From positions 1,816-65,815 of the forward strand of contig CBFDTD010000003.1 of assembly GCA_965612745.1 (NCBI GenBank): DNA of 64,000 nt, in the 5' to 3' direction. The DNA comes from an uncultured bacterium (GTDB lineage: Bacteria; Chloroflexota; Anaerolineae; B4-G1). The position numbers and the translations under genes were made by a program. Under the pieces are notes generated by a model. It was not told the origin of the DNA, did not search any database, and was given only the letters and a program-made list of their open reading frames with translations. Numbering within the stretch: the stretch's first letter is position 1; every line of letters begins with the position of its first letter. Positions 1 through 64,000 of the stretch are shown here, in pieces.

Positions 1-1872
1 GAAGACCCCGCTGTAGGCCGCAACAGCCGCCTGTACCGCGACCAACGCCCGTCTAGCACTCCAGCCGCTAACCGCTAACAATCGGTTGCTCGCTGCGCCC
101 CCCAGTGCCAGCCCGGCCATGAAAGCCGTCACGATCAGGCTGACCTCGGCGTAGACGTAACCGTGCAGCACCTGGAAGGCGAAGAGGATCACTACCTCCA
201 GCGTCATCTCCGCCAGGCCGATACCGGCAATGGCGAAGGGCACGGCCCACCCCCGCCGCCAGCGCACCAGGAGCGCGACCAACACCAGCAGCCCGACCAC
301 CCACCATAGGTTGACCAGGCTCGTGCTCTCGAAGGCCCCGCGCAGGTTGGGGTAGAAGAGCGAAAGCCACAGCACCAGGTCGTAGTAGTAACAGATGGGC
401 GTCAGATCACGGTTGAACCGTACTCCTGTCGTCGCCTCCAGTTCCTGCCGCACCTGCGCGAAACGGTCGGTGGTGAAGATATATTCGATGTAGCCCGGCG
501 TCACCCAGCGAGTCTCGATGCCGCGTTCGGTCAATCGTCCCGCCAGCACGGCGGGGTCGGTCTCCAGAGGTGCGTCGGAGGCCAGGAAGAAGTTGTGCTC
601 ACCGGGGAGCACTATCACTTCGGGAAAGACTCTATGCAGAGTGTGATAGACACTGGCGTTGCGCCGCGCCAGTTCGGGCGACCAGTAGTTCTCCGCCGAG
701 GGCAGCCCCAGCGCGAAGACGCCGCCGGGGTTGAGCACCGCGTGTACTTCCTCGAAGAACTCCTGGGTGTAGAAGCGGTTGAGCGCGCCGGTGGCCGGTT
801 CGGGCAGGTCGAGGATGACGACGTCGAAGGTGCGGCGGGCCGTTTTGACGTACAGCCGGCCGTCGCTCAGGATCAGCGTGACGCGGGGGTCGTTCAGAAC
901 GGCGGCATCCTCCGGGGGCAGGTGGGCCTGCGCTGCCTCGATCAGCAGCGGGTCGAGTTCGACGTAGGTCACGCCGGCCACGGGGTGTTTGAGGATCTCG
1001 CGCACGTCGCCGGCCACGCCCCCACCGACCAGGAGCACGCTTCGCGGGTCGGGGTGCATCAGCAGGGGAAAGTGGGCCACCTCTTCGGGAAAGGTCCCCT
1101 GAGTCTCGAAGGCCAGCATGCCATTCTCGTAAAAGACGCGCTGCCCATCACGGGCCTGGATAGTGATGCGACCGTAGGGGGAATCGGCGGCAAAGGCCAG
1201 GTCGGACCACTGCCAGCGGAGGGTAGCGGTGTGGAGGTGGTGACCCAAAGGAAGGGCAGCAAGGGCCAGGAGGAACAGGCAGATCAGGGAGCGTTTCAGG
1301 CTACAGGTTACAGGTTTCAGGAGTTGGAGGGCGACGGTCAGGTTGACCGCTGCCACCAGTAGCGCGGTCTGGAAAGGATCGAGCCAGCGGATGAGGAGGA
1401 AACTGAAGAGCGTGCCGCCGACGACGGCACCGGCGCTCTCCCAGACGTAGGCCCGGCCCGCAGTGGAGCCCTGCTCGACAGTCAGCCGTGCTCCCAGTGT
1501 GAACAGAAAGCCCCCCAGGAGGCACAGCGGGGCCAGAATGAGCACGACCGCCACGACCATCGGCCCGAACTCGACGAAGGCGCCCGGCGTGACCCCCAGC
1601 AGAGCCCGCACGTCGCGCACGAGCGCGATTTGCGTCGGGAACAGCGCCGCAGCGAGCGCCAGTCCGGCCGCGAAGGTTCGCGTTCCCCATTGCCGCCGCT
1701 CTGCCAGCCGGGCCAGTCCCCACGAACCTACCGCCACCCAGGCCAGCCAGGCGGCCAGCACGAGCCCGAAGAGCAGTTCGTTGCCGTAGAAGGTGGCGAC
1801 CAATTCGCGCATCAGCACAACCTGCGCGATGGTCGAGGTGAAGCCGACAGCGGCGAGAGCAACTCCCATCAT
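1..1872 (-). CDS. Spermidine synthase-like polyamine aminopropyltransferase fused to an N-terminal multi-TM domain; partial, 3' end runs off the window start
   Basis: Manual minus-strand translation in the frame ending at 1872 (ATG rc at 1870-1872) gives MMGVALAAVGFTSTIAQVVLMRELVATFYG..., a long hydrophobic region, then VLLVGGGVAGD (the GGGDGG-type AdoMet-binding motif of spermidine synthases) and a continuous protein-like sequence down to nt 1. Absent from the ORF track, presumably because it has no in-window stop. Confidence 0.6.
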   Translation of the reverse strand, partial: MMGVALAAVGFTSTIAQVVLMRELVATFYGNELLFGLVLAAWLAWVAVGSWGLARLAERRQWGTRTFAAGLALAAALFPTQIALVRDVRALLGVTPGAFVEFGPMVVAVVLILAPLCLLGGFLFTLGARLTVEQGSTAGRAYVWESAGAVVGGTLFSFLLIRWLDPFQTALLVAAVNLTVALQLLKPVTCSLKRSLICLFLLALAALPLGHHLHTATLRWQWSDLAFAADSPYGRITIQARDGQRVFYENGMLAFETQGTFPEEVAHFPLLMHPDPRSVLLVGGGVAGDVREILKHPVAGVTYVELDPLLIEAAQAHLPPEDAAVLNDPRVTLILSDGRLYVKTARRTFDVVILDLPEPATGALNRFYTQEFFEEVHAVLNPGGVFALGLPSAENYWSPELARRNASVYHTLHRVFPEVIVLPGEHNFFLASDAPLETDPAVLAGRLTERGIETRWVTPGYIEYIFTTDRFAQVRQELEATTGVRFNRDLTPICYYYDLVLWLSLFYPNLRGAFESTSLVNLWWVVGLLVLVALLVRWRRGWAVPFAIAGIGLAEMTLEVVILFAFQVLHGYVYAEVSLIVTAFMAGLALGGAASNRLLAVSGWSARRALVAVQAAVAAYSGVF

Positions 1873-1902
1873 TGCACTTCCGGGACTCCGGCGGGAACAG
1901 GG

Positions 1903-1931
1903 TTGGTCAATCGGGACAAACCGAGTATAAT
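1903..1931 (+). promoter_or_regulatory. Sigma70-like promoter TTGGTC-N17-TATAAT
   Basis: -35 TTGGTC at 1903-1908, 17-nt spacer, -10 TATAAT at 1926-1931. It would drive a roughly 580-nt leader or sRNA ahead of the GH57 gene. Confidence 0.3.
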
Positions 1932-2518
1932 GTCTGCAGGATGAACACTATCAGGGCCAGGTGCCGCGTGTCGTTAAGTCTACCAGAGGTGGCCCTATTT
2001 TTCAAGTCAGCCCGATCTGGCCGTCTCGCGACTCTTGCGCCTACGTCCTTTCCCTGTGGACATCCTCGCCAAGACGTCGCAGGTGACCCGCCGGGCGCTC
2101 GACCAGGGAGACTTTTTCATCCGTGAAATCCAGGGAATGTTTAGAGTGTCGTCTGGGCACTGGTCATCTCCAAAAAGTCGTTGCCGGTTTCTCGCACGTC
2201 CGCCCGGCGGTGAACCACCGGGCTCAGCCAGCAAAGCCCTGCGGGCTGATCTCAGCCCCGAAGGGGCTTCGCTTTTGAGCCGGAGGCTTGAGCGTAGTGG
2301 AGCCTCCGGCGGGCGAGCCCGTGCTATGGCGGAAGCGACTTTTTCGACGCAGTTCGGACCCCTAAACGTTCCCTGAAATCCTCACTCACGGGCTGCTTCT
2401 CTATGAGCAAGACCACTGATCCCCTGGCGTGGGCAACGCGGGCTGAAGGAACCCGACATGCAATGGAGACGACAAGGGCCATGCGCCGCTTTGCTCGCAA
2501 GTTTCTTGGACTCCGCTG

Positions 2519-3901
2519 ATGTCCACCTGTCACCTCTGCATTCATAGCCACTTCTACCAGCCTCCCCGGGCGGACCCTTTCACCGGGCGCATTCCACGGG
2601 AGCCGGACGCTGCGCCCTACGCCAACTGGAACGAGCGTATCACCGCCGAGTGCTACGCGCCGCTGGCGGAAGCGGGCCACTTCGGGCGCATCAGTTTCAA
2701 CCTGGGCGGCACGCTGGCCCGCTGGCTGGACGGGTACGCCCACACCACCTACGAGCGCATCGTCGCCGCCGAGCGGGCCTACTGGGAGACCTACGGTGTC
2801 AGCAATGGGCTGGCTCAGCCGGTCCATCACACCATTCTACCGCTGGCCCGCCGGCGCGATAAAATCTGCCAGATCCGCTGGGGCATCGCCAGTTTCACCC
2901 ACCGCTTCGGCCACCGGCCGGAGGGGATGTGGCTCCCGGAGATGGCGGTGGACTACGAGACGCTGGAGATTATGGCGGCGGAGGGGATGCGCTTCACCAT
3001 CCTCTCCGACGAGCAGGTGCGCGGCGACCTCGACGCGGGCGCGGGGCCGTATTGGGTGCGCCTGCCAAATGGTGATCGTATCGCCCTCTTCGTACGCGAC
3101 CGGAACCTATCCAACGCCCTTGCCTTCGGCATGCCGGATTCGGCATACGTAGACGAATGGCTGCGGGAGCAGGTGGAGTGGCGATGCCGTCGAGGAGGGC
3201 TATTGCTCATCGCCACCGATGGGGAGACCTTCGGCCATCACCATCGCCAGGGAGTGGCGGTTCTGAGCCACATTTTGAAGGCGGGGAGGAGTCAGGGCTA
3301 CGATCTGACCACGCTGGGGCTCTATCTGCGCCAGAACCCGCCCCGGACAGAGGTCGAGATCGTCGAGAACACCGCCTGGAGTTGCTTCCACCGGCTAGAT
3401 CGCTGGGTCGTCGGCTGCGGTTGCACCCCCGGCGACAGCCGCTGGAAGGGGGCGCTGCGGCGGGCGCTGGATAATCTGGCCTGTGACCTGGACGGGGTCT
3501 ATGTGCTGGAGGCCCAGCGGTTGGGGCTGGCTCCCTGGCCGCTGCGAGATGGTTACATTGCCGTGGTGCTGGGGCAGGTGGACGGGTTAGATTTCCTGAC
3601 CGGAAATGGCCTGAGCCACCTCAGCAGCGAGGAAGCCCAGCGGTTGCTATGGCTGCTGGAGGCTCAGTTCCATCGCCAGCGGATGTACATCAGTTGCACC
3701 TTCTTCTTCGACGATTTGGACCGGCACGAGCCCCGCTACGCCATCGCCAACGCCGCTCGTGCCCTGGCTCTCACCCGCTACGCTACAGGGGACGACCTCT
3801 CACACGCTTTCCGCCGTGACCTACGGATGGCTGTCAGTGGGAGGACAGGCCGCACCGCAGCCGACATCCTCGATGAAATCCTCACAGAAGCGGAGGTATG
3901 A
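2519..3901 (+). CDS. Glycoside hydrolase family 57 protein (alpha-glucan branching enzyme or 4-alpha-glucanotransferase type)
   Basis: N-terminal CIHSHFYQPPR (the GH57 HxHQP block), W-x-E-x-x-x-E-CY, and GMWLPEMAVD (WLPE catalytic-nucleophile motif of GH57). 460 aa. Confidence 0.75.
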   Translation: MSTCHLCIHSHFYQPPRADPFTGRIPREPDAAPYANWNERITAECYAPLAEAGHFGRISFNLGGTLARWLDGYAHTTYERIVAAERAYWETYGVSNGLAQPVHHTILPLARRRDKICQIRWGIASFTHRFGHRPEGMWLPEMAVDYETLEIMAAEGMRFTILSDEQVRGDLDAGAGPYWVRLPNGDRIALFVRDRNLSNALAFGMPDSAYVDEWLREQVEWRCRRGGLLLIATDGETFGHHHRQGVAVLSHILKAGRSQGYDLTTLGLYLRQNPPRTEVEIVENTAWSCFHRLDRWVVGCGCTPGDSRWKGALRRALDNLACDLDGVYVLEAQRLGLAPWPLRDGYIAVVLGQVDGLDFLTGNGLSHLSSEEAQRLLWLLEAQFHRQRMYISCTFFFDDLDRHEPRYAIANAARALALTRYATGDDLSHAFRRDLRMAVSGRTGRTAADILDEILTEAEV

Positions 3902-3921
3902 GAATGAGTTTCCGAACACTC

Positions 3922-4722
3922 TCAGTAGTGAATATTGACCGGCGTGCCCACCGAGGCCCAATTGTAGAGCCACTGAGCCTCGGATGTGGGCAGGTTGACG
4001 CAGCCGTGGCTCATCGGATGGCCGAAGTTCGAGTGCCAGTAGGTGCCGTGGAGGCTGTAGCCCCGGTAGAAGTACATCGTGTAGGGCACGTCGGGCAGGT
4101 AATAGCCGGGGCCGGACATATCGTCGGAGATGTATTTGACGTAGATGCGGTATTGGCCTGTGGGAGTCGGCGTGCCTGGCAGGCCGGTCGAGACGAGCGT
4201 GCTGCGCACGGGCGTGTTGCCTTCATAGGCGATGAGCCGCTGTGCGCTGAGGTCAACGTCAATCCAGCGACCGCCGGTCGGGGCGGAGGGCGGGGGAGAT
4301 GGAGCGGGACTTGCGCTGCTAGGGATGTGCAGCACCTGCCCGACGCAGATGAACGAGGGGTTGCGGATACCGTTCGCCTGCGCCAGCGCCCACATCGAGA
4401 CGCCGTACCGCAGGGCGATGGACGAGAGTGTGTCGCCGCGCTGCACGGTGTAGGTCTGGCCCGATGAGGCAGGTTGGGCTGACGTCGCAGGCGCGGTCGC
4501 ACGGCCTGGGAGCACCAGCCGCTGCCCGGCGTAGACGCGGCCGGTGTTGACGATGCCGTTGGCGGCTGCCAGTGCCTGGACGGTCGTGCCGTAGCGCAGC
4601 GCGATGCGGAACAGATTCTCCCCCCGCTGCACGACGTGGATGATAGGCCCCTGGGCGAGAACCGGCGCGGCCAACGCCAATGTCAGCGCGAGCATTGTAG
4701 TGAGTAGCAATACTTTGCGCAT
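3922..4722 (-). CDS. LysM-LysM-L,D-transpeptidase (YkuD domain) secreted protein
   Basis: Signal peptide [24 protein letters not shown], two LysM-like repeats ([18 protein letters not shown]...), and C-terminal [20 protein letters not shown] (Ldt His/Cys catalytic motif). Start moved to M17 (RBS GGAGGAG). Confidence 0.8.
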
Positions 4723-4819
4723 CGTCTCCTCCCCTCTCCCGCCCACTACAGGCCCCTGCCCATCCTCCAACGCTCACAAGCCGGCGTCGTAAGCGACACC
4801 GTCGGCGATCCATATTAAC

Positions 4820-4848
4820 ATTATACAGTATCCGCAGAAAAATTGCCA
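4820..4848 (-). promoter_or_regulatory. Candidate sigma70 promoter for the Ldt gene (TTGGCA-N17-TGnTATAAT on minus strand)
   Basis: rc of 4843-4848 is TTGGCA, 17-nt spacer, rc of 4820-4825 is TATAAT preceded by TG. Confidence 0.3.
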
Positions 4849-4884
4849 ACCGGAGCGTTCCCGCCACTCGAATCCGCGTAGAGC

Positions 4885-4918
4885 CCAAAAAGTAAAGGCA
4901 GGGTTGTGTAACCCTGCC
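4885..4918 (-). terminator. Rho-independent terminator downstream of hsp20
   Basis: Hairpin GGCAGGGTT-GTGT-AACCCTGCC at 4897-4918, followed on the minus strand by a T-rich tract (plus-strand AAAAAGTAAA). Confidence 0.45.
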
Positions 4919-4939
4919 TCTACCTGCTTAAGTGCCTTG

Positions 4940-5386
4940 TTATTTGCCTTTGACTTTGATGACCTTTGGCTTTGTCTCCTCGGACTTAGGCAGAGTGAGC
5001 GTCAGCACGCCGTTCTCGAAGACCGCCTCGGCCTTATCTGCATCCACAGGCACGTTGAGCGTCAGCGTGCGCGAGAAGGCACCATAAGGCCGTTCCTGGA
5101 ACAGGTACTCGACGTTCTCCAGCGGCGGCCGCAACTCCCCCCGGATGCTCAGAGTGTCACCTTCAATGGTAATATCCACCTCATCAGGGGTCAGCCCTGG
5201 CAACGATGCGGTGATGACAATCTCCTCCGGGGTCGTGTACACGTCTAGTGGGAGCCGGAACGGACGCTCCCGTGTGCCCTCTCCCCAATTTCGTGTCGGG
5301 CGCACGAAACTTTCCTCAAAGAGCCGATCCATTGCCTCGCGCAAGGTCATCATCTCGCGCCATGGATCCCAACGTGTCATAGTCAT
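4940..5386 (-). CDS. Hsp20/alpha-crystallin family small heat-shock protein
   Basis: 148 aa. Alpha-crystallin domain pattern (LPLDVYTTPEEIVITASLPG...AVFENGVLTLTLPK). RBS GGGAGGTGAT. Confidence 0.85.
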   Translation of the reverse strand: MTMTRWDPWREMMTLREAMDRLFEESFVRPTRNWGEGTRERPFRLPLDVYTTPEEIVITASLPGLTPDEVDITIEGDTLSIRGELRPPLENVEYLFQERPYGAFSRTLTLNVPVDADKAEAVFENGVLTLTLPKSEETKPKVIKVKGK

Positions 5387-5452
5387 CTCATCACCTCCCT
5401 GCTTTCATAGGGACTTGTGGGGGGAGATTCAATCTCCCCCCATATTTGCTGA

Positions 5453-5908
5453 TTACTTGCCCTTGGCCTTGACCTTGATCGTCTTGGGCCTGACCTCTTC
5501 GGCCTTGGGCAGGGTCAAGGTCAGAATACCGTTCTCGAACTCGGCCTCTGCGTCGTCGGCCACGACCGGGACCGGCAGAGTTAGCGAACGGCAGAAGGAG
5601 CCATAGCGACGCTCACGGCGAATGTAATTCTCCTCTTTGACCTCTTCCTCAGCCTTGGTCTCGCCCTTAATGGTCAGGGTGTCGCCAGCGATGCTGACAT
5701 CCACATCCTCGGGCTTGACGCCGGGAATGGCCGTCTTGACAACGATGGCGTCATCGGTCTCATACATGTCTACGGCCAACGTTTCCGCCCCTAACGGGGC
5801 CAGCCACCCGGTTCGCGGCCTCACAAAACTTTCCTCAAAGAGTCTGTCCATCGCCTCCCGCAGGCTGATCAGGTCACGGAAGGGCTCCCAACGCACCAGA
5901 CTTGTCAT
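5453..5908 (-). CDS. Hsp20/alpha-crystallin family small heat-shock protein (tandem paralogue)
   Basis: 151 aa, similar to the downstream copy (LAVDMYETDDAIVVKTAIPG...AEFENGILTLTLPK). Confidence 0.85.
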   Translation of the reverse strand: MTSLVRWEPFRDLISLREAMDRLFEESFVRPRTGWLAPLGAETLAVDMYETDDAIVVKTAIPGVKPEDVDVSIAGDTLTIKGETKAEEEVKEENYIRRERRYGSFCRSLTLPVPVVADDAEAEFENGILTLTLPKAEEVRPKTIKVKAKGK

Positions 5909-6083
5909 CTCTGCACCTCCTTACTTACCAGGTTTGATGGTAGAATCTCATACCGTTAACAAGCGTCCTTATTCTTAGCATCATTCCATTAGATCGGCAT
6001 AAGAGCCGTATTAGAAATATACTAGAAATAGAAATGCCCCCGCAATGTGGGCAGGGGCAAGGCCCAAATGAACAATAAGGTAC

Positions 6084-6131
6084 GGAGGCCCGGCTTCAGC
6101 CGGGAAATCCCCGCTGAAGCGGGGCCTCCGG
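6084..6131. repeat. Core-only copy of the MITE-A hairpin module (GGAGGCCCGGCTTCAGCCGG-AAATCCCCGCTGAAGCGGGGCCTCCGG)
   Basis: Sequence identity to the internal hairpin pair of the 99-bp element. Lacks the GGCTAAAAT ends. Confidence 0.6.
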
Positions 6132-6167
6132 ATGGGGTCTCCGGATGTCTCTGGATGGTTTTTTCCT

Positions 6168-6938
6168 TCATGCCCCGGCGGGCAGTGATGGGAGAGACCC
6201 GCTTGAATTTTCAGACACGCTCTCGGAGGATTGCTCTTTGCGGAAATCTATGAAGCGGTATCCCACCCCGCGCTCGGTGAGGATGTAGCGAGGGTGGGAT
6301 GGATCGGGTTCGATCTTCTGCCGCAGGTAGGTGATGTATAGACGTAGGTAGTGGATTTCCTCACGATATTCGTAGCCCCAGACCTTGGCCAGCAACGTCT
6401 CGTAGGGCACCACCCAGCCAGCGTTTTCGATCAGGTGATAGAGCAGGCGGAATTCAGTGGGGCGCAACTTGATGCGCTTCCCTTCGACGATGACGTGTTG
6501 GCTGTTGAAATCCACACTTAACCGGTCATCAATGCGAAGGATGGCCTTTTCGGGCATCACCGGCCCCCGAGTGCGGCGCAGCACTGCTCTGACGCGGCTG
6601 ACGAGTTCGCGTGCACCAAAGGGCTTGGTCACGTAATCGTCAGCCCCTAGTTCCAGCCCACGTACCTTGTCCTCCTCGTCGGCCCGAACGGTCAGCATAA
6701 TCACCGGGACATTGGAGATCTCGCGCAGCATCTCCAACGTCTCGAAGCCATCCAGTTCGGGCATCATCACATCGAGGATGACCAGGTCGGGTAGGTGCGT
6801 GCGCACCTTATCAAGCGCCTCCAGACCGTTGTGGGCCTCTATCACCCGGTAGCCTTCCAGTTCCAGGTTCATACGGATGAAGCGCGTCATGCGGGCCTCG
6901 TCATCCACGACGAGGATAAGTTCACGTTGATTAGACAT
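6168..6938 (-). CDS. OmpR-family two-component response regulator (receiver plus winged-helix)
   Basis: LVVDDE...[14 protein letters not shown]...VIMLT receiver motifs. C-terminal trans_reg_C ([25 protein letters not shown]). Start taken at MSNQREL (RBS GGGTGG). Confidence 0.85.
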
Positions 6939-6959
6939 ATTTAGCCACCCTGGCACACG

Positions 6960-7202
6960 CTACTCGCGGATGAAACTGACGATCTTCTCCTCTTCCTCGC
7001 TGGGCAGGATCTCCACGCAGTGGATGCGTGTCCAGGGGAAGATCACCTTGCTGCTTTCGGGGAGAATGTAGGAGACATCGCGGCCATCACGGCGCCTGAC
7101 GTTGGTTACGACCAGCACCTGGTCGGTGGGTTCGGGAATGCGCTCTGTCTCGGCCACAATGGCATCCTCGTTTAATAAATGAATCATCACAGTATAAGGC
7201 AT
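6960..7202 (-). CDS. Hypothetical 80-aa protein in the STK-PP2C-vWA-FHA operon
   Basis: Strong RBS AGGAGGG 6 nt upstream of ATG. 4-nt gap to the response regulator gene. No family recognised. Confidence 0.5.
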   Translation of the reverse strand: MPYTVMIHLLNEDAIVAETERIPEPTDQVLVVTNVRRRDGRDVSYILPESSKVIFPWTRIHCVEILPSEEEEKIVSFIRE

Positions 7203-7230
7203 ACGCTACCCTCCTGGGTCTATCCGTGGT

Positions 7231-7743
7231 TCATTGCCGGATGGTGATTTCCAGTTTGATGTGGCCCAACTGAAGTTCATCCCCATCCTTGAGCACATGA
7301 GGCAAATAGGGAGTTAAACGCTTTCCATTCAGAAAGGTGCCGTTGGCACTACCGACGTCCTCAACCAGGTAAGTCGGGCTGCGCTGGTGAATCTTACAAT
7401 GGCGGCGCGAGACCCCACCTTCGAGTCCTCCATCAGGGGTGAGGTCCAGATCGGGAAAGATGCCGTGTGCTATATCGAGACGCCCGATATGCACTTCGGC
7501 TTTGGAGGGTAGTTGGACCTGGCGGCCCGTGGGCAGAACCTTGATGTGTAATGGGACGAGGAGGGCCTCGTCAGTCTCCTTAACGGGCTCGCCGACCGCG
7601 CACTTCGTTTGCGAAGTGGTCAGTTCGTCTTCGGTAAGTAGGTCAGTCCGCAGAGGGCCGCCGGTGGGCAGGTATAATCCGCATTCGCTGCAGAACAATG
7701 TGCCAGGACGATGTTTATGCCCGCAATACGGACATTCAATCAT
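7231..7743 (-). CDS. Zinc-ribbon plus FHA-domain protein
   Basis: N-terminal CPYCGHKHRPGTLFCSECG zinc ribbon. C-terminal FHA (HIGRLDIAHGIFPDLDL...VSRRHCKIHQ...YLVEDVGSANGTFLNGKRL). Confidence 0.8.
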   Translation of the reverse strand: MIECPYCGHKHRPGTLFCSECGLYLPTGGPLRTDLLTEDELTTSQTKCAVGEPVKETDEALLVPLHIKVLPTGRQVQLPSKAEVHIGRLDIAHGIFPDLDLTPDGGLEGGVSRRHCKIHQRSPTYLVEDVGSANGTFLNGKRLTPYLPHVLKDGDELQLGHIKLEITIRQ

Positions 7744-9220
7744 GGGGCCTTCTCCTTGGAGTAATGGTCAGGCTGCGTGTGCCATACTTGAGTTCTTTGT
7801 GTCCTCTGGCCGTTGGAGTTCCCTCTTTGGCAATACGTCCTGCCTCCAATAGCGCCGCCCGAGCCAATTGGCTCTCCCCCAGATCAAACAAGCGTGTGGC
7901 CATCATCTCCAGACGACGGGTTGCCGTGCTGATGTCTCCCCTCTTCAATGCGTCCCAGGCTCCTTCTTGCATACGGTAGAGGGTGACCCTGTTCAATGCA
8001 TTTAGAATGGCTGTCGGCACCGGTTCAGGCGGTGGCTCAGTGGGTATGAAAGTACAGCGCACGTCGCGCCGGAGTTTATCCCCTTGGCGATCCAGTGCTG
8101 GTATATTGCCCGTGAGTTCGAGTTGCAACAGCCGGTGCTCTCCGGCCGGCCTCTGGGCTACACCAAGTTCCAACACGATGGTCAATGGCGCATTGGCCTG
8201 CAATGTGCCCAGGTTGATCACGCTATCCGTTGGGGTGAGGCGTTCCAGATAGGGCGAGATGCGAAATGCACTCTCCATCCATACACCCTCGGCAAAGCGG
8301 GGCTCCAGCGTTAACCCCTGGGCGAAGACCGTCCCTAGGCCGCGTATCCGCTGTTGTAACAGTGCGCGCACCTGACTAGGCGACGCGATGTAAGCGGAGA
8401 CCCCCCCGCTCTGGGCTGCAATCTCATCGAGCAGGGCGTCGTTCCAGTCCTCGCCTATGCCCATAGCCGTGATGCCAATGCGGCGAGCCCCAGCCTGCCG
8501 GGCCTCGGCTATGCAACCTTCCTCGTCGCCGTAGGTCTGACCATCAGTTAGGAGGATCAGATGAGTGGTGACCCGGTCGCCGTGATGCTTTTCGAGTTCT
8601 GCCAGCCCGGCCCGTATACCTTGCAAAATCTCGGTGCCACCACCGGCCTGGATGGTGGAGATTTTGGCCTTAGCACGGGTGCGGTTGACGTTTGACTGGC
8701 TGGGCAGCACAACCTCGGCCCGATCGCTGAAAGTGACTACTGCCAGAGCGTCATCGTCGTGCAATTCGTCAACGATCTGGTGGGCCGCTCTCTTGACGTG
8801 TTCCAACCGTGCTCCCCGCATCGAGGTGCTACGGTCAATCACCAGGCATAAGTTAAGCGGGAGGCGTTCGGCCTGCGCGGTTGAGGCCGGTCGTATCTCT
8901 ATCAGGAGATAGACCGTCTGCTCCTCGTAGAGAGAACTGAGTTGACTCTGGCTCAGCAGAATCTCCCAGGCAAGGGCCGCCTCCTCGCTTAATCCCAACT
9001 CGGCCCGCTGTCGGTCGTAAGCGCGGCGGCGATGTGGATCGCTCAGGACGGCGTAGGCAATCTGGAGTTCGTGGAACAGCGTTGTAGAGACATCCTCCGT
9101 CCGGCTGTCGGGATGGTAGCGGCGTGCCAGCGCACGATAGGCGCGCTTAATCTCCTCGTCCGTCGCGGATGGAGACACGCCCAGGATGGCGTAGTAGTCC
9201 TTTTCGATGTCTATGCTCAT
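7736..9220 (-). CDS. DnaJ (J-domain) - von Willebrand factor A (TerY-like) fusion protein
   Basis: N-terminal DYYAILGVSPSATDEEIKRAYRALARRYHPD J-domain. Central vWA (LNLCLVIDRSTSMRGARLEHVKRAAHQIVDEL...AVVTFSD; MIDAS D-x-S-x-S). Confidence 0.8.
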   Translation of the reverse strand: MSIDIEKDYYAILGVSPSATDEEIKRAYRALARRYHPDSRTEDVSTTLFHELQIAYAVLSDPHRRRAYDRQRAELGLSEEAALAWEILLSQSQLSSLYEEQTVYLLIEIRPASTAQAERLPLNLCLVIDRSTSMRGARLEHVKRAAHQIVDELHDDDALAVVTFSDRAEVVLPSQSNVNRTRAKAKISTIQAGGGTEILQGIRAGLAELEKHHGDRVTTHLILLTDGQTYGDEEGCIAEARQAGARRIGITAMGIGEDWNDALLDEIAAQSGGVSAYIASPSQVRALLQQRIRGLGTVFAQGLTLEPRFAEGVWMESAFRISPYLERLTPTDSVINLGTLQANAPLTIVLELGVAQRPAGEHRLLQLELTGNIPALDRQGDKLRRDVRCTFIPTEPPPEPVPTAILNALNRVTLYRMQEGAWDALKRGDISTATRRLEMMATRLFDLGESQLARAALLEAGRIAKEGTPTARGHKELKYGTRSLTITPRRRPHD

Positions 9221-9257
9221 ATTCCAACTTGTTCGTAGTGATGACTTCAGCGACTGA

Positions 9258-9321
9258 GATCGCTAAATACTGCGGAAGCCCCGCTTTAGCGGAAACTCCC
9301 CGGCTGAAGCCGGGCCTCCGG
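9258..9321. repeat. MITE-A-derived fragment (hairpin core plus degenerate GCTAAATAC end) in the PP2C / vWA intergenic spacer
   Basis: GGAAGCCCCGCTTTAGCGGAAACTCCCCGGCTGAAGCCGGGCCTCCGG matches the MITE-A core in inverted order. Confidence 0.5.
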
Positions 9322-9330
9322 ACGATTTTT

Positions 9331-10191
9331 CTAATTCGGCGATGGTTCTACCAGGATGGCCGTGATGTTGTCACGTCCTCCGGCCTGATTTGCGGCCGTG
9401 ACCAGACCCTCGCATGCTGCCTGAAGCGAGTAGGAAGTCGTTACAATGTGGATCATCTCCGCCTCGCTCACCATACTCCATAGCCCGTCACTGCAAAGCA
9501 GCAGACGCCCCCCCTGAGGGATAGTTCGTATGTAAGTGTCCACTTCCAGCACACCTTTCTGGCCGACGGCACGGTACAGCACGTTCTTCTGCGGGTGAAT
9601 AGCGGCCTCCTCGCGCGTAAGTTGCCCTAACTCGACCAGACGGTCCACCAGCGAGTGATCGTGGGTGATCTGATCCAGTTTCCCCTCCGTGACAATGTAG
9701 GCCCGGCTATCTCCTACGTGGGCGACGTAGGCTCGCGGCCCGAGCACCAGCGCGCAGGTCAGGGTTGTGCCCCCACCGGGCACTTGATCCGTCACCGCCC
9801 TATTGGCCGCTCGCACTGCATCCACGAGCATCTCCTTCAGCGCAGGTTGCTCCGTGCCACGCTCATTGCTGACGAGTGTCGGCAGATAGAATTGGTGCAT
9901 GATGCGATGAGCCACGATGCGGGCTGCCAAAGAACTGGCGACCTCTCCAGCCTGGTGTCCTCCCATACCGTCGGCCAGGACGAAAAGCCCAAACGGGGGG
10001 AGCGCATCGTCACCATCGTGAGTGGCTGTGATTATGAGCGCTGCATCCTCATTGTGGCGGCGCACCTCACCCACGTCGGTGGCCCACCCGACTTTGAGCC
10101 TGGGACGGGCGGTGGCAGCCACAGGCGGGGACGGGGGATTTGGCGATGTGGATGTTTTCCTCACCCCTAGAAGACTACGTATGAGTTGCAT
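9331..10191 (-). CDS. PP2C-family Ser/Thr protein phosphatase
   Basis: LADGMGGHQAGEVAS, DSRAY, LLCSDGLW, GGRDNITA motifs of PPM phosphatases. Confidence 0.85.
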   Translation of the reverse strand: MQLIRSLLGVRKTSTSPNPPSPPVAATARPRLKVGWATDVGEVRRHNEDAALIITATHDGDDALPPFGLFVLADGMGGHQAGEVASSLAARIVAHRIMHQFYLPTLVSNERGTEQPALKEMLVDAVRAANRAVTDQVPGGGTTLTCALVLGPRAYVAHVGDSRAYIVTEGKLDQITHDHSLVDRLVELGQLTREEAAIHPQKNVLYRAVGQKGVLEVDTYIRTIPQGGRLLLCSDGLWSMVSEAEMIHIVTTSYSLQAACEGLVTAANQAGGRDNITAILVEPSPN

Positions 10192-10221
10192 AGCTACTCT
10201 CTCCCACTAAACAGTGCAGCC

Positions 10222-12219
10222 TCAGGCAGGGAGCGCATACACGTAACGGTCGGTGGATCCAATGTAGACCACGCCGTCCACTATCACAGGCGACGACGTC
10301 ACTGCTCCCTCAGTCTGAAAGCGCCACCGCAAAGCGCCCGTTTGGGCATCCAGGCTGTAGATAGCCCCATCTACCGAACCAAAGTATACCGCCCCTTCGT
10401 CCACGGCGGGGGAAGAAGTCACCTGACCGTCCGTAGCATAACGCCACACCAGATGACCACTCTCGGCATTCAGAGCGTAGAGGTAGCCATCCACGGAGCC
10501 AATGAAGACCAGGCCCCCGCTGACGGCAGGTGAGGACACGACCGGTCCACCGGTGCGATAGCGCCACACCGACCAGCCCGAGCGGATGTCCAGGCTGTAA
10601 ACGTGCCAGTCCTGGCTGCCCACATAGACCATCTCCTCGGCGAGGGCGGGGGATGAGGTCACGCCACGCCGGGCACGAAAGCGCCAGCGCAATTGACCAC
10701 TGATGTCTACAGCGTAGACCATTCCTCCCTCACATCCCACGTAGATCGCGTCATTTCCGATGGCTGGCGACGAACGCACCGGTCCCTCTGCCTCGAACAC
10801 CCAGGCGACACGGCCGCTATGTATATTGGCCGCATAGAGGTGTTGATCGTCGGAGCCAAAGAATACGTGATTAAAGGCGACGCGGGGCGATGACCACACA
10901 CACCCTTGAGTGGGACAGGTCCAAAAGATGCGCCCCGTATCAGCGTTGATCGCATACAGCGCCCGGTCTGCGGAACCGACGAACACACGCCCTTCGTGCA
11001 CGCAGGGGGACGAAGCAATACCTCCTTCGGTAGCGTACTTCCACAGGAACTTCCCATTCTCGGCATTGATAGCGTAGAGATTGTGGTCGTAAGAGCCGAC
11101 GTAGAGGATGCCGTTATGTACCGCCGGTGAGGAGCGGACTTCGTCCTCGCACGCGAAGCGCCACAGGGCCACGACGTCGCTGCTGATGAAGGCCGGAGTG
11201 CCGAAAGAGGTTGTTCCGGTGATACCACGGGTGGAACTCAGGCTCATCAGTGCGCGCTTCATCTCCTCGACCGAGCCGTAGCGCCTGTTGGCGTCGTATT
11301 CCACCGCTCGGTTGATGATTTCCACCAATTCACGGGATACGCTGGGATTGGTTCTGTGAATGGGACGTTCGTGGAAGGAGAATGGCGGCTCTAGTCGTGG
11401 ATCCTGTTTGCTGAGCAGGTGATGCATCGTGGCTCCCAGAGCGTAAATATCCACTCGGGGTTCGGCGATGCCTCGATACTGCTCCGGCGGTGAGTAACCC
11501 TCGGTGCCGATCATAGTGCCTTTCTGGTCAACCTGGAAGATCTTGGCGATGCCGAAATCCACCAGCCGAATGCGGCCATGGTTATCGAGCATGATGTTGG
11601 AGGGCTTGATGTCACGAAAGATGATTGGCTGCGGCTTATGGCTGTGTAGGTAACTCAGCACTTCGCAGATCTGAATAGCCCAGTTCACCACCTGAGCCTC
11701 GGGCAGGAAGCCAGGCGTCTCAAGCAGGAGGGCTTCCAGGTCCTTACCATCTACGTACTCGAGGACAAGGTAACTGCGGTCGCCCTCATTGAAATAATCA
11801 TAGACCTGAACAATACCGGGATGGCTGAGGGTGGCGAGGATACTGGCTTCGCGCTCGAAACTGCGTTTGATCATAGCCCGCACCTGGGGATCCGTGGCAG
11901 TATTGAGCATCTCCTTGACGACGCATAGGCGGGTGACGTTGGGGAAGCGCAGATCCTGGGCCTTGTAGACGGCGCTCATGCCACCAAGCCCCAGCACTCC
12001 CAGAACACGGTAGCGGTTCTGAAGCAAGTGACCATCGGGAAGTCGCCCCTTGACGTGTTCAGGTTGCCGGGGCGGGGAAATGCCTGGCTGTGCTGCCGGC
12101 CCTTTTGAAGAGGAGGAGGATGGGATGCGCGGCTCTTGCGAAGGTTCGGCCTCTGGCGCAGCAGGTCCACTGGAAGAAAAATCGGTTATCTCAATATGCC
12201 GAGTCTCAAGAGACTTCAT
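10222..12219 (-). CDS. Ser/Thr protein kinase with C-terminal PQQ-repeat beta-propeller
   Basis: Hanks kinase motifs (VVKEML, HRDIKPSNIML, DFGIAK, GTEGYSPPE). At least 7 PQQ-like repeats (SSPAV..G.VY.GS.DG.LYALDA.TG..W). Start is uncertain: M22 at 12219 is preferred because a promoter-like TTGCAT-N17-TATAAT lies inside the longer ORF-track start (12282). Confidence 0.8.
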   Translation of the reverse strand: MKSLETRHIEITDFSSSGPAAPEAEPSQEPRIPSSSSSKGPAAQPGISPPRQPEHVKGRLPDGHLLQNRYRVLGVLGLGGMSAVYKAQDLRFPNVTRLCVVKEMLNTATDPQVRAMIKRSFEREASILATLSHPGIVQVYDYFNEGDRSYLVLEYVDGKDLEALLLETPGFLPEAQVVNWAIQICEVLSYLHSHKPQPIIFRDIKPSNIMLDNHGRIRLVDFGIAKIFQVDQKGTMIGTEGYSPPEQYRGIAEPRVDIYALGATMHHLLSKQDPRLEPPFSFHERPIHRTNPSVSRELVEIINRAVEYDANRRYGSVEEMKRALMSLSSTRGITGTTSFGTPAFISSDVVALWRFACEDEVRSSPAVHNGILYVGSYDHNLYAINAENGKFLWKYATEGGIASSPCVHEGRVFVGSADRALYAINADTGRIFWTCPTQGCVWSSPRVAFNHVFFGSDDQHLYAANIHSGRVAWVFEAEGPVRSSPAIGNDAIYVGCEGGMVYAVDISGQLRWRFRARRGVTSSPALAEEMVYVGSQDWHVYSLDIRSGWSVWRYRTGGPVVSSPAVSGGLVFIGSVDGYLYALNAESGHLVWRYATDGQVTSSPAVDEGAVYFGSVDGAIYSLDAQTGALRWRFQTEGAVTSSPVIVDGVVYIGSTDRYVYALPA

Positions 12220-12253
12220 ATCCCGATTCCTGCATACGCTTAACGTATTGTGA

Positions 12254-12282
12254 ATTATAGAGCCAAGTGAGTAAACATGCAA
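12254..12282 (-). promoter_or_regulatory. Candidate sigma70 promoter of the STK operon (TTGCAT-N17-TATAAT, minus strand)
   Basis: rc 12277-12282 is TTGCAT, 17-nt spacer, rc 12254-12259 is TATAAT. Lies 35 nt upstream of the ATG at 12219. Confidence 0.35.
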
Positions 12283-12391
12283 TTGGACAAAGGTACCATT
12301 TTCGTGGTTCTATGGCTCCCAGCCGTCGTAATGAGCGCTTGATCGGTTTGGCGATGCATGCTCGCGGCAGTAGGACAGAATAAGGTGAGGT

Positions 12392-13816
12392 CTATGGCGA
12401 GATGTTGAAATAGTTGTAAGTGGCAGTGGCGATGTCGGCCATAAGGGGTGCGCTCTCCTCCCATTCCAGCCATTCGGGACGGTAGAGAAAGATGACGAGC
12501 ACGAAATCACCGCCTGGGCTAAACACGAGCGCCGCATCGGCGTGGGTGTCGCCGGTCCAGCCGTGTTTGTGTGCCACTTTGGTGCCCACTGGGACCCCGG
12601 CCTCGATGAGGCTATCAATGCGATTCTCACTCATCCACTCGATCATCTGGTTGCACTCATCGTCAGTAAAAGCGCCGGGGTAAGCGACCATCAGCGCGCC
12701 GCCGCCGTGGCTGCACTGATAGATCATCTCCAATAGCAATCCTATGTCCAGCGGCGTGGTCTGTATGAACGGGTCGGGCCGGGTGGTAATGTCGGTACGG
12801 GAATTGGCCGGCGTGACAATAGTCAGTGGAGCCTCTTCGTCGTAGGGGGCCGCCATGAAGGTGTTTCTCAGCCCCAGATACTGCATCGAAGCGGTGAGGT
12901 TTTCGGCCCCCTGAAACTCGTCACCATTGTCTATGACGTCCCGCAGCAGCAAATTGGCAGTGAAATTACCGCTGAGGGTCATCGTCTCGCTAAGCAGTCG
13001 GGTCATTTCGACGTCGGGAGGCTCGTCGAGAGCCCGGTAGGCTTCTTCCAGGATGGCGATCTTGAGCACACTCAACCCGGCGTAGGCGACATCGGCGTTG
13101 ATCCCCAGTTCATCCCCGGTCTGTAGGTCCTTGACGAAGATGCCGGGTATCAGGCCCTCGTGGTCATCCAGGAGAGATTGGAGCAACTGGCCCAGTATGT
13201 CCAGGTCCAGCGGTGGGGCCTCTTTCGTCTGGACGGTCAGTTCGACTCGCCGGTTGGTAGCCGAGACGAGGGCTTTGGCGACCTGGGGGCGGGAGGCCTC
13301 GATATCCAGTTCGTGGCCCGGCTGACCGGGGCGGAAGGTCAGGCTGGCCGGGAGTGGGACCGGCTCCTGTGGCGGTTGGTCGTACTGTCCGGCAATGCGG
13401 GCCAGAAAGCCGTCGAGCCGCTCGTCCGAGTAACTGACCACCACAGGGACGTCCACTGGGGCGGGCGGGCGGCGCAGGATGTGAGCGATGAAGCCATCGA
13501 GTCCTCTCTGTGCAGCCAGTGCCGCATCTAGATTGGCTGCTGTGGCCTCGGCATCGTAGCGCAACTCGACGCTATCGGGGGGGAGGGAGAGATGCTGTTC
13601 CTGGTACTCAAGTTCGACAGGTGTGGCAAAGGCCACCTCGAGCGCATTGAGTGCTTGTTCGCGCGTCATTCCCTCCACTGACATACCGGCCATCGTCATC
13701 CCGACGGGCAGAGTGCGGGTAGCCAGGCGATAGTCGAAGTACTGCCACGCGAGGAAAAGCACAATGACGATGGCAACGATGATGAGCCAGGCGATACATC
13801 CGGTTCTACGTCGCAA
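12392..13816 (-). CDS. Membrane-anchored serine hydrolase, class A beta-lactamase / PBP-like fold
   Basis: N-terminal TM helix. S-x-x-K (GLSVLKIAIL), an SGN(SDN-like) motif and K-H-G-W-T-G (KTG-like) motif in order. 474 aa. Confidence 0.5.
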   Translation of the reverse strand: MRRRTGCIAWLIIVAIVIVLFLAWQYFDYRLATRTLPVGMTMAGMSVEGMTREQALNALEVAFATPVELEYQEQHLSLPPDSVELRYDAEATAANLDAALAAQRGLDGFIAHILRRPPAPVDVPVVVSYSDERLDGFLARIAGQYDQPPQEPVPLPASLTFRPGQPGHELDIEASRPQVAKALVSATNRRVELTVQTKEAPPLDLDILGQLLQSLLDDHEGLIPGIFVKDLQTGDELGINADVAYAGLSVLKIAILEEAYRALDEPPDVEMTRLLSETMTLSGNFTANLLLRDVIDNGDEFQGAENLTASMQYLGLRNTFMAAPYDEEAPLTIVTPANSRTDITTRPDPFIQTTPLDIGLLLEMIYQCSHGGGALMVAYPGAFTDDECNQMIEWMSENRIDSLIEAGVPVGTKVAHKHGWTGDTHADAALVFSPGGDFVLVIFLYRPEWLEWEESAPLMADIATATYNYFNISP

Positions 13817-13857
13817 GGTACACCCTCCATTTCGCAGATGCTTCGTTTCGTTTCGGT

Positions 13858-15507
13858 CTAGCCGAGAAAGTCGCGCAGTTTGCGGCTGCGGCCAGGGTGG
13901 CGCAACTTTCGGAGCGCCTTGGATTCGATCTGCCGCACGCGCTCGCGTGTTACACCGAAGGCGCGCCCGACCTCTTCCAGCGTGTGGCTTTCTCCGTCCT
14001 TCAGTCCGAAGCGCATCTCCAGCACCGCGCGCTCCCGCTCACTGAGCGAATTGAGGATGGAACGTATTTGCTCCTTGAGCAGTTGGTTGGAGGTTGCGTC
14101 AACCGGCCCCAGGATGGTCTCGTCCTCGATAAAATCACCCAGCAGGCCGCTGTCCTCCGCCCCCACCGGCATCTCCAGCGACATTGGCTCCTGCGAGATG
14201 CGCATAATGCTTCGCACTTTGGCCGCAGCGCGACGCAGGCGGCGCTCCAGTGAAGGCGGTAGCGGTTCTCCTGCGGTTTGTGCGGCGAGGATGGCCTCCG
14301 TCTCCTCCGGCTCCAATAGATTCGACTCCAGTGCCAGTTCCTCCACCGTGGGCTCTCGTCCCAGTTCCTGTGCCATCTGCCGCTGGAGACGGAGGAGACG
14401 ATTGATCGTCTCCACCATGTGCACGGGGATGCGGATGGTACGGGCCTGGTCTGCAATGGCCCGGCCAATCGCCTGCCGGACCCACCAGGTGGCGTAGGTC
14501 GAAAACTTGAATCCTTTGGTGTGGTCGAATTTCTGGACGGCTCGGAGTAGCCCGATATTTCCTTCTTGGATCAGGTCGAGGAATGAGATACCGCGCCCCG
14601 TATAGTGCTTGGCGACGTTGACCACCAATCGCAGGTTGGCCCGGGTCAGAAGTTGCTGGGCCTCTAGGGCTCGCTCTTCCAGATTGGCCCATGTCGCTGC
14701 AATTTCCTCTTCACCTGGTACCCTGTGCCTGATCTTGCGCGGTGAGGGGAACTTCTTCCGCTTACGCCACTCCTCACGCAGCAGGTCCAGTGTGGATTCA
14801 GGCAGCAGGTAGAGCAGGATCAAGACGTCGAAGAGATTGCTGGTGAGCGCTTTCCAGGTTTCATCTTCCGATTCTGACCAGCCTATCTGCTCCAGGTAGT
14901 TGTAGAGATACGAAGGGCTCTCCGGCATCAATGCGTGGCGGAGTGCTGCGGCCTCATTTACCAATGCGGCCAGGTCAGGCAAAGGCAGATTCAGGTGGCT
15001 ACAGTTCTTGAGTATGGCCGACCAGGCCTTGCGGAGCGAATTCATCAAGGCAGTCAGGGTTTCCTGTCCTGTTGGTGGTCGTCCGCTCTGCTCTTTCAAA
15101 CGAGCCTGTAAGTCCTTAAGATGAACGGCTGCCTCTCGCTGGGTAGAGAGCCATATCTCCTGGTGTGGTTCCAGGAGGGGCACCCGCCCAATCTCCCGCA
15201 GGTACATGCGTACCGGGTCATCCGTAACTTCAAGCAATGCTTCGCGTGCGGTATCCGTCAGTTCTTCTTCCTCGATTTCTTCTAGTTCGTCAGGGGTGGG
15301 TTCCTCCACTTCGTCCCAGATGGCAGTGTCCCCCTGCTCGTCTGGGAGGCTCTCATCAATTGCCGATGGCGCCAAATTAGCATCGGGCAGCACCGGTGGG
15401 TCGCGATCCGGAGCGTCGAGGATGCCCCTCGTCGCTCGCATCGCCGGCTTATCTGCTGTACCAATTGGTGTAGATTGGTGTTCTTTTTCTCCTGTCATCG
15501 TACTCAA
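13858..15507 (-). CDS. rpoD: RNA polymerase sigma-70 family factor (group 1, RpoD-like)
   Basis: Region 1.2 [16 protein letters not shown]. Region 2 [36 protein letters not shown]. Region 4 [30 protein letters not shown]. Immediately downstream of dnaG (classic MMS operon). Confidence 0.85.
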
Positions 15508-15526
15508 GCCCCACAGGTGTAGGTGT

Positions 15527-17434
15527 TCAGGCTGCCCTGCCTCGGCTCATCCATCCCCAGCGCTGTGCCAGCGCCTGTTGTGTGCGCAGGAGTGTCTCTC
15601 TGTACGCTCGCAGGGCCTCGATATACTGTTCCGCCCGGATGTCCCCCGCCTCCTGGGCCTCAAGGGTCAGGAAACTCAGTTCCTGGCCCAACTGTCTGAG
15701 GTTGCGTTCTCGTAGTCGTAGGAGCGTCAGCACGACGTCGCGCACCAATTGCTCGTCGGCAAGTGTGGCTTCGTCGGGTGTGAGCAATCCCTCCAGCCGC
15801 GCATGCAGGTCGGTGGGCAACTGTGCTCGCAGCGCTTCGATGGGGACAGGGTGCTCGGTCGTCAGGAGTGTCTCCCACGCTTCGAAGATTGCCCGGTAAC
15901 CCACATCTTGGAAGTCCTGTCCTCGCAGGGGCTCCAGTTGGCTTTCTCTGAGTGCGTCATTGATCTGTGAGAGGATACCGGGCCGTTGCAGAAGCATCGT
16001 CAGGCAGTGCCCCTCCAGGTCGGCTGTCACGCCTCGTGATGGCGCTCTCTCCTGGGTGCGGGCCGTGCCGCGCTGTAGTCGTGCGCTCCGGCGCTCGGCG
16101 CTGCGCAGGCGGGCGTGCACGGCGCGTGCATCCACCCGTAGTGCCCTCGCTATCTTCTGCGCGTAGTCCTCCCGCTCGACCGGGTTCGCCACCGCCCGCA
16201 GGATCGGCAGCAATGTATCCACCACGCGGGCCTTGGCTTTGGTGTCGTCCGGGGCGAGTCCTTCCAGCAGAATTTGAAGGTAGAAGTCCACCACGGGGAC
16301 CGCTTCCTCGACCATCGCAGCCCAACGCTGTGGGTCTTCACGGATCAGGTCGTCCGGGTCTTGGCCGCGTGGGAGGCGGAGGACGCGGATCTCCGCTCCC
16401 AGTCGGGCTTCGTACCCCACCAGTCCTCGCGGGTCGAAGATCGGCTCCCATTCCCGCTCCAGTGCCTCGCGTGCCACTTCGACGCCGCGCAGTGTCGCCT
16501 GCACGCCTGCCGCATCGGGGTCGAGCGCGAGTACGAACCGTTTGGTGTAACGCTGGAGTTGTTTGAGTTGTGCTTCGGTCAGCGCCGTGCCCATCTGGGC
16601 CACCACGTTGGCGAACCCCGCCTGGTGGGCTTGCATCACGTCCATGTAGCCCTCGACGATGACGACTCGGTCTTCGCGGCGGATGGCCTGCCGCGCTAGG
16701 TCCAGCCCAAAGAGCGTGCGGCCCTTGTCGAAGAGCGGTGTCTGGGGAGAGTTGATGTACTTGGGCACTCCCTCCGGATCGAGCGTCCTGGCTCCAAAGC
16801 CGATCACACGCCCCTGCAAGTCACGGATGGGGATCATCAGGCGGTCACGGAAGCGGTCGTAAGTGCTGCCGCTGTCCTCCCGCTGCACGAGCAATCCGGC
16901 CTTCACGAGTTCCTCGATTGTGTAGCCTCGTTCGGTCAGGTGGCCCCGTGCGCTCTCCCAACCCGGGAGGCTATAGCCAAGCGTGAAGCGAGCGACCGTC
17001 TCGTTGCTCAGTCCGCGCCGGGCGATGTAGGTCCGCACCGCTTCGGCTTCCGGTGCGTGGCGCAGGAGGTGGTGATAGTAACGAGCCGCTTCCGCCAGGA
17101 GCCCACGCAGCCGGTCGGCCTCCTCCTCCGCCTGCCTTTGCGCCGGGGTGCGGGGCCGCAGTTCGACGCCCGCCCGTCGCGCCAGTTCCTCCAATGCAGT
17201 GCGGAAGTCCCAGCCCTCCTGCTTCATCACGAAGGTGAAGACATCGCCTCCCTCACCACAGGCTCCGAAGCAGTGCCAACGCTGGCTGTCGGGGAAGACG
17301 ACGAAGGAGGGGGTCTTCTCGGAATGGAAAGGACACAGGGCTTTATAGTTCCGCCCTGCTTTCTGCAGCGGAATGTAGGAAGAGATGACCTCGACGATGT
17401 CGAGGCGGTCTTTAATCTCGTCAATAACGCTCAC
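15527..17434 (-). CDS. dnaG: DNA primase DnaG
   Basis: CHC2 zinc finger [47 protein letters not shown]...DPD; 635 aa. Confidence 0.9.
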
Positions 17435-17614
17435 CGGTAACTGTCGCCCCGCAAAATCCAGGCATTCTCAGCCGTCGGTTCGCCGAAGTGCTTTCCGTGG
17501 CAATTCGTGGTCAACATCTTCTCAACTATATATATTGTATTCATCCTGCCCGTTCAGGCAAACTGACGTGGGTGCTTAGCGTGTTTATTCGCCGGTTCTC
17601 GGTGCAAAGGGGGG

Positions 17615-17650
17615 TCGGAGGCCCGGCTTCTGCCGGGAAAACCCCGAGGC
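17615..17650. repeat. MITE-A hairpin-core fragment
   Basis: GGAGGCCCGGCTTCTGCCGGGAAAACCCCGAGGCTC resembles the first hairpin of MITE-A. Confidence 0.4.
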
Positions 17651-17757
17651 TCTCTGAGAGTTGCCGTGGTGGGCGCACCGGAGGTCCGAACTTGTTCGGG
17701 TTTGCCGGCGGGCAACCCCAACAAGTTGGGGCATCCGAATCCTGGCCACGGGAAATC
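17641..17757 (+). repeat. Type-B ~117-bp multi-hairpin repeat (CCGAACTTGTTCGGG / CCCCAACAAGTTGGGG hairpins)
   Basis: About 93 percent identical to the reverse complement of 60062-60178. Both copies abut a MITE-A copy. Confidence 0.7.
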
Positions 17758-17804
17758 CCAAAGATCCAACCCCGATAAATCGGGGCCTCCGTCGAGTTTT
17801 GCAC

Positions 17805-17903
17805 GGGTGTGGCTAAAATCAGTGGGACGTCCGGCTTCAGCCGGAAAATCCCCGCTGAAGCGGGGCCTCCGGCCTTTTCTCCCCACGAATTTTAGCCAGA
17901 CTC
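17805..17903 (+). mobile_element. MITE-A full copy (99 bp), TIR GGGTGTGGCTAAAAT / ATTTTAGCCAGACTC, flanked by 9-bp TSD GTTTTGCAC
   Basis: Direct repeat GTTTTGCAC at 17796-17804 and 17904-17912. Terminal inverted repeats of about 15-18 bp. Internal hairpins CCGGCTTCAGCCGG and CCCCGCTGAAGCGGGG. Confidence 0.8.
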
Positions 17904-18137
17904 GTTTTGCACCGGAAACGCGCTCTACCTCCCACGAATTCCAGCCAGAATAAACGATATGTGGCAGGCAGCCAGCGCCACCTGCCACATGGAGTTGCTC
18001 TTTGCACTGCTCAGCTGAACCGCCTCAGATACTTTTCCAAATCTCGACGAGGGATGATCCCGTACAGCGCAATGACCTTCGCCTAGTGCCTAACAGCAAA
18101 CGATATGGCCAAACCTTCAAGCGCGATAGCGGATAGA

Positions 18138-20909
18138 TCATTCTCTCCGATCGTCGGAGGCATGTCGGATCGTAGCCTGGGCGGCCGCCAAGCGGGCCAC
18201 CGGCACGCGGAAGGGGGAACAACTCACGTAATCCAGGCCAACGCGATGGCAGAAGTCTATCGAGGCCGGGTCGCCGCCGTGCTCGCCGCAGATGCCGATC
18301 TCTAGGTCAGGGTTGGCCGCCCGTCCCTCCTCCACACATATCTTCACTAGCCGCCCCACGCCGACCTCATCCAGCGTTTGGAAGGGGTTGGCCTCCAGGA
18401 TCTTGAACGGGACCGGCTTGCCTTCCGCATCCACCTCGCCCGTCTCGATGCCGTCCACGTAATTCATCAGGAACTTCCCTTCGGCGTCGTCGCGGCTGTA
18501 GCCGAAGGTCATCTGCGTCAGATCGTTGGTGCCGAAGGAGAAGAAGTCGGCGTATTGGGCAATTTCGCCAGCGGTGAGAGCAGCGCGAGGCACCTCGATC
18601 ATTGTGCCAAACTTGTACTCGACCTCGATGCCCTCTTCGTCCATCACTTGCTTCGCCACAGCCTCCAGTTTCCCCCGCTCCAGTTTCAGTTCGTTGACGT
18701 GGCCAACCAGTGGGATCATCACCTCCGGCATCACCTTCACGCCCCGCTTGGCGCAGCGGCAGGCTGCCTGGAAGTAGGCGCGGGTCTGCATCTCCGTCAA
18801 TCCTTTGTACATAATCCCGGCCCGGCAGCCGCGCAGCCCCATCATCGGGTTGACCTCCCACAGGGAGTTGACCACCTCGAGCATCTTCTCTTTCTCGGCC
18901 AGTTCAGGTGAGTCGGGGTTGGTGCACTTCAGGCGGGTGACCTCCTCGATCAATTCCTCGCGGGCGGGTAGGAACTCGTGCATTGGCGGGTCAATGAGGC
19001 GCATGATGACCGGCAGGCCGTCCATGGCTTCGAAGACGTCCTCAAAATCCTGCTCTTGGAAAGGCAGCATCTCATCCAGCGCGGCCTGGCGTTCCTCGTC
19101 TGTCTCGGCCAGGATCATGCGCACCACCGCGTCCCGCGCACGTTCATCGAAAAACATGTGCTCGGTACGGCAGAGGCCAATGCCCTCGGCTCCGAACTGG
19201 CGTGCCCGCCGGGCGTCCCTACCGTAATCGGCGTTGGTGCGCACCCCGAGTTTGCGAATCTCATCGGCCCAACTGAGCAACTCGACCAGGTCTTTCTGCT
19301 TCTCATATTCGACTTCGAGGGTGTGGATCTCGCCCCAGAAGACCTCGCCGGTGCCGCCGTCAATGGAGATGACGTCCCCCTCCTTAACGACACGTCCGGT
19401 GGACTTGACGGTGAACTGAGCCCGTTCGACATCCACGCTGATATCTTCACAGCCGGCGACGCAGGGCAGGTTGTTGCCCCGGGCCACGACTGCCGCGTGG
19501 GAGGTGGCACCCCCGTGCTGAGTCAGCACACCCTTGGAGACGAGCATGCCCGGCACGTCGTCGGGGGAGGTTTCCGGGCGCACCAGGATGACGGACTTGC
19601 CCTGCCGGGCCAATTCGATGGCCCGCTTGGCGTCGAAGACGGCGATGCCGGTGCCGGCACCGGGGGAGGCGTTGAGGCCCTCCGCCAGCAGATCGCCCCG
19701 CTCCTCGGCGCTCAGTTTTGCCTCTGGGTCGAAGAAGGGATGCAGGAGTTGGTCCACCTCCTCCGGTTTGACCCGCATCACCGCTTCCTCTTTGGTGAGC
19801 AGCCCTTCGTGGACCATATCTACAGCGATTTTCACTGCCGCAGCCGCCGTGCGCTTGCCCGTGCGGGTCTGGAGCATCCACAGTTTGCCCCGCTCGACGG
19901 TGAATTCCACATCCTGCATATCGCGGTAATGGCGCTCAAGTTGCTGAGTCACCTCGACGAACTGCTCATAGATGTCGGGCATCACCTCCTGTAACTGGGC
20001 GATCTTGAGGGGGGTGCGGATGCCGGCGACTACGTCCTCGCCTTGGGCGTTTTCCAGATACTCACCGTACAGACGCTTCTCGCCGGTGGCCGGATCACGG
20101 GTGAAGGCGACGCCGGTGCCGCTCCGCTCGCCCATGTTGCCGAAGACCATCGTACAGACGTTGACAGCCGTGCCCCAGTCGTGGGGGATCTTGTTGAACT
20201 CGCGGTAGGCGACGGCCCGCTCACCGTTCCAGGAGTCGAAGACCGCCTTGATGGCCAGCCGCAGTTGCTCGTAAGGGTCGGAAGGGAATTCCTGGCCGAA
20301 GTGCTCCCGATAGAGGGCCTTGTATTGCTCAACCAGTTGCTTCATCCCCTCCAGGCTGACCTCGGCGTCAAACTCGACACCTTCCCTCTCCTTTAACTCA
20401 CTCAGCAGTTTCTCGAAATGCTCCCGGTCTAGGCCCATCACGATGTCGGAGAACATGGTGATAAAGCGACGATAGGCGTCGTAGGAGAACCACTCATTGC
20501 CGGTCAGTTTTGCCAGGCCAGCCCGGGTCTCGTCGTTTAGCCCTAAGTTGAGGACGGTGTCCATCATCCCCGGCATGGAGACACGCGCGCCGGAGCGGAC
20601 AGAGACGAGGAGCGGGTTTTCCGCATCGCCGAAGCGTCTGCCGGTCTGTCGTTCGATTTCTTTGAGCGCCTCCAGCGTCTGTTCCCACATTCCAGGCGGG
20701 AACTCGCCGGTCTTCATGTACTCGACGCATGCCTCAGTTGTGATGGTGAAACTGGGAGGCACGGGAAGCCCTGCGTCGGTCATATCGGCCAGGCCGGCCC
20801 CTTTGCCGCCGAAGATGACTTTCATCTCGGCCAGGTCGGGCTCGTGGCCCAGTGTCTCGGCCAGTTCTTCCCTGGCCGAACGGGATGGATAAACCCATTT
20901 TTTAGTCAC
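18138..20909 (-). CDS. ppdK: Pyruvate, phosphate dikinase
   Basis: 923 aa. PEP-utilizer His region GGATSHAAVVARG, TNDLTQ, C-terminal PEP/pyruvate-binding TIM barrel motifs. GTG start with RBS GGAGGGA. Confidence 0.9.
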   Translation of the reverse strand: MTKKWVYPSRSAREELAETLGHEPDLAEMKVIFGGKGAGLADMTDAGLPVPPSFTITTEACVEYMKTGEFPPGMWEQTLEALKEIERQTGRRFGDAENPLLVSVRSGARVSMPGMMDTVLNLGLNDETRAGLAKLTGNEWFSYDAYRRFITMFSDIVMGLDREHFEKLLSELKEREGVEFDAEVSLEGMKQLVEQYKALYREHFGQEFPSDPYEQLRLAIKAVFDSWNGERAVAYREFNKIPHDWGTAVNVCTMVFGNMGERSGTGVAFTRDPATGEKRLYGEYLENAQGEDVVAGIRTPLKIAQLQEVMPDIYEQFVEVTQQLERHYRDMQDVEFTVERGKLWMLQTRTGKRTAAAAVKIAVDMVHEGLLTKEEAVMRVKPEEVDQLLHPFFDPEAKLSAEERGDLLAEGLNASPGAGTGIAVFDAKRAIELARQGKSVILVRPETSPDDVPGMLVSKGVLTQHGGATSHAAVVARGNNLPCVAGCEDISVDVERAQFTVKSTGRVVKEGDVISIDGGTGEVFWGEIHTLEVEYEKQKDLVELLSWADEIRKLGVRTNADYGRDARRARQFGAEGIGLCRTEHMFFDERARDAVVRMILAETDEERQAALDEMLPFQEQDFEDVFEAMDGLPVIMRLIDPPMHEFLPAREELIEEVTRLKCTNPDSPELAEKEKMLEVVNSLWEVNPMMGLRGCRAGIMYKGLTEMQTRAYFQAACRCAKRGVKVMPEVMIPLVGHVNELKLERGKLEAVAKQVMDEEGIEVEYKFGTMIEVPRAALTAGEIAQYADFFSFGTNDLTQMTFGYSRDDAEGKFLMNYVDGIETGEVDAEGKPVPFKILEANPFQTLDEVGVGRLVKICVEEGRAANPDLEIGICGEHGGDPASIDFCHRVGLDYVSCSPFRVPVARLAAAQATIRHASDDRRE

Positions 20910-21126
20910 AGTATCTTTCCCTCCTACAGGTTCAAGGTGAAGTTGCCAGTAAAGAAGCGTTATAAAAGCCGGAACAATGTGGGGCTCGCAGATATGAGCC
21001 TCAGATGTCCGGTCTCATAAAGTGCCATCGGCAGGATTGTGGTTGAATTATACTCATCTCTTAGAGTAAAGTCAAATTTTGCGTGAGGTCACTGTCAGCG
21101 GATTCTTGGATCGGGTTCCCCTGGTT

Positions 21127-21155
21127 TTGTAGCCATTGCCTGGTTGTGCTATAAT
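21127..21155 (+). promoter_or_regulatory. Sigma70-like promoter TTGTAG-N17-TGcTATAAT upstream of the XRE regulator
   Basis: -35 at 21127-21132, -10 at 21150-21155 with TG extension. About 36 nt upstream of the ATG at 21191. Confidence 0.45.
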
Positions 21156-21190
21156 CATATTCATCATAGGTCTCGTCCGAGGAGGGGTTG

Positions 21191-21862
21191 ATGGCTGAGG
21201 AAGAATTGGCCCTGCGCAACCGCATCATTGGCCTGTTGTTACGTGATGCACGGGAGCGGGCCGGGAAAACTAAGCGGGAATGTGCGGACACGCTGGGAGT
21301 TTCCACCAGCACCATTACGGCGTATGAGGAGGGACGCAAACCCATCTCTCTGCCAGAGTTGGAGGTGTTGGCTTACGTGCTCAATACGCCGATAACGCAC
21401 TTCTGGGAACGTGAACCGAAACTTGCAGCGCAGGAAAAGCCGCCGCCATTGCGGGAGGTATTGGCCCTGCGCCATCGCATCGTGGGGGCGCTCCTGCGCC
21501 AGGCCCGGCTGGAGGCCGGTATCTCCCAGAGGGAGTTGGCGGAGGTACTGGGCTGCTCGGCCAGCCGCCTCTCCGCCTATGAGCACGGAGAGCGGCCCAT
21601 CCCGCTGGCAGAACTGGAGTTATTGGCCCAGCACCTGCATCTGCCTCTAGAACACTTCCTCGACCACCAGGAAGGCCCGGTGGGAGAATGGCACCGGCAG
21701 GAGGAGACCTGGCGTCGTTTCTGCGAACTTCCCAGAGAGGTGCAGGAGTTCGTCACCAAGCCGATCAACATCAAATACCTGGAGGTGGCGATGAAACTGG
21801 CCCAGATGCCGGCCGGAGGACTGCGCGCCATCGCCGAAGGACTGCTGGACATCACGTATTGA
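21191..21862 (+). CDS. Tandem double-HTH XRE-family transcriptional regulator
   Basis: Two Cro/C1-type HTH units (RERAGKTKRECADTLGVSTSTITAYEEG and RLEAGISQRELAEVLGCSASRLSAYEHG). RBS GAGGAGGGG. Confidence 0.75.
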   Translation: MAEEELALRNRIIGLLLRDARERAGKTKRECADTLGVSTSTITAYEEGRKPISLPELEVLAYVLNTPITHFWEREPKLAAQEKPPPLREVLALRHRIVGALLRQARLEAGISQRELAEVLGCSASRLSAYEHGERPIPLAELELLAQHLHLPLEHFLDHQEGPVGEWHRQEETWRRFCELPREVQEFVTKPINIKYLEVAMKLAQMPAGGLRAIAEGLLDITY

Positions 21863-21884
21863 TTGCAGGATTGGGGGTGCCGTG

Positions 21885-22430
21885 ATGGATAAGCCGGCTT
21901 CCGCAGAGGAATTGAAGGAGGAAGGGCTGCGGCTGTTCCAGGAAGGGCTGTACGAAGAGGCCGCCGCCAGGTTTGGACAGGCCCAGGAGATGTTCGCCGC
22001 CGAGGGGAACGAGGTTGAGGCAGCCGAGATGGTGAACAACCTGGGTGTGATCTATCGGATGCAGGGTCAGTGGGATGAAGCGATCGTGGCCCTGGACGAG
22101 GCCAGAGCGGCCTTTGTCCGCCTGAGTGATCGCAGCCGCGAGGCGCAGACGCTGGGCAATCTGGGCGGGCTGTACGCCAGCAAGGGTGAGCGCGATAAAG
22201 CGAAGGAATGTCTGCGCCAGGCCGCCGATATCTTCGCCGAACTGGGCGACGTTCAACATCAGGGGGAGACGCTGCTGGCCCTGGGCGTGCAGATGTGGAA
22301 GACGGGTGATCGCAGCGGTGGTTTGGCGACCTACGAGGCCGGCCTGCAGACGCTGCAAAAACCGACCGTCAGCCAGAAAGCATTGCGGGGCCTGTTCAAT
22401 CTGCGCGCCCGGCTGCTAGGGGGCAGGTAG
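21885..22430 (+). CDS. TPR-repeat protein
   Basis: Repeated A-x-x-x-G-x-x-Y TPR-like units (AEMVNNLGVIYRMQGQWDEA, AQTLGNLGGLYASKGERDKA, GETLLALGVQMWKTGD). Confidence 0.7.
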   Translation: MDKPASAEELKEEGLRLFQEGLYEEAAARFGQAQEMFAAEGNEVEAAEMVNNLGVIYRMQGQWDEAIVALDEARAAFVRLSDRSREAQTLGNLGGLYASKGERDKAKECLRQAADIFAELGDVQHQGETLLALGVQMWKTGDRSGGLATYEAGLQTLQKPTVSQKALRGLFNLRARLLGGR

Positions 22431-22477
22431 GGGCAACCCTCACGGTTGCCCCCGGAGGGCAGGCGCGAGACCTGCCC

Positions 22478-25024
22478 CTATGTGCCTCGCAGCGTCGCGC
22501 CCAGTTCCCGCTCCAGCCGGCGCACGATCTTGGCCCGCAGTTTGGCAACCTCCCGGTCGGTCAGCGTGCGGTCGCCCGCCTGATAGGTGAGGCGGTAGGC
22601 TAGACTCTTCTTACCGGCCCCCACTTGCTCCCCTCGATAGACGTCGAACAGCACGACCGAGCGCACAAGCGGCCTGCCGGTCTGGGCGATGAGGTCGCGT
22701 ACCCGTATCGCCGGTACTGCCTCGTCCACCACCAGCGCCAGGTCCTCGTAGACCGGCGGGTGGACGGAGATGGGCACCATCCTACGCGGCGCTCCCCAGG
22801 CCGCCAGCAGCCCGTCCAGGTCAAACTCCAACGCGCAGACAGGCTGCTCCGGCAGGTCGAAGGCCTCCCGCACCAGAGGGTGCAGTTCCCCCATCACGCC
22901 CACCGCGCCGTCCCCAACGCTCACCTGCGCACAGCGGCCCGGATGGAAGGCCGGGTGCTCGCCCGGCTCGAACGTCCCCTCCAGACCCAACCCTGCCAAC
23001 AGTGCCTCCACTACCCCCTTGAGATCGTAGAAGCCCACCGGCGCGCGGTCCTGTCCCTCCAGCCACGAGCGGGCCTCTCGCGGCCCGGTCATCACGATGC
23101 CCAGCCGGCGCGGCTCGTCGGGGAGCGTCTGCCCCTCCACCGGCAGGTAGACCGCGCCGATCTCGAAGATGGCCACGCGGTCGAGGAAGCGCAGGTTCTC
23201 GCGGGTGGTGTGGAGCAGGGAGGGAAGTAGCGTCTGCCGCAGGTAAGCACGCTCCGCCGACAAGGGATTCCGCAGGCGCAGATGGTCGGCCGGGTCAGGG
23301 GGTGGCCCCTGAGGCCGCAGTTTTCCCTCGTCCTCAATGTTCACCAGCGAGTAGGTGATGACCTCGTCCAGTCCACAGCCGGTTAGAAGGTCACGCACGC
23401 GCTCAGCCCCTTCCAGGCGGGGGTTGGCCCGCTGCGGCGGCAATTCGTCGCGCATAAGCGTCGTTGGGAAGCGGTCGTAGCCCCAGATGCGTCCCACCTC
23501 CTCAACCAAGTCTATGGGCCGCGTGACGTCGAGGCGATGGGATGGAACCATCACGTTCAGGGTTTCAGGTTTCATAGTTCCAGGTTCCCCGCTGTCTGTT
23601 AAACTTGAAACCTGCAACCCCGAAACCTGAAACTCAAGAGAGGTGAGGATGCGGATGATTTCGTCCGTCGGAATCTCGACGCCCAGGACACGGGTGGCGT
23701 AGGCCGGGTCAAAGACGACGACCCGCTGCGGCTGACGGCCAGGGTACAAATCACCGATGACCGGGACGACGGTGCCACCGGCCAGTTCCGCCATCAGATG
23801 GGCCGCCCGTGCCGCTGCCTTCACCGTCAACTCCGGGTCCACCCGCCGCCCGAAGCGCTGGCTTGCGTCGGTCGTCAGCCCCAGCAGGCGGGAGGTGCGG
23901 CGGATGTTGAGGAAATGGAAGTTCGCCGACTCCAGGAGGACGTCGGTCGTCTCCTCGGTGACCTCGCTTTCCAGACCGCCCATCACACCGGCCACGGCCA
24001 CAGGGCCGCCGCCGTCGGTGATGAGTAGCATTTCTTCGTCGAAGGTGCGTGAGATCCCGTCGAGAGTCATCATCTGCTCACCGGGTTCGGCGCGGCGCAC
24101 GATAATGACCGGGCGGTCTTCGCCTGGCCTGGGGCGCAGGAGGTGGTAGTCGAAGGCGTGCAGCGGCTGCCCCAACTCCAGCATCACGTAGTTGGTGACG
24201 TCCACGATGTTGTTGATGGGACGCATCCCGGCGCGGCGCAGCCGCATCTGCATCCAGAAGGGGGAAGGCTTCACTTCCACGCCTCGGATGAAGGCCGCCG
24301 AGTAGCGTGGGCACAGGTCAGGATCGGCGATCTCGAGCGCGATGAAGTCAGGCGTGGGGGTCAGTTCCGCCGGATGTCGCTCCAGCACTTCGAGCACGTC
24401 CCTTCTGAGCGGCACGTCGAGGAGCGCCGCCGCCTCGCGGGCGATGCCGAAGACCGAGTACAGGTGGGCGAAAGGCCCCTTGATATCGAACTCCAGCACA
24501 GCGTCGCCCAGGTACTCGGCCAGCGGCGTACCGACGGGCGCGTCGTCGGGCAGGTAGATGATGTCCACGTGCTCGTCGGAGAGGCCCAATTCCTTTTCCG
24601 AGCAGACCATCGCCCGCGAAGTGACGCCGCGGATTCTGGCCTTCTTCAATTTCTTGATGCGCGGCTCCTCGGAGTAGGGATCCCAGAGGCGAGCGCCCTC
24701 CATCGCGAAGGCCACCTTGAGGTGCAGATCGCTCTGCCCTCGGAGTGGTAGCAAACTGGGAGGCCCGGAGACGACGACTTCGGGCTCCGGGCCACCGTAC
24801 TCCACCTCCGCCAGGACCAGCCGGTCGGCGTTGGGGTGGGGATACACGGCGCGGATCTCGCCGACGACGACCTTCTCCGGGTCCCAGGGTAGTTCAGCCC
24901 CCGGTAGGCCGATGTATTCGATAGTCTCCACATCCAGTCCGGCCAGTGTCAGCCGTTCGGCCAGTTCCTTGATGGAAACCGGGATGTCTACGTAGTCTTT
25001 GAGCCAGGATAAGGGAACCTTCAT
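22478..25024 (-). CDS. pheT: Phenylalanine--tRNA ligase beta subunit
   Basis: 848 aa. N-terminus MKVPLSWLKDYVDIPVSIKELAERLTLAGLDVE. B3/B4, B5 and C-terminal anticodon-binding regions. Confidence 0.9.
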   Translation of the reverse strand: MKVPLSWLKDYVDIPVSIKELAERLTLAGLDVETIEYIGLPGAELPWDPEKVVVGEIRAVYPHPNADRLVLAEVEYGGPEPEVVVSGPPSLLPLRGQSDLHLKVAFAMEGARLWDPYSEEPRIKKLKKARIRGVTSRAMVCSEKELGLSDEHVDIIYLPDDAPVGTPLAEYLGDAVLEFDIKGPFAHLYSVFGIAREAAALLDVPLRRDVLEVLERHPAELTPTPDFIALEIADPDLCPRYSAAFIRGVEVKPSPFWMQMRLRRAGMRPINNIVDVTNYVMLELGQPLHAFDYHLLRPRPGEDRPVIIVRRAEPGEQMMTLDGISRTFDEEMLLITDGGGPVAVAGVMGGLESEVTEETTDVLLESANFHFLNIRRTSRLLGLTTDASQRFGRRVDPELTVKAAARAAHLMAELAGGTVVPVIGDLYPGRQPQRVVVFDPAYATRVLGVEIPTDEIIRILTSLEFQVSGLQVSSLTDSGEPGTMKPETLNVMVPSHRLDVTRPIDLVEEVGRIWGYDRFPTTLMRDELPPQRANPRLEGAERVRDLLTGCGLDEVITYSLVNIEDEGKLRPQGPPPDPADHLRLRNPLSAERAYLRQTLLPSLLHTTRENLRFLDRVAIFEIGAVYLPVEGQTLPDEPRRLGIVMTGPREARSWLEGQDRAPVGFYDLKGVVEALLAGLGLEGTFEPGEHPAFHPGRCAQVSVGDGAVGVMGELHPLVREAFDLPEQPVCALEFDLDGLLAAWGAPRRMVPISVHPPVYEDLALVVDEAVPAIRVRDLIAQTGRPLVRSVVLFDVYRGEQVGAGKKSLAYRLTYQAGDRTLTDREVAKLRAKIVRRLERELGATLRGT

Positions 25025-25042
25025 TGCGCCTCCTCCTATGAT

Positions 25043-27094
25043 CTAAGGGATGGTCATGGTTTGCAGGGTCACAAAGTCGCCAGCCGGAGCACCGGACGAA
25101 TCCAGTACCGCGACCCGGCCTGCGTCTTCCGTATATAAGCCTACTCGTATGGAGTAGGAGCCGGGTGGCAGGGCCGTCTCAAGCAACACCTGGTGGAAAT
25201 CCACGACGGTCTCGCCCACCGTCCACCTGTCGGTGGAATAAGTCCACAGCGCCGGAATGCCATCGTGCTGAGCGACCAACTGACCGGCCGCATCCATCAC
25301 GTGCACGAAGACCTTAAGCATATCAGTCACCGGCTGAGTGGCCTGCCAGTACAGGTACACCCCCAGACGCTGGCGATTGTTGCGTCGTGGCTCGTCGTCG
25401 CAGAGATACGTTTCGTAGCCCTTCAGCGTGATACCGTTCGCCCAAGATGCGTCTATCGGCTGGTACGAGAGTGGTTCGTCTAATACCCTGTAGATTACGT
25501 ACTTGCGCTTCTCCTCCACGTACACAGGGGCCAGGCCCTCGGGTCGGCTTTCGGGCGAGAGCAGGAATTGCAGGTTGGGATACAGGGATACGCCGGTGTC
25601 GCGGTCGTAGATGAAAAACCAATAGTCGCCACGCTGAAGCAGTTCCAGCAGAGCCTCATATGATTCCAGCCTTGGGGCAATGGCGAACGCCATCGCGAAA
25701 CGGCGCTTCCACGGATCGGCCACATCGTGGTAGCGCAGGTGAGTACTGTACACCTGGTCAGCAGATTGCATGCCGGCTGCGTGCAGCGTATTGCTCACTT
25801 CGAGCGTCCCCCGGTCTTTTGGATTGCTTCGCATAAACCGTAGTGGATACCCTATGCTCCAGATGGTCAGGAGTATCATCACGGGGATGCGCAACGGGAC
25901 CGCTCCTCGTCGCATCCTGATTTTGGCCGGCAGGATCGTCCACAGGAAGTACACCGTGGTGAACACCAGCGTCGGCATCAGCACGATGAGAAATCGCTTG
26001 TCCAGTCGGATGAAGGAGAGCAAAGCCACGATGCCGACGACGTACAGGCCCAGGAACGTCCGGACGGAGCGCCTGAGTCCGGTGGGGGCCAGCAGCGTGA
26101 AGAGTAACCCGGCCTGCATCAGCGGCGCGAAGGGGGCGTCCAGCACTACCGCGTCCTGGGTCACCCAGAAACTGCGAAATTGAGCCAGCCAGTGGGTGAC
26201 CAACTCTCTCGGATAGGCGCGTATGACCTCCCACACGGGTATATCCATCGGCACGGCGTTCCAGTCGAAGATGTAGTCGCTGCTGCCGGTGAGGTGGAAC
26301 CAGAGATTATGCGCTTGAGTGGTATAGAATGGGTTTCCTTTAACCAGGGTGCTGGCGATTAATTGAGGGGCTGCTCCCACCGCTGCGCCAAGTAGATATA
26401 CGCCAGGCACCGACCACCATCCGCGCTCCCGTCGGGCCCACGCGCATCCCACCAGGTAGAGAGCGCACAGGAGGATGGTCAGCGAGGCAGTGTACCGGAT
26501 GAGGTAACTGAGGCCGGCGAGCAAGCCAGACCAAAAGGCTACGCGGCGTCGCCGTCCGTCTGTGAACAGAGTGGCGAGGGAGCAGATTTGCAATCCCCCC
26601 GCCAGCATATCCGTGCTGTCCAGGCTGGCAAAGAAGAGGTAGTGTGCAGTGCAGGCCAGGATCGTTTCGGTGAACAGGGCCAGCGTCCAACTCCCCGTCA
26701 TCCGCCGGATGAGCAGGAAGGCCCCCAGCAGCCCCAGAATCCCACCGGCGATGGAGAGCGCGAAGGCGGTACTCAGGACGTCGAGACCCAGCGCCACCCC
26801 CAGGCGCAGCAATAGCGGGTAGCCCAGCGGATATAGCCCATCCACCCACTGCCACTGGGCCAGGTGGTGCGGGTCAAATCGGGCAGCCCGCTCCGCCCAG
26901 GCGAAAAAGTCGGGGTAGCGAACGGTGACCTGACCCGCAACACGGCGCACCTCCACGGTGACGAAGGCCAGGGCAATGACCCAGGCGGTCAGTATGCCGC
27001 ACCAGCGTTGCCACGCGGAGGGGATCGCACGGGCGCTCGTCTCCTGGGCTGGCGGTGTGCCATCGGCGTTTCTCGAACGATGCGCTTCGCTCAC
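25043..27094 (-). CDS. GT-C fold membrane glycosyltransferase (GT39/ArnT/PMT_2-like) with a C-terminal ~130-aa beta-rich domain
   Basis: At least 10 predicted TM helices, DxD-like loop in the first periplasmic loop, 683 aa. The C-terminal domain is shared with the 57906-58775 protein. Confidence 0.6.
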   Translation of the reverse strand: MSEAHRSRNADGTPPAQETSARAIPSAWQRWCGILTAWVIALAFVTVEVRRVAGQVTVRYPDFFAWAERAARFDPHHLAQWQWVDGLYPLGYPLLLRLGVALGLDVLSTAFALSIAGGILGLLGAFLLIRRMTGSWTLALFTETILACTAHYLFFASLDSTDMLAGGLQICSLATLFTDGRRRRVAFWSGLLAGLSYLIRYTASLTILLCALYLVGCAWARRERGWWSVPGVYLLGAAVGAAPQLIASTLVKGNPFYTTQAHNLWFHLTGSSDYIFDWNAVPMDIPVWEVIRAYPRELVTHWLAQFRSFWVTQDAVVLDAPFAPLMQAGLLFTLLAPTGLRRSVRTFLGLYVVGIVALLSFIRLDKRFLIVLMPTLVFTTVYFLWTILPAKIRMRRGAVPLRIPVMILLTIWSIGYPLRFMRSNPKDRGTLEVSNTLHAAGMQSADQVYSTHLRYHDVADPWKRRFAMAFAIAPRLESYEALLELLQRGDYWFFIYDRDTGVSLYPNLQFLLSPESRPEGLAPVYVEEKRKYVIYRVLDEPLSYQPIDASWANGITLKGYETYLCDDEPRRNNRQRLGVYLYWQATQPVTDMLKVFVHVMDAAGQLVAQHDGIPALWTYSTDRWTVGETVVDFHQVLLETALPPGSYSIRVGLYTEDAGRVAVLDSSGAPAGDFVTLQTMTIP

Positions 27095-27110
27095 CTATAC
27101 TCCTGTACGA

Positions 27111-28139
27111 CTAGAACTGCCGCAGGAATCGCAAATCATTCCCGTAGAACAGGCGAATGTCGTCAATGCCGTATTTGACCATCGCAGGTCGTTCGACGCC
27201 AAAGCCAAAGGCGAAGCCACTCCATTCGTCGGGGTCGTAGCCGCCGTTTTGTAACACGACCGGGTGCACCATCCCCGCCCCGCACACCTCCAGCCAGCCG
27301 GAGTATTTGCACACCCGGCAGCCCGCCCCGCCGCATAGAATGCAGTCCATATCGGCTTCGATGCTAGGCTCGGTGAAGGGAAAGTAGGAGCCGCGAATGC
27401 GGATACGACGCTCCGGCCCGTAGAATCGTCGCGCGAACTCGGTCAGCGTGCCGATGAGGTCGGTCATCGTGATGGCGTGCCCTATCGCCAGCCCCTCCAC
27501 TTGATAGAATTGGTGCTCGGAGCGGGCGGTGATTTGCTCGTAGCGGTAGCATTTACCGGGCAGGATGACGCGGATGGGCTCAGGGTAGCGCTCGCGCATC
27601 ACCCGGATCTGCCCCGGCGAGGTGTGGGTGCGCAGCAACACCTCGTCGTTGATCCAGAAGGTGTCCCACATATCGCGGGCCGGGTGATGGGGCGGCATAT
27701 TCAGCAGCCCGAAGTTCAGTTCGTCGGTCTCGACGTCGGGGGCCTCGTAGACCTGGAATCCCATCTCGGCGAAGATGGCGGTGATCTGACGCAGTGTCTG
27801 GGTGGTGATGTGCAGGTGCCCCGGCCCGGTGGGGCGGCCCGGCAGCGTGACGTCCAGTGCGCCCCGTTCCAGTTCGCGCTGCATCTCCTCCTGACGCAGT
27901 GCCTCGGCGCGGGCCTCGGAGGCTGCTTCCAATCTAGCCTTGGCTTCATTGGCGGCCCGCCCAAAGGCCGGACGCTCCTCCTTGGGCAGTTCTCCGACGG
28001 AGCGCAAAAACAACGTCAGCGCACCTTTCCTTCCCAGATAGCGCCTGTGCCAGGCGGCCAGCGCGTCACTGTCTTCCACCGCCTCCAGCGCGGCAAGGGC
28101 TTCCTTTTCCACCTGTCTCAATTGGTCAAGCATCGGCAA
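27111..28139 (-). CDS. pheS: Phenylalanine--tRNA ligase alpha subunit
   Basis: 342 aa. Class II motifs (FRPSYFPFTEPS, GAGMVHP...GFAFGFGVER). Confidence 0.9.
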   Translation of the reverse strand: MPMLDQLRQVEKEALAALEAVEDSDALAAWHRRYLGRKGALTLFLRSVGELPKEERPAFGRAANEAKARLEAASEARAEALRQEEMQRELERGALDVTLPGRPTGPGHLHITTQTLRQITAIFAEMGFQVYEAPDVETDELNFGLLNMPPHHPARDMWDTFWINDEVLLRTHTSPGQIRVMRERYPEPIRVILPGKCYRYEQITARSEHQFYQVEGLAIGHAITMTDLIGTLTEFARRFYGPERRIRIRGSYFPFTEPSIEADMDCILCGGAGCRVCKYSGWLEVCGAGMVHPVVLQNGGYDPDEWSGFAFGFGVERPAMVKYGIDDIRLFYGNDLRFLRQF

Positions 28140-28220
28140 TGCCTCCTACAGTAAAGTGGGAAAAACGGCACAGATATGGTATAATTTTGTCATCAAAACC
28201 TGAGCGTAGGGAGTGTTGGG

Positions 28221-28469
28221 ATGTCTTCAATTGCTACAATCACTATAAGCGGGCCGCCGGAGACGTTAGCCAGTCTGGGCACGCGCAGGGCAGTAGTGCT
28301 GCCTCTGGATGAATACGAGGCTCTACTGGACCGGCTTGAGGAACTGGAAGACATCATTGACTCTCGCATCGCCTTGGCTGAATACCAGGCCGGGCAGGGG
28401 CGTTCGCTTCAAGCCTACCTCGCCGAACGAAAGGAACGCTATCGTGTATCAGGTGGACTGGGCGAGTAG
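28221..28469 (+). CDS. Type II antitoxin (Phd/YefM-like) partnered with RelE/ParE
   Basis: 82 aa. Pattern ATITISGPPETLASLGTRRAVVLPLDEYEALLDRLEELEDI. Overlaps the toxin start by about 26 nt. Confidence 0.6.
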   Translation: MSSIATITISGPPETLASLGTRRAVVLPLDEYEALLDRLEELEDIIDSRIALAEYQAGQGRSLQAYLAERKERYRVSGGLGE

Positions 28470-28707
28470 GAAAGTTGAGCGTCAGTTGGAAAAGTTACCA
28501 TCGGACGATCAAGAGCGCGTGCTCGAAGCCATCACCGCCCTCGCCGACAATCCTCGTCCCTTTGGCGCACACAAGTTAGAAGATGACCTATACCGCATCC
28601 GAATTGGAAGGTATCGTGTCATCTATTGGATCAACGACAAGGAACGTCTGGTCGTCATCACTAAGGTCGCCAAGCGCAGCGAACGCACCTATCGCCGCTT
28701 GCGGTAG
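28444..28707 (+). CDS. RelE/ParE-family type II toxin
   Basis: GTG start at 28444. C-terminus YRIRIGRYRVIYWINDKERLVVITKVAKRSE is the RelE/ParE signature. Confidence 0.7.
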   Translation: MYQVDWASRKVERQLEKLPSDDQERVLEAITALADNPRPFGAHKLEDDLYRIRIGRYRVIYWINDKERLVVITKVAKRSERTYRRLR

Positions 28708-29140
28708 TGCCCTAAACCAAGAGCGCCCTCGCCCCTGGGGACGAGAGCGCCTTAACTCCCGCGGTACCACCCCGCTTGGCTCCTGACGGAGCCCTCTCAT
28801 TCCACCGACGGCACCCGTAGGTACGATCGGCTGCCCCGTTAACGCTGGGCCTGCGGAGCGGGCTACTTGCCGGACACCCGGTTTCACCCGTCGGCTCAGG
28901 AGCGAACTTCAGCGGGTTTCGTTCGAGCGGGGCTCTCAGTCCACGACCCCACTTCCCTGGTGTCCCGAAGATCCCGCTTACTCCTCTCCGTCGCAGCCTT
29001 TCCGACCTTCAATTGTGGTCTACATTATGCCGCAGAAGTCCCCTTTTGTCAAGCCGCGCTGTGATGTTGCCCTAGGACGATGAAGGCTGGGACGGCGGTT
29101 TTACTTGTCCATCACTCTGGCAGGTGGTATACTAACACCG

Positions 29141-29449
29141 ATGACTGAACTTATCTTCATCCGCCACGGGCAAACCCACGCCAACGTTGCCGGTCGCTGG
29201 GAGGGGTGGAGCGACAGTGCGCTCACTCTCCTGGGCTTGGCGCAGGCCAGGGCGGTCGCTTGTCGGCTGGCACCCAGGACTCTGGCGATTTTGCTCGTAG
29301 TAACGACTTCAGTCGTTCAAAGCGAGGTCAGAGCAACTGAAGTCGCCATTACGACTCCCATATCTTGCGGTTCATCGGCCGTCATACCGCAAATGTGGGG
29401 GGCTCCAAAATTCGCCCGACTCCAGTCACCAAGTTCACGGGGGTGTTGA
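29141..29449 (+). pseudogene. N-terminal fragment of a histidine phosphatase (phosphoglycerate mutase family)
   Basis: MTELIFIRHGQTHANVAGRWEGWSDSALTLLGLAQARAVACRLAP matches the RHGxT...GW.D..L...G..QA start of PGAM-family enzymes. Similarity is lost after about 50 aa and the ORF ends early. Confidence 0.4.
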
Positions 29450-29496
29450 CTGTGGCCAGGAAACACGGAGACCGCTTTCGCCTTCTGATCTACGAA

Positions 29497-30051
29497 CGCA
29501 TGTGGCAGCGCTGGGCTTGGCCTTGCATTCTCATCGTGCCGGCTTCGGTCGTGTTATGGTGGTTCGCGCCTCGCGTCCCGATTATCCACGCGCCGTTCCG
29601 CCCGCTGGCCCTTGTCCCCGCTCTCGTTTCCTTTGTCATCCTGGTCTACACCGGTCTGGCCCGACGGCTGGCCTGGGTGCAATGCAGACGAAATCACCTG
29701 CGCATCCAGACACCTTTCTACCCCCTCGTCGTCTCATACAGCCGTATCAGGGGGGTACGTCCCAAACCCTTCGCCCGGGTCTTCGATCCGGCCAGAGAGA
29801 AAGCGGCCCGCCGACGCTGGTTGCGCCCTTACTGGGGCAAGACCGTCCTGGTAGTGGAACTCTCAAAATATCCGTTCAGCAGAGCGTGGTTGCGTCTCTG
29901 GTTCAGCCCCTACCTTCTGGCCCCCGACGTGACCGGCTTCGTCTTTCTGGTCGAGGATTGGATGGCGCTCTCCCGCCAATTGGACGAGTTCCGCAGCGCC
30001 TGGGTGATGCGCCGCGCCGAGCAACGGCGTAGGACAAGTGGGACAAGTTGA
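29497..30051 (+). CDS. Hypothetical membrane protein (start uncertain; ORF opens at 29365)
   Basis: Hydrophobic helices WAWPCILIVPASVVLWWF and LALVPALVSFVILVYTGL. No recognised family. Confidence 0.4.
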   Translation, partial: RMWQRWAWPCILIVPASVVLWWFAPRVPIIHAPFRPLALVPALVSFVILVYTGLARRLAWVQCRRNHLRIQTPFYPLVVSYSRIRGVRPKPFARVFDPAREKAARRRWLRPYWGKTVLVVELSKYPFSRAWLRLWFSPYLLAPDVTGFVFLVEDWMALSRQLDEFRSAWVMRRAEQRRRTSGTS

Positions 30052-30081
30052 CAACTTTGGGACAAGTTGTCAACTTGTCCC
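30040..30081. terminator. Perfect 16-bp stem hairpin between convergent genes (bidirectional terminator candidate)
   Basis: GGGACAAGTTGACAAC-N10-GTTGTCAACTTGTCCC. A partial third copy GGACAAGTG lies upstream. Confidence 0.5.
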
Positions 30082-32624
30082 TACACTACCTTTACTGCTG
30101 AGCCCTCTGGTGTCTTGGTCACCTCGATGCGTGCCGGGAATGCATCCTTCAACTCGTCAATGTGCGTGATGACCAGCACACGCGCAAAGTCGTCTTGAAT
30201 GGCATTGATAGCCTCGACCAGCCGTTCTCGACCCTGCGCATCTTGCGTGCCAAATCCCTCGTCAATCACCAAGGTCTGCAACTGCGCCCCTGCCCGCCGC
30301 GCCAGGAGTTTTGAGAGCGCGACGCGGATGGCGAAGTTGACGCGGAATTGCTCGCCTCCAGAGTAGTTTTCGTAGGGCCGCGTCCCTAGTTCATCGGCAA
30401 TCTTGATCTCCAGCGTCTCTCGCACCTCGCCCGCCAGCGTCTCCCGCTGCGTATCGAAGCGCACGTGCATACGACCACCGGTCATGCGCGCCAGAAGCCG
30501 GTTGGCCTCGGCCTCGATCTCCGGCACTGCCGCTTCGATGATCATCGCCGGCACGCCTTTGACGCTAAAGGCAGCCTTCAGTTCCTCGTAGATGGACTGT
30601 TCGGCGGCCAATTCATCCCGCCGCTTGAGTTTGTCCGCTCGTTGTCTCTCAAGGGCCTTGCACGCCTCCAGCCGCTGCTGGGCTGCACCTAAGCGCTGGC
30701 GGGCAGCGGCCTCCTCACCGCGCACCCGCTGCAACTCCGCCTCGATCGCCGGTGCACCCTTCAGCTGCTCCCGCAGTTCACCGGCTTTCTGTTCTAACTC
30801 CCTCCGGCGGGCCTGCTCAGCCTCAATTTGCTTCTGCCATCGCTGTTCGGCCTTTTCCAGCCGCTTGAGCGCTGCTTGCTCCTCGCCTACACTCGTCTGC
30901 GCGGCGCTCAACCGTGCCTTCCGCTCGGCAAAGACCTGCCCCTCGGACACCGCCCGCCGCGCGGCTTCGTGGGCCACCGCATCGTAGCCCAGTTCCTCCG
31001 CCTGCGCCAACACTTGCGCCAGTTCGGCCCGCACCTGGGGGGCATAATCCTCTGCAGTCAGTCGCTGTTCCACCGCAGCCAGTTCCGCCTGGGCGGTCTC
31101 CAGCGCCTCGACCGCCTGCCGTCCTTGCTCAATCCGTTCGGCCAGCGCCGCCTTCTGCCTCTGTAACGCCGGCAGGTCACGCAGCAGCCGGTCGCTTGCG
31201 GCGATCTGCTGCTCCAGCGCCCGCGCTCGTTCGGCCAATGACTTGGCCGTCGCCTGATTTACGCGGTATGCATCCCCCCTGGCCTGACCCTCGATCTGGA
31301 ACTGATCCAACAATCGCAGCCTGTGATCGTCGGTTAGGGGCTGCTCACAAAGGGGGCACTCGGCTCCTGCCCGCTCCAAGAGCGTGATTTTCTCCTTGAT
31401 TGCATCCATCTCCACCCGCAGCGCCTCGTTGCGAGCCCGCAACTCTGCCCGCTCCTCAGCAATATGCGCCAGGTCTGCCCGCGCAGCCTCCCGGCTCTCC
31501 GATAACTGCGCCAGGTGAGCCAGTTGTGCCTGCACCTCGTCATATTCGGCCAGGAGCGTCTCATCGGGCAGGCGGCGCTTCAGTTCGGCGATGCGCTGTG
31601 CGATGACCTCCCGCTCCACCTCAAGCCGATGTCGAGCCTCCGATAACTGCGCCTCCAGAATCGTGCGGCGCTCGTTCAGTTCCACCGACTGACGCAGTTT
31701 GGCCCCCAGCGCCTGCTCTTGTTTGACCGCCTGCCGGTAGGCCGCGTACCCGGCCTCGATTTCGTCGGCCCGGGCCAGCAGATCTTCGTACTCGGCCAGC
31801 CGCCTCTCCCGCACAACCCGTTCCTCAGAGAGCGCACGCAATTCCCGCTCTGCCTGAGCGATGCGTGCGGTCAATTCGGTAATCTGCGCCTCAACGTGCC
31901 GGAGTTCCGCTCGCGTCGCCTCTATCCGTTGATAGGCTGCCTGGGCTTCCTGAAGCGCCGCGCTCAGTTCGATCACCACCGCCTGGGCTGTCTGGAGTTC
32001 CGCCTCGTACTCGGCTCTCCGGGCCAGTTCGGCCTCGATCTCCCGCAGGCGCACTTCGATCATCTCCATCTCGGATCGGATGGCCCGCAGCCGTTCTTTA
32101 GCCCGCTCCTCATAGACCGTCCAGCGGTCGAGCCCCAGGATGTCTCCCAGCACACGCTTCCGTTCGGCGGGGGTCTTGACGGTGAACTCGTCGGCGCGGC
32201 CCTGGCGGAGGAAGGCCGAGTTGATGAAGGTTTCGTAGTCAAGCCGAAGAAGGCGCTCGATCTTCGCCTGGGTGGCCCGCACACCGCTCTCGGCGATAGA
32301 ACGCCAACGTCCGCCGCCTTGGACCTGGAACTCAAGCAACGTACTACCACGCTTGCCGGCCTTGCGTCGGCGCAGCGCACGATAGGTCTGCCCCCCCAGA
32401 GCGAACGTGAACTCGACCGCCATCTCGTCCTCGCCCATGCGGATCAATTCGTCGTCCCGTCTGGCCCGTGATCTGCCCCACAGCACCCAGGTGATGGCGT
32501 CCAGGAGCGCCGACTTGCCCGCGCCGTTTTCGCCGGCCAGGCATGCGACGTGGATGCCAGCGAAGTCTAAATTCACCTGGCGGTAGCACATGAAGTTGGT
32601 GAGGGAAAGGGTTTGGGGGATCAC
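30081..32624 (-). CDS. SbcC/Rad50-family SMC-like ATPase with zinc hook
   Basis: Walker A GENGAGKSALLDAI. Long coiled coil with CPLCEQP zinc hook in the middle. Signature SGGEQ and Walker B TLVIDEGFGTQD. Start revised to GTG at 32624 (VIPQTLSLTNFMCYRQVNLDF matches the SbcC N-terminus). No sbcD adjacent. Confidence 0.75.
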   Translation of the reverse strand: MIPQTLSLTNFMCYRQVNLDFAGIHVACLAGENGAGKSALLDAITWVLWGRSRARRDDELIRMGEDEMAVEFTFALGGQTYRALRRRKAGKRGSTLLEFQVQGGGRWRSIAESGVRATQAKIERLLRLDYETFINSAFLRQGRADEFTVKTPAERKRVLGDILGLDRWTVYEERAKERLRAIRSEMEMIEVRLREIEAELARRAEYEAELQTAQAVVIELSAALQEAQAAYQRIEATRAELRHVEAQITELTARIAQAERELRALSEERVVRERRLAEYEDLLARADEIEAGYAAYRQAVKQEQALGAKLRQSVELNERRTILEAQLSEARHRLEVEREVIAQRIAELKRRLPDETLLAEYDEVQAQLAHLAQLSESREAARADLAHIAEERAELRARNEALRVEMDAIKEKITLLERAGAECPLCEQPLTDDHRLRLLDQFQIEGQARGDAYRVNQATAKSLAERARALEQQIAASDRLLRDLPALQRQKAALAERIEQGRQAVEALETAQAELAAVEQRLTAEDYAPQVRAELAQVLAQAEELGYDAVAHEAARRAVSEGQVFAERKARLSAAQTSVGEEQAALKRLEKAEQRWQKQIEAEQARRRELEQKAGELREQLKGAPAIEAELQRVRGEEAAARQRLGAAQQRLEACKALERQRADKLKRRDELAAEQSIYEELKAAFSVKGVPAMIIEAAVPEIEAEANRLLARMTGGRMHVRFDTQRETLAGEVRETLEIKIADELGTRPYENYSGGEQFRVNFAIRVALSKLLARRAGAQLQTLVIDEGFGTQDAQGRERLVEAINAIQDDFARVLVITHIDELKDAFPARIEVTKTPEGSAVKVV

Positions 32625-32737
32625 TTCAACACACAACGCACCATGCGCCGCACAACGGCGACGATCAGCGCCTCCAACTGGCTTGTGGTAAGTTGAACGA
32701 CCGCTTGATCTGGTAATAGGGCCACAATCTCGCTCAC
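32621..32737 (-). CDS. Candidate 38-aa small ORF translationally coupled to the SbcC-like gene
   Basis: RBS AGGAGA 8 nt before GTG. Its TGA stop overlaps the GTG start of the SbcC-like gene (GTGA). Hydrophobic peptide MSEIVALLPDQAVVQLTTSQLEALIVAVVRRMVRCVLK. Confidence 0.25.
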   Translation of the reverse strand: MSEIVALLPDQAVVQLTTSQLEALIVAVVRRMVRCVLK

Positions 32738-32942
32738 GGAAAGTCTCCTGTCGTTCTAACATACATACTATACCACGAAGTGTCATGTTATACCAATGCC
32801 GCCACCTTTTTTCTTAGCACCCCAATGTGGGACTGATTCACAGGTCGAAAGAGTGCCAAAAACAGGCCGGTTGTTAAGAAGTTTGTTTAGAAGTCTATGC
32901 TATTCTATTATCAAATTTGACATTTTGTTAAGGAGGATAACG

Positions 32943-33140
32943 GTGGAGAACAAACGCGGTAAGGTGACCCTAGTGCTGATGACCCTGGTGCTGTTATTGG
33001 TGTTGGCCCTCGGCCCCGTGGCCCCTGGTCTGGGTGCGCGGATGGCGGAACCCAGGGGCGGTACGGTGGAGATGTGGGACGGGCTGCACGGCCTGTTGGC
33101 AGATCCAAGTGCTGGTGCCGGTAGTGGTGGGGGGTAAACT
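32943..33140 (+). CDS. Small secreted or membrane peptide (65 aa, TM helix plus Gly-rich tail)
   Basis: Strong RBS AAGGAGG 6 nt before GTG. MENKRGKVTLVLMTLVLLLVLALGPVAPGLGA...SGGG. Confidence 0.4.
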
Positions 33141-33356
33141 ATGCCCACACGTGGGATTGATGAGTTGGTCTGGATGGCGCTCACCGATTCCGCCTTCCGT
33201 GAGCAGTTGCTTAACGGCCATCGCCGCGAGGTACTGGCTTCCCTCAGCCTCACGGAAATGGAGCAACAGGCCGTGATGGCGGTTAAGGCTGACACGCTGG
33301 AGGACTTCGCCGGAGCGCTCTGCCGGCCGGCATTCAGCATGGTAGCCTGTCTCTAG
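33141..33356 (+). CDS. NHLP/Nif11-like leader-peptide-type small protein (candidate RiPP precursor), 71 aa
   Basis: LTDSAFREQLLNGHRREVLASLSLTEMEQQAV follows the D-x-x-F-R-x-x-LL...L..L.LT.EE..AL pattern of nitrile-hydratase-type leader peptides. The C-terminal tail ALCRPAFSMVACL carries two Cys. Begins 3 nt after the preceding small ORF, in the same frame. Confidence 0.4.
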   Translation: MPTRGIDELVWMALTDSAFREQLLNGHRREVLASLSLTEMEQQAVMAVKADTLEDFAGALCRPAFSMVACL

Positions 33357-33378
33357 GCCTCACAATACGGCCGGTCAT

Positions 33379-33466
33379 GGGTGTGGCTAAAATCAGTGGG
33401 ACGTCCGGCTTCAGCCGGAAAAGCCCCGCCTCCGGCCTTTTCTTCCCACGAATTTTAGCCAGACTC
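33379..33466 (+). mobile_element. MITE-A copy (88 bp, internal 11-bp deletion) with TSD CCGGTCAT
   Basis: Flanking direct repeat CCGGTCAT at 33371-33378 and (T)CCGGTCAT at 33467-33475. Confidence 0.75.
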
Positions 33467-33885
33467 TCCGGTCATCACCTGGCTGTTGTAATATTGCTCT
33501 GTATGGTCACATCCTCCGCTCAAGCGAGTTAGGATGTGTCACGGCCAGGCAACGACCTCTGCCTCTTGCTCGAAGAGGGTCGGGGATTGAGGTTATACGC
33601 CCCGGCTGTTCATTGACGAATGTTGGAGCAAGAGGGAGGGGTTGTGCGTGCCTGGTATTAAGTCTATGCGGGCGGATGCTCCCTCTACCTCTGGGGAATT
33701 GGCCGCCGGGTGTCCCCAGGCCGATTGGGTCTGGAGGCCAGGAGGGCGATGCAGGGCGGGTTTGGAAGAAAGAGTGAAGTGAACAATATTGGAGATACTG
33801 TTGCCGTCGTGGTGTGGACATCTGGAGAACCGCTGATCGTGCCTGATGCTCGCACTGGTTCCTACCGCTGTGTGGAGGTGGCACA

Positions 33886-34146
33886 ATGAGCATCGCCATA
33901 CCCGCCGTTGAAAGAGCGCAGATTATAAGCAAGGAAAGTGTCGAATCACTCGTCGAGGCTTTGTTCTCCCTAGATGAGCCCTGGCGGGGGCGCTTTCTAA
34001 CCTTGGTGGCTAAGCAGGCCACGAGGTGGAAGTGGGATGGACAACGGCCAGGATGGGAGGAGATGGTAGCCTGGTTGAGTACCGACCCGTGCTTGTACCG
34101 GGAAGTGGCGCTGCTGCTGGATGCGTGGCGGAGACCGGCGAGATGA
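33886..34146 (+). CDS. Hypothetical 86-aa protein between two MITE-A copies
   Basis: RBS GGAGGTGG then ATG. No recognised domain. Confidence 0.4.
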   Translation: MSIAIPAVERAQIISKESVESLVEALFSLDEPWRGRFLTLVAKQATRWKWDGQRPGWEEMVAWLSTDPCLYREVALLLDAWRRPAR

Positions 34147-34162
34147 CCGATCCCAATCATTG

Positions 34163-34256
34163 GGGTGCCGCTAAAATCGGTTGGACGTCCGGCTTCAGCC
34201 GAAAAATCCCCGCTGAAGCGGGGCGTTTGGCCTCTCCTCCCATTCATTTTAGCCAA
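34163..34256 (+). repeat. Degenerate MITE-A copy
   Basis: GCCGCTAAAATCGGTTGGACGTCCGGCTTCAGCCGAAAAATCCCCGCTGAAGCGGGG...CATTTTAGCCA. Ends are diverged. Confidence 0.6.
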
Positions 34257-34300
34257 TTTTCCACTGTTCCCCTTCCATGCTATAATCCGCTGCCACGGCT

Positions 34301-35059
34301 ATGTCTCTACCCTGTCAGATTCAATTGTCTGTCTTCGAGGGCCCGTTGGACTTGCTCCTCCATCTCATTGAGCGAGAGGAACTCGACATCACCACGGTCG
34401 CACTGGCCAAGGTAACCGACCAGTACCTGGCTTACCTGGCGGAACTGGAACGAGGGCAGATAAAAGAACTGGCGGATTTCCTCGTTGTGGCAGCGAAACT
34501 CCTGCTTATAAAGTCTCAAGTCCTACTACCGCGCCCTCCTTCGCCGACTCCCGAGACCGAAGACGTAGGTGACGAACTGGTGCACCAGTTGCAGGTTTAC
34601 AGACGCTTCAAGCAAGTCGCAGCACTGCTGCACGAGCGGGAGATGCAAGGGTTACACGGTTACGTGCGCATCGTCCCTCTCCCCCCTCTTGAGCCACAAG
34701 TTGACCTGGGCGAGGTGACACTCGACGACCTATTGGCCGCCGTGCAGGAGGCACTAGATGCAAAATCTGCCCCGCCGATCGGAGAAGTTGTCGCGCCTAT
34801 TGTAGTGACCGTCGCCGAACAGATTGCCTGCATTGAGGAGCGACTGACTTGGCAGCGTCGGGTTTGTTTCCGCGAGATCCTCTCAGATACCGCCACCTCC
34901 GTCGAGGTCATCGTGACCCTGTTGGCGCTGTTGGAACTGATCAAGCAAGATCGAGTACGGGTGCGACAGGAACGGCTGTTCGGTGAGATCATCATTGAGC
35001 GGCGGATCCCTGCCGAGGGAGCGCCCGCCGCCGCTCCTGCCACCAGTCCAGCAGCATAG
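34301..35059 (+). CDS. scpA: Segregation and condensation protein A
   Basis: N-terminus QIQLSVFEGPLDLLLHLIEREELDITTVALAKVTDQYLAYL is the ScpA/kleisin signature. Confidence 0.8.
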   Translation: MSLPCQIQLSVFEGPLDLLLHLIEREELDITTVALAKVTDQYLAYLAELERGQIKELADFLVVAAKLLLIKSQVLLPRPPSPTPETEDVGDELVHQLQVYRRFKQVAALLHEREMQGLHGYVRIVPLPPLEPQVDLGEVTLDDLLAAVQEALDAKSAPPIGEVVAPIVVTVAEQIACIEERLTWQRRVCFREILSDTATSVEVIVTLLALLELIKQDRVRVRQERLFGEIIIERRIPAEGAPAAAPATSPAA

Positions 35060-35390
35060 CCCCACATGCTCCTGCCCCATCCACTGCCACATCCACCAGT
35101 GTGCCGTTACGCCCCGGCACGAAAGTCTGGTGGTATTCGTCGCTCAGGGCATAGGCCACGCTCAAACCAATACTGATTGTACGGAGAGTGCTGCCGGTGG
35201 AAAAGTGGCGGTGTAGCGCCCGCCGGTAGAGCCAGGCTAGCACCCCGTAGGCCACCGCGTGACCGATCTTCTTGAGCAGTATGTCAAGCCAGCGCTCTCC
35301 GATATGTGGCAGGTCTGATCGGGCGGACACCATGAAAATCAGCGCCATCCAGACTAACGGAGGAAACCAATGCCGAAGGAACTGTTTCAC
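34992..35390 (-). CDS. VanZ-family membrane protein
   Basis: ALSDEYHQTFVPGRNGTLVDVAVDGAGA matches the VanZ-like core. Its start overlaps the GT4 stop (ATGA). Confidence 0.6.
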   Translation of the reverse strand: MKQFLRHWFPPLVWMALIFMVSARSDLPHIGERWLDILLKKIGHAVAYGVLAWLYRRALHRHFSTGSTLRTISIGLSVAYALSDEYHQTFVPGRNGTLVDVAVDGAGACGAMLLDWWQERRRALPRQGSAAQ

Positions 35391-36598
35391 TCTTCAACTC
35401 CATAGGCCCGTTCGACCGTCTCCACCAACCGCTCCCACGCGAACCGCTGCCTCACGTCGTTGGCGGCCGCCTGGCCCAACCGCTCTCGCAACTCCCGGTT
35501 CTCCAGCAGCCGCACCACCGCCTCGGCAAACCCCTCTACGTCGCCGGGGGCCACCAGCCAGCCGGTTTCGCCGTGGCGGATGTACTCCCGGTTCTGCCCC
35601 ACCGCCTCGGCCACGACCGGTACACCGGCTGCCAAAAGATCCAGCAATTTCACCGCGCACTTGGTCCGGTTGACCAGCGTGTCGTCGAAGGGGTAGATGG
35701 CGAGGTCAGCCTGGGTGAAGTAGGCTGAGAGTGCCTCGGACTCGACCCAACCGACGTATTCGACCGCATCGGCTAGGCCGGTTTCTTGGGCCAACCCCAG
35801 CAGTTGTTCTTCCTCGCCAAACAATCCTTTCCCTACCACAAGCAGTCGTACCTCCGGCGCCGTTTCACGCACACGGTGCAGCACTTCAATGACGCGACGG
35901 ACGGGGAACTCGAAGAATCTCGTGTATAACAAGATGCAGGATGCAGGATGCGAGGTGCAAGACGGGACATCTCTCGTTTCTTGCTTCCTGCTTCCTGCCT
36001 CCTGCCTCCTGCCTCCTGCCTCCTGCCTCCTTGCCACGCCGTTGGGGACGTAGAACACTTGCTGGGGCGGTACGCCCATTGCCCAAACCAGGCTCTCCAA
36101 TGTGCGGCTGGCGACGGTGACCGCGTTGGCGTGAGTGAGGCCCCAGCGCTCTTGCCAGGCGAAGAAGCGCCGCTGGGCTGGAGTGTAGCCGCCGATCTCA
36201 TTCCAGCCGCCGGGACCCTCCCAGTCATCGGTGTCCACTACCAGGCGCGGTCTGCGCGTGCGGGGGAGGCGGGCCAGCAACCAGTGGGTCAGGCCGCTGT
36301 AGGCTTTAGGTTTAAAGAAGTGCACCACATCGGGGTGCAGGGCCAGCGCCCGGCGGGTCAGCCGAAGGGCGATGAGGGCGTGAAATAGCAGTGGAAGACG
36401 CGGCGGCAGAGAAATGTTCTCGATGTGGATTCCCTCCTTCTCCCAACACCGGCCGGCGTCCTCCGGGTTCTGCCACGGGGGGAGAAGCATGGTCACGGCG
36501 TGACCGCGCACTGCCAGCGCTTTCGCCATCGGCAGCGCGCGTACACTCATCGTGCCTCGGGGCCGCAGCCCGAAGGGGCCGACCATTACGACGTTCAT
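35387..36598 (-). CDS. GT4-family (GT-B) glycosyltransferase containing an in-frame heptanucleotide-repeat insertion
   Basis: N-domain MNVVMVGPFG...; C-domain EAVGQNREYIRHGETGWLVAPGD (E-x7-E region). An insert RRQEAGGRRQEAGSRKQETRD is encoded by a (CAGGAGG)n repeat. Confidence 0.75.
   Translation of the reverse strand: MNVVMVGPFGLRPRGTMSVRALPMAKALAVRGHAVTMLLPPWQNPEDAGRCWEKEGIHIENISLPPRLPLLFHALIALRLTRRALALHPDVVHFFKPKAYSGLTHWLLARLPRTRRPRLVVDTDDWEGPGGWNEIGGYTPAQRRFFAWQERWGLTHANAVTVASRTLESLVWAMGVPPQQVFYVPNGVARRQEAGGRRQEAGSRKQETRDVPSCTSHPASCILLYTRFFEFPVRRVIEVLHRVRETAPEVRLLVVGKGLFGEEEQLLGLAQETGLADAVEYVGWVESEALSAYFTQADLAIYPFDDTLVNRTKCAVKLLDLLAAGVPVVAEAVGQNREYIRHGETGWLVAPGDVEGFAEAVVRLLENRELRERLGQAAANDVRQRFAWERLVETVERAYGVEE
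35984..36032. repeat. Heptanucleotide tandem repeat (CYTCCTG)x7 inside the GT4 coding sequence
   Basis: CTTCCTG CTTCCTG CCTCCTG x4 CCTCCTT. An adjacent (ATGCAGG)x2-3 repeat lies at 35937-35958. Confidence 0.85.
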
Positions 36599-36671
36599 AC
36601 CCCCTCAACAACGAACAGCCGGGGCACGGAGATACACGGCCCCGACACTCACACTACTCACCAAGTTGAGA

Positions 36672-37081
36672 TTAACGCCCGCCGATACCCTTGCTATGGG
36701 CAAGGATTGACTCAGGCCCAACGACCCTCAAACCATCTGCATCAAACATCTGCCAGTCACCAACGTCGTAGGTGTAGACTTTGCGCACCCCTGCAACCAA
36801 CGCCGCTGCTGCGTGGCGGGCATCGTGCACCCGTCTTGCGGTGAGGCCGTGACTGGCTGCCAATTCGACCGCAAGCAGGATCACCTCAGCGCTCCATATA
36901 CCTCACTCAGAATGCCAGCCGTAGTGCAGGCAAACAACTCACCACGACGTGCGCGCTCGACTAACAGCCGCGCCTCCTGATGGCGAGGATCCCCCTTGAG
37001 CAGAGCCCCGATAAAGACGCCCGCGTCCAATAGCACGCTCTGGGACACATTGCCTCCCTTAACTCTCGGCATAGACGGCAT
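36672..37081 (-). pseudogene. PIN-domain VapC toxin split by a frameshift into two ORFs (36881-37081 and 36672-36884)
   Basis: N-terminal part VLLDAGVFIGALLKGDPRHQEA; C-terminal part LTARRVHDARHAAAALVAGVRKVYTYDVGDWQMF. The two frames overlap at GTGA and are fused by a 1-nt shift. Confidence 0.55.
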
Positions 37082-37271
37082 CCTTCCAACCTCTGGGCAC
37101 GTAGCCTTCTAATACAGGAAGTGGTTTTAGGCGCGGCCTCGGCTCAATGGTGACTTCCTCGCCGTCGGGCATACGTACAACGAGGCGTGTATAGCGCCTA
37201 GCCACGTCCCACAACACCTCTTCCAAGGACCGCTCCTTAATATCATCCAACACCAGAGTTTGGGTCGTCAT
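37059..37271 (-). CDS. Putative VapB-type antitoxin
   Basis: 70 aa. RBS GGAGGT 6 nt before ATG. Directly upstream of, and overlapping, the PIN gene. Confidence 0.5.
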   Translation of the reverse strand: MTTQTLVLDDIKERSLEEVLWDVARRYTRLVVRMPDGEEVTIEPRPRLKPLPVLEGYVPRGWKDAVYAES

Positions 37272-37383
37272 GTCCTTACCTCCAACAACGCCACTCCTGC
37301 GCCGCATCTACATACCCCACCGGCTATGAGAAAGCAACCATCGGGCCGCAGCCCGAAGGGGCCGACCATCACGATGTGCATAT

Positions 37384-39225
37384 TCACTCCACGGTAACAC
37401 TCTTCGCGAGATTTCTGGGTTGGTCCACGTCGCAGCCTCGCCGCACTGCCAGATGATACGCCAGCAATTGCAGCGGCACGACGTTGACCACCGGTGAAAG
37501 CAGCGGCGGCGTCGGTGGGGCGTAGAGCACGTAGTCGGCTTTGGTTGTGATGTCCCCGTCCCCTTCCGTCGCCAGTGCGATGACGATGCCACCTCGCGCT
37601 TTGACCTGCTCGACCTGGCTCACCATCTTGTCGTAGACATGGTCGCGTACGGCGATGGTGACGACGGGCATCGCCTCGTCAATGAGCGCGATAGGGCCGT
37701 GTTTCATCTCCCCGGCCGGATAGCCCTCGGCGTGGATGTAGGAAATCTCTTTCAGTTTAAGCGCCCCTTCCAGAGCGATGGGATAGTTGATGCCCCGGCC
37801 CAGGTACAGGAAATGCTCCCGATCGTAGAAGATATTAGCCAGTTGCTCGTATTCGTCGCCGTGGTTCAGAGTGCGACCCACCATGTCCGGCAGTCGGGCC
37901 AGGTCGTTCACCAGATGCCGCAACTGCGCTCTCTCTAGCACGCCGCGCAGTTCCCCCAGATAGCAGCCCAACAGGTAGAGGTCCACCAGGCTAGCAGTGA
38001 ACGCTTTGGTCGAAGCCACGCCAATCTCTGGGCCGGCGTGCATCAGGATGTAGCCGTCGGAGAGGCGCATCGCCTGGCTGCCGATGACGTTGACGATGCT
38101 CCACAGCCCTGCTCCCTTCGCCCGCGCCTCTTCCATCGCTGCCAACGTGTCCACCGTCTCACCGCTCTGCGTGATGGCCAGCACGGCAGTGTTCTCATTG
38201 ATGATGGGGTCGCGGTAGCGGAACTCGGAGCCGTAGTCCACCTCGACCGGCACGCGGGCCAGCGCCTCCAGAATGAACTTGCCCACGAGGCCGGCGTAGG
38301 CCGAGGTGCCGCAGGCGACGATAATCACTTTCTCCAACGAGCATGCCTTCTCCGGCGTCAATTCCAGATGCTCCAGTCGCACCCGCCCGGCGTCGAAGTC
38401 GGCCCGGCCGCGGATGGTATCAGTGACGGAGCGGGCCTGCTCGTAGATTTCCTTCTGCATAAAATGACGGAACTCCCCCTTGGCCGCTGCCACGGGGTCC
38501 CAGGGTATGGTGTGCACCTCTGCTGTGACCGGCTCGCCACTCAGCGTCGTCACCCGCGCCCCGTCCCGAGTCACCACTGCCATCTGCCGGTCTTCGAGGA
38601 AGATCATCCGGCGGGTGTGCTCCAGGATGGCGGGGATGTCGGAGGCGACGAACATTTCTCCCTCTCCTATCCCGATGGTGAGGCCACCAGCGTTGCCCAG
38701 GCGAGCGGCAACGATGCGGTCGGGTTCGCGGCTGCTGAGGAAGACGAAGGCGTTGGCCCCTTTTACGTGGGTCAGCGCCCGGCGCACCGCCGTCTCCAGG
38801 TCAGCCCCGCCCGCCATGTACCCCTCGACCAGGTGCACCACCACCTCAGTGTCGGTCTCGGAGGCGAAGCACCGTCCCTCGGCCTCCAGTTCCTGTCGCA
38901 GTTGGAGGAAGTTTTCGATGATGCCGTTGTGGACGACGGCGACCTCGCCGGTGACCCCAACGTGGGGATGGGCGTTGCGGCGACTGGGCTCGCCGTGAGT
39001 AGCCCAACGGGTATGGCCGATGCCGATCTGTCCACTCATCGGCTCGGCGTCCACCAGTTCCATCAGGCGGGCCAGTTTGCCGACCTCGCGTCGCACGGCG
39101 ATGGTGTCGCCCTCGACCACCGCCAGCCCGGCTGAGTCGTAGCCCCGATACTCCAGCCGTTTCAGTCCTTCAAGGATGATGGGGGTTGCGTCTCGCAGCC
39201 CCACGTAGCCGACTATGCCACACAT
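37384..39225 (-). CDS. glmS: Glutamine--fructose-6-phosphate aminotransferase
   Basis: N-terminal MCGIVGYVG (Ntn Cys), two SIS domains, C-terminal VTVE. 613 aa. Confidence 0.9.
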   Translation of the reverse strand: MCGIVGYVGLRDATPIILEGLKRLEYRGYDSAGLAVVEGDTIAVRREVGKLARLMELVDAEPMSGQIGIGHTRWATHGEPSRRNAHPHVGVTGEVAVVHNGIIENFLQLRQELEAEGRCFASETDTEVVVHLVEGYMAGGADLETAVRRALTHVKGANAFVFLSSREPDRIVAARLGNAGGLTIGIGEGEMFVASDIPAILEHTRRMIFLEDRQMAVVTRDGARVTTLSGEPVTAEVHTIPWDPVAAAKGEFRHFMQKEIYEQARSVTDTIRGRADFDAGRVRLEHLELTPEKACSLEKVIIVACGTSAYAGLVGKFILEALARVPVEVDYGSEFRYRDPIINENTAVLAITQSGETVDTLAAMEEARAKGAGLWSIVNVIGSQAMRLSDGYILMHAGPEIGVASTKAFTASLVDLYLLGCYLGELRGVLERAQLRHLVNDLARLPDMVGRTLNHGDEYEQLANIFYDREHFLYLGRGINYPIALEGALKLKEISYIHAEGYPAGEMKHGPIALIDEAMPVVTIAVRDHVYDKMVSQVEQVKARGGIVIALATEGDGDITTKADYVLYAPPTPPLLSPVVNVVPLQLLAYHLAVRRGCDVDQPRNLAKSVTVE

Positions 39226-39317
39226 AATGTTCCCTCCCTCATCGTCACCCGGATCCGTACCCGTGATCGGGCCGGGCCCGCTAGGGCATGTAAAGAGCGT
39301 TTCGAAGAGACCTGGGT

Positions 39318-39365
39318 GGAGGCCCGGCTTCAGCCGGGAGATCCCCGCTGAAGCGGGGCCTCCGG
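39318..39365. repeat. Core-only copy of the MITE-A hairpin module
   Basis: GGAGGCCCGGCTTCAGCCGGGAGATCCCCGCTGAAGCGGGGCCTCCGG. Confidence 0.6.
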
Positions 39366-39538
39366 CATTGAGAGTATACTTAACCCAGGCAGAAAGGGCA
39401 AGTGAACTTTAAGCCGGGCAGGGTTGACCATTACGCCGGCAGATGCTACAATTAACAGCGAGATGGCGGAGGACAAGCATCGCTAGGCCGTCGTTGGAGG
39501 CATCGCAAACGGCGCTAGAAGTCAAGGAGGTGACCATA

Positions 39539-39925
39539 ATGGCACGCACAGTCAATCGGGCAGACGATTACCTGTCGCGGGTGTTGAAGCACATCCCTTC
39601 CGAAATTGTGATGGCCTACGTCGCCATCGAGGGAGTGCTGCGCACCAGTTACAACCCTAACGTATGGACCGAGCGGCAGATGCTACAGACGCTGTTGTGG
39701 ATCGTGGCTGCGGCCCTGACAATCCTCACACCCTTCTGGCTGTGGCGCGTGATGCGCGTCAAACGGGTGACGCAACTTTTCATCTCGACGCTCTCGGTCC
39801 CCGTGTGGCTCTTTGCTTTGGGCGGGCCTTTCGCATTGCTTGATTGGTACCAGCCAGCGTTCGGTGCCGTCGTCCTACCCCTCTACACTCTGATCGTCCC
39901 CATCATCTCCCGTTCTGCCCGGTAG
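39539..39925 (+). CDS. Hypothetical membrane protein (3 TM)
   Basis: RBS AAGGAGGTG then ATG at 39539. Hydrophobic segments. Confidence 0.45.
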   Translation: MARTVNRADDYLSRVLKHIPSEIVMAYVAIEGVLRTSYNPNVWTERQMLQTLLWIVAAALTILTPFWLWRVMRVKRVTQLFISTLSVPVWLFALGGPFALLDWYQPAFGAVVLPLYTLIVPIISRSAR

Positions 39926-39932
39926 GTACGAC

Positions 39933-40742
39933 GTGAACCTCGAAATTGGCCTCTCTACCGCCGCCCTCTACCCCTCTCACCTGACCGAGGACGCGCTGAC
40001 GACCATCGCGGGGCTTGGCTTCCGCACGGTCGAAATCTTCCTCCAGGCTGAGGAGGAGTACACCCCGACCTTCGGCGCGGAACTCGACCGACGGCGGCGC
40101 GACCTGGGGTTACGTGTGCACTCGTTGCACCTCTACGTCCCTTACTTCGATCTCTGGTCCCCCTATCCCCGTATGATTCAAGAGACCCGCGCCCGCTTTC
40201 GGCGCTTGTTGGAGATTGCGACTACACTAGAAGCCCGCGCTCTCACCTGGCACGGGCTGCGCTACGGCGTGGACAATCCCCGCCTGATCGCCGCTTTCTT
40301 CGAAAGTGCAGCCTGGGCCGGCGAGCAGGCTCAAACCGCCGGCGTCACTCTCTGCATCGAAAACGTCAGTTGGTGCTACTTGCGCACCCCCGACCAGGTC
40401 ACGGCCATCCGCCAGGCCGACCTACCCGTCGGCTTCACCTTCGACACCTTCCAGGCCGGCGAAAGCGGCACTGACCCTGCTGCCCTCATCCGCGCGATGG
40501 ACAGCCGCCTCGCCACCGTGCACCTGGCCGACTACGCCCCAGGTGGGCCGCGCCACCTGCCCCCTGGTGAGGGCACCCTGGATTGGCCGTCTATCCTGCA
40601 AGCCCTACAGGCCGTGGGTTACGATGGTCCGCTCATTCTCGAACCGGCTCACGTCGAGAATACCACCATCCTCCTCCGCGCCCGCGATTTCGTGCAGCAG
40701 GCATTGACCAATGTGGCACTTACCGAGAACCGAACTCCCTGA
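39933..40742 (+). CDS. Sugar phosphate isomerase/epimerase (xylose isomerase-like TIM barrel)
   Basis: GFRTVEIF...LHLYVPYFDLWSP...LCIENVSW pattern of the AP-endonuclease-2/TIM-barrel family. GTG start. Confidence 0.6.
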   Translation: MNLEIGLSTAALYPSHLTEDALTTIAGLGFRTVEIFLQAEEEYTPTFGAELDRRRRDLGLRVHSLHLYVPYFDLWSPYPRMIQETRARFRRLLEIATTLEARALTWHGLRYGVDNPRLIAAFFESAAWAGEQAQTAGVTLCIENVSWCYLRTPDQVTAIRQADLPVGFTFDTFQAGESGTDPAALIRAMDSRLATVHLADYAPGGPRHLPPGEGTLDWPSILQALQAVGYDGPLILEPAHVENTTILLRARDFVQQALTNVALTENRTP

Positions 40743-41805
40743 GCAGGTCTGCAAACTGTGCGGCGCACGCTCGCACCTCATTGCCGCCCACCTGGGCGTG
40801 TGCCTGGCTTGCATCCGCAGCCGCCCCCAGGAGGCGCTGGAGATCGCCGATGCCGCCCACGCCGCCGCCCGCCGTCTCTTCGGCCTGCCGGAGCGACCGC
40901 CCCGCACCGAGGAGGGCCGCCGCTGCGGACTGTGCGCGCAGGATTGCGTCATCGGCGAGGGGGAGCGCGGCTTCTGTGGCCTGCGCGAGGTGCGCGACGG
41001 CAAACTGCGCCACCTGGCCGGCACCCCCGACCGGGGCCTACTCCACTGGTACCGCGATCCCCTGCCCACCAACTGCGTCGCCGACCCATTCTGTGCCGGG
41101 CACACGCAGCGTGGCAAGCACAACCTGGCCGTCTTCTACGCCGCCTGCACCGTGGACTGCCTCTTCTGCCAGAACTGGCACTTTCGAGAGAGCGACCCGT
41201 TCCACTCCGATAAACTCACCGCCAGCCAGTTGGCCGAGGCCGCCAACCCGCGCACCTATTGCGTCTGCTACTTCGGCGGCGACCCCGCCAGCCAGATGCC
41301 GCACGCGCTGGCCGCCAGCCGCCTCCTGGCCGAACGTGGCATCGTCATCTGCTGGGAGACGAACGGCACTGCTCACCCTCGCCTGATGGACCGTGCCCTT
41401 GATCTCTCTCTTGCCACCGGCGGCTGCGTTAAGTTCGACTTGAAAGCCTTCGACGACAATCTACACCGCGCCCTCACCGGGGCCAGCAATCGCCGGACGC
41501 TTGCGAACTTCGCCCGCGCCGCCGCCCGCTTCGACGAGCGTCCCGAACCGCCCCCCGTCGTCGCCAGCACGCTCCTCGTGCCCGGCTACGTGGACGCCGA
41601 GGAGGTGGGCCGCGTCGCCCGCTTCATCGCCGACCTGGACCCGCGCATCCCCTACGTCCTGCTCGGCTTCGCGCCCCACTTCTTTTTCCCCGACCTGCCG
41701 CGTACCTCCGTGCGCCACGCCGAGGAGGCCGAGGCCGCCGCCCGCGCGGCCGGCCTGACCCGCGTGCGCATCGGCAACCGCCATCTGCTCTCCCGTGACT
41801 ACTGA
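40711..41805 (+). CDS. Radical SAM enzyme of AmmeMemoRadiSam type (PFL-activase-like) with an extra N-terminal Cys-rich extension
   Basis: CGLCAQDCVIGEGERGFCGLREVRDGKL then ACTVDCLFCQNW (CxxxCxxC), and C-terminal PYVLLGFAPHFFFPDLPRTS...VRIGN. The N-terminal 60 aa hold CKLCG...CLAC. The start (overlaps the upstream gene by 32 nt) is uncertain. Confidence 0.6.
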   Translation: MWHLPRTELPEQVCKLCGARSHLIAAHLGVCLACIRSRPQEALEIADAAHAAARRLFGLPERPPRTEEGRRCGLCAQDCVIGEGERGFCGLREVRDGKLRHLAGTPDRGLLHWYRDPLPTNCVADPFCAGHTQRGKHNLAVFYAACTVDCLFCQNWHFRESDPFHSDKLTASQLAEAANPRTYCVCYFGGDPASQMPHALAASRLLAERGIVICWETNGTAHPRLMDRALDLSLATGGCVKFDLKAFDDNLHRALTGASNRRTLANFARAAARFDERPEPPPVVASTLLVPGYVDAEEVGRVARFIADLDPRIPYVLLGFAPHFFFPDLPRTSVRHAEEAEAAARAAGLTRVRIGNRHLLSRDY

Positions 41806-41852
41806 GCCTCTCACTTGACATCTTCGCTCAATCCGCGTACCATTTGTGATAT

Positions 41853-42024
41853 GGGTGTGGCTAAAATCAGTGGGACGTCCGGCTTCAGCCGGAAAATCCC
41901 CGCTGAAGCGGGGCCTCCGGCCTCTTCTCCGGCTTCAGCCGAGCAGGACGTCCGGCTTCAGCCGGAAAATCCCTGCTGAAGCGGGGCCTCCGGCCTTTTC
42001 TCCTCACGAATTTTAGCCAGACTC
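41853..42024 (+). mobile_element. MITE-A copy with internal duplication of the hairpin core (172 bp), TSD TTGTGATAT
   Basis: Direct repeat TTGTGATAT at 41844-41852 and 42025-42033. Two tandem GACGTCCGGCTTCAGCCGGAAAATCC..GCTGAAGCGGGGCCTCCGGCC units. Confidence 0.8.
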
Positions 42025-42031
42025 TTGTGAT

Positions 42032-42796
42032 ATGTACACAGCAGGCATAGACGTAGGCGCGATCACCGCCAAGGCGGCCATCCTCAGCGATGGGGAATTA
42101 CTCGCCACGGCGCTCATCTTTGCCGGATACGACCGGGCCGCCGCCGCACTCCAGGTGCTCGATCAGGCACTGACGCAGGCGGGGCTCACTCGTGACCAAA
42201 TTGCTCGCCTGGTCGCCACCGGCTATGGCCGCGTGCAGGTCCCCGGCGCAGACCGCACCGTCACCGAGATCACCTGCCACGCCCGGGGTGCGCATTACCT
42301 CTGCCCCGACGTGCACACCGTGATTGACATCGGCGGGCAGGATAGCAAGGGCATCGCCGTTGGTCCAGGCGGCAAAGTGCTCGACTTCGTGATGAACGAC
42401 AAGTGTGCCGCCGGCACCGGGCGCTTCCTGGAGGTGATGGCCCACGCGCTGGAGGTGGACCTGGCCGACTTTGGCCGCCTGGCCCTCTCCGCCCCGCGTC
42501 GCGCCAAGATCTCCAGCACCTGCACCGTCTTCGCCGAGTCGGAGGTCATCACTCACCTGACTGCTGGCGTGCCCAGGGATGAGATCGCCGCCGGCATTCA
42601 CGAGGCCATCGCTGCCCGCATCGCCACCATGGTCGGGCGCATACGGGTGCAGGACGTGGTCGTGCTAACCGGCGGTGTGGCCCGCAACGCAGGAGTCGCC
42701 CGTATGCTGGAGGAGAAACTGGGCCACGCCATCCTGGTGCCGGAGCACGCCCAACTGGCCGGCGCTATCGGCGCAGCCCTCATCGCTGGGGGGTAG
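42032..42796 (+). CDS. 2-hydroxyacyl-CoA dehydratase activator (HgdC/BadF/BcrAD-type ATPase)
   Basis: MYTAGIDVGAITAKAAI...IDIGGQDSKGI...DKCAAGTGRFLE is the acetate/sugar-kinase-fold CoA-enzyme activase signature. Confidence 0.8.
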   Translation: MYTAGIDVGAITAKAAILSDGELLATALIFAGYDRAAAALQVLDQALTQAGLTRDQIARLVATGYGRVQVPGADRTVTEITCHARGAHYLCPDVHTVIDIGGQDSKGIAVGPGGKVLDFVMNDKCAAGTGRFLEVMAHALEVDLADFGRLALSAPRRAKISSTCTVFAESEVITHLTAGVPRDEIAAGIHEAIAARIATMVGRIRVQDVVVLTGGVARNAGVARMLEEKLGHAILVPEHAQLAGAIGAALIAGG

Positions 42797-42823
42797 AACA
42801 CGGATTCCAGGACGCCAACGGAT

Positions 42824-43861
42824 ATGCAATCTCCAACCCCCAATCTCCAGTCCCCCAATCTCCACTCCCCAATCGGCTTCCTCACCGCCTACGTGCCGGA
42901 GGAACTCTTCCACGCGGCGGGCTTCACTCCCGTGTTCATCTTCCACACTCCGGACGACCACGGCTACGCCCGCGCCCACCTGCCCGGCTTCACCTGCTGG
43001 ATCGCCGGTTCCGCCCTCGACCAGGCCCTCGCCGGCGAACTGGACGGCCTGGCCGGGATGGCCCTTGCCCAGACCTGCGACACTATGCAAGGGCTAACCG
43101 ACCTTTGGCGACGCAATGTGCCTCACATCCCCCTCTTCCACTTCGGGATGCCGCTGCGCCTGGACGGCCCCTCCGCCCGCGCCTACCTCCTGGCCGAACT
43201 CCGATCCTTGCGTGAGCGAGTGCAGGCCGTGACCGGTCGCCCCATCTCCGACGACGCGCTGCGGGAGAGCATCGCGCTCTACAACCGCACCCGCACCCTG
43301 GTGCGCCGCCTTTACACCCACGCCGCCGACTTCGCCCCACCCGACCTGTACGCGCTGGTGTGGGCCGCTCTCTCCTCTACTCCTCTGCCCCCCTGCTCCC
43401 CTGCTCCTCTGCCCTCTTGCTCCTCTGCTCCCCTGCTTCTCCTCGTCGGCTCTGCCCTGGCTGACCCCGTCCTCTTTGACGTCATCGCCCAGGTTGGCGC
43501 CCGCGTGGCCGGTGACCTGCTGGACCTGGGGGAACGCTACTTCGCGGTGGACGCCGCCGAGGACGGCGACCCCCTCGAGGCCATCGCCGACCGGCTGTTG
43601 GCGCTGGTGCCCACTCCGACCAAGCATCATCCCCAGCACACCCGCACCGCCCACCTGCTGTCGCTGGTGCGGGAGCGCAACGCCGACGGTGTCATCTTCG
43701 CCCGTCAGAAATTCTGCGAGCCCCACGGCTTCGACTACGTGCAACTGGCCCACGCACTGGACCAGGTCGGCGTGCCCCACCTGCTGGTCGAACTGGAGCA
43801 GGCCTCTCAGGCCGGCCAACTGCGCACGCGGGTGGAGGCGTTTGTGGAAATGCTGGCTTAG
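42824..43861 (+). CDS. 2-hydroxyacyl-CoA dehydratase subunit (HgdB-like) carrying a CT-rich octamer-repeat insertion
   Basis: GFLTAYVPEELFHAAGFTPV and LDGLAGMALAQTCDTMQGL align to the HgdB N-terminal blocks. C-terminal FARQKFCEPHGFDYVQL. Insert PLPPCSPAPLPSCSSAPLLLL. Confidence 0.75.
   Translation: MQSPTPNLQSPNLHSPIGFLTAYVPEELFHAAGFTPVFIFHTPDDHGYARAHLPGFTCWIAGSALDQALAGELDGLAGMALAQTCDTMQGLTDLWRRNVPHIPLFHFGMPLRLDGPSARAYLLAELRSLRERVQAVTGRPISDDALRESIALYNRTRTLVRRLYTHAADFAPPDLYALVWAALSSTPLPPCSPAPLPSCSSAPLLLLVGSALADPVLFDVIAQVGARVAGDLLDLGERYFAVDAAEDGDPLEAIADRLLALVPTPTKHHPQHTRTAHLLSLVRERNADGVIFARQKFCEPHGFDYVQLAHALDQVGVPHLLVELEQASQAGQLRTRVEAFVEMLA
43384..43441. repeat. Imperfect octanucleotide (YCTGCTCC)-like tandem repeat / 75-nt polypyrimidine tract inside the HgdB-like gene
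   Basis: CCTGCTCC CCTGCTCC TCTGCCC TCTTGCTCC TCTGCTCC CCTGCTTC. Confidence 0.7.
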
Positions 43862-43915
43862 CGGTATAATCAATCCCAAAATGGGACAAATTTGGGCCAT
43901 TTAGAGGATGAACTT

Positions 43916-44707
43916 ATGACTCTCCGGGACATTCTCAGCGAGAGAGCAGAAGATGAAGGACTGCCCCTCCAGGTACTGATTAAAGAAGCACTCCAGGTCT
44001 ACGCACTGTCCGAGATCTATGACCAGCCGGAGTCGCGCCACATCACTTTCCAGGGAGGCACCTGCCTCCGATTGGTGTACGAGGGAGCCCGGTACTCGGA
44101 AGACGTGGATTGCGTAACCTCACTGGGGATTGAGGAGTTGAAGCCGCTCTTTATGAAAGTGAAGCGTGCACTACTTCACCTTGGCCCCCTGCTCGAAGGA
44201 GAGATTGAGGCCCGTATCCAGAAGGAGAGCCCTGAACTTGTCCGCTGGCAGGTTCGTTATCGTACCGCCGATGTGCCATCCACCTTCGTCAACGTCGAGT
44301 TTGGCTTTTACCCCGCCTACACCGCCCGCGTCGCCTCACTTCACATCCCGCCAGGCCTGCCGGGGCTGCCACTGGTGCTGGTTCGAGCGGAGGAGCCGGA
44401 GGAGATTATGGCCGACAAAGTCGCTGCTATTGCCGGTCGCCCCTACGTCAAGGGACGGGACATCTTCGACCTCTGGCTGCTGCAGAAGAGAGACATCAAG
44501 TTAGACCACGCCCTGGTGGAAAAGAAGTTCGCCGACTACGCTGTACCTCCCGATGGCCTGCGCCGGAATCTGCCACACATCACGCCCGAGATGGTGCGCC
44601 TGGAACTGGAGCGTTTCCTTCCCAGAAGATACCGCGTCCAACTTCAAGGGGAGGCGCTGGAATCACTGGTCGCCGAAGTGAAAGAGCTGCTTGAGTCAGT
44701 AGTATGA
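43916..44707 (+). CDS. AbiEii-family nucleotidyltransferase toxin (type IV TA, DUF1814)
   Basis: ITFQGGTCLRLVYEGARYSEDVDCV matches the GGTAL...RFSEDIDF NTase motif of AbiEii. Start taken at ATG 43916 (RBS GAGGATGA). Confidence 0.75.
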   Translation: MTLRDILSERAEDEGLPLQVLIKEALQVYALSEIYDQPESRHITFQGGTCLRLVYEGARYSEDVDCVTSLGIEELKPLFMKVKRALLHLGPLLEGEIEARIQKESPELVRWQVRYRTADVPSTFVNVEFGFYPAYTARVASLHIPPGLPGLPLVLVRAEEPEEIMADKVAAIAGRPYVKGRDIFDLWLLQKRDIKLDHALVEKKFADYAVPPDGLRRNLPHITPEMVRLELERFLPRRYRVQLQGEALESLVAEVKELLESVV

Positions 44708-45306
44708 AGTACTTCACCCTCGACCGTTGGATTGAAGCCCTGCAACAATTGGGCAGACAAGGAGGCAGGATCCTGACACCACAGGCTCTCTCCTTGGTCT
44801 CCGGTCTGCCCGAGGAAACCGTTCGCAAGGCCCTGCGCCGGTTGGAATTGAAAGGATATGTCAGGCGATTGGGGAAAAGGCTTTACGCCAACACCTTCTT
44901 TCCCCCCACCCTCGAAGAGGTGGCAATGGTGCTGGGCCGTCCTTGCTATGTTTCGTTTGAGAGTGGGTTGGAGCGGCATGGGCTGCTCTCCCAGATGCCC
45001 CTGCTCCTCACTTGTGCCTCGACCGTGGAATCGGGAAGCAAAGAGACGCCCTTCGGGGAGATCCTCTTCCACCGCCTCAAGCCCTCCCTGTTCTTCGGCT
45101 ACGCCGCCAGCGACGGAGTGCTTTGGGCTGAGCCGGAGAAGGCGCTGCTCGATTTCATCTACATCAGCCTCAAGACTGGAGGAGGGCTTCCGTCACTCGA
45201 CGAACTGGCGTGGGAACGGCTCGATTACGCCAGGCTTGAGGAGTGGGCCCGGCGTTACCCCCGTAGCGTGAGGAGAAATCTGATCCCTTGGATTAACAAA
45301 CAATGA
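44704..45306 (+). CDS. AbiEi-family wHTH antitoxin / transcriptional regulator
   Basis: N-terminal wHTH ILTPQALSLVSGLPEETVRKALRRLELKGYVRRLGKRLYA. C-terminal LLDFIYISLKTGGGLP block. ATGA overlap with the AbiEii stop. Confidence 0.65.
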   Translation: MKYFTLDRWIEALQQLGRQGGRILTPQALSLVSGLPEETVRKALRRLELKGYVRRLGKRLYANTFFPPTLEEVAMVLGRPCYVSFESGLERHGLLSQMPLLLTCASTVESGSKETPFGEILFHRLKPSLFFGYAASDGVLWAEPEKALLDFIYISLKTGGGLPSLDELAWERLDYARLEEWARRYPRSVRRNLIPWINKQ

Positions 45307-45309
45307 GGT

Positions 45310-46509
45310 TTGATGCCCAAATATCCCCGTCTCCGGTCGCTTAAAGAGATCAACAGCGTGATGACACGCTACTACGTGCAGCGCAAGGCACTGGCGCGGC
45401 TCAAACCGCTGGCCTACGTCACCAGCGGTGCACCGGTCGAGATCCTGGAGGCAATGGGCATCTTGACGCTCTACCCGGAGAACTACACCGCGCTGTGCGG
45501 TGCGCGCGGGGCCGCCGTTGGCCTAGCCCGTGTGGCCGAGGCGCAGGGCTACCCGGCCGACCTCTGCTCCTACGCCCGCAGCCACGTCGGGGCAGTGCTG
45601 CGTCCCAGGGAGGCACCGCTGGGTGGGATGCCCCGCCCCGACCTGCTGGTCTGCTGCAACAACATCTGCGGCACCGTCCTCAAGTGGTACGAGGCACTGG
45701 CCGCGCTCTACGACGCGCCCCTCTTCGTCCTCGACGTGCCCTTCCAGCGCACCACCCCGGCCGAGCCCCACATCATCACCTACGTCGCCGATCAGTTGCA
45801 GGAGTTCGTCGCCTGGCTGGAGGCGCACACAGGCCGTCGCCTGAAGCCCGACAAATTCCGCTCCGTGCTGGCCCTCTCCCGCGAGGCGGTCGCGCTGTGG
45901 CAGGAGATTCTGGAGTTCGGCCAGTATCGGCCCTCCCCCATCAACGCCCCCGATCTCTTCGTCGCGATGGCCCCCATCGTCGCGCTGCGCGGCACACGCC
46001 GGGCGGTGGACTGCTACCGTCGCCTCAGGGCCGAACTGGAGGAGCGCGTCGCCCACTCCATCGGCGCGGTGCCCGGCGAGCGCTACCGCCTTCTCTGGGA
46101 CAACATCGCCATCTGGTATCGCCTCTACCGCTTCTTCCGTCCCTTTATGGACGCGGGCGCCTGCTTCGTCGCCGATACCTACACCAACGCCTGGACTGTC
46201 GAACTTGACTTGGAGGAGCCCTTCGTCGGCCTGGCACGTGCCTACACCGGCGTGTTCATCAACGTGGACCTGTCCACGCGGTTGCGCATCATCTCCGACC
46301 TGGCCCGGCGCTTCGAGGTGGACGGGGTGGTGATGCACGCCAACCGCTCCTGCAAGCCCTTCTCCATCGCTCAGAACGATATGCGAGACACGCTGCGGGA
46401 CGAACTGGGGCTCCCCGTCCTCATCCTGGAGGCCGACCAGTGTGATGCGCGCCTCTATAACGAGGGGGCAGTACGGGAGCGTGTGGCGGCGTTCCTGGAA
46501 ATGCTGTAG
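45310..46509 (+). CDS. 2-hydroxyacyl-CoA dehydratase subunit (HgdA-like)
   Basis: LLVCCNNICGTVLKWYEALAALYDAPLFVLDVPF and VVMHANRSCKPFSIAQNDM match the HgdA conserved blocks (CCNxxC, NRSCKP). Confidence 0.8.
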   Translation: MMPKYPRLRSLKEINSVMTRYYVQRKALARLKPLAYVTSGAPVEILEAMGILTLYPENYTALCGARGAAVGLARVAEAQGYPADLCSYARSHVGAVLRPREAPLGGMPRPDLLVCCNNICGTVLKWYEALAALYDAPLFVLDVPFQRTTPAEPHIITYVADQLQEFVAWLEAHTGRRLKPDKFRSVLALSREAVALWQEILEFGQYRPSPINAPDLFVAMAPIVALRGTRRAVDCYRRLRAELEERVAHSIGAVPGERYRLLWDNIAIWYRLYRFFRPFMDAGACFVADTYTNAWTVELDLEEPFVGLARAYTGVFINVDLSTRLRIISDLARRFEVDGVVMHANRSCKPFSIAQNDMRDTLRDELGLPVLILEADQCDARLYNEGAVRERVAAFLEML

Positions 46510-46510
46510 G

Positions 46511-46885
46511 ATGTCCGGCTTCTTCGAACGAGTTTATCAACTGGTGCGGCAGGTGCCGCCTGGCAAGGTTACCTCTTATGGGGCGATCGCCCGTATGCTG
46601 GGCCACCCGCGCGCAGCCCGCACCGTCGGTTGGGCATTGCACAGCCTGCCGGATGGCTCCGACGTCCCGTGGCACCGCGTGATCAACAGCCAGGGCCGCA
46701 TCTCCACCAGTTGCCGGGAGCATAGTGCCGACCTCCAGCGGGCGTTGCTAGAGGCTGAGGGGATCGAGTTCGACGAACATGGGTACGTGGACTGGGAGCG
46801 TTTCGGCTGGGAAGGACTCTCTTGGCTGGAAGTTGAGAAAATCGTCGCTTTCCTTGACACCGATACGAAATGCGGTATAATTTAA
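46511..46885 (+). CDS. Alkyltransferase-like (ATL) protein, MGMT DNA-binding fold lacking the acceptor Cys
   Basis: VPPGKVTSYGAIARMLG...VPWHRVINSQG: PWHRV replaces the PCHRV of Ogt/Ada, the ATL hallmark. ATG at 46511 directly after the hgdA stop. Confidence 0.7.
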   Translation: MSGFFERVYQLVRQVPPGKVTSYGAIARMLGHPRAARTVGWALHSLPDGSDVPWHRVINSQGRISTSCREHSADLQRALLEAEGIEFDEHGYVDWERFGWEGLSWLEVEKIVAFLDTDTKCGII

Positions 46886-47269
46886 ATGCAATGAACGCAT
46901 ACTTGGGTCATCTGAGTAATCATATACAAGGCTCGTTGGTCCTCACCGGTGCCTGTTCCACCTTGGGCGATGCACGGGTGACCGGTAGGTGTATGCCTTG
47001 CCATCTGCCCAGGCGGACGTCGGCAGTGTATCTGCCGAGCGGGACGGTAAACTGGCCCTGCCAGCAGGCCAAGGCGCAGTCGCGTGCGGTGGGTGGGACC
47101 GTCAGGGCCTGCATTGCAGATCGGGCATTCTCAGAATTGACAGCACCTTATCAGCACCATACTGCAAGCGCCGCCGAGTTTGCGGCGGCGGCATGGTCGG
47201 TTTCGGGTTACGAGCCCGAATCCTCTCCAGAGGAGGAGGTGTGCGGGGGTACGTGACTTCCCTGATTGG

Positions 47270-47312
47270 CGAGGAGCGCGGGGTCTTACCCAAGACCTCG
47301 CGCTTTTTTATT
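47270..47312 (+). terminator. Rho-independent terminator (GC stem plus TTTTTTATT)
   Basis: GAGCGCGGGGTCTT-ACCCA-AGACCTCGCGC followed by TTTTTTATT. Lies about 390 nt after the ATL stop. Confidence 0.5.
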
Positions 47313-47343
47313 GCACTCTACCAATCCCCGCACCTTCATCTCG

Positions 47344-47511
47344 TTGCGAGGGTGACTACTCAGCCGCCCCGCCAGATTCGAGATCGGACGCAGATTAACG
47401 CGGACTCTCGCAGATCAAATTCAAACATCAGCGTTTGTCGGCGTTCGTCTGCGTCCCAAAGGATGCGCTTCAATGGCTCATCTGAGGTCGGCTGAGTAGT
47501 CACTTGCGAGG
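47344..47511. mobile_element. 152-bp MITE-like element with perfect 15-bp TIRs (GTGACTACTCAGCCG) and 8-bp TSD TTGCGAGG
   Basis: TIR 47352-47366 and its reverse complement at 47489-47503. Direct repeat TTGCGAGG at 47344-47351 and 47504-47511. Confidence 0.7.
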
Positions 47512-47554
47512 TAGAGTAACGGACATCAGGTGTTGGCTCAGTGATCGTTGCAGG

Positions 47555-47627
47555 GCCCCGGTGGCTCAAATGGTAGAGCAGCCGTCTTGTAAGCGGCAGT
47601 GTGGCGGTTCGAACCCGCCCCGGGGCT
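47555..47627 (+). tRNA. tRNA-Thr (anticodon TGT)
   Basis: Manual cloverleaf: acceptor GCCCCGG/CCGGGGC, D-stem GCTC/GAGC, anticodon stem GCCGT/GCGGC with loop CTTGTAA (U33, anticodon TGT, A37), T-arm GGCGG-TTCGAAC-CCGCC, discriminator T. 73 nt. Confidence 0.8.
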
Positions 47628-47630
47628 TCG

Positions 47631-47683
47631 CTCCCCCACCGTCCAGGTGCGCGGGCGCGGGTTTAAGTCCCGCCGGGGGAGCA
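47631..47683 (+). other. Armless tRNA-like minihelix (acceptor stem plus small hairpin plus T-arm-like hairpin, no anticodon arm) immediately 3' of tRNA-Thr
   Basis: CTCCCCC...GGGGGAG 7-bp outer stem ending with discriminator-like CA. Inner GCGGG-TTTAAGT-CCCGC T-arm-like hairpin. CACC-GTCCA-GGTG hairpin. Confidence 0.35.
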
Positions 47684-47701
47684 TCGTGGAGGAGAAAGAT
47701 T

Positions 47702-48226
47702 ATGACAGCGGGCGTTTTATTACTCAATGCTACATACGAACCCCTGCGGGTCATCTCGACCCGGCGGGCAGTCAGCCTGCTGATGCGAGGGGTTGCCGAG
47801 GGCGTCGAAGGCGTCGCGGCCCGGCTGCGCACGCCCAGCACGGTTTTCGAGGTGCCCTCCGTGCTACGGCTGCGCTACTACGTCAACGTCCCCCAGCGCG
47901 GGGCTACGTGGAGCCGCCGTGGCGTTTTGGCCCGCGACGACTACACCTGCGTGTACTGCGGCGTCCGTGTCGGGGAGCGGCGCCATGGCCGGATCCTCAC
48001 CCGCGCCGACTTCAGCGTAGATCACCTCATCCCCCGTAGCCGGGGCGGGAGCAGCACCTGGGGCAACACGGCCTGCGCCTGCCGCTGGTGCAACGGGCGC
48101 AAGGGGAACCGCACGCCCCACGAGGCGGGGATGCGTCTCCGGTGGGAGCCCAAGACGCCTCGCGTCAACTACCTGGTCGTCTCTGGGGAGGTGCCGGCTG
48201 AGTGGAAGGTCTACCTGCGGATGTAA
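47702..48226 (+). CDS. HNH endonuclease family protein
   Basis: CVYCG...VDHLIPRSRGG...WGNTACACRWCNGRKG HNH/His-Me finger motif. RBS GGAGGAG then ATG at 47702. The ORF-track start at 47504 would read through the tRNA and is rejected. Confidence 0.75.
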   Translation: MTAGVLLLNATYEPLRVISTRRAVSLLMRGVAEGVEGVAARLRTPSTVFEVPSVLRLRYYVNVPQRGATWSRRGVLARDDYTCVYCGVRVGERRHGRILTRADFSVDHLIPRSRGGSSTWGNTACACRWCNGRKGNRTPHEAGMRLRWEPKTPRVNYLVVSGEVPAEWKVYLRM

Positions 48227-48316
48227 TGAGCCTCCGGTGCGAAACAAGCGGCCCCGCTCGTATGAGCGGGGCTGCCCTCAATTGGCAAGTTTTTTCCCCT
48301 TATGCTAAAATAATGT

Positions 48317-48415
48317 GAGTCTGGCTAAAATTCGTGGGGAGAAAAGGCCGGAGGCCCCGCTTCAGCGGGGATTTTCCGGCTGAAGCCGGACGTCCCACTG
48401 ATTTTAGCCACACCC
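48317..48415 (-). mobile_element. MITE-A full copy (inverted), TSD AAATAATGT / AAATAATAT
   Basis: Flanking 9-bp repeats at 48308-48316 and 48416-48424 (8/9 identical). Confidence 0.75.
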
Positions 48416-48461
48416 AAATAATATTGACGTGCGCGCTCGGATATCGCGTGAGGTGAGCGGC

Positions 48462-51400
48462 ATGGGAGACGCGAACAATCTTCAACCCCCTCGACACTCC
48501 CAGAACAGGACAGGCCCACAGGTGTGGCCCGTCACGGTGGCACTCATCGTGACAGTGCTGCTGCTGGCTCTGGCCGGTTTCCTGGCCTGGCGCACGACGC
48601 AAGTCCCTTTCCCCGGCCTGTTCACTGAGCCAACCCTTATCGTCAATGACCTGGGTAACCCCGCTTGGCCCGGCTATGCTGCCGGCCTGCGCTTCCCCGA
48701 TCACCTGGTCGCGCTTGACGGTCGGCCACTGGAAAGCACTGGGGCGCTCATGCGCGAACTGGCACGGTACGAACCCGGTGACGTGGTCACGCTGACGGCA
48801 CAGGGCGAGGACGGCACACTACGCGATGTCCGCGTGCGCCTGGAGCCTTTCCCCATCGAGGGGCTGATCAGGTTCTTCGCCCTGCCCTACGCCCTGGGGC
48901 TGATCTATCTGGGAATCGGCACCTGGGTCTTTCTGGCGCGACGGCACGAGTCGACCGGGCAAGTGTTCGCGATGCTGTGTGCTATGCTCGCGCTGAGCCT
49001 GGGTTTGCTGTTTGACGTCTACACCACTCATCTGCTCCCGCGCGTGTGGATCACCGCCCTCTCTCTGGTCGGCAGTGTTGCTATTCACATGGCCCTGGTG
49101 TTCCCCCAGCGGATACGATTTCTTGAGCGCGTCTCTTTCCTCTATTACCTGGCCTACGTGCCGGGTCTGGTCATTGCCGTTGTCAATCAACTCACTATCC
49201 TGAACTTCGAAGCGCCCACGGCCTACTTCGACACCTGGTTTGCCGCCTTTGTCTTTGGAAGTGCCGGCATTGCCGCCGTTCTGGCGATGATGATCTATCG
49301 GCATCGTCGTTCCCGGTCGCCCATCGTGCAGGCCCAGGCGCGTATCATCCTATGGGGAAGTCTACTGGCCTTCGGTCCAGCCGCAGCATGGTTCATCATC
49401 ACCCGTTACACCGGGGGGGCTTTCCCCCCAGTGCTCATTCTGCCCTGGCTGATCTTCTTTCCCCTGTCTATCGCTTACGCCCTCCTCCGTTATCGCCTGT
49501 TCGACATCAACCTGGTGATCAGTCGGAGTATCGCCTATGCGCTGCTGAGCGCCGTGGGGGTTGGGATCTATTTCCTCTTACTCTTCCTGATCGGCCGCGT
49601 GTTCGGCGTGACGCTGCAAGCCGGCCATCCCTTCGTCCTCGGCGTCTTCATCCTCTTGCTGGCGCTGCTACTGAACACGGTATGGACGCGCTTGAGGCGC
49701 GTGGTGGATCGAGTTTTCCTGCGCGAAGCGGTTGACCACCGTCAGATTGTGCGCCGCTTCGTCAACCGGCTGACTGAGACGATGGACCTACCATCGGTCT
49801 TGAGCATTCTGGATGAGACGCTGGAAGCAGCCTGGCACCCGCAATTTGCGGCGCTATTCCTGTACGATTCACGTCGTGCGCGCTATGTGCCTCACGTTAT
49901 CGGGAGTAGCCCCTTCCCACCTGTGGCCTTCACCCAGGAGGGGCCATTGGCCCACCAAATGCTCAAGCGGCGCAAAAGCATTTACCTATACAGAGACCGT
50001 CCCCTGCCTTCTCACCTGGCGGTCGAGCACGAACCGTTGGATGCTCTGCGCCCTGCCCTCTTCATCCCGGTGCCAGGCCACGGTTGGCTGACGTTAGGAC
50101 CCAAGCGCAGCGGTGCGCCTTTCTCCTCGGACGACTTGGTCACCCTGGAGGCATTGGGCTCCCACGCGGCAGTAGCCCTGGAAAAAGCACGTCTGGTCGG
50201 CGACCTGGAGCGGCGAATAACAGAGGTAGACGTGCTACGTTTGGTCGGGCAGGCGGTCAATTTCACGATGGATGTGGATGACCTGATGGAGTTGATCTAC
50301 GCTCAGACCAGCCGCGTGCTTGATACGAACAACTTCTACATCGCATTATACAACTCCGAGAAGGAAACCCTCTCCTTCGCCTTTTACATCAAAGATGGGG
50401 AGCGGCTGTATCCAGACGACGAGTGGCCGGTGGAAATGGGCCTGACCGGCGAAATTGTCCGCACAGGGCGGCCCATTGTGACGGATGACTACATCCAGGA
50501 ATGCCTCCGCCGGGGGATCACGCCCGGGGGCCGACCCGGGCGAGCCTGGATGGGAGTGCCGCTCAGTGCCGGCGATCAGGTCATCGGAGTGATGAACGTC
50601 TCAAGTTTCGACCCCACCGTGACCTATTCCGACGAACAATTGAAGATTTTCTCCGCCATCGCCGACCAGGCCGCCGCGATTCTGGATAAGGCACGCCTTT
50701 ATCGGGAGACGGAGGAACGTGCTCAGCAGTTGGCTGCCCTCAACGAGGTCGGCAGCGTCATCACCTCAACTTTGGATCTGCAGGCGGTGTTGAACCTGAT
50801 TATGGAGAAGGCGGTTGAACTCATCCAGGCCGAGGCCGGGTCGCTGGTGCTGGTGGACCAGGATACCGGTGAGTTGGTCTTCGAAGTAACCGCCGGCCCA
50901 GGCTCTGCCAACCTGGTGGGCACACGCCTTTCCCCTGGCACCGGTATCGTAGGCACGGTGGCTCGGGAGGGCAGGCCCATTATCATCAGGGATGCCCAGT
51001 CCGACCGGCGGTGGTACCGGGGTCTCGATGACCGCACCAGGTTCATTACTCAGTCCATCATCGCCGTGCCAATGATCAGCCGGGGGCGTACCATTGGCGT
51101 GATTGAACTGCTCAACCGGCGCGATGGTGTGCCCTTTGACGAGGACGACGAGCGGCTGCTGGCGGCGTTTGCGGCCAACGCTGCCGTTTCCATCGAAAAT
51201 GCCCGGCTGTTCACCCAAACCGATCAGGCTCTCGCTGCGCGGGTAGAAGAACTCTCAATGATGCAACGCATTGATCGGGAACTCAACGCCACACTGAACT
51301 ACCAGCAGGTAATGGAGATCACTCTGGATTGGGCGCTGCGGATGACAGGAGCGGACATTGGGCTTCTGGGTGTTGTCGTCGAGACTGAGGAAGGAAAACG

Positions 51401-52541
51401 CGGGCTACACTTCCTGGTCAACCAGGGCTATCCTGAGGAACTGATCGCCACCCGCGTGGAAACCCCATGGCCGTTGGAACGGGGAATCATCGGCCGGACG
51501 GCGCGGATCGGCGAGCCCATCCTAGTGGAGGATGTGCAGAACGACCCTGACTACGTCCCAACAGTGCCGGGGATGGTCGCCCAATTGACCGTGCCCATCC
51601 GACGGGAGGAGCAAATCGTCGGCGTCATTGCTCTGGAGTCTTCCCAAAGAGGCCGTCTTGACCAGGAGGCGTTAGAGTTCGTCATCCGCCTGGCCGACCA
51701 CGCGGCCATCGCCATTGAGAACGCCCGCCTTTTCGAGCAGGTGCGCCGCGCCAACGAAGCCAAGACTGAGTTCATCTCCTTCGTTTCCCACGAACTCAAA
51801 CAGCCGATGACCTCAATCAAAGGCTACACTGACATGTTGATCAAGGGGATGGCCGGCGAACTGACCGATACGCAGCGCACTTTCCTTGACACGGTGCGCT
51901 CGAACATAGAACGGATGAGCAAGTTGGTCGGCGACCTGCTGGACGTCTCGCGCATCGAGAGTGGCCGTATACGATTAGAGTTCAGGCGCATATCTATCAG
52001 GAAGGTGCTTGAGGAAGTACTACGAGCCACCCACAGGCAGATCGAAACCAAGCATCAGACGTTAGAGGTGGACGTCCCATCCGACCTGCCGCTCGTAAGG
52101 GCGGATCGAGACCGGCTGGCGCAGATTCTGACCAATCTGGTGAGCAATGCCTGCAAATATACACCCGAGGGAGGACAGATCACAATTCGCGCTCAACGGT
52201 GGCGCCCTTCTACCGGGGGGGATAGGAAGAAGAGATGGCCCATTGGAGGGGATGAAAGAAAGGGCGCTATACAGCAAGACGAGTTCGTACTGTGTTCGAT
52301 AACCGATACCGGCATAGGAATCACGCCCGAAGACCAGGAACGTCTATTCACCAAGTACTTCCGTGCCGACAATCCGGCTGTACGCAGTGTGCCTGGCACC
52401 GGGCTGGGGCTCGTTATCACCAAGAGCCTGGTGGAACTGCACGGCGGCGAAATCTGGGTCAGGAGCGAGGTGGGTAAGGGCAGCACCTTCCTGTTCACCA
52501 TCCCCGTGGCTCAGGAGGAAAGGGAGACGTCGTCATCGTGA
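48462..52541 (+). CDS. Large multi-domain sensor histidine kinase (N-terminal sensor plus 7TM region, 3-4 GAF domains, HisKA, HATPase_c)
   Basis: Multi-TM block 48.9-49.7 kb. Repeated GAF signatures. H-box [18 protein letters not shown]1/G2 boxes ([24 protein letters not shown]). Start at ATG 48462 (RBS GAGGTGA). Confidence 0.8.
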
Positions 52542-53852
52542 TGCGGTTGGGATGACGTAAGTCAAAGGCAACACCGGGACCGTCCGTAGTGGAGGGATCG
52601 AGTTCAGTGCCTCCTCAAGCGGGTCGCCATTGCGCAGAAGGATTGCGGGGGTACCGGTGGCCAACAGCCGCTCCTTGAACAGGCTTGCGCCAGACGGGCC
52701 GCCGAAACTGGCCGCATCCACCAGGATAGTGACGACGCGGAGCCCGGCGCGACCAAGAAGCAGGGCTGCCTGCACCCACTCCTCACGCACCGATGGGCTG
52801 ATGGCGACCACAATTGTACCTGGTGTCAACCTGCTACCTTCCATACTCAGCACCTCGCTGAACGGCATCTCCCCCTCAGCCCGCAACACGGCCAGTGTCT
52901 CCAGGATCTTGCCCAATTGCCGCTCATCCCGGTCGGCCTGAATGACCTCGCGCCGCTGGCCGTAAGTGACCAGCCCCACGGCCCGCCTGCGTCGGATGAA
53001 AAACTCTGCTACCGAAGCGGCTGCGGTGACGGCGTACTCCTCGGTGCTGGCTTCCAGCCGCAATCGTTTTACTCGTTTCCGCCACGGCTCCCGCCCCCGA
53101 AGGGCCAACTCCGCCTCGTCCACGGGTACCTTGAAGTGCACAGCCTGTTCCATATCGAGAAAAATCCAGGCGTTCGACATCGGATCCAGTTCGAATTCCT
53201 TCACGATGAGCCGATCCTTGCGGGCCGTGGATGGCCAGTGAATGCGGTTGAAACTGTCGCCGGGGACATATTCACGTACACTGGCGGCGTTGGTTGTGAT
53301 GTGGTGGGTGCGACGGCGCAGTGCATCTCCCCCTGGCAGGTGCCCCATAGGCTGAGGGAAACCCCGCACCGGCACGGTGGCGGGGTAGACCACGATGTTG
53401 CCTGTCTGAGGGAATTCGTGCCGGAACTCAAACAGCCCCAATGGGTCACCGCTGGAGATGACAACAGGCCCCAGGCGAAAGCGACCACGTCGCTCGCAGA
53501 GGGTGCGTATCGCCCAATGGTATTCCCGGTGCGGCCCCAGGCTATGGATGACCCGGCTGGCACGGTGACCGGGCAAATCGGAGCCATCGTGGATAGTGAC
53601 CCACAGTTTGGGCAGCCACGAGGTGTTGTACAGCGAGAAGTGTTCCTCCAGCGGACGCCCCACCTGAGCGCGGGAGGTGCGTGTGTAGCGGCTGAGACGC
53701 AACCCCCGCGTCGCCGACCAGGCCCACAGGGCCGAGAGGATGAGAGCGGCGATGAAGAAGTAGGCGAGGTGGTAATACAATTCGCGCCCGGTGACCAGGG
53801 CGGCAGCGAGGCTGGTCAACCCCAGAGCCAATACGACCCATGACCGTCGCAC
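52533..53852 (-). CDS. DUF58-family protein (MoxR partner, vWA-like fold)
   Basis: N-terminal [31 protein letters not shown] is the DUF58 signature. Confidence 0.7.
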
Positions 53853-53864
53853 TGTCTCTCTCCT

Positions 53865-54818
<954 letters not shown>

Positions 54819-55307
54819 CGCAATCTCCTTGCCGGTAAGCGTGAAAGGGTGCACGGTGGTCGAAACCGCGTGCTACGTGCTGCGAAACTGACCAGCGTCG
54901 GTTATAAATGTCGGCGCAGGCCGACTTGGCTGCGCGTAGCCCTGGTCACCGGGCGGGGAATTTTCTGATAGCCTGATTATAACCGCCTTTGCGCTATGCG
55001 CCAAATGCGGGCGTATCATCTGGGGACAAGAATAAGCGGGAAAGGGGACTGCAGCGTTCGTTATTCGACCTTTTCTGATAGCCAAGCGTAAGCATAATCA
55101 AACGTCCATTTGCCCCTGGAGCCAATACCTCCACAGGTGGGATTTTCGGGAGACAAAGCCCAATATGTGAGGGTATGTGGCAACCTCGACGGAACCACGC
55201 GGTCTGTCGCTTGTCCCAAATGTGTGACGGTCGCCAAATCCGCATTTTGAATTTATGCAAAGTATGCTATAATGAAGTGGGAAATGAAGGTACCCCAAAG
55301 GATGACC

Positions 55308-56198
55308 ATGCAGACACAGATTGAGGAATTCCTCCGCTTTTTGGCGGTAGAGAAAGGCCACTCGAAACATACTATCGCGGCTTACCGCAACGACCTCGCT
55401 CAGTTCCTGAACTATATGGCAGGGGAGGCTGTTTCTTCCTGGCAAGATGTGGATCGGCCCCATATCCTGAACTACATCTTGTATCTGAAGGAACGTGAGT
55501 ACGCCCCTTCGACAGTAGCCCGTAAAATTGCGGCGGTTAAGTCGTTTTTCCATTTCCTGGTTGCCGATGGAGTGCTCCAGGATGATCCCACCGTCGCGGT
55601 GGATTCGCCTCCGGTAGAAAAGCCCCTCCCGCATCCTCTAAGCCCAGAGGAAATGGCTCGCCTGCTGGCGGAGCCAGCCAAGTCCAGTACACCTAAAGCA
55701 CTGCGGGATTGGGCCATGTTCGAGTTGATGTACGCAACCGGCATGCGAGCCAGTGAGGTCATCGGACTGGAAGTGGAGGCAGTAGATCTGGAGGCCGGAA
55801 CGGTGCGCTGCCTGGGCAAAGGGAACAAAGAGCGTATCCTCCCGTTGTATGAGCGTGCGCAGGAGGCGCTCAAGGCTTATCTTGAGAACGCTCGCCCCAG
55901 GTTGCTACGAGGGCGAGACGAGACGGCGTTATTTGTCAATCACCGGGGGCGGCCTCTGACCCGACAAGGGCTCTGGTTGATCGTCAAGGAGTATGCCGCA
56001 GCCGCTGGTATCGAACGCCCGGTTACTCCACACACGTTTCGTCACTCCTTCGCCACCCACATGCTCGATGGTGGTGCGGGACTGCGTGAAGTCCAACAAT
56101 TGCTAGGCCACTCCAATATTTCCAGCACGCAGGTATACACTAAGGTTTCCACCCGGCTCAAGCGAGAAGCGTATGACAGGGCTCACCCGCGTGCGTAG
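55308..56198 (+). CDS. Tyrosine recombinase, XerC/XerD family
   Basis: N-terminal core-binding (SKHTIAAYRNDLAQF). C-terminal R...HxxR...Y catalytic residues (HTFRHSFATHML...STQVYT). Confidence 0.8.
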   Translation: MQTQIEEFLRFLAVEKGHSKHTIAAYRNDLAQFLNYMAGEAVSSWQDVDRPHILNYILYLKEREYAPSTVARKIAAVKSFFHFLVADGVLQDDPTVAVDSPPVEKPLPHPLSPEEMARLLAEPAKSSTPKALRDWAMFELMYATGMRASEVIGLEVEAVDLEAGTVRCLGKGNKERILPLYERAQEALKAYLENARPRLLRGRDETALFVNHRGRPLTRQGLWLIVKEYAAAAGIERPVTPHTFRHSFATHMLDGGAGLREVQQLLGHSNISSTQVYTKVSTRLKREAYDRAHPRA

Positions 56199-56401
56199 CC
56201 AGGCTTCGGAAGCGGTCCGGCAGTTAAAACTGCAGGCCGAGCACGGCGGTGAACCTGATGTAACCTGCGGTGGCTTATCCGGCCCGCGGAGGCAGGCCTT
56301 GCAAACTGTAGCCGTGACTTCAGCCGCCAGGCCATTGGTGTAAAAAAAGGGTTTCCAAACGCTCGATATCGCCACTGAGCCGATCTTATCAAGGGGGTAC
56401 A

Positions 56402-57046
56402 ATGAGTTACGTCACTAAACTACTGGCACGCGATGAACGCATCATACGAATTACCCGCGACCATTGGATCACGTTGCTGCCCACGATCCTGGTTGACGTT
56501 GCGGTCAGCATCGTCATCATCGGGCTTTCGGTACTGGGGATCATATTCTCCCCACCTTGGACGTGGTTCGGACTCCTCCTGTTGCTTGTGCCCATCGGGC
56601 ACCTGGCACTCTGCGTCTGGGCATGGTGGAATAATCAGTATATCGTCACCAATCGGCGCATCATTCAGGTCACAGGAACGTTCAACACACGAGTATCCGA
56701 CACCTTGTTGGAAAAAGTCAACGACATTGTGATGGAGCAGTCAGCGCTGGGCCGCTTGCTCAAGTTCGGCGACATCGAAATCATTACCGGCTCCGAAAGT
56801 GGCATTGATGTCTTCCACCGCATTGCCGATCCTATTGAATTCAAAAAGGCGCTGCTTGATCAGAAGGGAGCGCTCACGGGATTGGGCGTTTCTAAGGAGC
56901 GGGCGGAGCGCGTTCTGAGCAATGAAGCGCCCGGCGCTGGCGATATTACCGAACTGATCGCCGAACTGGATGAGTTGCGTCAGAAGGGTGTAATTACCGA
57001 GGCGGAGTTCGAGGAAAAGAAACAGCAATTGCTGGCCAAGATTTAA
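56402..57046 (+). CDS. Membrane bPH (DUF304) domain protein with C-terminal SHOCT domain
   Basis: Two TM helices, then IVTNRRIIQVTGTFNTRVSDTLLEKVNDI (bacterial PH). C-terminal LDELRQKGVITEAEFEEKKQQLL (SHOCT). Confidence 0.6.
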   Translation: MSYVTKLLARDERIIRITRDHWITLLPTILVDVAVSIVIIGLSVLGIIFSPPWTWFGLLLLLVPIGHLALCVWAWWNNQYIVTNRRIIQVTGTFNTRVSDTLLEKVNDIVMEQSALGRLLKFGDIEIITGSESGIDVFHRIADPIEFKKALLDQKGALTGLGVSKERAERVLSNEAPGAGDITELIAELDELRQKGVITEAEFEEKKQQLLAKI

Positions 57047-57066
57047 GACCGCAGGAGGAGACACTC

Positions 57067-57909
57067 ATGCCTGAGTTTTTCTCACGGTCACACTTCGAGG
57101 CTGCTGTTGCGATGATTCGAGGGGAGACCCAACTTCAACCAAGGATCGGTCTTATTCTTGGCTCTGGCCTCAATCCGCTGGCCGACGCTGTCGAGGATGA
57201 CGTTGCGATCCCTTACAGCGCAATCCCGCATTTCCCTATCGTGACTGTGGAAGGGCACGTCGGCCGGCTAATCGTCGGATGGCTGGAAGGGCAGGCCGTG
57301 GTGGTGATGCAGGGACGAGCGCACTACTACGAGGGCTATTCGATGGCCGAGGTCACCTTCCCTGTGCGGGTGATGCAGGTTCTGGGGATCGAGATCCTAA
57401 TCGTCACCAACGCAGCCGGCGGCCTCAACCCGGAGTTCCACGCGGGAGACGTGATGCTCATCACCGACCATATCAACCTGATAGGGATGGGCGGGCTGAA
57501 TCCACTGCGTGGGCCCAACCTCGCTGAGTTCGGACCGCGCTTCCCCGATATGTCGGAAGCGTATGATGCTCAATTGCGGACGCTTGCCAAACAGATAGCG
57601 GTCGGAGCGAATGTGCCCCTGCGAGAAGGAGTATACGTCTGCCTGGCCGGGCCCAGTTTTGAGACGCCAGCCGATTTGCGGTTCCTGCGCTTGATCGGGG
57701 CGGATGCTGTGGGTATGTCCACCGTTCCCGAGGTCATCGTTGCCCGACACGGCGGCACGCGGGTGCTGGGCCTTTCTGGCATCAGCAACGTTCCGCCGGT
57801 CGAAGCCATACCATCAGTGGAGACGACGCACGAGGAAGTGCTGGAAGCCGGTCGGATGCTGATACCACGGCTGGGAACCATCATTCGCGGGGTGTTGAAG
57901 GCACTATGA
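57067..57909 (+). CDS. Purine nucleoside phosphorylase (PNP/MTAP family I)
   Basis: IGLILGSGLN...TVEGHVGRL...VTNAAGGLNPEF...GMSTVPE motifs. Confidence 0.8.
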   Translation: MPEFFSRSHFEAAVAMIRGETQLQPRIGLILGSGLNPLADAVEDDVAIPYSAIPHFPIVTVEGHVGRLIVGWLEGQAVVVMQGRAHYYEGYSMAEVTFPVRVMQVLGIEILIVTNAAGGLNPEFHAGDVMLITDHINLIGMGGLNPLRGPNLAEFGPRFPDMSEAYDAQLRTLAKQIAVGANVPLREGVYVCLAGPSFETPADLRFLRLIGADAVGMSTVPEVIVARHGGTRVLGLSGISNVPPVEAIPSVETTHEEVLEAGRMLIPRLGTIIRGVLKAL

Positions 57910-58775
57910 CAATTCTTCTCCAATGGCTGGTCGAGCACGCATGGATCTTCTACGCTGCGTGCGCCATCGGCGTCATCGTCTATGTGGTACGTGCGTTTGC
58001 CGCTCAGCGGGAACGGAACCTGGCTATGTTCACGCTTGAACGGGATACGGCCACCGCGAGGGTCATACAAGCCTGGGCGATGGTTCTGATCTTCGTCGCC
58101 ATCGGGACAGCCCTCTTCGTCAGTGCCACTTTTATTCTACCCAGCCTGCCCATCTATGGCCAGGGAACCCCGCTTCCAACGTCCACGCCGGCGGCTGGTG
58201 TGGAACCTCCCACTCCCAGCGTCACACCCACTCCTAGTCCCACGCCCAAACCTCTGATGCCCACTTTCACCCCGCTGACCACGACCGTCCCGGTTCCCCC
58301 ACCTCCCCAGCCGGAGCCGACCGAGACCCCCACTCCAGAACCGACCGAGACGCCGGGAGGGGCCGTCTCGGGCGAGCTATACGTCCGCTTCGGCGACTTT
58401 GCGGCACTGGTCGGCTATAGCCTCCCGGCCGCCGAGGTCACCACAGCACAACCCCTGCCGCTCACTCTCTACTGGCGGGCGTTGGAGGGGACCAGCCCGG
58501 CGAACTACCTGGTATTCACCCATCTTTATGCGGAGGATGGCCGTCTTATTGCGCAGCACGACGGTGCTCCGGTGGACGGCACTCGCCCCACAACCGGCTG
58601 GACCCCCGGTGAGACTATCGTGGACCTCCACCCGATGGCTTTCTACGATACTGCCTACAACGGGCCGGCGACGATCTGGGTCGGCTTGTACGATCCGGGC
58701 ACTGGGCGCGTCTTGACCGAGACAGGTAGCGATCACGCCGTCCTGCCCGTAGTGCTCAGCATCACCTCTCCATAG
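57906..58775 (+). CDS. Membrane-anchored protein with Pro/Thr-rich linker and a C-terminal ~130-aa domain homologous to the C-terminus of the GT39-like protein
   Basis: LTLYWRALEG...LIAQHDGAPVDG...GETIVDLHP...WVGLYDPGTGRV aligns with LYWQATQP...LVAQHDGIPALW...GETVVDFHQ...VGLYTEDAGRV of the 25043-27094 protein. Confidence 0.6.
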   Translation: MTILLQWLVEHAWIFYAACAIGVIVYVVRAFAAQRERNLAMFTLERDTATARVIQAWAMVLIFVAIGTALFVSATFILPSLPIYGQGTPLPTSTPAAGVEPPTPSVTPTPSPTPKPLMPTFTPLTTTVPVPPPPQPEPTETPTPEPTETPGGAVSGELYVRFGDFAALVGYSLPAAEVTTAQPLPLTLYWRALEGTSPANYLVFTHLYAEDGRLIAQHDGAPVDGTRPTTGWTPGETIVDLHPMAFYDTAYNGPATIWVGLYDPGTGRVLTETGSDHAVLPVVLSITSP

Positions 58776-58810
58776 TTGACCAAGCGGTGGAGGAATAGAG
58801 CGGATGTCTC

Positions 58811-58866
58811 GCTTCAGTGGGGGAATTTCCGGCTGAAGCCGGACGTCCCATGGATTAGCCACATCC
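58811..58866 (-). repeat. Truncated MITE-A copy (right half only)
   Basis: GCTTCAGTGGGGGAATTTCCGGCTGAAGCCGGACGTCCCATGGATTAGCCACATCC. Confidence 0.6.
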
Positions 58867-58870
58867 AAGA

Positions 58871-58903
58871 AAAAAAGCACGCTTGAAAGCGTGCTTTTTT
58901 TAT
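58871..58903. terminator. Bidirectional rho-independent terminator (A-run, GC hairpin, T-run)
   Basis: AAAAAAAGCACGCTT-GAA-AGCGTGCTTTTTTT lies between convergent genes. Confidence 0.7.
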
Positions 58904-58915
58904 CTCCGATTGATC

Positions 58916-59911
58916 CTACCACCACGGCAGAAAGAAAGTCTGCGTCGTGGCCGTCAGATTGCCGTACGTCACCGTCACATCAATCACCACTTTCCGACCT
59001 GGTGAGGACATAGCGATGTCAAAACTACGCCGCGTGAAGCCGCTGGCGTTGGTAGGCTCGAACTCATAGCGTTGATCGCCCGATTGATAATGGACTGTCA
59101 TCCTGACGGCTGCCCCTTGAACGGGCTGATGCTGCTGGTCAGTTACATACACAAAGACCGTCTGGATCCCCTGCCGTCCAGTGATGACATACCGCACCGA
59201 AGCGCTGACGTACAATGCTGTGGCTGTGGACTCCTGCGCCACCGCGTAAGGAGCGCCTGATCTGGGAGGCGGGAGTGGCTTGTCATAATCCCCAGGAAGG
59301 CCAAAGCGCTCGATGTAGATTTCTCCCAGATTGGTCAGACGCATCTGTGGACCTGAGATGACCTCAGGATGCCACTCCATCCGTGCCCGTTGGAAGTACT
59401 GTACGATGTACCCATTTTCATACATGAATTCGGAGCGGGGGTAGCCGAAGATGTCCAGACCTCCCTTCTCACGGAAGTAGTTGAGGAAGGCATAGGATAC
59501 GACATGGTTGGTTTCAGGGAAGTAGTGGTGAAGGCTGCTGTTGAAGGCAGGGATCTGTTCTGGACGGGCTGGAGGGAAGCGATAACCCAGTTCGTCAACC
59601 AGGAGCCCTAATTGTACTTTGTAGGGTTCCGGGTTATGAGGGTGCCACTCCATTCGGGCACGCTGGAAGTACTGGACTAATAACCCGTGTATGGGGTCGT
59701 CAAAGGCTTCTGTGAGAGGATAGCCGAATATCTCAAGCCCTCCCCGTGTCTCATAGAACTTGAGGAATTCATCACAGACGTAATGGCCCGTCTCGACAAA
59801 ATAACGGCAGTTCCCGGTTGGGGCTTGTGGATAGGTGGCAGATACGCTGCTAAGAAGCACAGCAGCCATTATAACCGGTATTAGGAGAGATCGTGCGCTC
59901 CTCATTGCCAC
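58916..59911 (-). CDS. Secreted protein with two ~75-aa tandem repeats (LGFP-like)
   Basis: Signal peptide. Repeats GGLEIFGYPLTEAFDD...VQYFQRARMEWHP and GGLDIFGYPRSEFMYENGYIVQYFQRARMEWHP. Confidence 0.55.
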   Translation of the reverse strand: MAMRSARSLLIPVIMAAVLLSSVSATYPQAPTGNCRYFVETGHYVCDEFLKFYETRGGLEIFGYPLTEAFDDPIHGLLVQYFQRARMEWHPHNPEPYKVQLGLLVDELGYRFPPARPEQIPAFNSSLHHYFPETNHVVSYAFLNYFREKGGLDIFGYPRSEFMYENGYIVQYFQRARMEWHPEVISGPQMRLTNLGEIYIERFGLPGDYDKPLPPPRSGAPYAVAQESTATALYVSASVRYVITGRQGIQTVFVYVTDQQHQPVQGAAVRMTVHYQSGDQRYEFEPTNASGFTRRSFDIAMSSPGRKVVIDVTVTYGNLTATTQTFFLPWW

Positions 59912-59933
59912 ATGCCCACCAGATATTGATACG

Positions 59934-60032
59934 AGCCTGGCTAAAATTCGTGGGGAGAAAAGACCGGAGGCCCCGCTTCAGCGGGGATTTTCCGGCTGAA
60001 GCCGGACGTCCCACTGATTTTAGCCACATCCT
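59934..60032 (-). mobile_element. MITE-A full copy (inverted), TSD TATTGATAC
   Basis: Perfect 9-bp direct repeat at 59925-59933 and 60033-60041. Confidence 0.8.
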
Positions 60033-60061
60033 ATTGATACCCGCACTAACAATATTAACCG

Positions 60062-60178
60062 GATCTGGGATTTCCCGTGGCCAGGATTCGGATGCCCCAA
60101 CTCGTTAGGGTTGCCTGCCGGCAAACCCGAACAAGTTCGGGCCTCCGGTGCGCCCACCACGGCAATTCCCAGAGAGCC
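60062..60178 (-). repeat. Type-B repeat (inverted copy)
   Basis: Reverse complement is about 93 percent identical to 17641-17757. Confidence 0.7.
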
Positions 60179-60277
60179 TATTAACTCTGTCTTTTTATTC
60201 TACACCACATTTACCAGATAAGCAATAGGCTAATGGTACCATGGTACCATAGTACTGTTGAGCAAAGTGATTCCCTT

Positions 60278-61786
60278 TCAATCTTTGGCTCGCAATTGTG
60301 GGAAGAGGATGACTTCACGAATAGTCGGCCTATCTGTAAGAAGCATCACCAGCCGATCTACGCCTAATCCGAAGCCACCGTTGGGCGGCATGCCGTATTT
60401 CATCGCCCGCAGGTAGTCCTCGTCCATCGGGTGAGCCTCTTCATCGTCGGGCGCGTAGAGTCGCTTCATCTCCAGAAATCTCTGCTCTTGGTCAAGGGGG
60501 TCATTCAGTTCAGTGAAGGCGTTGCCCATCTCCAGCCCCCCGATGAAGTACTCGAAACGCTCGACGTGCGTCGGGTCGTCGGGCTTGGTTTTGGCCAAGG
60601 GGGAGATGTCGCGGGGGTAATCCATCACGAAGGTCGGCTGAATCAATGTCGGCTCTACCGTTCCCAGGAGCCCCTTATCAATCAGATAGCCCCAGGTCGC
60701 ACCTGGTTTAACCGGGAGTCCTTTAACCTGCATCGCAGCAGCCAGTTCCTCGGCGGTGGGGTACTGCAAGTAATCAATGCCCGTCACTTCGAGGGCAACG
60801 TCGCGCAGCGTGACCCGCCGCCAGGGAGGACGGAGGTCAATCTCGTGGCCCTGGTAGTGGATCACCGGGCTGCCCAGCACCTCCTCGGCGACGTAAGCGA
60901 TCATCTGCTCACAGAATGCCATCACGTCGTGGTAGTCCCAGTAAGCAGCGTAGAACTCCAGTTGGGTGAACTCTGGATTGTGCTTGTGTGAGACGCCCTC
61001 GTTGCGAAAGTCGTGCCCGATTTCGTAAACCCGGTCGTACATTCCCACCAGCAGCCGCTTGAGGTAGAGTTCGTCCGAGATGCGTAGGTACAATTCGCGG
61101 TGTAGCTGGTGGTGATAAGTGACGAAGGGGCGGGCCGCTGCGCCCCCATAGATTGGCTGAAGGATCGGGGTTTCGACCTCCAGAAAGCCGTGTTCGTCGA
61201 GAAAGCGACGTAGAGCCTTGATTGCGCTGGCACGCACGCGAAAGACCTGGCGTACATCGGGATTGCAGGCCAGGTCGGCGTACCGCTGGCGATACCGCTC
61301 TTCGATGTCAGAGAAGACGGTGTAGCGCACTCTTTTGCCATCCATCTCCTTCTCTTTGATCACTGGTAGCGGGCTGATCGCCTTAGCCAGCATGCGCACC
61401 TGTTCCACGCGGACACTGATCTCGCCAGTACGGGTGCGCATCAACGAACCCTCTGCGCCAACGAAGTCGCCCAGGTCGAAATCGCGCTTGAATATCTCGT
61501 AGGCTTCCTCTCCTACGTCGTTGATGCGCAGGAAGAGTTGAATGGAACCGCTCCCGTCTTCGATGTGTGCGAAGGTGACTTTTCCCATCACGCGCATACT
61601 GCGCAGACGTCCCGTCACGGCGACCCGAGGGCCTTCCTTGCCTGCAGCCTCAGCCGTCTCAAAAGCAGCGATTGCCTCGGCTATGGTGTGGGTGCGCTTG
61701 ACGCGGTGGGGATAAGGTTCGATCCCCCGGGCTCGCAGTCGCTGCAGTTTCTCCAAACGCTGTCGCTCCAGTTCCGTAAGTTCCAT
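60278..61786 (-). CDS. lysS: Lysine--tRNA ligase (class II)
   Basis: Start at MELTELERQRLEKL (RBS GGAGGCAC). OB-fold anticodon-binding N-domain. Class II motifs (FRNEG, GGLEMGNAFTELND, GFGLGVDR). Confidence 0.9.
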   Translation of the reverse strand: MELTELERQRLEKLQRLRARGIEPYPHRVKRTHTIAEAIAAFETAEAAGKEGPRVAVTGRLRSMRVMGKVTFAHIEDGSGSIQLFLRINDVGEEAYEIFKRDFDLGDFVGAEGSLMRTRTGEISVRVEQVRMLAKAISPLPVIKEKEMDGKRVRYTVFSDIEERYRQRYADLACNPDVRQVFRVRASAIKALRRFLDEHGFLEVETPILQPIYGGAAARPFVTYHHQLHRELYLRISDELYLKRLLVGMYDRVYEIGHDFRNEGVSHKHNPEFTQLEFYAAYWDYHDVMAFCEQMIAYVAEEVLGSPVIHYQGHEIDLRPPWRRVTLRDVALEVTGIDYLQYPTAEELAAAMQVKGLPVKPGATWGYLIDKGLLGTVEPTLIQPTFVMDYPRDISPLAKTKPDDPTHVERFEYFIGGLEMGNAFTELNDPLDQEQRFLEMKRLYAPDDEEAHPMDEDYLRAMKYGMPPNGGFGLGVDRLVMLLTDRPTIREVILFPQLRAKD

Positions 61787-61885
61787 AGTGCCTCCTGCAT
61801 CCGCTATGTATCCATTACAAAAACGCCCACGCTGACCACCTCGCGGGGTTCTGCGTGGGCGCTTCATACCTCACGATTCGTAGGT

Positions 61886-62359
61886 CTACTGAATCCCCAC
61901 GATTTTGAACACCAACACGCCGTCGGGGGCGTTGACCACAGCCCTTTCCCCCACTTTGCGTCCCATCAGTGCCCGACCCAGGGGGGATTCGTTGGAAATT
62001 AGACCTTTGGAGGGATCGGCCTCGGCCGATCCTACGATGTGGTAGGTCTCCGGTGGCCCGTCCCCTTCTTCCACAACAGTGACACGACTGCCCAATCCTG
62101 CGGCTTCACGGGGCCCCTCTCCTTCCTCGATGATGACTGCGTTGCGCAGCATCCTCTCCAGCATCAGGATGCGTCCTTCCACGAAGGCTTGTTCGTTGCG
62201 TGCATCCTCTAACTCGGCGTTCTCCAGGAGGTCTCCCTCTGCTAGTGCCTGGTGGAGGCGCCTGGCGACCTCCTGACGCCGGACCGTGCGCAGGTAGTTC
62301 AGTTCTTGCTCCAGTTTTCGGTACCCTTCGCGGGTTAAGAACGTCGGCTGCTCATCCAT
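61886..62359 (-). CDS. greA: Transcription elongation factor GreA
   Basis: 157 aa. N-terminal coiled coil with acidic tip, C-terminal FKBP-like domain (VVNAPDGVLVFKIVGI). Confidence 0.85.
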   Translation of the reverse strand: MDEQPTFLTREGYRKLEQELNYLRTVRRQEVARRLHQALAEGDLLENAELEDARNEQAFVEGRILMLERMLRNAVIIEEGEGPREAAGLGSRVTVVEEGDGPPETYHIVGSAEADPSKGLISNESPLGRALMGRKVGERAVVNAPDGVLVFKIVGIQ

Positions 62360-62546
62360 TATGTTCCTTGCAAATATCCCACAGCATAGCAGGGTTCACT
62401 GCGGATTCAGAGGCCCTTTCGTAATCCCCTGCCCGGCGATTGAAGTCGCCGGCTACGCGCAGCCAAGTCGGCCTGCGCCGACTTCATAACCGACGCAGGT
62501 CGGTTGCGCAGCACGCGGTTTCAACCACCGTGCCTCCTTTTGATAT

Positions 62547-62645
62547 GAGTCTGGCTAAAATTCGTGGGGAGAAAAGGCCGGAGGCCCCGCTTCAGCGGGG
62601 ATTGTCCGGCCGGAGCCGGACGTCCCACTGATTTTAGCCACACCC
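62547..62645 (-). mobile_element. MITE-A full copy (inverted), TSD TTTTGATAT / TTTTGATGT
   Basis: 9-bp flanking repeats at 62538-62546 and 62646-62654 (8/9). Confidence 0.75.
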
Positions 62646-62757
62646 TTTTGATGTGCACATACGAGTTATGAAAGGCTCACTAGATAAGAAAAACTGAGAG
62701 GGGCAGGCTCTCAGTTCTGGAAGCAAGGCATGTGAATTATAATGCAAAGTGGTCAAT

Positions 62758-62786
62758 TTGTAAAGTCATACGGCCTGTGTTATAAT
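62758..62786 (+). promoter_or_regulatory. Candidate sigma70 promoter TTGTAA-N17-TATAAT upstream of serS
   Basis: -35 at 62758-62763, -10 at 62781-62786. Followed by the 8-bp stem hairpin GGCCCCCT...AGGGGGCC in the leader. Confidence 0.35.
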
Positions 62787-62855
62787 TTTCATCTGCCTGG
62801 CGGCCCCCTTATCTTGGAGAGGAGGGGGCCTTGAATATACTTGAGCAAGGAGATG

Positions 62856-64000
62856 CCATAGTAATATGCTCGACATCGCACTCATTCGTGAACAACCGGA
62901 ACTGGTCAAGGCTGCGTTGCTGAGCCGGAACGAGGACCCCACCCAGGTGGATACCATCCTGACCTTGGATGCACAGCGGCGTGAACTGCTGAAAGAAGTC
63001 GAAGCGCTCAGGGCCGAGCGCAACCGCGTTTCGAAGGAGATCGGCCGGCTTCAGGACCAGGCCGAGCGGGAGCGGCTTATCGCCGAAATGCGCCAGGTAG
63101 GGACGCGCATCAGGACACTCGAGGCACAGTTGCGCCAGGTCGAACCCGACCTCAGGATGGCAATGCTGGAGATGCCCAATCTGCCGCACGCAAGTGTGCC
63201 TGTCGGCCCTGACGAGACCCACAATGTCGTCGTGCGCGAGTGGGGAGAGATGCGAGAGTTTGACTTTGAACCGATACCTCACTGGGATCTGGGGCCGGAA
63301 CTGGGGATCCTCGATTTCGAACGAGGGGTGAAACTCTCCGGCAGCCGCTTCTACGTCTTGCGCGGGGCTGGAGCGCGCCTGCAGCGGGCGCTCATCGCCT
63401 GGATGCTGGACGTGCATACCAGGGAACACGGCTACACCGAAATCTACCCGCCCTTCGTCGTTAAAGAAGAATGTATGTGGGGCGCGGGGCAACTTCCTAA
63501 GTTCGCCGATAACATTTATCACGACGTCGAGGACGACCTCTGGCTCATCGGTACGGCCGAGATTCCGTTGACCAATCTACATCGGGACGAGATTCTCAAC
63601 GACGACGACCTGCCCCTGCGCTATGTCGCCTATACCGCCTGTTTCCGCCGTGAGAAGATGAGTGCTGGACGAGATGTGCGCGGTATCAAACGTGGGCACC
63701 AGTTCGACAAGGTAGAGATGTATAAATTCACCACCCCGGAGACCAGTTACGACGAATTGGAGGCGATGGTCGAGGATGCGTTGGATATTTGCCGCCGTCT
63801 GGGTATCCCCCATCGGTTGGTACAAATCTGCACTGGCGACTTAGGTTTCACCACGGCCAAAACCTACGACATCGAGATGTGGGCGCCGGGCTGCGGGGAG
63901 TGGCTGGAGGTGAGTAGTCTGAGTAACTGCGAGGCATTCCAGGCGCGGCGGACAAACATCCGCTACCGACCGAAGCGAGGGGCCAGGCCCCGCTTCGTTC
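62856..64000 (+). CDS. serS: Serine--tRNA ligase; partial, runs off the window end
   Basis: Manual translation from ATG 62856: [24 protein letters not shown]..., N-terminal coiled coil, class II motifs (FRREK..., [10 protein letters not shown]). Absent from the ORF track because there is no in-window stop. Confidence 0.85.

Follow-up and report, generated by a model that had tools for sequence, protein, structure and literature searches.

The region immediately downstream of glmS is a classic landing site, the best-known case being the insertion of Tn7-type elements at attTn7. These are recognised by their tnsABC(D) genes, by the Tn7 ends, and by a 5-bp duplication approximately 25 bp downstream of glmS. 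Other integrative elements replace the end of the gene in which they insert, such as SXT (5′ end of prfC) and e14 and phage 21 (icd). Incoming DNA can also be integrated by homology: both homology-facilitated illegitimate recombination and the single crossover of a circularised fragment have been documented experimentally (PMC3240628), and homology-driven integration has been invoked for orphan immunity arrays (PMC5361080). [quoted passage not shown] 2026, PMC13617665).

We analysed a stretch of 64,000 nucleotides (the window) from an uncultured bacterium of the Chloroflexota, contig CBFDTD010000003.1. It contains a TA cassette of approximately 0.74 kb, sited 44–47 nt inside the 5′ end of a gene encoding a GT4 glycosyltransferase, which follows glmS. 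We favour, with a probability of roughly 0.6, an explanation in which the cassette was captured by homology together with its own GT4 leader and start, leaving a direct repeat as a scar; the structure would have arisen once and then eroded from the toxin. The features of the locus are the following, in the direction of transcription:

37384..39225, minus strand: glmS, glutamine-fructose-6-phosphate aminotransferase, the upstream neighbour (613-aa ORF; Pfam GATase_6/7 and two SIS domains)
37338..37381, minus strand: vestigial stub, consisting of ~44 nt from the displaced start of the resident GT4 (ATG CAC ATC GTG ... CTG CGG CCC GATGG), recognised from conspecific empty alleles
37343..37369, no strand: glmS-proximal copy of a 27-nt identical core (repeat search, scan, and alignment to conspecific alleles)
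37309..37337, minus strand: promoter-like left end of the cassette, with TTGCTT, 17 nt, and a damaged -10 box TATGTA (alignments, by eye)
37059..37271, minus strand: intact gene for an antitoxin of 70 aa, whose N-terminal fold is predicted to be Phd/YefM-like and whose C-terminal tail, LKPLPVLEGxVPxGWKDAxY, is conserved
36881..37048, minus strand: 5′ fragment of the PIN (VapC-type) toxin gene (weak PIN_3/PIN matches; GTG start by homology)
36886..36887, no strand: scar of a 106-nt internal deletion, i.e., 35 codons and 1 nt (alignment to intact orthologues)
36672..36886, minus strand: 3′ fragment of the PIN toxin gene, shifted to the +1 frame with respect to the 5′ fragment
36599..36671, minus strand: GT4 leader, with a hairpin (GTGAGTGTCGGGGCC...GCCCCGG) and a purine-rich ribosome-binding stretch (homology to locus L026)
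36552-36598, minus strand: second repeat copy, the first 47 nt of the functional GT4
36560-36586: GT4-side copy of the 27-nt identical core, within these 47 nt
35387..36598, minus strand: functional copy of the GT4 glycosyltransferase gene (403-aa ORF; Glyco_transf_4 and Glycos_transf_1 domains)

The original prediction, made from the window alone, described a degenerate direct repeat of about 43 bp flanking an antitoxin and a PIN gene, and both the repeat and the content of the cassette are borne out. A repeat search pairs 36560-36609 with 37343-37392 (50 nt, 86% identity, spacing of 783 nt), and a separate scan gives 92% identity over 40 nt; the identical core has 27 nt. The 24-mer CCGCAGCCCGAAGGGGCCGACCAT has two exact occurrences in the window, where 0 are expected. 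Between the copies are the 70-aa ORF and the two PIN fragments. The stop codon of glmS occupies 37384-37386, and the vestigial MHIVMVGPFGLRP reading of the stub has its start codon at 37381-37379, 2 nt further on, which is the position where GT4 begins in other relatives with an empty site. The start of the functional GT4 differs from the stub at three positions (36595, 36592, and 36587 in the SNP table). The boundary of the repeat coincides with the ATG of GT4, which is also the limit of homology, the sequences upstream being unrelated (the end of glmS in one case, an L026-type leader in the other). A longer repeat, reaching into the 3′ end of glmS (GTGGAG vs GTTGAG), was rejected because this stretch belongs to the purine-rich ribosome-binding region of the leader shared with L026. 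Since the cassette brings its own GT4 leader and start, the GT4 gene stays intact and the resident start remains as a stub next to glmS.

The proposed search for an empty site was successful in more distant relatives and also within the species. Ten other contigs encode a GlmS protein identical to that of the window. The empty alleles L118, L119, L122, and L126 share this protein, have flanks 99.5–99.8% identical to the window, and start GT4 2 nt after the glmS stop. Their GT4 begins with the sequence of the stub, with 39/39 identity to 37343-37381, and then continues like the functional gene of the window. The cassette segregates as a presence/absence polymorphism in this species. The cassette-linked copy of GT4 departs from the resident start only at +4, +7, and +12; there is no donor tract beyond +12, which places the crossover within +13..+39. 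A single recombination event within the identical core of 27 nt, the probable crossover segment, separates the filled from the empty alleles. Two further contigs, L125 and L127, terminate exactly at the end of this core, where the filled and empty alleles diverge. Excision between the repeats yields precisely the same allele as the state before integration, and the recombination may have gone in either direction; we lean towards integration into a genome with glmS-GT4, on account of haplotype diversity and of the gene upstream. In a comparison of nine consensus metagenome contigs, the first 600 nt of GT4 have 0 SNPs among the five filled haplotypes vs 5 SNP sites among the four empty ones. The gene preceding GT4 is glmS1 in this species and glmS2 in all the other cassette-bearing lineages with the upstream flank in view. 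In the filled allele, GT4 is presumably uncoupled from glmS by 783 nt.

The PIN gene was initially thought to be split by a 1-nt frameshift. Alignment to the intact orthologues of L007, L083, L084, and L088 reveals instead an internal deletion, with 106 nt missing between 36887 and 36886. The 5′ fragment has 87–89% amino acid identity to the N-terminal part of these orthologues, and its frame ends three codons past the scar. The 3′ fragment has 76–83% identity to their C-terminal part and keeps the HDARH and TYDVGDW motifs. The intact orthologues (160–168 aa) match PF01850 at 42.9 bits, with invariant acidic residues D9, E50, D112, and D131; the copy in the window has no intact domain, only two fragments in different frames. 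All conspecific filled alleles whose sequence spans the PIN gene carry the lesion: L081/L121, L082, L120, and L123 are 99.7–99.97% identical to the window and have no gap inside this gene. The occurrence of the same lesion in five other assemblies excludes a sequencing error, which the original prediction had considered, and its suggestion that the toxin has decayed was correct. The toxin of the window most likely has no present-day activity, and the antitoxin may be an orphan in this haplotype.

The only indel in these conspecific alignments has 7 nt and affects the promoter region, in L120, L123, and L124. The window lacks these nucleotides (AATAGGA) at about 37312/37311, where conspecific alleles and relatives read TATAAT. 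The 106-nt loss is common to all filled alleles of the species, and the 7-nt loss in the -10 box is found in the haplotype of the window. The toxin was damaged first and the -10 box later, while the antitoxin ORF is still intact. A consensus promoter scanner called no promoter at the left end of the cassette in the window, and it also misses the intact TTGCTT-17-TATAAT version in L007 and L088. Given that it is blind even to the intact element, the assignment of this putative promoter was made by eye. We also considered a translationally coupled leader ORF, since in both the window and L007 the stub ORF ends in an ATGA that overlaps the start of the antitoxin. We treat the overlap as fortuitous because the stub ORF stops earlier in L084 and L088.

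The antitoxin matched none of the Pfam and NCBIfam profiles, including those of Phd/YefM, and none of the 121 clusters of its homologues has a Pfam domain. A profile of 35 sequences had no sequence-level match in the PDB. The top PDB matches of its AlphaFold model (pLDDT 85) in Foldseek are YefM and Phd structures (2a6q, 3d55, 3hs2, 7bwf), with probabilities of 0.98–1.0 and rmsd of 1.4–2.8 Å over ~42 residues; the E-values are weak (0.05–0.4) because the domain is small. The model therefore suggests that the N-terminal domain has the beta-alpha-beta-beta DNA-binding/dimerisation fold of the Phd/YefM type. A PIN gene or its remnants lie downstream of the antitoxin in all loci inspected. The same order, with small, adjacent, and co-oriented genes, is found in L007, L083-L088, and about 25 metagenome loci.

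The junction between the stub and TTGCTTTCTCA is also present in L007, L084, and L088, and L083 has only the last ~7 nt of the stub; all four have an intact PIN gene. The identity between lineages is 77–84% for the cassette and 70–90% for GT4, so that the cassette has diverged as much as GT4 and must be old. The stub is not unusually conserved, since its 77–84% identity between lineages is the same as that of everything else. We infer that the structure arose only once and is common to at least four other lineages of Chloroflexota. The leader of the cassette-linked GT4 shares homology over ~65 nt with the sequence that precedes GT4 in L026, a locus that lacks a TA cassette and has a TATAAT box of its own. 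A diagnostic 15-mer of the leader is confined, among 117 loci, to the window-type cassette loci and L026. The hairpin of the leader folds no better than shuffled sequences and has no match in Rfam, and its interpretation as a terminator, attC site, or riboswitch was rejected on these grounds. No donor-type locus (cassette, leader, and GT4 without the stub) was found among the 134 loci fetched, which counts against the capture reading; L083 was rejected as such a donor because it keeps the end of the stub and has unrelated AT-rich sequence at the start of its contig. Cassette-bearing loci do not form one clade in the GT4 tree, whose internal branches are short. This tree and sliding-window identities hint at mosaicism, with too much noise to date events.

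How did the repeat arise? The original prediction proposed an insertion that duplicated its target. The insertion of a TA cassette stands, given the empty glmS|GT4 site, while duplication in the sense of a transposon is doubtful. If a transposition-like or staggered-break insertion had copied ~45 nt of the target, both copies should come from the same resident sequence and have diverged later. Here, the stub is the resident allele, and the other copy is a different one, with three differences and a leader of a different allele type, shared with the cassette-free L026. The direct repeats coincide exactly with the two ends of the inserted DNA, and target repeats of 47–52 nt flank other TA cassettes in related genomes: those of the VapBC pair of L053/L062 (47–49 nt, 100% identical in L053) and of L090 (52 nt, same TA family as the window) resemble a genuine target duplication more closely. 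In the L053 cassette, a putative piece of a histidine-kinase gene at the left end was considered as a sign of the capture of arbitrary DNA and rejected, since Pfam does not support it. Against a duplication of this kind at our locus, the start codon of GT4 is where the repeat begins, the repeat search detected no inverted repeats at either end of the cassette, and the same TA family lacks a flanking repeat in about 20 other contexts, so that such a repeat is not a general trait of the family. We thus regard target-site duplication as quite unlikely. A satellite or remnant of an integrative element, with the repeats as attL/attR, a surrogate 5′ end for the target, and an integrase lost or acting in trans, is very doubtful. 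It would account for the gene end restored by an element-borne copy between direct repeats, for the identical junction in five lineages, and for a clean polymorphism with a precise empty site. Yet, no transposase, integrase, or recombinase gene was called in or adjoining the cassette in the window, L007, L081-L084, L088, and L118-L127. The cargo is the TA pair alone, with no other ORF, and the same family is found elsewhere without such repeats. No relatives turned up on viral contigs, which also led us to reject carriage by phages.

A purely vertical history is possible, if rather unlikely. It would involve one ancient insertion, a precise loss of glmS2 in this lineage, and empty alleles produced by later deletion between the repeats, with no lateral re-integration. 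The divergence of the cassette tracks that of GT4, deletion between repeats of 27–40 nt is easy and gives exactly the observed empty allele, and a dead toxin imposes no penalty on the loss of the cassette. This history requires an additional precise deletion of 1.9 kb to remove glmS2, and it fits poorly with the higher diversity of empty than of filled haplotypes near the junction and with the scattering of cassette-bearing loci in the GT4 tree, with the caveat of its short internal branches. All sequences are metagenomic and 40-nt repeats can mislead short-read assemblers, but an artefact (collapsed repeat, chimera, or false frameshift) has a negligible probability: the structure is the same, to the base, in six assemblies that come from different samples, and four other lineages have the same architecture. 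Homology-driven capture fits better than a staggered-cut duplication, given that two distinct alleles form the repeat, that its boundary falls on the start codon of GT4, and that inverted repeats, transposase, and integrase are lacking. The duplication is bounded by the limit of homology and juxtaposes resident and incoming alleles, as expected from capture. The sequences thus suggest that the direct repeat is the scar of such an event and not the target-site duplication of a transposase.

In a capture, the strongly conserved first ~40 nt of GT4 would serve as the anchor for the incoming cassette, either by homology-facilitated illegitimate recombination or by the single crossover of a circularised fragment. 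The resident start would then be displaced into the stub, the leader and start carried by the cassette would take over, and the toxin would be the first to erode. In its classical form, the first of these routes usually ends in the loss of recipient DNA and not in its duplication, which counts against the capture reading for this duplication.

A broader and unlikely extension, which we put forward tentatively, is that these Chloroflexota harbour mobile TA cassettes that need no integrase and use a short conserved piece of a neighbouring host gene or regulatory block as a portable 'att-like' homology. A circle would be looped out when the two copies recombine, and one crossover at the same segment would let it back into related genomes. 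Three further cassettes fit this pattern: the VapBC of L053/L062, the HigBA pair of L074, which lies next to a duplicated aldolase 3′ end, and the cassette of L090. An excised circle would carry the junction leader-ATG AAC GTC GTA-core-GATGGTTGCTTTCTCA.

The type of event is known, and the locus is an ordinary but well-documented case of the arrival, decay, and departure of a selfish cassette. Filled and empty alleles come from one natural population and the crossover is narrowed to a segment of 27 nt, which provides rare sequence-level evidence on the gain and loss of chromosomal TA cassettes without mobility genes. The order of decay is documented, from the toxin to the promoter, with the antitoxin still intact, and the antitoxin belongs to an unannotated family whose fold is predicted to be of the Phd/YefM type. 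In this clade, the glmS|GT4 junction emerges as a landing pad for at least four unrelated TA types. These data make it testable whether short conserved gene ends are general homology 'handles' for the movement of cassettes.

Compared with known systems, the cassette resembles type II VapBC modules whose antitoxin has a Phd/YefM-type N-terminus (e.g., Mycobacterium tuberculosis VapB46, PDB 6jqy). The antitoxin is directly upstream of the PIN toxin, the orthologues keep D9, E50, D112, and D131, and the modelled fold of the antitoxin matches YefM/Phd structures. It differs from them by an antitoxin family without Pfam or NCBIfam match, by the distinctive tail, and by the destroyed toxin of the window. 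With Tn7, it shares the position immediately downstream of glmS, but there are no Tn7 ends, tns genes, or 5-bp duplication; the insertion is inside GT4, with a repeat of 40–47 nt and only TA genes. As in SXT, e14, and phage 21, incoming DNA substitutes the end of a target that stays functional, and the old end remains as a vestigial direct repeat. In contrast to these elements, the unit has only 0.74–0.95 kb and carries no integrase, excisionase, or other cargo. The likeness to homology-facilitated illegitimate recombination and to the single crossover of circles (PMC3240628; PMC5361080) lies in an anchor homologous to the recipient and in the adjoining resident and incoming alleles. The difference is that the process is here deduced from sequence and that the traceable anchor, of 27–40 nt, is very short. 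Finally, the locus resembles the Photorhabdus islets (PMC13617665) in being an integrase-free cassette whose erosion starts with the toxin. The Photorhabdus work reports no duplicated gene ends, whereas at our locus the two alleles, and the segment in which they crossed over, are directly legible in the sequences.

All genes of the cassette region, from glmS to the glycosyltransferase gene GT4, are encoded on the minus strand:

37384-39225, minus strand: glmS, a 613-aa ORF with a GATase and two SIS domains
37381-37338, minus strand: vestigial GT4 start (the stub), beginning 2 nt past the glmS stop
37337-37309, minus strand: promoter-like stretch next after the stub, assigned by eye
37271-37059, minus strand: intact antitoxin ORF, 70 aa
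37048-36881, minus strand: first PIN fragment
36886-36672, minus strand: second PIN fragment
36671-36599, minus strand: GT4 leader, 73 nt
36598-35387, minus strand: GT4 glycosyltransferase, 403 aa

The stub reads ATG CAC ATC GTG ATG GTC GGC CCC TTC GGG CTG CGG CCC GATGG. A repeat search of the window paired 36560-36609 with 37343-37392 (50 nt, 86% identity, spacing 783 nt); the best ungapped stretch is 40 nt at 92%, and a 24-mer taken from the core has exactly two copies in the 64-kb window (0 expected). The degenerate direct repeat of about 43 bp in the original prediction was thus correctly observed. Its homology boundary is the GT4 start codon. Further into GT4 (35979-36031), the two halves of the glycosyltransferase are separated by a low-complexity RRQEAGG-type insert; it is encoded by a tandem 14-nt (7-nt) CT-rich repeat, which also yields spurious miRNA-like Rfam matches.

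The decisive result is the existence of empty sites in the same species. A look-up of the exact GlmS protein returned ten contigs. The cassette is present in L120, L121, L123, and L124. In L118, L119, L122, and L126, the flanks are 99.5-99.8% identical to the window, the glmS-GT4 gap is 2 nt, and GT4 starts with ATG CAC ATC GTG ATGGTC...CTGCGGCCC CGAGGCACG, which matches the stub at 39/39 positions and then continues as the functional gene. The remaining contigs, L125 and L127, terminate exactly where filled and empty alleles diverge, as an assembly-graph branch would give. Empty sites are also found in relatives. We compared GT4 in 80 of them, all Anaerolineae or Thermoflexia MAGs, and in many it starts 0-5 nt past a glmS stop, with empty sites behind glmS1 (L009, L017, L020, L021) or behind its paralogue glmS2, 35-37% identical (L001, L004, L010, L011, L014, L039, L041). 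The cassette is an insertion, as originally proposed. The second glmS-like gene, glmS2, lies between glmS and GT4 in L004, L005, L010, L011, L014, L039, L041, L057, and L084; the window's species lacks it, and only a glmS2-like 3' end is left in L002 (2643-2790).

Three positions alone, 36595, 36592, and 36587, distinguish the cassette-linked GT4 start from the stub and from the empty allele (codons AAC GTC GTA versus CAC ATC GTG), and filled and empty alleles are identical from +13 of GT4 onward; they are therefore related by one recombination within the 27-nt identical core (37343-37369 / 36560-36586). Either the repeats recombined to delete the cassette, or a single crossover integrated it. 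Integration into a glmS1-GT4 background seems the somewhat likelier direction: glmS2 is upstream in every other cassette-bearing lineage with the upstream flank in view (L007, L084, L088), so vertical descent would need an extra, precise loss of glmS2, and the first 600 nt of GT4 show 0 SNPs among five filled haplotypes and five variable sites among four empty ones. Farther from the junction, SNPs are shuffled between the two classes in this small sample, which indicates a recombining population.

Loci L007, L084, and L088 have the architecture of the window behind glmS2 (stub, TTGCTTTCTCA...TATAAT, antitoxin, PIN, leader, GT4). In a further locus, L083, whose cassette is 99% identical to that of L007, all but the last ~7 nt of the stub is gone; in its place, at the contig start (1-58), lies unrelated AT-rich sequence with TTCGTGAGTCAA repeats inside it, perhaps one end of a repeated element. 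Since the cassette has diverged between lineages on par with GT4 (77-84% and 70-90% nucleotide identity), we infer that the stub-cassette-leader structure is old and of single origin.

The repeat had been taken for a target duplicated by the insertion. We disfavour a transposase target duplication because the called genes, ORFs, and repeat search revealed no inverted repeats, transposase, or recombinase in any cassette lineage, because the repeat starts at the GT4 ATG, and because the flanking repeat is absent from about 20 other genomic contexts of this TA family. Moreover, the ~65 nt 5' of the functional GT4 copy, hairpin included, share homology with the leader that precedes GT4 in L026, a locus with its own TATAAT box, an FAD-oxidoreductase neighbour, and no TA cassette; a diagnostic 15-mer of this leader is confined to these leader-bearing loci among 117. 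The two copies are distinct alleles, one resident and one incoming, which also speaks against duplication. The repeat is better read as the putative scar of a homology-driven capture, anchored in the conserved 5' end of GT4. Capture could have proceeded by homology-facilitated illegitimate recombination or by a circularised fragment integrating through a single crossover, both experimentally documented, the latter with duplications of 109-950 bp (PMC3240628). The former has also been proposed to explain arrays of orphan immunity genes (PMC5361080).

The toxin has decayed since the insertion, as originally suggested, by a lesion other than the claimed 1-nt frameshift. Orthologues in L007, L083, L084, and L088 encode an unbroken PIN protein of 160-168 aa (42.9 bits against PF01850, cut-off 23.6) with invariant D9, E50, D112, and D131. 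Against these orthologues, an uninterrupted run of 106 nt (35 codons plus one base) is missing from the window, a deletion that removes the central part of the domain and changes the reading frame. Sequencing error is excluded because four assemblies from different samples (L081/L121, L082, L120, L123) span PIN without a gap, at 99.7-99.97% identity to the window; a fifth, L124, covers only the cassette start. The deletion is common to every conspecific filled allele covering PIN. The sole indel across the cassette in these assemblies concerns 7 nt of the promoter region: L120, L123, and L124 retain GGGGTATAATAGGAGTAGATG, and the window and L081/L121, which covers the stretch, have lost AATAGGA, leaving TATGTA. 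The antitoxin ORF is intact, and its variation is limited to two polymorphisms, one synonymous and the other terminal and non-synonymous. Broken PIN genes of this family also occur in L110, L111, L115, and L129-L131, and no PIN was called in L128.

The antitoxin has no sequence-level match in Pfam, NCBIfam, or PDB. Its family comprises about 120 clusters of 66-71 aa proteins, with a PIN gene or its remnants 3' of the antitoxin in every locus inspected. In an AlphaFold model built with 35 homologues (pLDDT 85), the N-terminal beta-alpha-beta-beta domain has YefM and Phd antitoxins as top Foldseek matches in PDB (probability 0.98-1.0, rmsd 1.4-2.8 A over ~42 residues, with weak E-values owing to the small size of the domain), and the VapB46 N-terminal domain is also matched. 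The module is thus a VapBC-type pair whose antitoxin has a predicted Phd/YefM fold.

In this clade, the region 5' of GT4 serves as a landing pad for TA cassettes. Besides the window-type cassette, it harbours DUF433 + DUF5615 (L005, L008; remnant in L057), a 94-aa ORF + PIN (L060, L061), and a different VapBC on the opposite strand of the glmS1-GT4 intergenic region (L053:4983-5992, L062:5003-5992). The latter is flanked by target direct repeats of 47 nt (100% identical) and 49 nt (90%), respectively, made of a terminator hairpin and TATAAT promoter block, and has an empty site in L065 (640-800). Elsewhere, in L074 (9924-11914), a KDPG/KHG aldolase gene is followed by HigB/HigA and by an F420H2-quinone-reductase-like ORF. 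The 3' end of the aldolase gene recurs there in vestigial form (71 nt at 86%; the translations are similar over about 55 residues in total), a gene-end duplication of the kind found in the window. The TA island L090 (2200-5800) contains, in order, a DUF433-like + DUF5615-like pair, a member of the window TA family with 52-nt flanking repeats containing a terminator hairpin, and a 488-aa transposase-like ORF. In L085-L087 (L085:3790-4870), this family (antitoxin 66% identical) lies between beta-eliminating lyase and HD-domain genes; a single ~55-nt palindromic REP-like unit precedes it and three more follow.

The window contains a dispersed REP-like double-hairpin element (CCGGCTTCAGCCGG ... 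CCCCGCTGAAGCGGGG), whose first hairpin occurs 13 times where 0.08 are expected (6090, 9300, 17623, 17831, 33405, 34189, 39324, 41879, 41929, 41952, 48376, 58829, 59992), with longer copies of ~100 nt at 17802-17903, 48317-48416, 59926-60038, and 62540-62652. Two copies, spaced by 784 nt, nearly the spacing of the TA-cassette repeat, bracket two overlapping small ORFs adjoining scpA, of 46 aa (33749-33889) and 86 aa (33886-34146), neither with a Pfam match; this region (33379-34213) could be another small cassette. A 41-nt repeat at 4940-5908 merely reflects the paralogy of two tandem co-oriented small heat-shock-protein-like genes (148 and 151 aa).

We regard the locus as of moderate interest, for its clean allele pair and because conserved gene ends may act as attachment handles that need no integrase. 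It is a VapBC-type module, and a case of TA acquisition and erosion, both of known kinds: toxin-first erosion and integrase-free TA islets have been described in Photorhabdus (PMC13617665), and the erosion pattern matches that of the window cassette.

Follow-up and report, generated by a model that had tools for sequence, protein, structure and literature searches.

Results

Gene organization of the locus

Five genes lie on the + strand of the Anaerolineae bacterium DNA studied here (a stretch of 64,000 nucleotides, referred to as the window), in the order hgdC-like activase, hgdB-like subunit, AbiEii-type nucleotidyltransferase (NTase), AbiEi-type winged-helix protein and hgdA-like subunit. 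All five reading frames of the original prediction are present, and Pfam, NCBIfam, PADLOC and fold searches back the family given to each of them. The host operon begins with the activase gene (42032–42796, +; 254 aa), whose product matches PF01869 (BcrAD_BadFG, 1e-62) and TIGR00241 (acyl-CoA dehydratase activase, 7e-88). It continues with the hgdB/hadC-like beta subunit (42824–43861, +; 345 aa; PF06050, HGD-D, 2e-67; HadC-like, 1e-46, below the equivalog cut-off) and contains, further downstream, the hgdA/hadB-like alpha subunit (45313–46509, +; 398 aa; PF06050, HGD-D, 7e-83; HadB-like, 2e-79). The combination of a BcrAD_BadFG ATPase activator with two paralogous HGD-D subunits places the operon in the 2-hydroxyacyl-CoA dehydratase/benzoyl-CoA reductase superfamily. 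The original prediction named no substrate for this Hgd homologue, and we likewise leave it unassigned because the best NCBIfam matches, HadB and HadC, fall far under their equivalog cut-offs.

The two subunit genes are 1,451 nt apart (43862–45312), and the NTase and AbiEi genes lie between them, as had been predicted. In close Anaerolineae relatives the hgdB–hgdA gap is about 2–30 nt, and of the 79 species-representative hgd loci that were compared, nearly all have the two subunit genes side by side.

Homology shifts two of the start codons, and two of the predicted junctions change accordingly. The hgdA frame, first listed as 45310–46509, most likely starts at ATG 45313, as judged from its homologues, which puts it 6 nt rather than 3 nt past the abiEi stop; no record matched the HgdA sequence exactly, whichever of the two starts was used. 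The NTase frame, first listed as 43892–44707, starts at ATG 43916 in its close homologues, all of which have 263 aa and begin at the equivalent position, so that the gap to hgdB is 54 nt and not 30 nt. This start is preceded by a ribosome-binding site, AGAGGA (43903–43908). The third junction, an ATGA overlap of the NTase and abiEi genes (44704–44707), stands as predicted.

The nucleotidyltransferase and its partner

The NTase (43916–44707, +; 263 aa) is an AbiEii-type DUF1814 protein and a predicted toxin. It scores 98.1 bits against PF08843, for which the curated cut-off is 22.5 (E 1e-27), and the PADLOC AbiEii match (1e-37) covers its full length. The motif noticed in the original prediction, FQGGTCLRLVYEGARYSEDVDC, is indeed there. 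According to Dy et al. 2014, the Pol-beta motifs of this family are hG[G/S]...DhD with a motif II Arg (I/II), K...R (III) and +DxxD (IV), and the NTase contains all four as G47 G48, R59 and D63-V-D65, K168...R175, and R181-D182-x-x-D185. In an alignment of 30 homologues, G47 G48, R59, S61, D63, D65, K168, R175 and R181-D182..D185 are invariant or nearly so. The phospho-acceptor of the family is a Ser or Thr two residues before the first catalytic Asp (T65 in AbiEii, S78 in MenT3); S61, within RYSEDVD, occupies this position and is invariant across the 30 homologues.

Fold searches were run on AF2 models because sequence-only searches of the PDB were weak, the NTase giving JHP933 as its sole match (E 0.03) and AbiEi nothing meaningful. 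The NTase model (pLDDT 95.3) has the DUF1814 fold, with JHP933 (5e-11), MenT4 (2.5e-10) and MenT3/TglT (TM about 0.66) as the top Foldseek matches.

The second gene of the pair (44704–45306, +; 200 aa) encodes a predicted COG5340 antitoxin/repressor of the AbiEi type. It is recognized by PADLOC AbiEi (2e-27) and by NCBIfam TAA_AbiEi at 6e-16, which lies below the equivalog cut-off; Pfam AbiEi_4 by itself stays under threshold (0.0026). The model (pLDDT 93.6) consists of an N-terminal winged helix and a C-terminal domain and matches AbiEi (6y8q; 6e-6, 204 columns) and Rv2827c (1zel) best, over the full length; by homology to these two proteins, the C-terminal domain would be the antitoxicity domain. 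No paralogues of the pair were found elsewhere in the window.

The spacer upstream of the NTase

A cassette promoter is predicted at 43842–43870 (+), with a -35-like TTGTGG (43842–43847), a 17-nt spacer and a perfect -10 box TATAAT (43865–43870). TATAATCAAT is invariant in 6 loci, in which coding DNA has a dS of about 0.3–1.6, and the cassette appears to have a promoter of its own. It escaped the consensus promoter scan, since the -35 element matches at only 3/6 positions. This weak element falls within the 3′ end of the coding sequence of hgdB, and the promoter could therefore be hybrid or non-functional.

An imperfect 16-bp palindrome, GGGACAAATTTGGGCC (43883–43898, +), follows the conserved TATAAT of the -10 box and precedes the ribosome-binding site. 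It is a candidate AbiEi operator, and in L089 it is perfect. Within the window it is not significant alone, since at least one match at no more than 3 mismatches occurs in 28/100 shuffles, and its weight thus comes from conservation across loci. Of 18 toxin-first loci, 17 carry the motif GACRAWNNYG on the upstream side of the NTase start, at a distance of 28–31 nt; the background frequency is 0.015 per 70 nt. The candidate operator occurs once in the window, ahead of the NTase, and none is present ahead of hgdC. We propose that the palindrome is probably the operator of the cassette itself. An RNA hairpin was also considered as the reason for the palindrome and judged less likely, as most loci have a degenerate right arm and no compensating changes in the left one.

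The + strand from hgdB to hgdA shows no terminator-like site, and read-through is therefore plausible. The original prediction had called co-transcription of all five genes almost certain. Expression from a single promoter only is doubtful, however, because the 54-nt spacer holds a conserved promoter-like -10 box, and the five genes are probably driven by more than one promoter. An Rfam scan of 39000–48600 gave only a tRNA-Thr, with no riboswitch or leader ahead of hgdC or the NTase.

Distribution among relatives and selection

The 79 species-representative hgd loci all lack the NTase/AbiEi pair, including 18 close Anaerolineae loci with an evaluable hgdB–hgdA junction; the sister lineages lacking it include some at 85–90% HgdA identity. 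Conversely, all five distinct lineages examined that have a 77–99% identical NTase carry the pair in the hgdB–hgdA slot. The NTases examined at 77% identity or above are all in hgd operons, and at 66% or below none are. The pair is thus not a routine part of related operons, one of the possibilities raised at the outset, but it does hold the same slot, apparently by descent, in at least five lineages.

Traces of the pair and other insertions are found among the relatives. The last 56 nt of abiEi remain in L001, and both junction scars remain in L002. A hicAB module fills the hgdB–hgdA spacer in L010 and L081. Among the 79 loci, one retains the 56-nt abiEi remnant and another has hicAB at this junction. 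The hgdC–hgdB spacer of relatives holds a vapBC-like pair and an MFS gene.

Both junctions of the cassette, left and right, are homologous in sequence across all abiE-positive loci. The closest pairs of loci, L082–L086 and the window locus (WIN) with L089, are the same for the cassette genes as for the flanking genes, and the pairwise distances of NTase and HgdA are roughly congruent only. Loci with and without abiE are interspersed in the HgdA tree, whose bootstraps come from distance-based code and give low support to internal nodes (6–84). On this tree, purely vertical descent with loss would look the same as exchange of the cassette among close lineages by recombination in the flanking hgd genes. 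Neither terminal direct or inverted repeats nor a recombinase were found around the cassette, the only notable inverted repeat being the spacer palindrome.

In none of the six abiE-positive loci is either reading frame truncated. The dN/dS ratios are 0.07–0.17 for the NTase, 0.10–0.17 for AbiEi and 0.11–0.30 for the hgd genes, with dS reaching about 1.6. At the level of sequence, these values show that both cassette genes are under purifying selection.

Discussion

Comparison with known systems and gene order

The pair belongs to the same two protein families, with the same folds, as canonical AbiE (Lactococcus lactis pNP40, Streptococcus agalactiae) and MenAT1-4 of Mycobacterium tuberculosis, and it shares with them NTase motifs I–IV, the phospho-acceptor position and a 4-nt gene overlap. 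Sequence identity to solved members is only 16–21%. AbiE-type systems are autoregulated through inverted repeats in the promoter that the antitoxin binds, and the palindrome upstream of the NTase in the window is a candidate for such an element. The S. agalactiae operator (IR1/IR2) consists of two inverted repeats of 11–23 bp spanning the promoter, whereas the candidate described here is a single compact 16-bp palindrome. The gene order is also inverted: in the canonical AbiE/MenAT operon the antitoxin gene is upstream, and here the NTase gene (43916–44707) precedes abiEi (44704–45306).

The original prediction treated this order as unusual, which does not hold. It is found clade-wide in an AbiE subfamily: relatives with an NTase identity of about 32% or more are all toxin-first, and homologues at 45–66% identity occur in unrelated contexts and are always toxin-first as well. 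The group includes the RefSeq-annotated pair on plasmid pADEG01 of Ammonifex degensii KC4 (ADEG_RS11010/11015), in which the NTase and AbiEi are 33% and 34% identical to those of the window. The names SanaTA and SdenTA are reportedly to be read as toxin-first. Reverse order, with the toxin encoded first, is also known from TA modules of other protein families and other toxic mechanisms, such as higBA, hicAB and mqsRA. Like the present cassette, these modules, and TA modules nested in chromosomal gene arrays, are small, autonomous, patchily distributed and often lost, and hicAB itself fills the same spacer in relatives.

RlegTA is a validated toxin-first DUF1814/COG5340 system: in the description given by a recent preprint that summarizes Sberro et al. 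2013 (bioRxiv 10.64898/2026.01.19.700257), the gene for its DUF1814 toxin, RlegT, is followed by that for the COG5340 antitoxin, RlegA. SanaTA and SdenTA are related to it. The toxin-first AbiE order is therefore already known. As far as that description goes, RlegTA agrees with the window pair, as does the pADEG01 pair, in having the DUF1814 NTase gene first and the COG5340/AbiEi-like gene second. Further likenesses to the toxin-first systems are an antitoxin of about 200 aa, with a winged helix and a C-terminal domain, and a Ser/Thr two residues before the DxD. In contrast to RlegTA, SanaTA, SdenTA and the pADEG01 pair, which are stand-alone or on mobile elements, the window pair is chromosomal and lies between two enzyme-subunit genes. 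For the toxin-first AbiE subfamily, the comparison suggests a cis-element in the form of a compact palindrome, with the approximate consensus GACAAAnnTGTC, whose distance to the toxin start is fixed.

Origin and role of the cassette

We consider it likely that 43862–45312 is a self-contained, toxin-first DUF1814/COG5340 (AbiE/MenAT) toxin–antitoxin cassette that was inserted ancestrally, inherited vertically under selection and lost in sister lineages. The cassette would have lodged in the short hgdB–hgdA spacer in the ancestor of an Anaerolineae sub-clade, breaking the tight coupling of hgdB and hgdA seen in relatives. Vertical inheritance would have followed, with selection maintaining its function and several sister lineages losing it by deletion. 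By analogy with the family, the NTase may add nucleotides to tRNA 3′ ends and thereby arrest translation. AbiEi may bind the NTase and neutralize it by inducing auto-phosphorylation at Ser61, the equivalent of AbiEii T65 and MenT3 S78, and may also repress the cassette promoter through the palindrome. The role of such a module would be addiction and/or abortive phage defence. AbiE-type systems pair a growth-arresting toxin with a cognate antitoxin that neutralizes it, and confer phage resistance or plasmid stabilization; the purifying selection seen here would support such an activity indirectly. Its sole link with Hgd would be transcriptional, with read-through entering from the hgd promoter and the cassette promoter reading on into hgdA. 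Judged from sequence comparison, the pair is a passenger and not an integral Hgd component. Of the two options first put forward, that of an addiction cassette captured by the operon gains support from the family, from the slot, and from the absence, the remnants and the other TA modules in relatives.

The second option, in which the pair would control or modify the dehydratase system, fares poorly. As a domesticated Hgd accessory, the winged-helix protein could regulate the hgd operon or the dosage of hgdA, and the NTase could modify a tRNA, a nucleotide or a protein tied to the dehydratase. Such a function would likewise give long retention in one operon slot, and the slot has been kept in at least five lineages over a dS of about 1 under purifying selection; moreover, hgdA, only 6 nt after abiEi, would be transcribed from the cassette promoter. 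We nevertheless find domestication quite improbable. None of the 79 loci has the pair, close sisters included, and relatives have deleted it, leaving remnants. The same operon junctions are filled by unrelated TA modules (hicAB, vapBC-like), the palindrome is also present with the nearest homologues outside hgd operons, whose gene contexts are unrelated, and the window has no second operator-like site besides the one before the NTase. A specific form of co-option, to which we give similarly little credence, is that the level of hgdA expression, and hence the alpha:beta ratio, is set separately from hgdC and hgdB by an internal promoter under AbiEi repression, or that the state of the oxygen-sensitive dehydratase and the activity of the NTase are coupled. 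If true, it would explain why this exact slot was kept over such a divergence in at least five lineages, and a TA module would have turned into a regulatory part of a metabolic operon.

Somewhat less remote, though still unlikely, is that the hgdB–hgdA spacer is an insertion hotspot, which the cassette entered several times independently or through which it spread by recombination, with no single ancient insertion. The hicAB modules in this spacer, the vapBC-like pair and MFS gene in the neighbouring one, the patchy presence of abiE on a poorly resolved HgdA tree and the rough congruence of the NTase and HgdA distances would all fit. However, repeated entry is difficult to reconcile with junctions that are homologous on both sides in every abiE-positive locus, with closest pairs that agree between cassette and flanking genes, with the confinement of the NTases examined at 77% identity or above to hgd operons (none at 66% or below) and with the lack of terminal repeats and a recombinase. 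That both reading frames are decaying leftovers without present function is the least probable reading, and very much so. Chromosomal TA modules often decay, and loss does occur at this site (L001, L002), but here every catalytic residue is intact, both frames are full length wherever the pair is found, dN/dS is 0.07–0.17 and the upstream element is conserved.

A single ancestral insertion would make the locus a clean, datable example of a TA cassette inside a metabolic operon, with a natural history that can be read from its relatives. The cassette would have entered a spacer of at most a few tens of bases (2–30 nt in relatives lacking an insertion), persisted through long vertical descent under purifying selection and been deleted repeatedly, leaving remnants, and other TA families (hicAB, vapBC-like) would have gathered in neighbouring spacers. 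A literature search for TA modules inserted within operons returned nothing specific. The locus reveals no new kind of system and has no bearing on the substrate of this Hgd homologue.

Low GC was considered as a mark of foreign origin and dropped: the cassette, at 0.58, deviates little from the window mean of 0.61, so its lower value provides no evidence for it. The hgd genes themselves are GC-rich outliers in all five lineages.

Gene organization and AbiE identity

The locus comprises five co-directional ORFs on the plus strand (42032-46509). An acyl-CoA dehydratase activase of the BcrAD_BadFG type (hgdC, 42032-42796; PF01869, 1e-62; TIGR00241, 7e-88) is followed by a HadC/beta-like HGD-D subunit (hgdB, 42824-43861; profile match), an AbiEii NTase (43892/43916-44707; PF08843, 1e-27; PADLOC AbiEii, 1e-37), an AbiEi protein (44704-45306; PADLOC, 2e-27; NCBIfam TAA_AbiEi, 6e-16; Pfam AbiEi_4, only 0.0026) and a HadB/alpha-like HGD-D subunit (hgdA, 45310/45313-46509; profile match). 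The ORF calls and the Pfam, NCBIfam and PADLOC profiles thus bear out the predicted five-gene order with an embedded AbiE pair. The junctions had been given as 30 nt, an ATGA overlap and 3 nt. The NTase start is placed at the ATG at 43916, which is preceded by AGAGGA, because every close homologue is 263 aa long, and the most likely hgdA start codon is the ATG at 45313. After these corrections, the NTase-AbiEi ATGA overlap stands, the hgdB-NTase spacer becomes 54 nt and the AbiEi-hgdA spacer 6 nt. No terminator-like site was found between the genes on the plus strand.

The two middle genes are a real AbiE-type pair, an assignment upheld by the profile searches (PF08843, PADLOC and NCBIfam) and by fold matches of AF2 models. 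The residues of NTase motifs I-IV needed for toxicity were defined by Dy et al. 2014, and the NTase retains all of them: G47 and G48 (motif I), R59, D63 and D65 (motif II), K168 and R175 (motif III), and R181-D182..D185 (motif IV), each invariant or near-invariant in an alignment of 30 homologues. Ser61 lies two residues ahead of the first Asp, the same position as the phospho-acceptors T65 of AbiEii and S78 of MenT3. Both AF2 models are confident (pLDDT 95.3 for the NTase and 93.6 for AbiEi). The top PDB matches are the DUF1814 toxins JHP933, MenT4 and MenT3/TglT for the NTase, and the antitoxins AbiEi (6y8q) and Rv2827c (1zel) for AbiEi.

The reversed gene order, considered unusual in the original prediction, turns out to be common among relatives. 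When metagenome contigs were scanned with the NTase alignment and with the window proteins by tblastn, an AbiEi-like gene was found downstream of the NTase at every locus with about 32% identity or more and room downstream (about 30 loci). Homologues at 59-66% identity show the toxin-first order with a 4-nt overlap in three further contexts, and RefSeq annotation gives this order for a pair that is 33% and 34% identical to the window proteins and lies on plasmid pADEG01 of Ammonifex degensii. Most of the more distant NTases follow the canonical AbiEi-then-NTase order, as does the Pantoea At-9b pair. The validated COG5340 antitoxin RlegA is likewise encoded downstream of its DUF1814 toxin RlegT, in a study that treats SanaTA and SdenTA as systems related to RlegTA and, in a revised classification, places AbiE among the type VII systems (bioRxiv 10.64898/2026.01.19.700257). 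The likeness of RlegTA to the window pair is one of gene order, taken from its description and not from sequence comparison. The cassette is a toxin-first AbiE/MenAT-type toxin-antitoxin module whose family and gene order are already known. Its location is unusual yet explicable.

A candidate operator upstream of the cassette

The 54-nt spacer is better conserved than the flanking coding DNA. Directly after the hgdB stop codon, TATAATCAAT is invariant in six loci, followed by GGGACAAATTTG(G/T)(G/C/T)CC, which in L089, a locus with the cassette in the same slot, forms a perfect 16-bp palindrome. A -35-like TTGTGG lies 17 nt upstream of the TATAAT -10 box, within the 3' end of hgdB. Of 18 toxin-first loci, which span NTase identities of 32-100% and unrelated genomic contexts, 17 carry the motif GACRAWNNYG 28-31 nt ahead of the NTase start codon, compared to a background of 0.015 per 70 nt, and at the distant loci it comes after clear TTGACA/-10 boxes. 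The motif occurs only once within the 64-kb window, and the same scan did not find it upstream of hgdC. We propose that the palindrome is the probable operator through which AbiEi would repress a promoter belonging to the cassette itself. The compact architecture of this candidate operator differs from that of the S. agalactiae abiE operator, which consists of two long inverted repeats. The conserved compact operator candidate is one of two features worth keeping; the other is a history of insertion, retention and loss that can be read inside a metabolic operon.

Relation of the cassette to the Hgd operon

A scan for HgdA in one genome per species gave 79 loci, the closest being from Anaerolineae metagenome-assembled genomes at 60-90% identity. 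tblastn with all window proteins found neither NTase nor AbiEi in these 79 species-representative hgd loci. In nearly all of them hgdB and hgdA are adjacent, with gaps of ~2-30 nt in close Anaerolineae. Therefore, the pair is not an integral Hgd component, and the synteny check (0 of 79 loci) speaks against such a pair being routine between hgdB and hgdA in relatives.

The closest NTase homologues in the protein database nevertheless share the slot: the order hgdC-hgdB-NTase-AbiEi-hgdA holds in each of the five distinct lineages that could be examined (99%, 82%, 82%, 79% and 77% identity; loci L080-L090). Homologues at 66% identity or less lie in unrelated neighbourhoods. In the loci where the pair lies within hgd, the NTase has a dN/dS of 0.07-0.17, AbiEi of 0.10-0.17 and the hgd genes of 0.11-0.30, with dS reaching about 1-1.6, and cassette and flanking genes agree on which loci form the closest pairs (L082-L086 and window-L089). 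These comparisons point to long-term co-inheritance of the cassette under purifying selection. With low dN/dS and intact motifs, a decaying relic is very hard to credit. The GC content of the cassette (0.58) was considered as a mark of recent foreign origin and rejected, because it differs little from the window average of 0.61, and it is the hgd genes that are GC-rich outliers.

The stability with which the slot is held could suggest that the pair has been domesticated for a regulatory role in Hgd. We disfavour this explanation, since the pair is missing from sister lineages, unrelated toxin-antitoxin modules occupy the same spacers, and the same operator candidate is present in unrelated contexts. 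One sister locus without the pair, L001, encodes an HgdA 90% identical to that of the window. It retains the terminal 56 nt of abiEi beside hgdA (87.5% identity to L089), along with 56 nt from the hicAB region known from L081 (both remnants within L001 9890-10000). In L002, the right junction is fused to a remnant of the left one, ~15 nt long (TGATATAGTCAACCC). L081 carries abiE and hicAB in the hgdB-hgdA spacer, hicAB lying between abiEi and hgdA, and a vapBC-like pair (82 aa + PIN) between hgdC and hgdB (inserts at 4112-4791 and 7453-7943). In L010, the hgdB-hgdA spacer holds hicAB on the minus strand, and the hgdC-hgdB spacer holds an MFS transporter gene (inserts at 878-2119 and 3196-3770). 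In a neighbour-joining tree of HgdA proteins, whose internal support is weak, the loci with abiE (window, L089, L086 and L081) are mixed with loci lacking it in one clade. Repeated, independent insertion is also disfavoured, as the junctions are homologous among abiE-containing loci and the cassette and flank distances are roughly congruent. The pattern is most simply explained by one ancient insertion and several later deletions, in an operon whose spacers tend to collect toxin-antitoxin modules, although the cassette may also have moved between close lineages by recombination.

The anatomy, conservation, selection and distribution of the cassette are observed here; its mechanism is inferred from the family. 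By analogy, the NTase would add nucleotides to tRNA 3' ends and block translation, while AbiEi would bind the NTase, leading to auto-phosphorylation of Ser61, and would repress the cassette promoter. Addiction and/or abortive phage defence may keep the module in place. Its tie to Hgd is positional: transcription from the hgd promoter would run into the cassette, transcription from the cassette promoter would run on into hgdA, and the insertion disrupts the tight hgdB-hgdA coupling seen in relatives.

Features of the surrounding sequence

A REP/MITE-like hairpin element (GGCTTCAGCCGGAAAATCCCCGCTGAAGCGGGGCCTCCGGCC, ~42 nt) is present in eight copies in the window (6092, 17833, 39326, 41881, 41954 and, on the minus strand, 48346, 59962 and 62576), whereas chance alone would give none. 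Just ahead of the operon, the gap that separates hgdC from the radical-SAM gene is taken up by two of these copies in tandem. The radical-SAM gene (40711-41805) is AmmeMemoRadiSam-like and overlaps a TIM-barrel gene by 32 nt. In L086, L087 and L088 it is represented by two short fragments only (2541-2783 and 2901-3965), and recA lies between the TIM-barrel gene and hgdC; therefore, the upstream neighbourhood of the operon is also fluid.

Within hgdB, a 14-nt repeat (3.4 copies, 42827-42874) marks the 5' end, and a 24-nt unit repeated in tandem and in frame (2.7 copies, 43372-43436) encodes a PLPPCSPAPLPSCSSAP stretch in a hypervariable linker. HgdB has 345 aa in the window versus 369-382 aa in relatives.

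Downstream of hgdA, an MGMT-like gene is a conserved neighbour in close Anaerolineae. The ORF (46442-46885) contains the DNA_binding_1 domain only, and its listed GTG start gives a 68-nt overlap with the hgdA 3' end. Because the gene in relatives starts ~5-20 nt past hgdA, its actual start codon probably lies close to 46514. In L014, the hgdC-hgdB-hgdA-MGMT block occurs twice, inverted (1831-5342, plus; 8325-11836, minus), with identical percentage identities, and looks like an assembly palindrome artefact. ARAGORN calls a 101-nt tRNA-Arg(ACG) at 47172-47272, where the Rfam scan has no match; this could be a spurious prediction, or a tRNA that is atypical or carries an intron. Rfam confirms only tRNA-Thr (47555-47627). 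A promoter matching the sigma-70 consensus perfectly (TTGACA, 16 nt, TATAAT; 46854-46881) sits at the MGMT-like gene's 3' end and is directed toward the tRNA region.

Follow-up and report, generated by a model that had tools for sequence, protein, structure and literature searches.

Classical bacterial MITEs such as Correia, Chunjie, QMITE and MITEAba12 are small elements with terminal inverted repeats (TIRs), flanking direct repeats and a stable stem-loop, and their mostly intergenic copies are dispersed, fall into size and sequence subfamilies and include truncated and nested forms (PMC10969869). Among insertion sequences, the closest described relative of the element reported here is ISDge4 of Deinococcus geothermalis, a member of the ISBst12 group of the IS66 family with a single transposase gene of ~449 aa, the ends GTGACTACTCAGCA and GTAACTGCTCAGCA and an 8-bp direct repeat, whose transposition was observed (PMC12898284); its length is 1469 bp (size and repeat length also in PMC8369957). 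Transposition in the ISBst12 group was reported as first observed in 2026 (PMC12898284). In the literature that we searched, no MITE is described for the ISBst12 group, nor for Anaerolineae or other Chloroflexota.

Here we describe a 152-bp element from the window, by which we mean the whole 64-kb stretch of DNA analysed, belonging to an uncultured Chloroflexota bacterium of hydrothermal sediment (contigs outside the window are cited by L numbers). The element is real, can now be classified and is of an ordinary kind. It resembles the classical MITEs in its small size, TIRs, flanking direct repeats and stable stem-loop, as well as in its dispersed, mostly intergenic copies, its subfamilies and its truncated and nested copies; unlike them, it belongs to a family that is G+C-rich rather than AT-rich, and the classical families have other parent IS families and other duplication lengths (PMC10969869). 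Our understanding of transposition is unchanged by the finding. What it gives is a MITE family, concrete and open to checking, for the ISBst12 group of IS66 in Anaerolineae-type Chloroflexota, together with a simple annotation signature for metagenome-assembled genomes (MAGs), in which the 14-nt end motif GTrACnryTCAGC is combined with an 8-bp duplication. Such elements interrupt metagenome assemblies and give rise to spurious calls of small ORFs.

The window reads TTGCGAGG at 47344-47351, then GTGACTACTCAGCCG ... CGGCTGAGTAGTCAC at 47352-47503 (152 bp), then TTGCGAGG again at 47504-47511. The 15-nt GTGACTACTCAGCCG (47352-47366) finds its exact reverse complement at 47489-47503, and the inverted repeat reaches 18 nt with one mismatch. 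Thus, the left TIR, GTGACTACTCAGCCGCCC on the plus strand (47352-47369), pairs perfectly with the right end over its first 15 nt and at 17/18 positions overall, and the right TIR (47486-47503), located by the repeat finder, reads GTGACTACTCAGCCGACC on the minus strand. An internal imperfect palindrome, with 30-nt arms that are 77% complementary (47386-47456), makes up the inner part of a long hairpin. A sequence-only reading had placed the TIRs, the 8-bp target-site duplication and the 152-bp element at these positions, and direct reading together with a repeat finder bore out each coordinate; its distance of 44 bp to tRNA-Thr is right within counting convention (42 nt from the right duplication, 50 nt from the repeat end). 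The 8-mer TTGCGAGG occurs twice in the 64 kb, both times flanking the element, which is itself single-copy within the window. At 152 bp and non-coding, it lies well under the 500 bp of a MITE and has no room for a transposase gene. Its G+C content is 55% against a window mean of 61%, and its target sites are not AT-rich; the AT-richness that is typical of MITEs, without strictly defining them, is therefore absent from an element only slightly lower in G+C than its surroundings. An 84-aa ORF (47240-47494) is called automatically across the element in most contigs of the locus (L001-L009) and is almost certainly spurious.

To look for further copies we searched for GTGACTACTCAGCCGMCC in a collection with one genome per species and in the JGI metagenome contigs. 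Besides the window, this family comprises four loci with the same interior (L032, L025/L041, L030:5318-5469 and L040) and four with the same ends and unrelated interiors of 122-161 bp, counts that are lower bounds and biased to well-preserved ends because the collection scans required an exact 18-mer. Among the same-interior copies, L032:1604-1756 is 97% identical to the window element at a different locus (flanks TCACCTAA / TCACCTAG), and L030:5318-5469 represents a subfamily B, also 152 bp, ~78% identical and flanked on both sides by AAATCCTG. In L025:1332-1543 and L041:5112-5323, one rearranged site seen in two samples, the first 59 nt of subfamily A run directly into a full subfamily B copy and neither part is flanked by a duplication; one copy may have inserted into another, with a deletion afterwards. 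A 5'-truncated same-interior copy lies at L040:~4560-4683. The same-end elements are L030:3330-3480 (151 bp, TCCGCAGG on both sides), L030:4778-4938 (161 bp, CAGGTGTC on both sides), L017:6014-6135 (the same as L042) in an Anaerolineaceae MAG (between copies of CCCACCGA) and L038:1586-1715 (between copies of CCGGATAC). Perfect 8-bp duplications of unrelated sequence flank the element at six independent sites, the window and five others, and a seventh site matches at 7/8. The terminal motif is conserved in every member of the family. The complete copies whose context we examined (the window, L030 three times, L032) are either intergenic or placed right at a stop codon. L030:3330-5469 holds three different same-end MITEs in successive intergenic gaps within 2.2 kb, a local insertion cluster.

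The sequence-only reading had called for a genome-wide search with the TIR, and the public collections do hold more copies, which lie at loci unrelated to this one and are flanked in each case by their own 8-bp direct repeat: the terminal repeat is not confined to this locus, and the other copies are indeed bounded by 8-bp duplications. The number of copies is small, and among the copy-bearing contigs from other loci only L040 can be tied to the genome of the window, since it also carries MITE-A (described below) at 95-99% identity and therefore comes from this organism or a very close one. The 97% identity of two copies suggests that the activity of the family is not ancient. In the genome-per-species scan, GTGACTACTCAGCCGMCC gave 14 matches, one of them a true 122-bp member (L017) and one a possible decayed member (L013). 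The remaining matches of that scan were rejected, being inside coding sequence or without a partner end. Likewise, no full-length element stands beside the 18-mer matches in L022, L034, L014, L019 and L020, where the ORFs encode ordinary proteins (e.g. release factor, transketolase-like) and not transposases. The window locus was not itself among the matches of the genome-per-species scan, so its genome is absent from that collection or is not there in its present form.

The window holds another repeat, 'MITE-A', of ~97 bp with the ends GGGTGTGGCTAAAAT / GAGTCTGGCTAAAAT and 9-bp duplications. Its six window copies are at 17805-17903, 41849-41930, 41946-42024, 48315-48399, 59933-60031 and 62543-62645, two of them in tandem, and a further copy lies at L040:12102-12200; the duplications GTTTTGCAC and GTATCAATA are perfect and two others match at 8/9. 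Like MITE-A, the 152-bp element is short, TIR-bounded, intergenic, flanked by target duplications and part of the same genome. Unlike MITE-A, it is present once in the window rather than six times, its duplications measure 8 bp rather than 9 bp and its ends are unrelated to GGGTGTGGCTAAAAT. The two elements have no sequence similarity, so the view that they are unrelated stands, and the differences in ends and duplication length agree with the proposal that they depend on different transposase families. The window also contains GTGACTACTGAGCC at 41795-41808, a 13/14 match to the MITE end. It overlaps the stop codon with which a coding sequence closes, and the tandem MITE-A copies follow ~40 bp downstream of it. 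We found no second end to pair with GTGACTACTGAGCC, which may be a solo end or may match by coincidence, the probability of the latter being roughly 2% by our estimate.

The sequence-only reading had proposed looking for an insertion sequence with the same ends, and ISBst12-group elements of the IS66 family have matching ends. We read five full-length members, whose transposases carry PF03050 DDE_Tnp_IS66: all five end in GTrACnryTCAGC, and three are flanked by perfect 8-bp duplications. The element of Geobacillus kaustophilus pHTA426 (L064:14107-15741, 1635 bp) has the ends GTAACTATTCAGCC / GTATCTATTCAGCC between two copies of GACGAGTT. Two elements were reached by tblastn of the Geobacillus transposase against plasmids: one on the Ca. 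Chlorohelix allophototropha plasmid NZ_CP128402.1, a Chloroflexota replicon (L065:548-2051, 1504 bp, ends GTAACAATTCAGCC / GTAACAGTTCAGAC, flanks AATTATTT twice), the other in D. wulumuqiensis (L066:523-1976, 1454 bp, GTAACTGCTCAGCA at both ends, flanks TAAAAATC twice). A profile search with three transposases, which returned proteins carrying PF03050, led to elements in the Anaerolineales MAG GCA_052387475.1 (L068:533-2060, 1528 bp, GTGACTGCTCAGCC at both ends, no clean duplication) and in the Chloroflexi MAG GCA_020199795.1 (L069:89-1659, 1571 bp, ends GTGACTGCTCAGCCGC / GTGACTACTCAGCT, the contig ending 1 nt past the element). The consensus GTrACnryTCAGC derives from these five elements and one published case.

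Against the ten IS ends read here, the MITE end scores 9/14 to 13/14, and 15/16 for the left end of L069; the closest IS ends are thus still one base off in 14-16. The best matches come from the two Chloroflexota MAG elements, at 15/16 for the left end of L069 and 13/14 for its other end and for both ends of L068. ISDge4 is comparably close: its GTGACTACTCAGCA is 13/14 to the window MITE end GTGACTACTCAGCC, its GTAACTGCTCAGCA is 13/14 to the right end of subfamily B, GTAACTGCTCAGCC, and both elements have an 8-bp repeat. Unlike ISDge4, with its 1469 bp and its own ~449-aa DDE transposase, the window element is 152 bp, non-coding and from another phylum, and only the ends are common to the two. 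The elements in L069, L068 and L065 are nearer in origin, sharing phylum and terminal motif (and, for L065, a demonstrated 8-bp duplication), whereas they measure 1.5-1.6 kb, carry a PF03050 gene each, have interiors unrelated to that of the MITE and come from outside the host population of the window. The 152-bp element thus has two traits of the ISBst12 group, the characteristic terminal sequence (GTAA.../GTrACnryTCAGC) and the 8-bp target duplication, the latter shared by the MITE copies, L064, L065, L066 and ISDge4. It has no coding capacity for a PF03050 transposase, which makes it a non-autonomous derivative or dependant and not an IS66-family insertion sequence. In fact, its similarity to full-length elements is confined to the 14-16 terminal bases, with unrelated interiors, and sharing the ends alone makes it a type II MITE in the terms of a review (PMC10969869).

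To explain these results we propose, with a probability of roughly 0.85, that the element is a type II MITE that has kept only TIRs of ~14-18 nt and is recognised through them by a DDE transposase of the ISBst12 group. A full-length, single-ORF ISBst12-group element of ~1.45-1.65 kb elsewhere in the cell would act as donor, supplying the transposase in trans. The transposase would bind both GTGACTACTCAGCC ends and link them to a target whose two strands are cut 8 bp apart, and repair of the staggered cut would then leave the 8-bp duplication. Trans-mobilisation itself, the presence of the donor element and the identity of the transposase in this organism are what we infer from the shared ends and duplications. 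By tblastn, no ISBst12-type transposase appeared in the 64-kb window or the host-population contigs searched; a repeat scan of the window found no IS-sized inverted repeats with related ends; and no autonomous copy with matching ends turned up in the window or in those contigs, the matches being in elements of other organisms, including other Chloroflexota MAGs. The best name for the element is an ISBst12-group-dependent MITE.

A site before insertion was found through homologues of the HNH endonuclease encoded just downstream of the element (47702-48226). In L058 (JGI 3300002465) the HNH protein is 91% identical and the DNA ~85% identical to the window locus, and L058:1633-1720 carries the flanks of the window with a single TTGCGGGG and no element. 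The site reads ...CCCTGCACCTCCACCTCG TTGCGGGG TAGAGTAACGGTCGC... or, in a shorter reading of the junction, ...CACCTCCACCTCG TTGCGGGG TAGAGTAACGG..., and the window without the element and one duplicate reads CCCCGCACCTTCATCTCG TTGCGAGG TAGAGTAACGGAC, with 34/39 bases identical to L058 by our count. As aligned, L058 shows the orthologous site as one would expect it before insertion, empty and with one target copy. Both duplicates in the window share a G-to-A difference from L058, and this change therefore predates the insertion. The dispersed copies with 8-bp duplications and the empty site in L058 uphold the original reading of the 152-bp element as a MITE; in fact, the element is a MITE, an identity supported by the other copies, the empty site, the intergenic position and the hairpin structure. 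Several other contigs were set aside as empty-site references: L053/L054 (HNH 93%), L060 and L062 have rearranged surroundings, and L059 has different filler at the site.

The comparison with L058 also shows what the element landed in. An intact tRNA-Met(CAT), beginning TGCGGGGTAGAGTAACGGTC, occupies L058:1674-1746, and the target in L058 is the base before this gene plus its first seven bases, that is, the 5' acceptor stem. In the window, two short plus-strand relics flank the insertion. On the left, CCCCGCACCTTCATCTCG (47326-47343), the 3' end of a tRNA-like gene plus spacer, aligns to ...CCCTGCACCTCCACCTCG just upstream of the L058 tRNA-Met; on the right, TGCGAGGTAGAGTAACGGAC (47505-47524), which overlaps the right duplication, corresponds to the first ~20 nt of the tRNA-Met(CAT) gene when set against the intact one in L058. 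An intact tRNA-Thr(TGT) follows on the plus strand at 47554-47629, 42 nt downstream of the right duplication (ARAGORN; Rfam 47555-47627, 65.4 bits). In L058, nine tRNA genes separate the conserved upstream terminator from the tRNA-Thr/HNH pair, and L059 has a similar array of six; these arrays (L058:1181-2463 and L059:704-1870) are orthologous to window 47310-47629. The lineage of the window has thus lost the array except for tRNA-Thr and the two relics. L059:1086-1211, which scores 62.7 bits on the Rfam tmRNA model, corresponds to the left relic. Each of the arrays in L058 and L059 also includes ~420 nt of conserved non-tRNA sequence, closed by a tRNA-like T-arm and acceptor. The anticodon of tRNA-Thr is TGT in the window vs CGT in L058:2388-2463 and L059:1795-1870, the gene being otherwise conserved.

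The description of the element as next to a tRNA gene is therefore right as far as it goes, with tRNA-Thr adjoining, and can be refined: as read from the alignment, the element sits in the relic 5' end of tRNA-Met within a collapsed tRNA array, not merely beside a tRNA gene. The insertion site thus also records the decay of a tRNA array, and this context is the most unusual aspect of the element.

How widely the insertion is held can be judged from the contigs that share the locus. A protein identical to the HNH endonuclease is encoded on at least 20 contigs, ten of them analysed here, from hydrothermal-vent and sediment metagenomes and from the NCBI MAG GCA_029933215.1; the source labels of this protein are 'Chloroflexi/Chloroflexota bacterium', and that of a 93% relative is 'Anaerolineae bacterium'. 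All 16 contigs of the window locus (L001-L010, L033, L043, L049, L055-L057), from different samples and 99.4-100% identical, carry the element with the same duplication, so the insertion is fixed in the sampled population. Closer relatives with an empty site were not found among these 16 contigs, which are at least 99.4% identical and all carry the element. The insertion probably postdates the split from the lineage of L058 and predates the diversification of the ~99.5%-identical population.

Other explanations bear on which enzyme moved the element and on whether one moved it at all. A duplication of 8 bp is not unique to IS66, and a different 8-bp-duplicating family (e.g. IS256, ISL3, IS1595 or IS6) could have mobilised the MITE, the likeness to ISBst12 ends being coincidental; the host contigs also yielded no partner transposase. 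Such a coincidence appears very improbable, given that GTrACnryTCAGC terminates each of the five ISBst12-group elements, which were retrieved independently, and that the agreement with the Chloroflexota MAG ends (13/14 to 15/16 at the exact terminal position) and with ISDge4 (13/14) is far beyond chance. It is scarcely credible that the sequence is instead a REP/BIME-like or IS200/IS605-type palindrome, a recombination scar or a chance palindrome, even though it is strongly palindromic and lies in a region with clear deletions. Elements moved by Y1/HUH enzymes, which act at specific tetra- or pentanucleotides, make no target duplications, whereas perfect 8-bp duplications of varied sequence abut the conserved ends at six independent sites and L058 has an empty site with a single target copy; duplications and empty site effectively refute a palindrome of this kind. 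By our own estimate, moreover, a perfect 15-nt inverted repeat within 200 bp combined with a perfect 8-nt direct repeat is expected by chance ~2e-7 times per 64 kb.

The element could also have been mobile once and have since been domesticated by its host, the hairpin between the terminator and tRNA-Thr now serving as an insulator, processing site, promoter donor or small RNA. We regard this as quite improbable. The element folds into a long and very stable hairpin as DNA or RNA and on either strand (z-scores -6.0 to -8.0), and the fold is kept between subfamilies A and B, with 95.5% of pair cells paired and five pairs changed on both sides; this covariation comes from only two effective lineages and is thus weak evidence of selection, and stable long hairpins are in any case generic to MITEs (PMC10969869). 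The copy is fixed and 99.4-100% conserved in 16/16 population contigs, but the flanking region is just as conserved (99.4-100%), so the conservation of the element says nothing specific to it. A sigma-70 consensus scan detected no promoter-like site over 47310-47554: tRNA-Thr has no consensus promoter between itself and the element, which speaks for domestication, and there is none inside the element either, which speaks against it. No Rfam 15 family matches over the element at the gathering threshold; the n-myc IRES match at E<=1 (47192-47382, 14.9 bits vs a gathering threshold of 40) touches the element only with its tail, is not credible and is taken as chance. A bolder possibility, which we hold to be unlikely, is that the insertion was not neutral. 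The MITE would have inactivated the tRNA-Met(CAT) of an array that in relatives also includes a tmRNA-like gene, and would have triggered the collapse of the array or gone along with it, the hairpin being kept since then because it separates or drives the expression of tRNA-Thr. If true, this would document how a MITE reshaped a tRNA operon in an uncultured lineage of Chloroflexota.

Upstream of the element, which is positioned between the terminator at 47271-47309 and tRNA-Thr, lies a further transcription unit of ~420 nt. It is bracketed by a 12/12 sigma-70 promoter (TTGACA-16-TATAAT, 46854-46881) and by that terminator, a plus-strand hairpin followed by a U-run (-26.7 kcal/mol, z-score -5.7) that is conserved in L058, L059 and L060. 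A 128-aa ORF is called in the unit (46854-47309), which is 74-78% conserved in L058 and L059, yet its differences vs L058 fall evenly over the codon positions (40/34/35), so it is probably not protein-coding. The unit, which matches no Rfam family, may represent an unclassified RNA ahead of the tRNA array. ARAGORN calls a 101-nt 'tRNA-Arg(ACG)' inside it (47172-47272), probably a false positive, as Rfam gives no tRNA support. In L059, the position of the L058 tRNA-Met (L059:~1215-1300) is occupied by a palindromic filler rich in GACTA/TAGTC, with GTGACTAC-like words, and a second inserted hairpin lies further upstream; such intergenic stretches turn over quickly.

Follow-up and report, generated by a model that had tools for sequence, protein, structure and literature searches.

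Organization of the locus and fold of the element

What is a sequence that folds like a tRNA without an anticodon arm doing between a tRNA gene and a nuclease gene? This question is raised by a locus within the 64,000-nt stretch of DNA analyzed here (the window), in which a tRNA-Thr(UGU) gene is followed by a 53-nt element (47631-47683), a ribosome-binding site and an HNH endonuclease gene (47702-48226). The preliminary description of the locus had listed these components, with the tRNA-Thr(TGT) gene and the element set 3 nt apart, and all its coordinates and sequences proved correct (Table 1). The three bases between the discriminator T47627 and the element are TCG. The tRNA-Thr gene does not encode CCA, and only 3-4 of its 73 positions distinguish it from its tRNA-Thr(CGU) orthologues in the related loci L087 and L219. 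A scan of the 74-nt gap between the tRNA-Thr and HNH genes detected neither promoter-like sites on the + strand nor terminator-like sites.

Table 1. Coordinates of the features at the tRNA-Thr/HNH locus and the evidence for each.
Feature	Position	Strand	Evidence
tmRNA-like gene, 3' remnant (TCCCCGCACCTTCATCTCGTTGCG...)	47321..47349	+	aligned to the 3' ends of RF00023 hits in L005, L219 and L001
tRNA-Thr(UGU) gene, intact, functional-looking	47555..47627	+	Rfam RF00005, 65.4 bits, model 1-71; ARAGORN
Outer 8-bp GC-rich stem, GCTCCCCC (47630-47637) with GGGGGAGC (47675-47682)	47630..47682	+	folds
tRNA-Arg(UCU) remnant, positions 1-25 joined to 49-73	47632..47681	+	alignment to intact genes of L002, L017, L084 and L225
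Former acceptor 5' strand, TCCCCCA, position 7 G to A	47632..47638	+	compared with TCCCCCG/GCCCCCG in L084, L225, L002 and L017
Former D arm: GTCC, loop AGGTGCGC, GGGC	47641..47656	+	alignments
Deletion junction, GGGC/GCGGG	47656..47657	+	pairwise alignments to L084 and L017; same junction in L219
Former T arm: GCGGG, loop TTTAAGT, CCCGC	47657..47673	+	C56T and G57A relative to intact orthologues
Former acceptor 3' strand, CGGGGGA, and discriminator G	47674..47681	+	alignment to intact orthologues
Shine-Dalgarno sequence of the HNH gene, GGAGGAG	47688..47694	+	sequence; GTGGAGGA motif conserved in relatives
HNH endonuclease gene, 174 aa	47702..48226	+	ATG at 47702; Pfam HNH, HNH_5

The 7-bp stem and the T-arm-like hairpin that had been reported are present as described: CTCCCCC (47631-47637) pairs with GGGGGAG (47675-47681), and the inner hairpin consists of GCGGG (47657-47661), the loop TTTAAGT (47662-47668) and CCCGC (47669-47673). 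The stem is extended to 8 bp by G47630:C47682. A D-arm-like hairpin is also present (GTCC, 47641-47644; loop, 47645-47652; GGGC, 47653-47656), which had been missed. All 17 pairs of the resulting acceptor (8 bp), D and T fold are intact in the window. The 54-nt element folds with -31.8 kcal/mol (z = -2.66; 2 of 200 shuffled sequences fold as well), and z is only -1.44 when the flanks are included; in DNA of 61% GC, the fold taken by itself is suggestive. Chance is not the explanation for the element, since it is homologous to a tRNA gene of related genomes.

Searches with the native element gave little indication of this homology. ARAGORN called no tRNA there and found no four-arm cloverleaf with an anticodon stem-loop, while Rfam searches with 1351-nt and 75-nt queries returned no tRNA match to the element at E <= 10, and the match to the tmRNA model RF00023 reached only 5 bits, over the T-arm segment. 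ARAGORN and the covariance models thus called nothing at usable thresholds, and it is the homology to tRNA-Arg(UCU) that confirms the tRNA-like shape.

In the ancestral tRNA register, position 1 is T47632 and the discriminator is G47681. The trailing CA noted earlier does exist but, in this register, is not a CCA end. Six of the seven acceptor pairs are formed, with A47638:C47674 (7:66) mismatched where the orthologues have G7:C66. Pairs 1-3 are U:A, C:G and C:G, with no G3:U70, and no CCA is encoded. The T loop, TTTAAGT, departs from the canonical T54-Ψ55-C56-R57-A58 by C56 to T, whereas intact orthologues have TTCGAG(C/T). Among 13 near-identical contigs, the only polymorphism is G/A at 47651, in the former D loop.

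Descent from a tRNA-Arg(UCU) gene

We conclude that the element very probably descends from a tRNA-Arg(UCU) gene in which a deletion of 23 bp eliminated the anticodon arm, and that what is left of this gene is decaying. In L225, L002 and L017, tRNA-Thr and the orthologous HNH gene are separated by an intact tRNA-Arg(TCT) gene; in L084, an intact tRNA-Arg(TCT) gene occurs in the same array, two positions upstream of the HNH gene. L225 comes from sample ERZ27227318, the source also of a window-type contig. There, tRNA-Thr(CGT) is followed by intact tRNA-Arg(TCT) and by an HNH gene 90% identical to that of the window, and the flanks match those of the window (...GGGGCTTCG(T/C)TCCCCC and CCCGCCGGGGGAGC).

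Pairwise alignments of the window and L219 elements with the L084 and L017 genes required one 23-nt gap (AGCGG..CTGAT, positions 26-48), so that what is missing runs from position 26 through the anticodon stem-loop to the variable loop. Placement of the gap in the anticodon arm was based on affine-gap pairwise alignments and a three-way alignment, in which L219 matches L084 at 21 of 25 positions of the 5' part. A MAFFT alignment of the remnants with full tRNAs had placed the gap over the D arm; it was rejected, as the anticodon-arm placement gave much higher flank identity. When the 23 nt of L084 were re-inserted at 47656/47657, ARAGORN called tRNA-Arg(tct) at default settings. Further, the G57A change in the T loop is common to the window and L219. 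The reading of the element as a tRNA without an anticodon arm is thus literally true, by descent from tRNA-Arg(UCU); likewise, it had rightly been held not to duplicate the 3' half of tRNA-Thr, the source being tRNA-Arg.

The following course of events would account for the present arrangement. The ancestral tRNA-Arg(UCU) gene would have been the last of a tRNA array, between tRNA-Thr and the conserved HNH gene. A deletion of 23 bp would then have taken position 26 together with the anticodon stem-loop and variable loop, leaving the D arm joined to the T arm without any spacer. The element resembles a tRNA without an anticodon arm because the leftover acceptor, D and T stems still base-pair. 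With no anticodon, a T loop of UUU in place of UUC and a broken 7:66 pair, it cannot function as a tRNA. The major identity element for ArgRS is C35. AGA codons are still in use (22 long ORFs of the window contain 38 among 1107 Arg codons), so the function of tRNA-Arg(UCU) is still needed, from which we infer that a functional copy must exist elsewhere in the genome.

Since promoter-like (+ strand) and terminator-like sites are both missing from the 74-nt gap, transcription would most likely still run through the remnant, which would be a passive spacer separating tRNA-Thr from the HNH mRNA. At most, its outer GC-rich stem would act as an ordinary hairpin in the HNH leader. We regard the element as an ordinary decaying pseudogene, neither a new RNA class nor the boundary of an island.

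Decay in sister lineages

Comparison with relatives revealed successive stages: an intact tRNA-Arg gene, a gene whose anticodon arm is gone, and an acceptor hairpin only. L219, with an HNH gene 88% identical to that of the window, carries the same deletion, and 3 of the 17 pairs are broken there (two of five in the T stem and one in the acceptor), none of them compensated, so that the T arm disappears from the predicted fold of the L219 element. In L087/L088 (HNH 91% identical), only GCTCCCCC-GCC-GGGGGAGC is left, i.e., the acceptor-stem hairpin, which a further slip between two CCCGCCG repeats would yield.

Between the window and L219, the remnants differ at 12 of 54 positions (22.2%). The corresponding HNH genes differ by 21.2% at 4-fold sites and by 21.1% at third codon positions, and the functional tRNA-Thr genes by 5.5%. 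The remnant as a whole therefore appears to diverge at the rate of synonymous sites, as would be expected once purifying selection had been lost, with an outer stem that seems less diverged than neutral; in the same comparison, paired positions differ less than unpaired ones (4 of 34 vs. 8 of 20). The HNH gene tree pairs L084, with its intact tRNA-Arg, with L219, where the deletion is present; hence, either the deletion is recurrent, or this short tree is unreliable, or the array has recombined.

The proposal that the element serves as a tRNA-like decoy or processing signal is not supported by this comparison: the T and D arms are not conserved in L219 and L087, and divergence follows the synonymous-site rate. 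Conservation is limited to a plain hairpin, the outer ex-acceptor stem, an outcome that the preliminary description had itself named as speaking against such an RNA.

The outer stem and alternative functional readings

The outer stem is the only part common to all three pseudogene-bearing lineages, its pairs being intact in 8 of 8 cases in the window, 7 of 8 in L219 and 8 of 8 in L087, while everything inside decays or is deleted. Its 16 bases show one substitution across the three, against about five expected at the 4-fold-site rate (pairwise differences, own branch lengths; Poisson P ~0.04, post hoc, three lineages). This points weakly to some possible constraint, either on the outer hairpin or on its flanks, the 3' end of tRNA-Thr and the ribosome-binding site of the HNH gene. 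The interior could thus be junk and the outer ex-acceptor stem a hairpin kept by selection in a tRNA-Thr/HNH co-transcript, possibly as a 5'-terminal stabilizer of the HNH mRNA once the tRNA has been cleaved off, as a trailer guiding the 3' processing of tRNA-Thr, or as a competitor for the ribosome-binding site through CUCC/GGAG pairing. A leader motif GGGGG(A/G)..GTGGAGGA also occurs in L222 and L003, with another C-run available there as its pairing partner, and all 80 tRNAs of 79 HNH loci are co-oriented with the HNH gene, consistent with co-transcription. We nevertheless consider selective retention of the hairpin unlikely: the deficit comes from a post hoc test on three lineages, with no compensatory change; the hairpin is absent upstream of many orthologous HNH genes; and where the tRNA gene is intact, these bases owe their conservation simply to their place in a working tRNA. 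The form seen in L087 requires no selection either, because it would be the automatic product of the slip between the CCCGCCG repeats, which lie at the inner end of each acceptor strand.

A broader claim would be that a tRNA-shaped handle upstream of the IscB-type HNH gene is functionally required, with processing of the RNase P/Z type defining the HNH mRNA. The last tRNA of the array would serve as this handle in most lineages, and here an armless tRNA-Arg derivative or the ex-acceptor hairpin would have been retained for the purpose. If true, this would represent a bacterial counterpart of the MALAT1-mascRNA arrangement and might yield a CCA-tailed by-product RNA of ~50 nt. We give little credence to this claim.

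It is very improbable, too, that the element is a functional armless tRNA-like RNA, i.e., an acceptor/D/T module cut by RNase P and RNase Z and possibly CCA-tailed, acting as a decoy, as a processing handle in the manner of mascRNA for MALAT1, or as a molecule like the tRNA-like domain of tmRNA. It is well established that acceptor-T minihelices are minimal substrates of RNase P, the CCA-adding enzyme and some synthetases, and the acceptor, D and T stems are all intact in the window fold; moreover, the deleted form occurs in at least two lineages whose HNH genes are 12% different. These points are outweighed by the broken T arm of L219 and the missing D and T arms of L087, by an overall divergence that is neutral with no compensatory changes, and by features of the element itself (C56 lost from the T loop, the 7:66 mismatch, no G3:U70 and no encoded CCA). 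The best Rfam match of the element, a mascRNA resemblance over exactly 47632-47680, is weak and at chance level (14.4 bits, far under the 42.5-bit family threshold; E = 0.74 with the 75-nt query).

That a GC-rich hairpin stands directly 3' of a tRNA gene might suggest an intrinsic terminator or attenuator of the tRNA-Thr transcript, which is highly improbable, as the sequence after the stem (GGGGGAGCATCGTGGAGG) lacks a T-run, the terminator scan reports nothing at the element, and the ribosome-binding site and start codon of the HNH gene lie within 20 nt of the hairpin.

The HNH gene and the absence of an island boundary

The HNH protein gave weak NCBIfam matches to IscB and Cas9d over residues 66-156, below the whole-protein cutoffs, and its best PDB profile matches were the HNH domains of IscB and Cas9d (E 1e-8 to 1e-6). 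The nearest relatives of its HNH domain thus appear to be those of IscB and compact Cas9s. Residues 1-65 are matched by no profile, and the AlphaFold model, built on a 12-sequence alignment, has pLDDT < 50 over residues 1-70. The segment VLLLN..YEPL may resemble the PLMP motif. PADLOC and PHROGs returned generic HNH matches only for this protein. No transposase was found near the gene, nor an IS200/605 or ωRNA context.

We collected 3342 homologues, 69-100% identical among the 120 listed, and 383 stretches related to the HNH gene in genome contigs; across Anaerolineae and related classes, the gene is 60-100% identical. On these comparisons, the HNH gene is evidently a conserved chromosomal gene of Anaerolineae and, in many of them, the co-oriented last gene after a tRNA array. 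The last tRNA before it varies by lineage (Arg, His, Thr, Gln or Lys). A metagenome scan with the junction pattern CCGGGGCTN{1,6}GCTCCCCC proved too unspecific, the HNH protein being found at 0 of 120 loci among the matches listed.

The juxtaposition of a tRNA gene and an HNH gene had been taken as a typical island or att-site context. On such a reading, the HNH gene would belong to a mobile element integrated at the tRNA gene and the minihelix would be a partial copy derived from the att site. Besides the adjacency of tRNA and nuclease genes, the genes 3' of HNH vary among close relatives (a GAF kinase here, Fur-FeoAB in L084, CSD/RRM in L220 and others), and a copy of a MITE lies just 3' of HNH. 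However, the remnant derives from tRNA-Arg, not tRNA-Thr, and it keeps both ends around an internal deletion, unlike an att duplication. Neither the 3' end of tRNA-Thr nor that of the remnant has a second match within 3 mismatches in the 64 kb. No integrase was found near the HNH and tRNA genes, the only nearby recombinase being XerD, a tyrosine recombinase 7.5 kb away (55272-56195; 346.6 bits vs. a 329.6-bit cutoff); genes around the locus encode a GAF histidine kinase, DUF58, MoxR, MGMT-like and HGD-D proteins. In all relatives HNH stays on the tRNA side, with intact tRNA-Arg between tRNA-Thr and HNH in L225, L002 and L017. HNH follows the array in every relative examined, all of these loci having been retrieved via HNH homology so that none could have lacked the gene, and it is the tRNA content that varies. 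With no 3'-end repeat, no integrase and a conserved HNH gene, the island context can practically be dismissed.

Other features of the cluster

At the corresponding place in relatives there is a complete tmRNA-like gene of 122-126 nt, of which the window keeps the last ~29 nt. As judged by alignment, this is a second decayed stable-RNA gene of the same cluster. The tmRNA-like gene of the relatives (122 nt) has no tag frame. The MITE is present in six copies in the window.

Two further RNA candidates were rejected. A putative ncRNA of ~425 nt at 46885-47312 had seeming support from a perfect promoter, a terminator, conservation at the nucleotide level and an ORF amino-acid identity of only 53%; its 121-codon frame is, however, intact in all nine homologues. 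Variation in this ORF by codon position is 857/726/1285, highest at the third, and L003 has an in-frame deletion of 27 codons. By these signs, the conserved 420-nt block upstream of HNH is a small protein gene rather than an ncRNA. The other candidate, an ARAGORN call of tRNA-Arg(acg) at 47172-47272, is 101 nt long, has no Rfam support and overlaps the 3' end of the 121-codon ORF.

Comparison with known systems

A nuclease gene beside a tRNA gene is also what is seen at the tRNA att sites of islands and prophages. Here, in contrast, the 3' end is not directly repeated and an integrase is lacking, and throughout the class the HNH gene is an orthologue in synteny with the array. In this lineage, an HNH gene next to a tRNA is thus an unreliable island marker, being a conserved resident that closes co-oriented tRNA arrays.

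The HNH protein itself may be compared with the IshB proteins of the OMEGA family, which combine PLMP and HNH in about 180 aa (PMC10734217, PMC11610941). It is similar in its 174 aa and in its single HNH domain, nearest those of IscB and Cas9d; it differs in that its gene stands outside an IS200/605 context, as a conserved chromosomal gene.

With the mascRNA and MEN-beta RNAs (RF01684), the element would have in common a tRNA-like element inside a longer transcript, but those RNAs are eukaryotic and there is no evolutionary relationship, the element having a documented tRNA-Arg origin. Acceptor-TψC minihelices and the tRNA-like domain of tmRNA similarly have an acceptor stem and a T arm with the anticodon arm absent. 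They are functional: their T loop is conserved, they end in CCA and they carry identity elements, G3:U70 for example. In the element, by contrast, the T loop is UUU, A7:C66 is mismatched and identity elements are missing, and sister lineages have not conserved it.

In the thrU-tyrU-glyT-thrT-tufB operon of E. coli, tRNA genes are co-transcribed with a downstream protein gene. The HNH loci resemble it in that co-oriented tRNA genes end 20-75 nt before a protein gene, with no recognizable promoter or terminator between them, and tRNA processing would likewise release the mRNA of the protein. They differ in that co-transcription is here presumed from gene layout, the downstream gene encodes a small HNH nuclease and the last tRNA varies.

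The remnant itself opens no new question, although the tmRNA-like gene without a tag frame, the linkage of HNH genes to tRNA arrays and the MITE might. What it does illustrate is that tRNA-like hairpins beside tRNA genes can be decayed tRNAs, a matter that comparison of the same site in relatives settles quickly. The element is like bacterial tRNA pseudogenes in its tRNA descent, its being missed by tRNA finders, its neutral rate and an array content that differs between relatives. Many of the bacterial tRNA remnants described are 3' fragments left by integrating elements. In contrast with these, an internal 23-bp deletion has here kept both gene ends and produced a mimic of the upper half of a tRNA; and since the next step of decay, the acceptor hairpin only, is seen in a second lineage, the locus displays stages in the death of a tRNA gene.

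Results

The layout given in the preliminary description, a tRNA-Thr gene followed by a stem that encloses a T-arm-like hairpin, a ribosome-binding site and an HNH nuclease gene, was borne out by the sequence, and G47630:C47682 adds an eighth base pair to the outer stem. The 54-nt element between both genes folded with −31.8 kcal/mol and z = −2.66, and z was −1.44 once the flanks were included; given this value and a DNA of 61% GC, the fold is by itself suggestive at most. The element yielded neither an ARAGORN nor an Rfam call, and the best Rfam matches of a 75-nt query were at chance level (mascRNA, 14.4 bits, threshold 42.5; T-arm part of tmRNA, 5 bits).

Features of the tRNA-Thr/HNH locus and of related loci
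Feature	Sequence	Position	Details
tRNA-Thr(UGU)	window	47555-47627	Rfam RF00005, 65.4 bits; ARAGORN
Outer stem	window	47631-47637 with 47675-47681	CTCCCCC/GGGGGAG; 3 bases (TCG) separate it from tRNA-Thr
D-arm-like hairpin	window	47641-47656	GTCC, loop AGGTGCGC, GGGC; overlooked in the preliminary description
T-arm-like hairpin, within outer stem	window	47657-47673	GCGGG, loop TTTAAGT, CCCGC
Shine-Dalgarno of HNH gene	window	47688-47694	GGAGGAG
HNH gene (+)	window	47702-48226	ATG at 47702; 174 aa; Pfam HNH and HNH_5
Promoter of small ORF	window	46854-46881	perfect TTGACA-16-TATAAT
Small ORF	window	46891-47256	ATG to TGA, 121 codons (region 46854-47309)
Terminator of small ORF	window	47274-47309	strong hairpin and T6
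tmRNA-like gene	L005	2561-2682
tmRNA-like gene	L001	2799-2922
tmRNA-like gene	L009	2721-2843
tmRNA-like gene	L010	2713-2837
tmRNA-like gene	L002	2356-2478
tmRNA-like gene	L219	1086-1211
tmRNA-like gene	window	47321-47349	3' remnant only
Orthologous tRNA-Thr	L087	2889-2961
Orthologous tRNA-Thr	L219	1796-1868
Orthologous tRNA-Thr	L225	27-102
tRNA 5' fragment	L084	~2955-2985	GGGGCCGGTGGCGCAAATGGAAGCGCA; also in L085, L086
MITE-like repeat	window	48319-48412	other copies start at 17879(-), 33442(-), 42000(-), 59935(+), 62549(+)
XerD	window	55272-56195
AbiEii-like nucleotidyltransferase toxin gene	window	43892-44707
Winged-helix AbiEi-like gene	window	44704-45306
2-Hydroxyacyl-CoA dehydratase (HGD-D) genes	window	42824-43861 and 45310-46509
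Neighbours of the locus	window		MGMT-like protein, HGD-D dehydratase components, GAF histidine kinase, DUF58/MoxR genes

In L002 and L017, two relatives' loci fetched through HNH protein homology, tRNA-Thr is followed by an intact tRNA-Arg(UCU) gene ahead of the HNH start; both ends of this gene align with the window element. The best case was the contig L225 (HNH 90% identical), whose source sample also gave a window-type contig: its order is tRNA-Thr(CGT), full tRNA-Arg(TCT) and HNH, and the flanks match those of the window. Pairwise alignments of the element with the genes of L017 and a further relative, L084, contained a single 23-nt gap covering position 26, the anticodon stem-loop and the variable loop; they corrected the gap placement of one MAFFT alignment, which was wrong. 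Numbered as in the ancestral tRNA, T47632 corresponds to position 1 and G47681 to the discriminator. When the 23 nt of L084 were put back between 47656 and 47657, ARAGORN at default settings called tRNA-Arg(tct). The intact orthologues, the single gap and this call thus identify the element, at the level of sequence, as a tRNA-Arg(UCU) gene minus its anticodon arm, so that the earlier term "armless tRNA" was right by descent. Of 1107 Arg codons counted in 22 of the window's long ORFs, 38 are AGA; as this codon stays in use, a further tRNA-Arg(UCU) gene should exist elsewhere in the genome.

The window sequence was present in 13 near-identical contigs (L081-L083 and L209-L218). Over the 160 nt that precede HNH, these vary at a single site, 47651 (G/A), part of what was the D loop. 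The window copy no longer has G7 or C56 (its T loop reads TTT). The pseudogene was also found in two more diverged lineages. L219, with an HNH 88% identical to that of the window, has the same deletion junction and the derived G57A in common with it; three pairs are disrupted (two of five in the T stem, one in the acceptor stem), with zero compensatory changes, and the T arm is lost from the predicted fold. In L087/L088 (HNH 91%), the sole remainder of the element is GCTCCCCC-GCC-GGGGGAGC, exactly the product expected from slippage between a pair of CCCGCCG repeats, which lie at the inner ends of the acceptor strands. Between the window and L219, divergence was 22.2% (12/54) in the remnant, compared to 21.2% at four-fold degenerate sites and 21.1% at third codon positions of HNH, and 5.5% (4/73) in tRNA-Thr. 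Conservation was confined to a plain hairpin, the outcome that the preliminary description itself had named as counting against its reading, and the overall pattern is that of a decaying pseudogene.

Over the whole gene, the window tRNA-Thr differed from those of L087 and L219 at 3-4 of 73 positions. Its anticodon is TGT in the window and CGT in L087, L219 and L225, an isoacceptor switch via a single C34/T34 change.

Some role of the outer hairpin in the tRNA-Thr/HNH transcript seems unlikely; we retain it as an alternative because the 16 outer-stem bases carried one substitution across three lineages vs. ~5 expected at the neutral rate (P ~0.04, our own post hoc Poisson estimate from pairwise data), and because paired sites differed less between the window and L219 (4/34) than unpaired ones (8/20). 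The 74-nt gap from tRNA-Thr to the HNH ATG contained neither a σ70-like promoter on the + strand nor a terminator-like site, so co-transcription of both genes is likely. That the HNH mRNA requires a tRNA-shaped processing handle is highly improbable. The suggestion that the element acts as a decoy or processing signal found no support, given the broken pairs in L219, the reduction in L087 and a remnant divergence at the level of HNH four-fold sites. Matches of a metagenome pattern scan were unspecific.

An island or att site had also been proposed. We analyzed 80 genomic loci fetched through the HNH protein, plus metagenomic contigs for the proteins most similar to it. In 13 of 79 genomic loci, HNH was preceded at ≤250 nt by the end of a same-strand tRNA or tmRNA-like gene; all 80 tRNAs (80/80) found in the 79 loci were on the HNH strand. 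The last tRNA before HNH was Arg, His, Thr, Gln, Lys or Phe, depending on the locus. In the closest relatives, the block comprises the small ORF, a tmRNA-like gene, a tRNA array and HNH, and the genes 3' of HNH vary. These co-oriented arrays, the variable last tRNA and the block of the closest relatives indicate, as far as gene order can tell, that HNH is a stable resident closing a dynamic tRNA array in which tRNAs come and go, rather than island cargo. With HNH stably resident, zero repeats of the tRNA-Thr or remnant 3' ends within the window and XerD as the sole tyrosine recombinase nearby, the island reading is unsupported.

In loci L001-L080, HNH repeatedly closes a tRNA array; the IscB-type HNH protein may be functionally linked with stable-RNA genes. 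In L084-L086, a tRNA-Thr-like fragment (acceptor 5' strand and D arm) lies right before the HNH RBS, a further tRNA remnant at this boundary in a lineage that retains an intact tRNA-Arg(TCT).

The small upstream ORF is conserved yet fast-evolving and, in at least nine lineages, accompanies the tmRNA-like/tRNA/HNH block. Its mRNA would be leaderless, as the ATG is so near the promoter. Pfam, PHROG and PADLOC gave no match; by eye, its RTLAVRLP..VEWLRQQAEAQ stretch resembles a ribbon-helix-helix. An apparent 425-nt ncRNA was rejected, being this ORF, as was a 101-nt ARAGORN "tRNA-Arg(acg)" (47172-47272), a false positive that spans the 3' end of the ORF and little beyond and lacks Rfam support.

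The conserved tmRNA-like gene of the relatives (122-126 nt) scored 51-65 bits with Rfam RF00023, whose gathering score of 47 bits it thus exceeds. The two ends of a tmRNA are there, with G3:U70, a canonical T arm and an ACC 3' end, and ~288 model positions (pseudoknots and tag reading frame) are swapped for ~38 nt. In a five-sequence alignment, the acceptor helix and the P2 helix had compensatory changes; a conserved tag ORF was not seen. The gene has been deleted in the window lineage. It is similar to the tmRNA of jakobid mitochondria, which is reduced and has no tag (PMC3590771).

A MITE-like dispersed repeat of ~97 nt occurs in six copies in the 64 kb, one directly 3' of HNH. Its predicted fold is a long hairpin (z = −4.9); copies are mostly near-identical, those at 33442 and 42000 being altered, and most lie between 6-9 bp direct duplications resembling target-site duplications (e.g., TATTGATA, GTGCAAAA, ATGACCGG). 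Further, the AbiEii-like and AbiEi-like genes are inserted between the two HGD-D genes.

Discussion

For the HNH protein, 3342 homologues were found; identity was 69-100% for the 120 listed, nearly all of which were labelled Chloroflexota or Anaerolineae. The HNH domains nearest to its own are in IscB and compact Cas9 proteins. Its 174 aa fit the size of IshB, described as PLMP plus HNH with ~180 aa (PMC10734217, PMC11610941). It lacks a transposon context, and its N-terminal domain was unassigned by profiles and AlphaFold (pLDDT < 50 in that domain); it is not classed as IshB.

The element itself is a fresh instance of a bacterial tRNA pseudogene, unusual only for the neat excision of the anticodon arm. 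Its likeness to acceptor-T minihelices, the tRNA-like domain of tmRNA and mascRNA is confined to shape. In the E. coli thrU-tufB operon, tRNA genes are followed by a protein gene, an arrangement similar to that of the tRNA-Thr/HNH locus.
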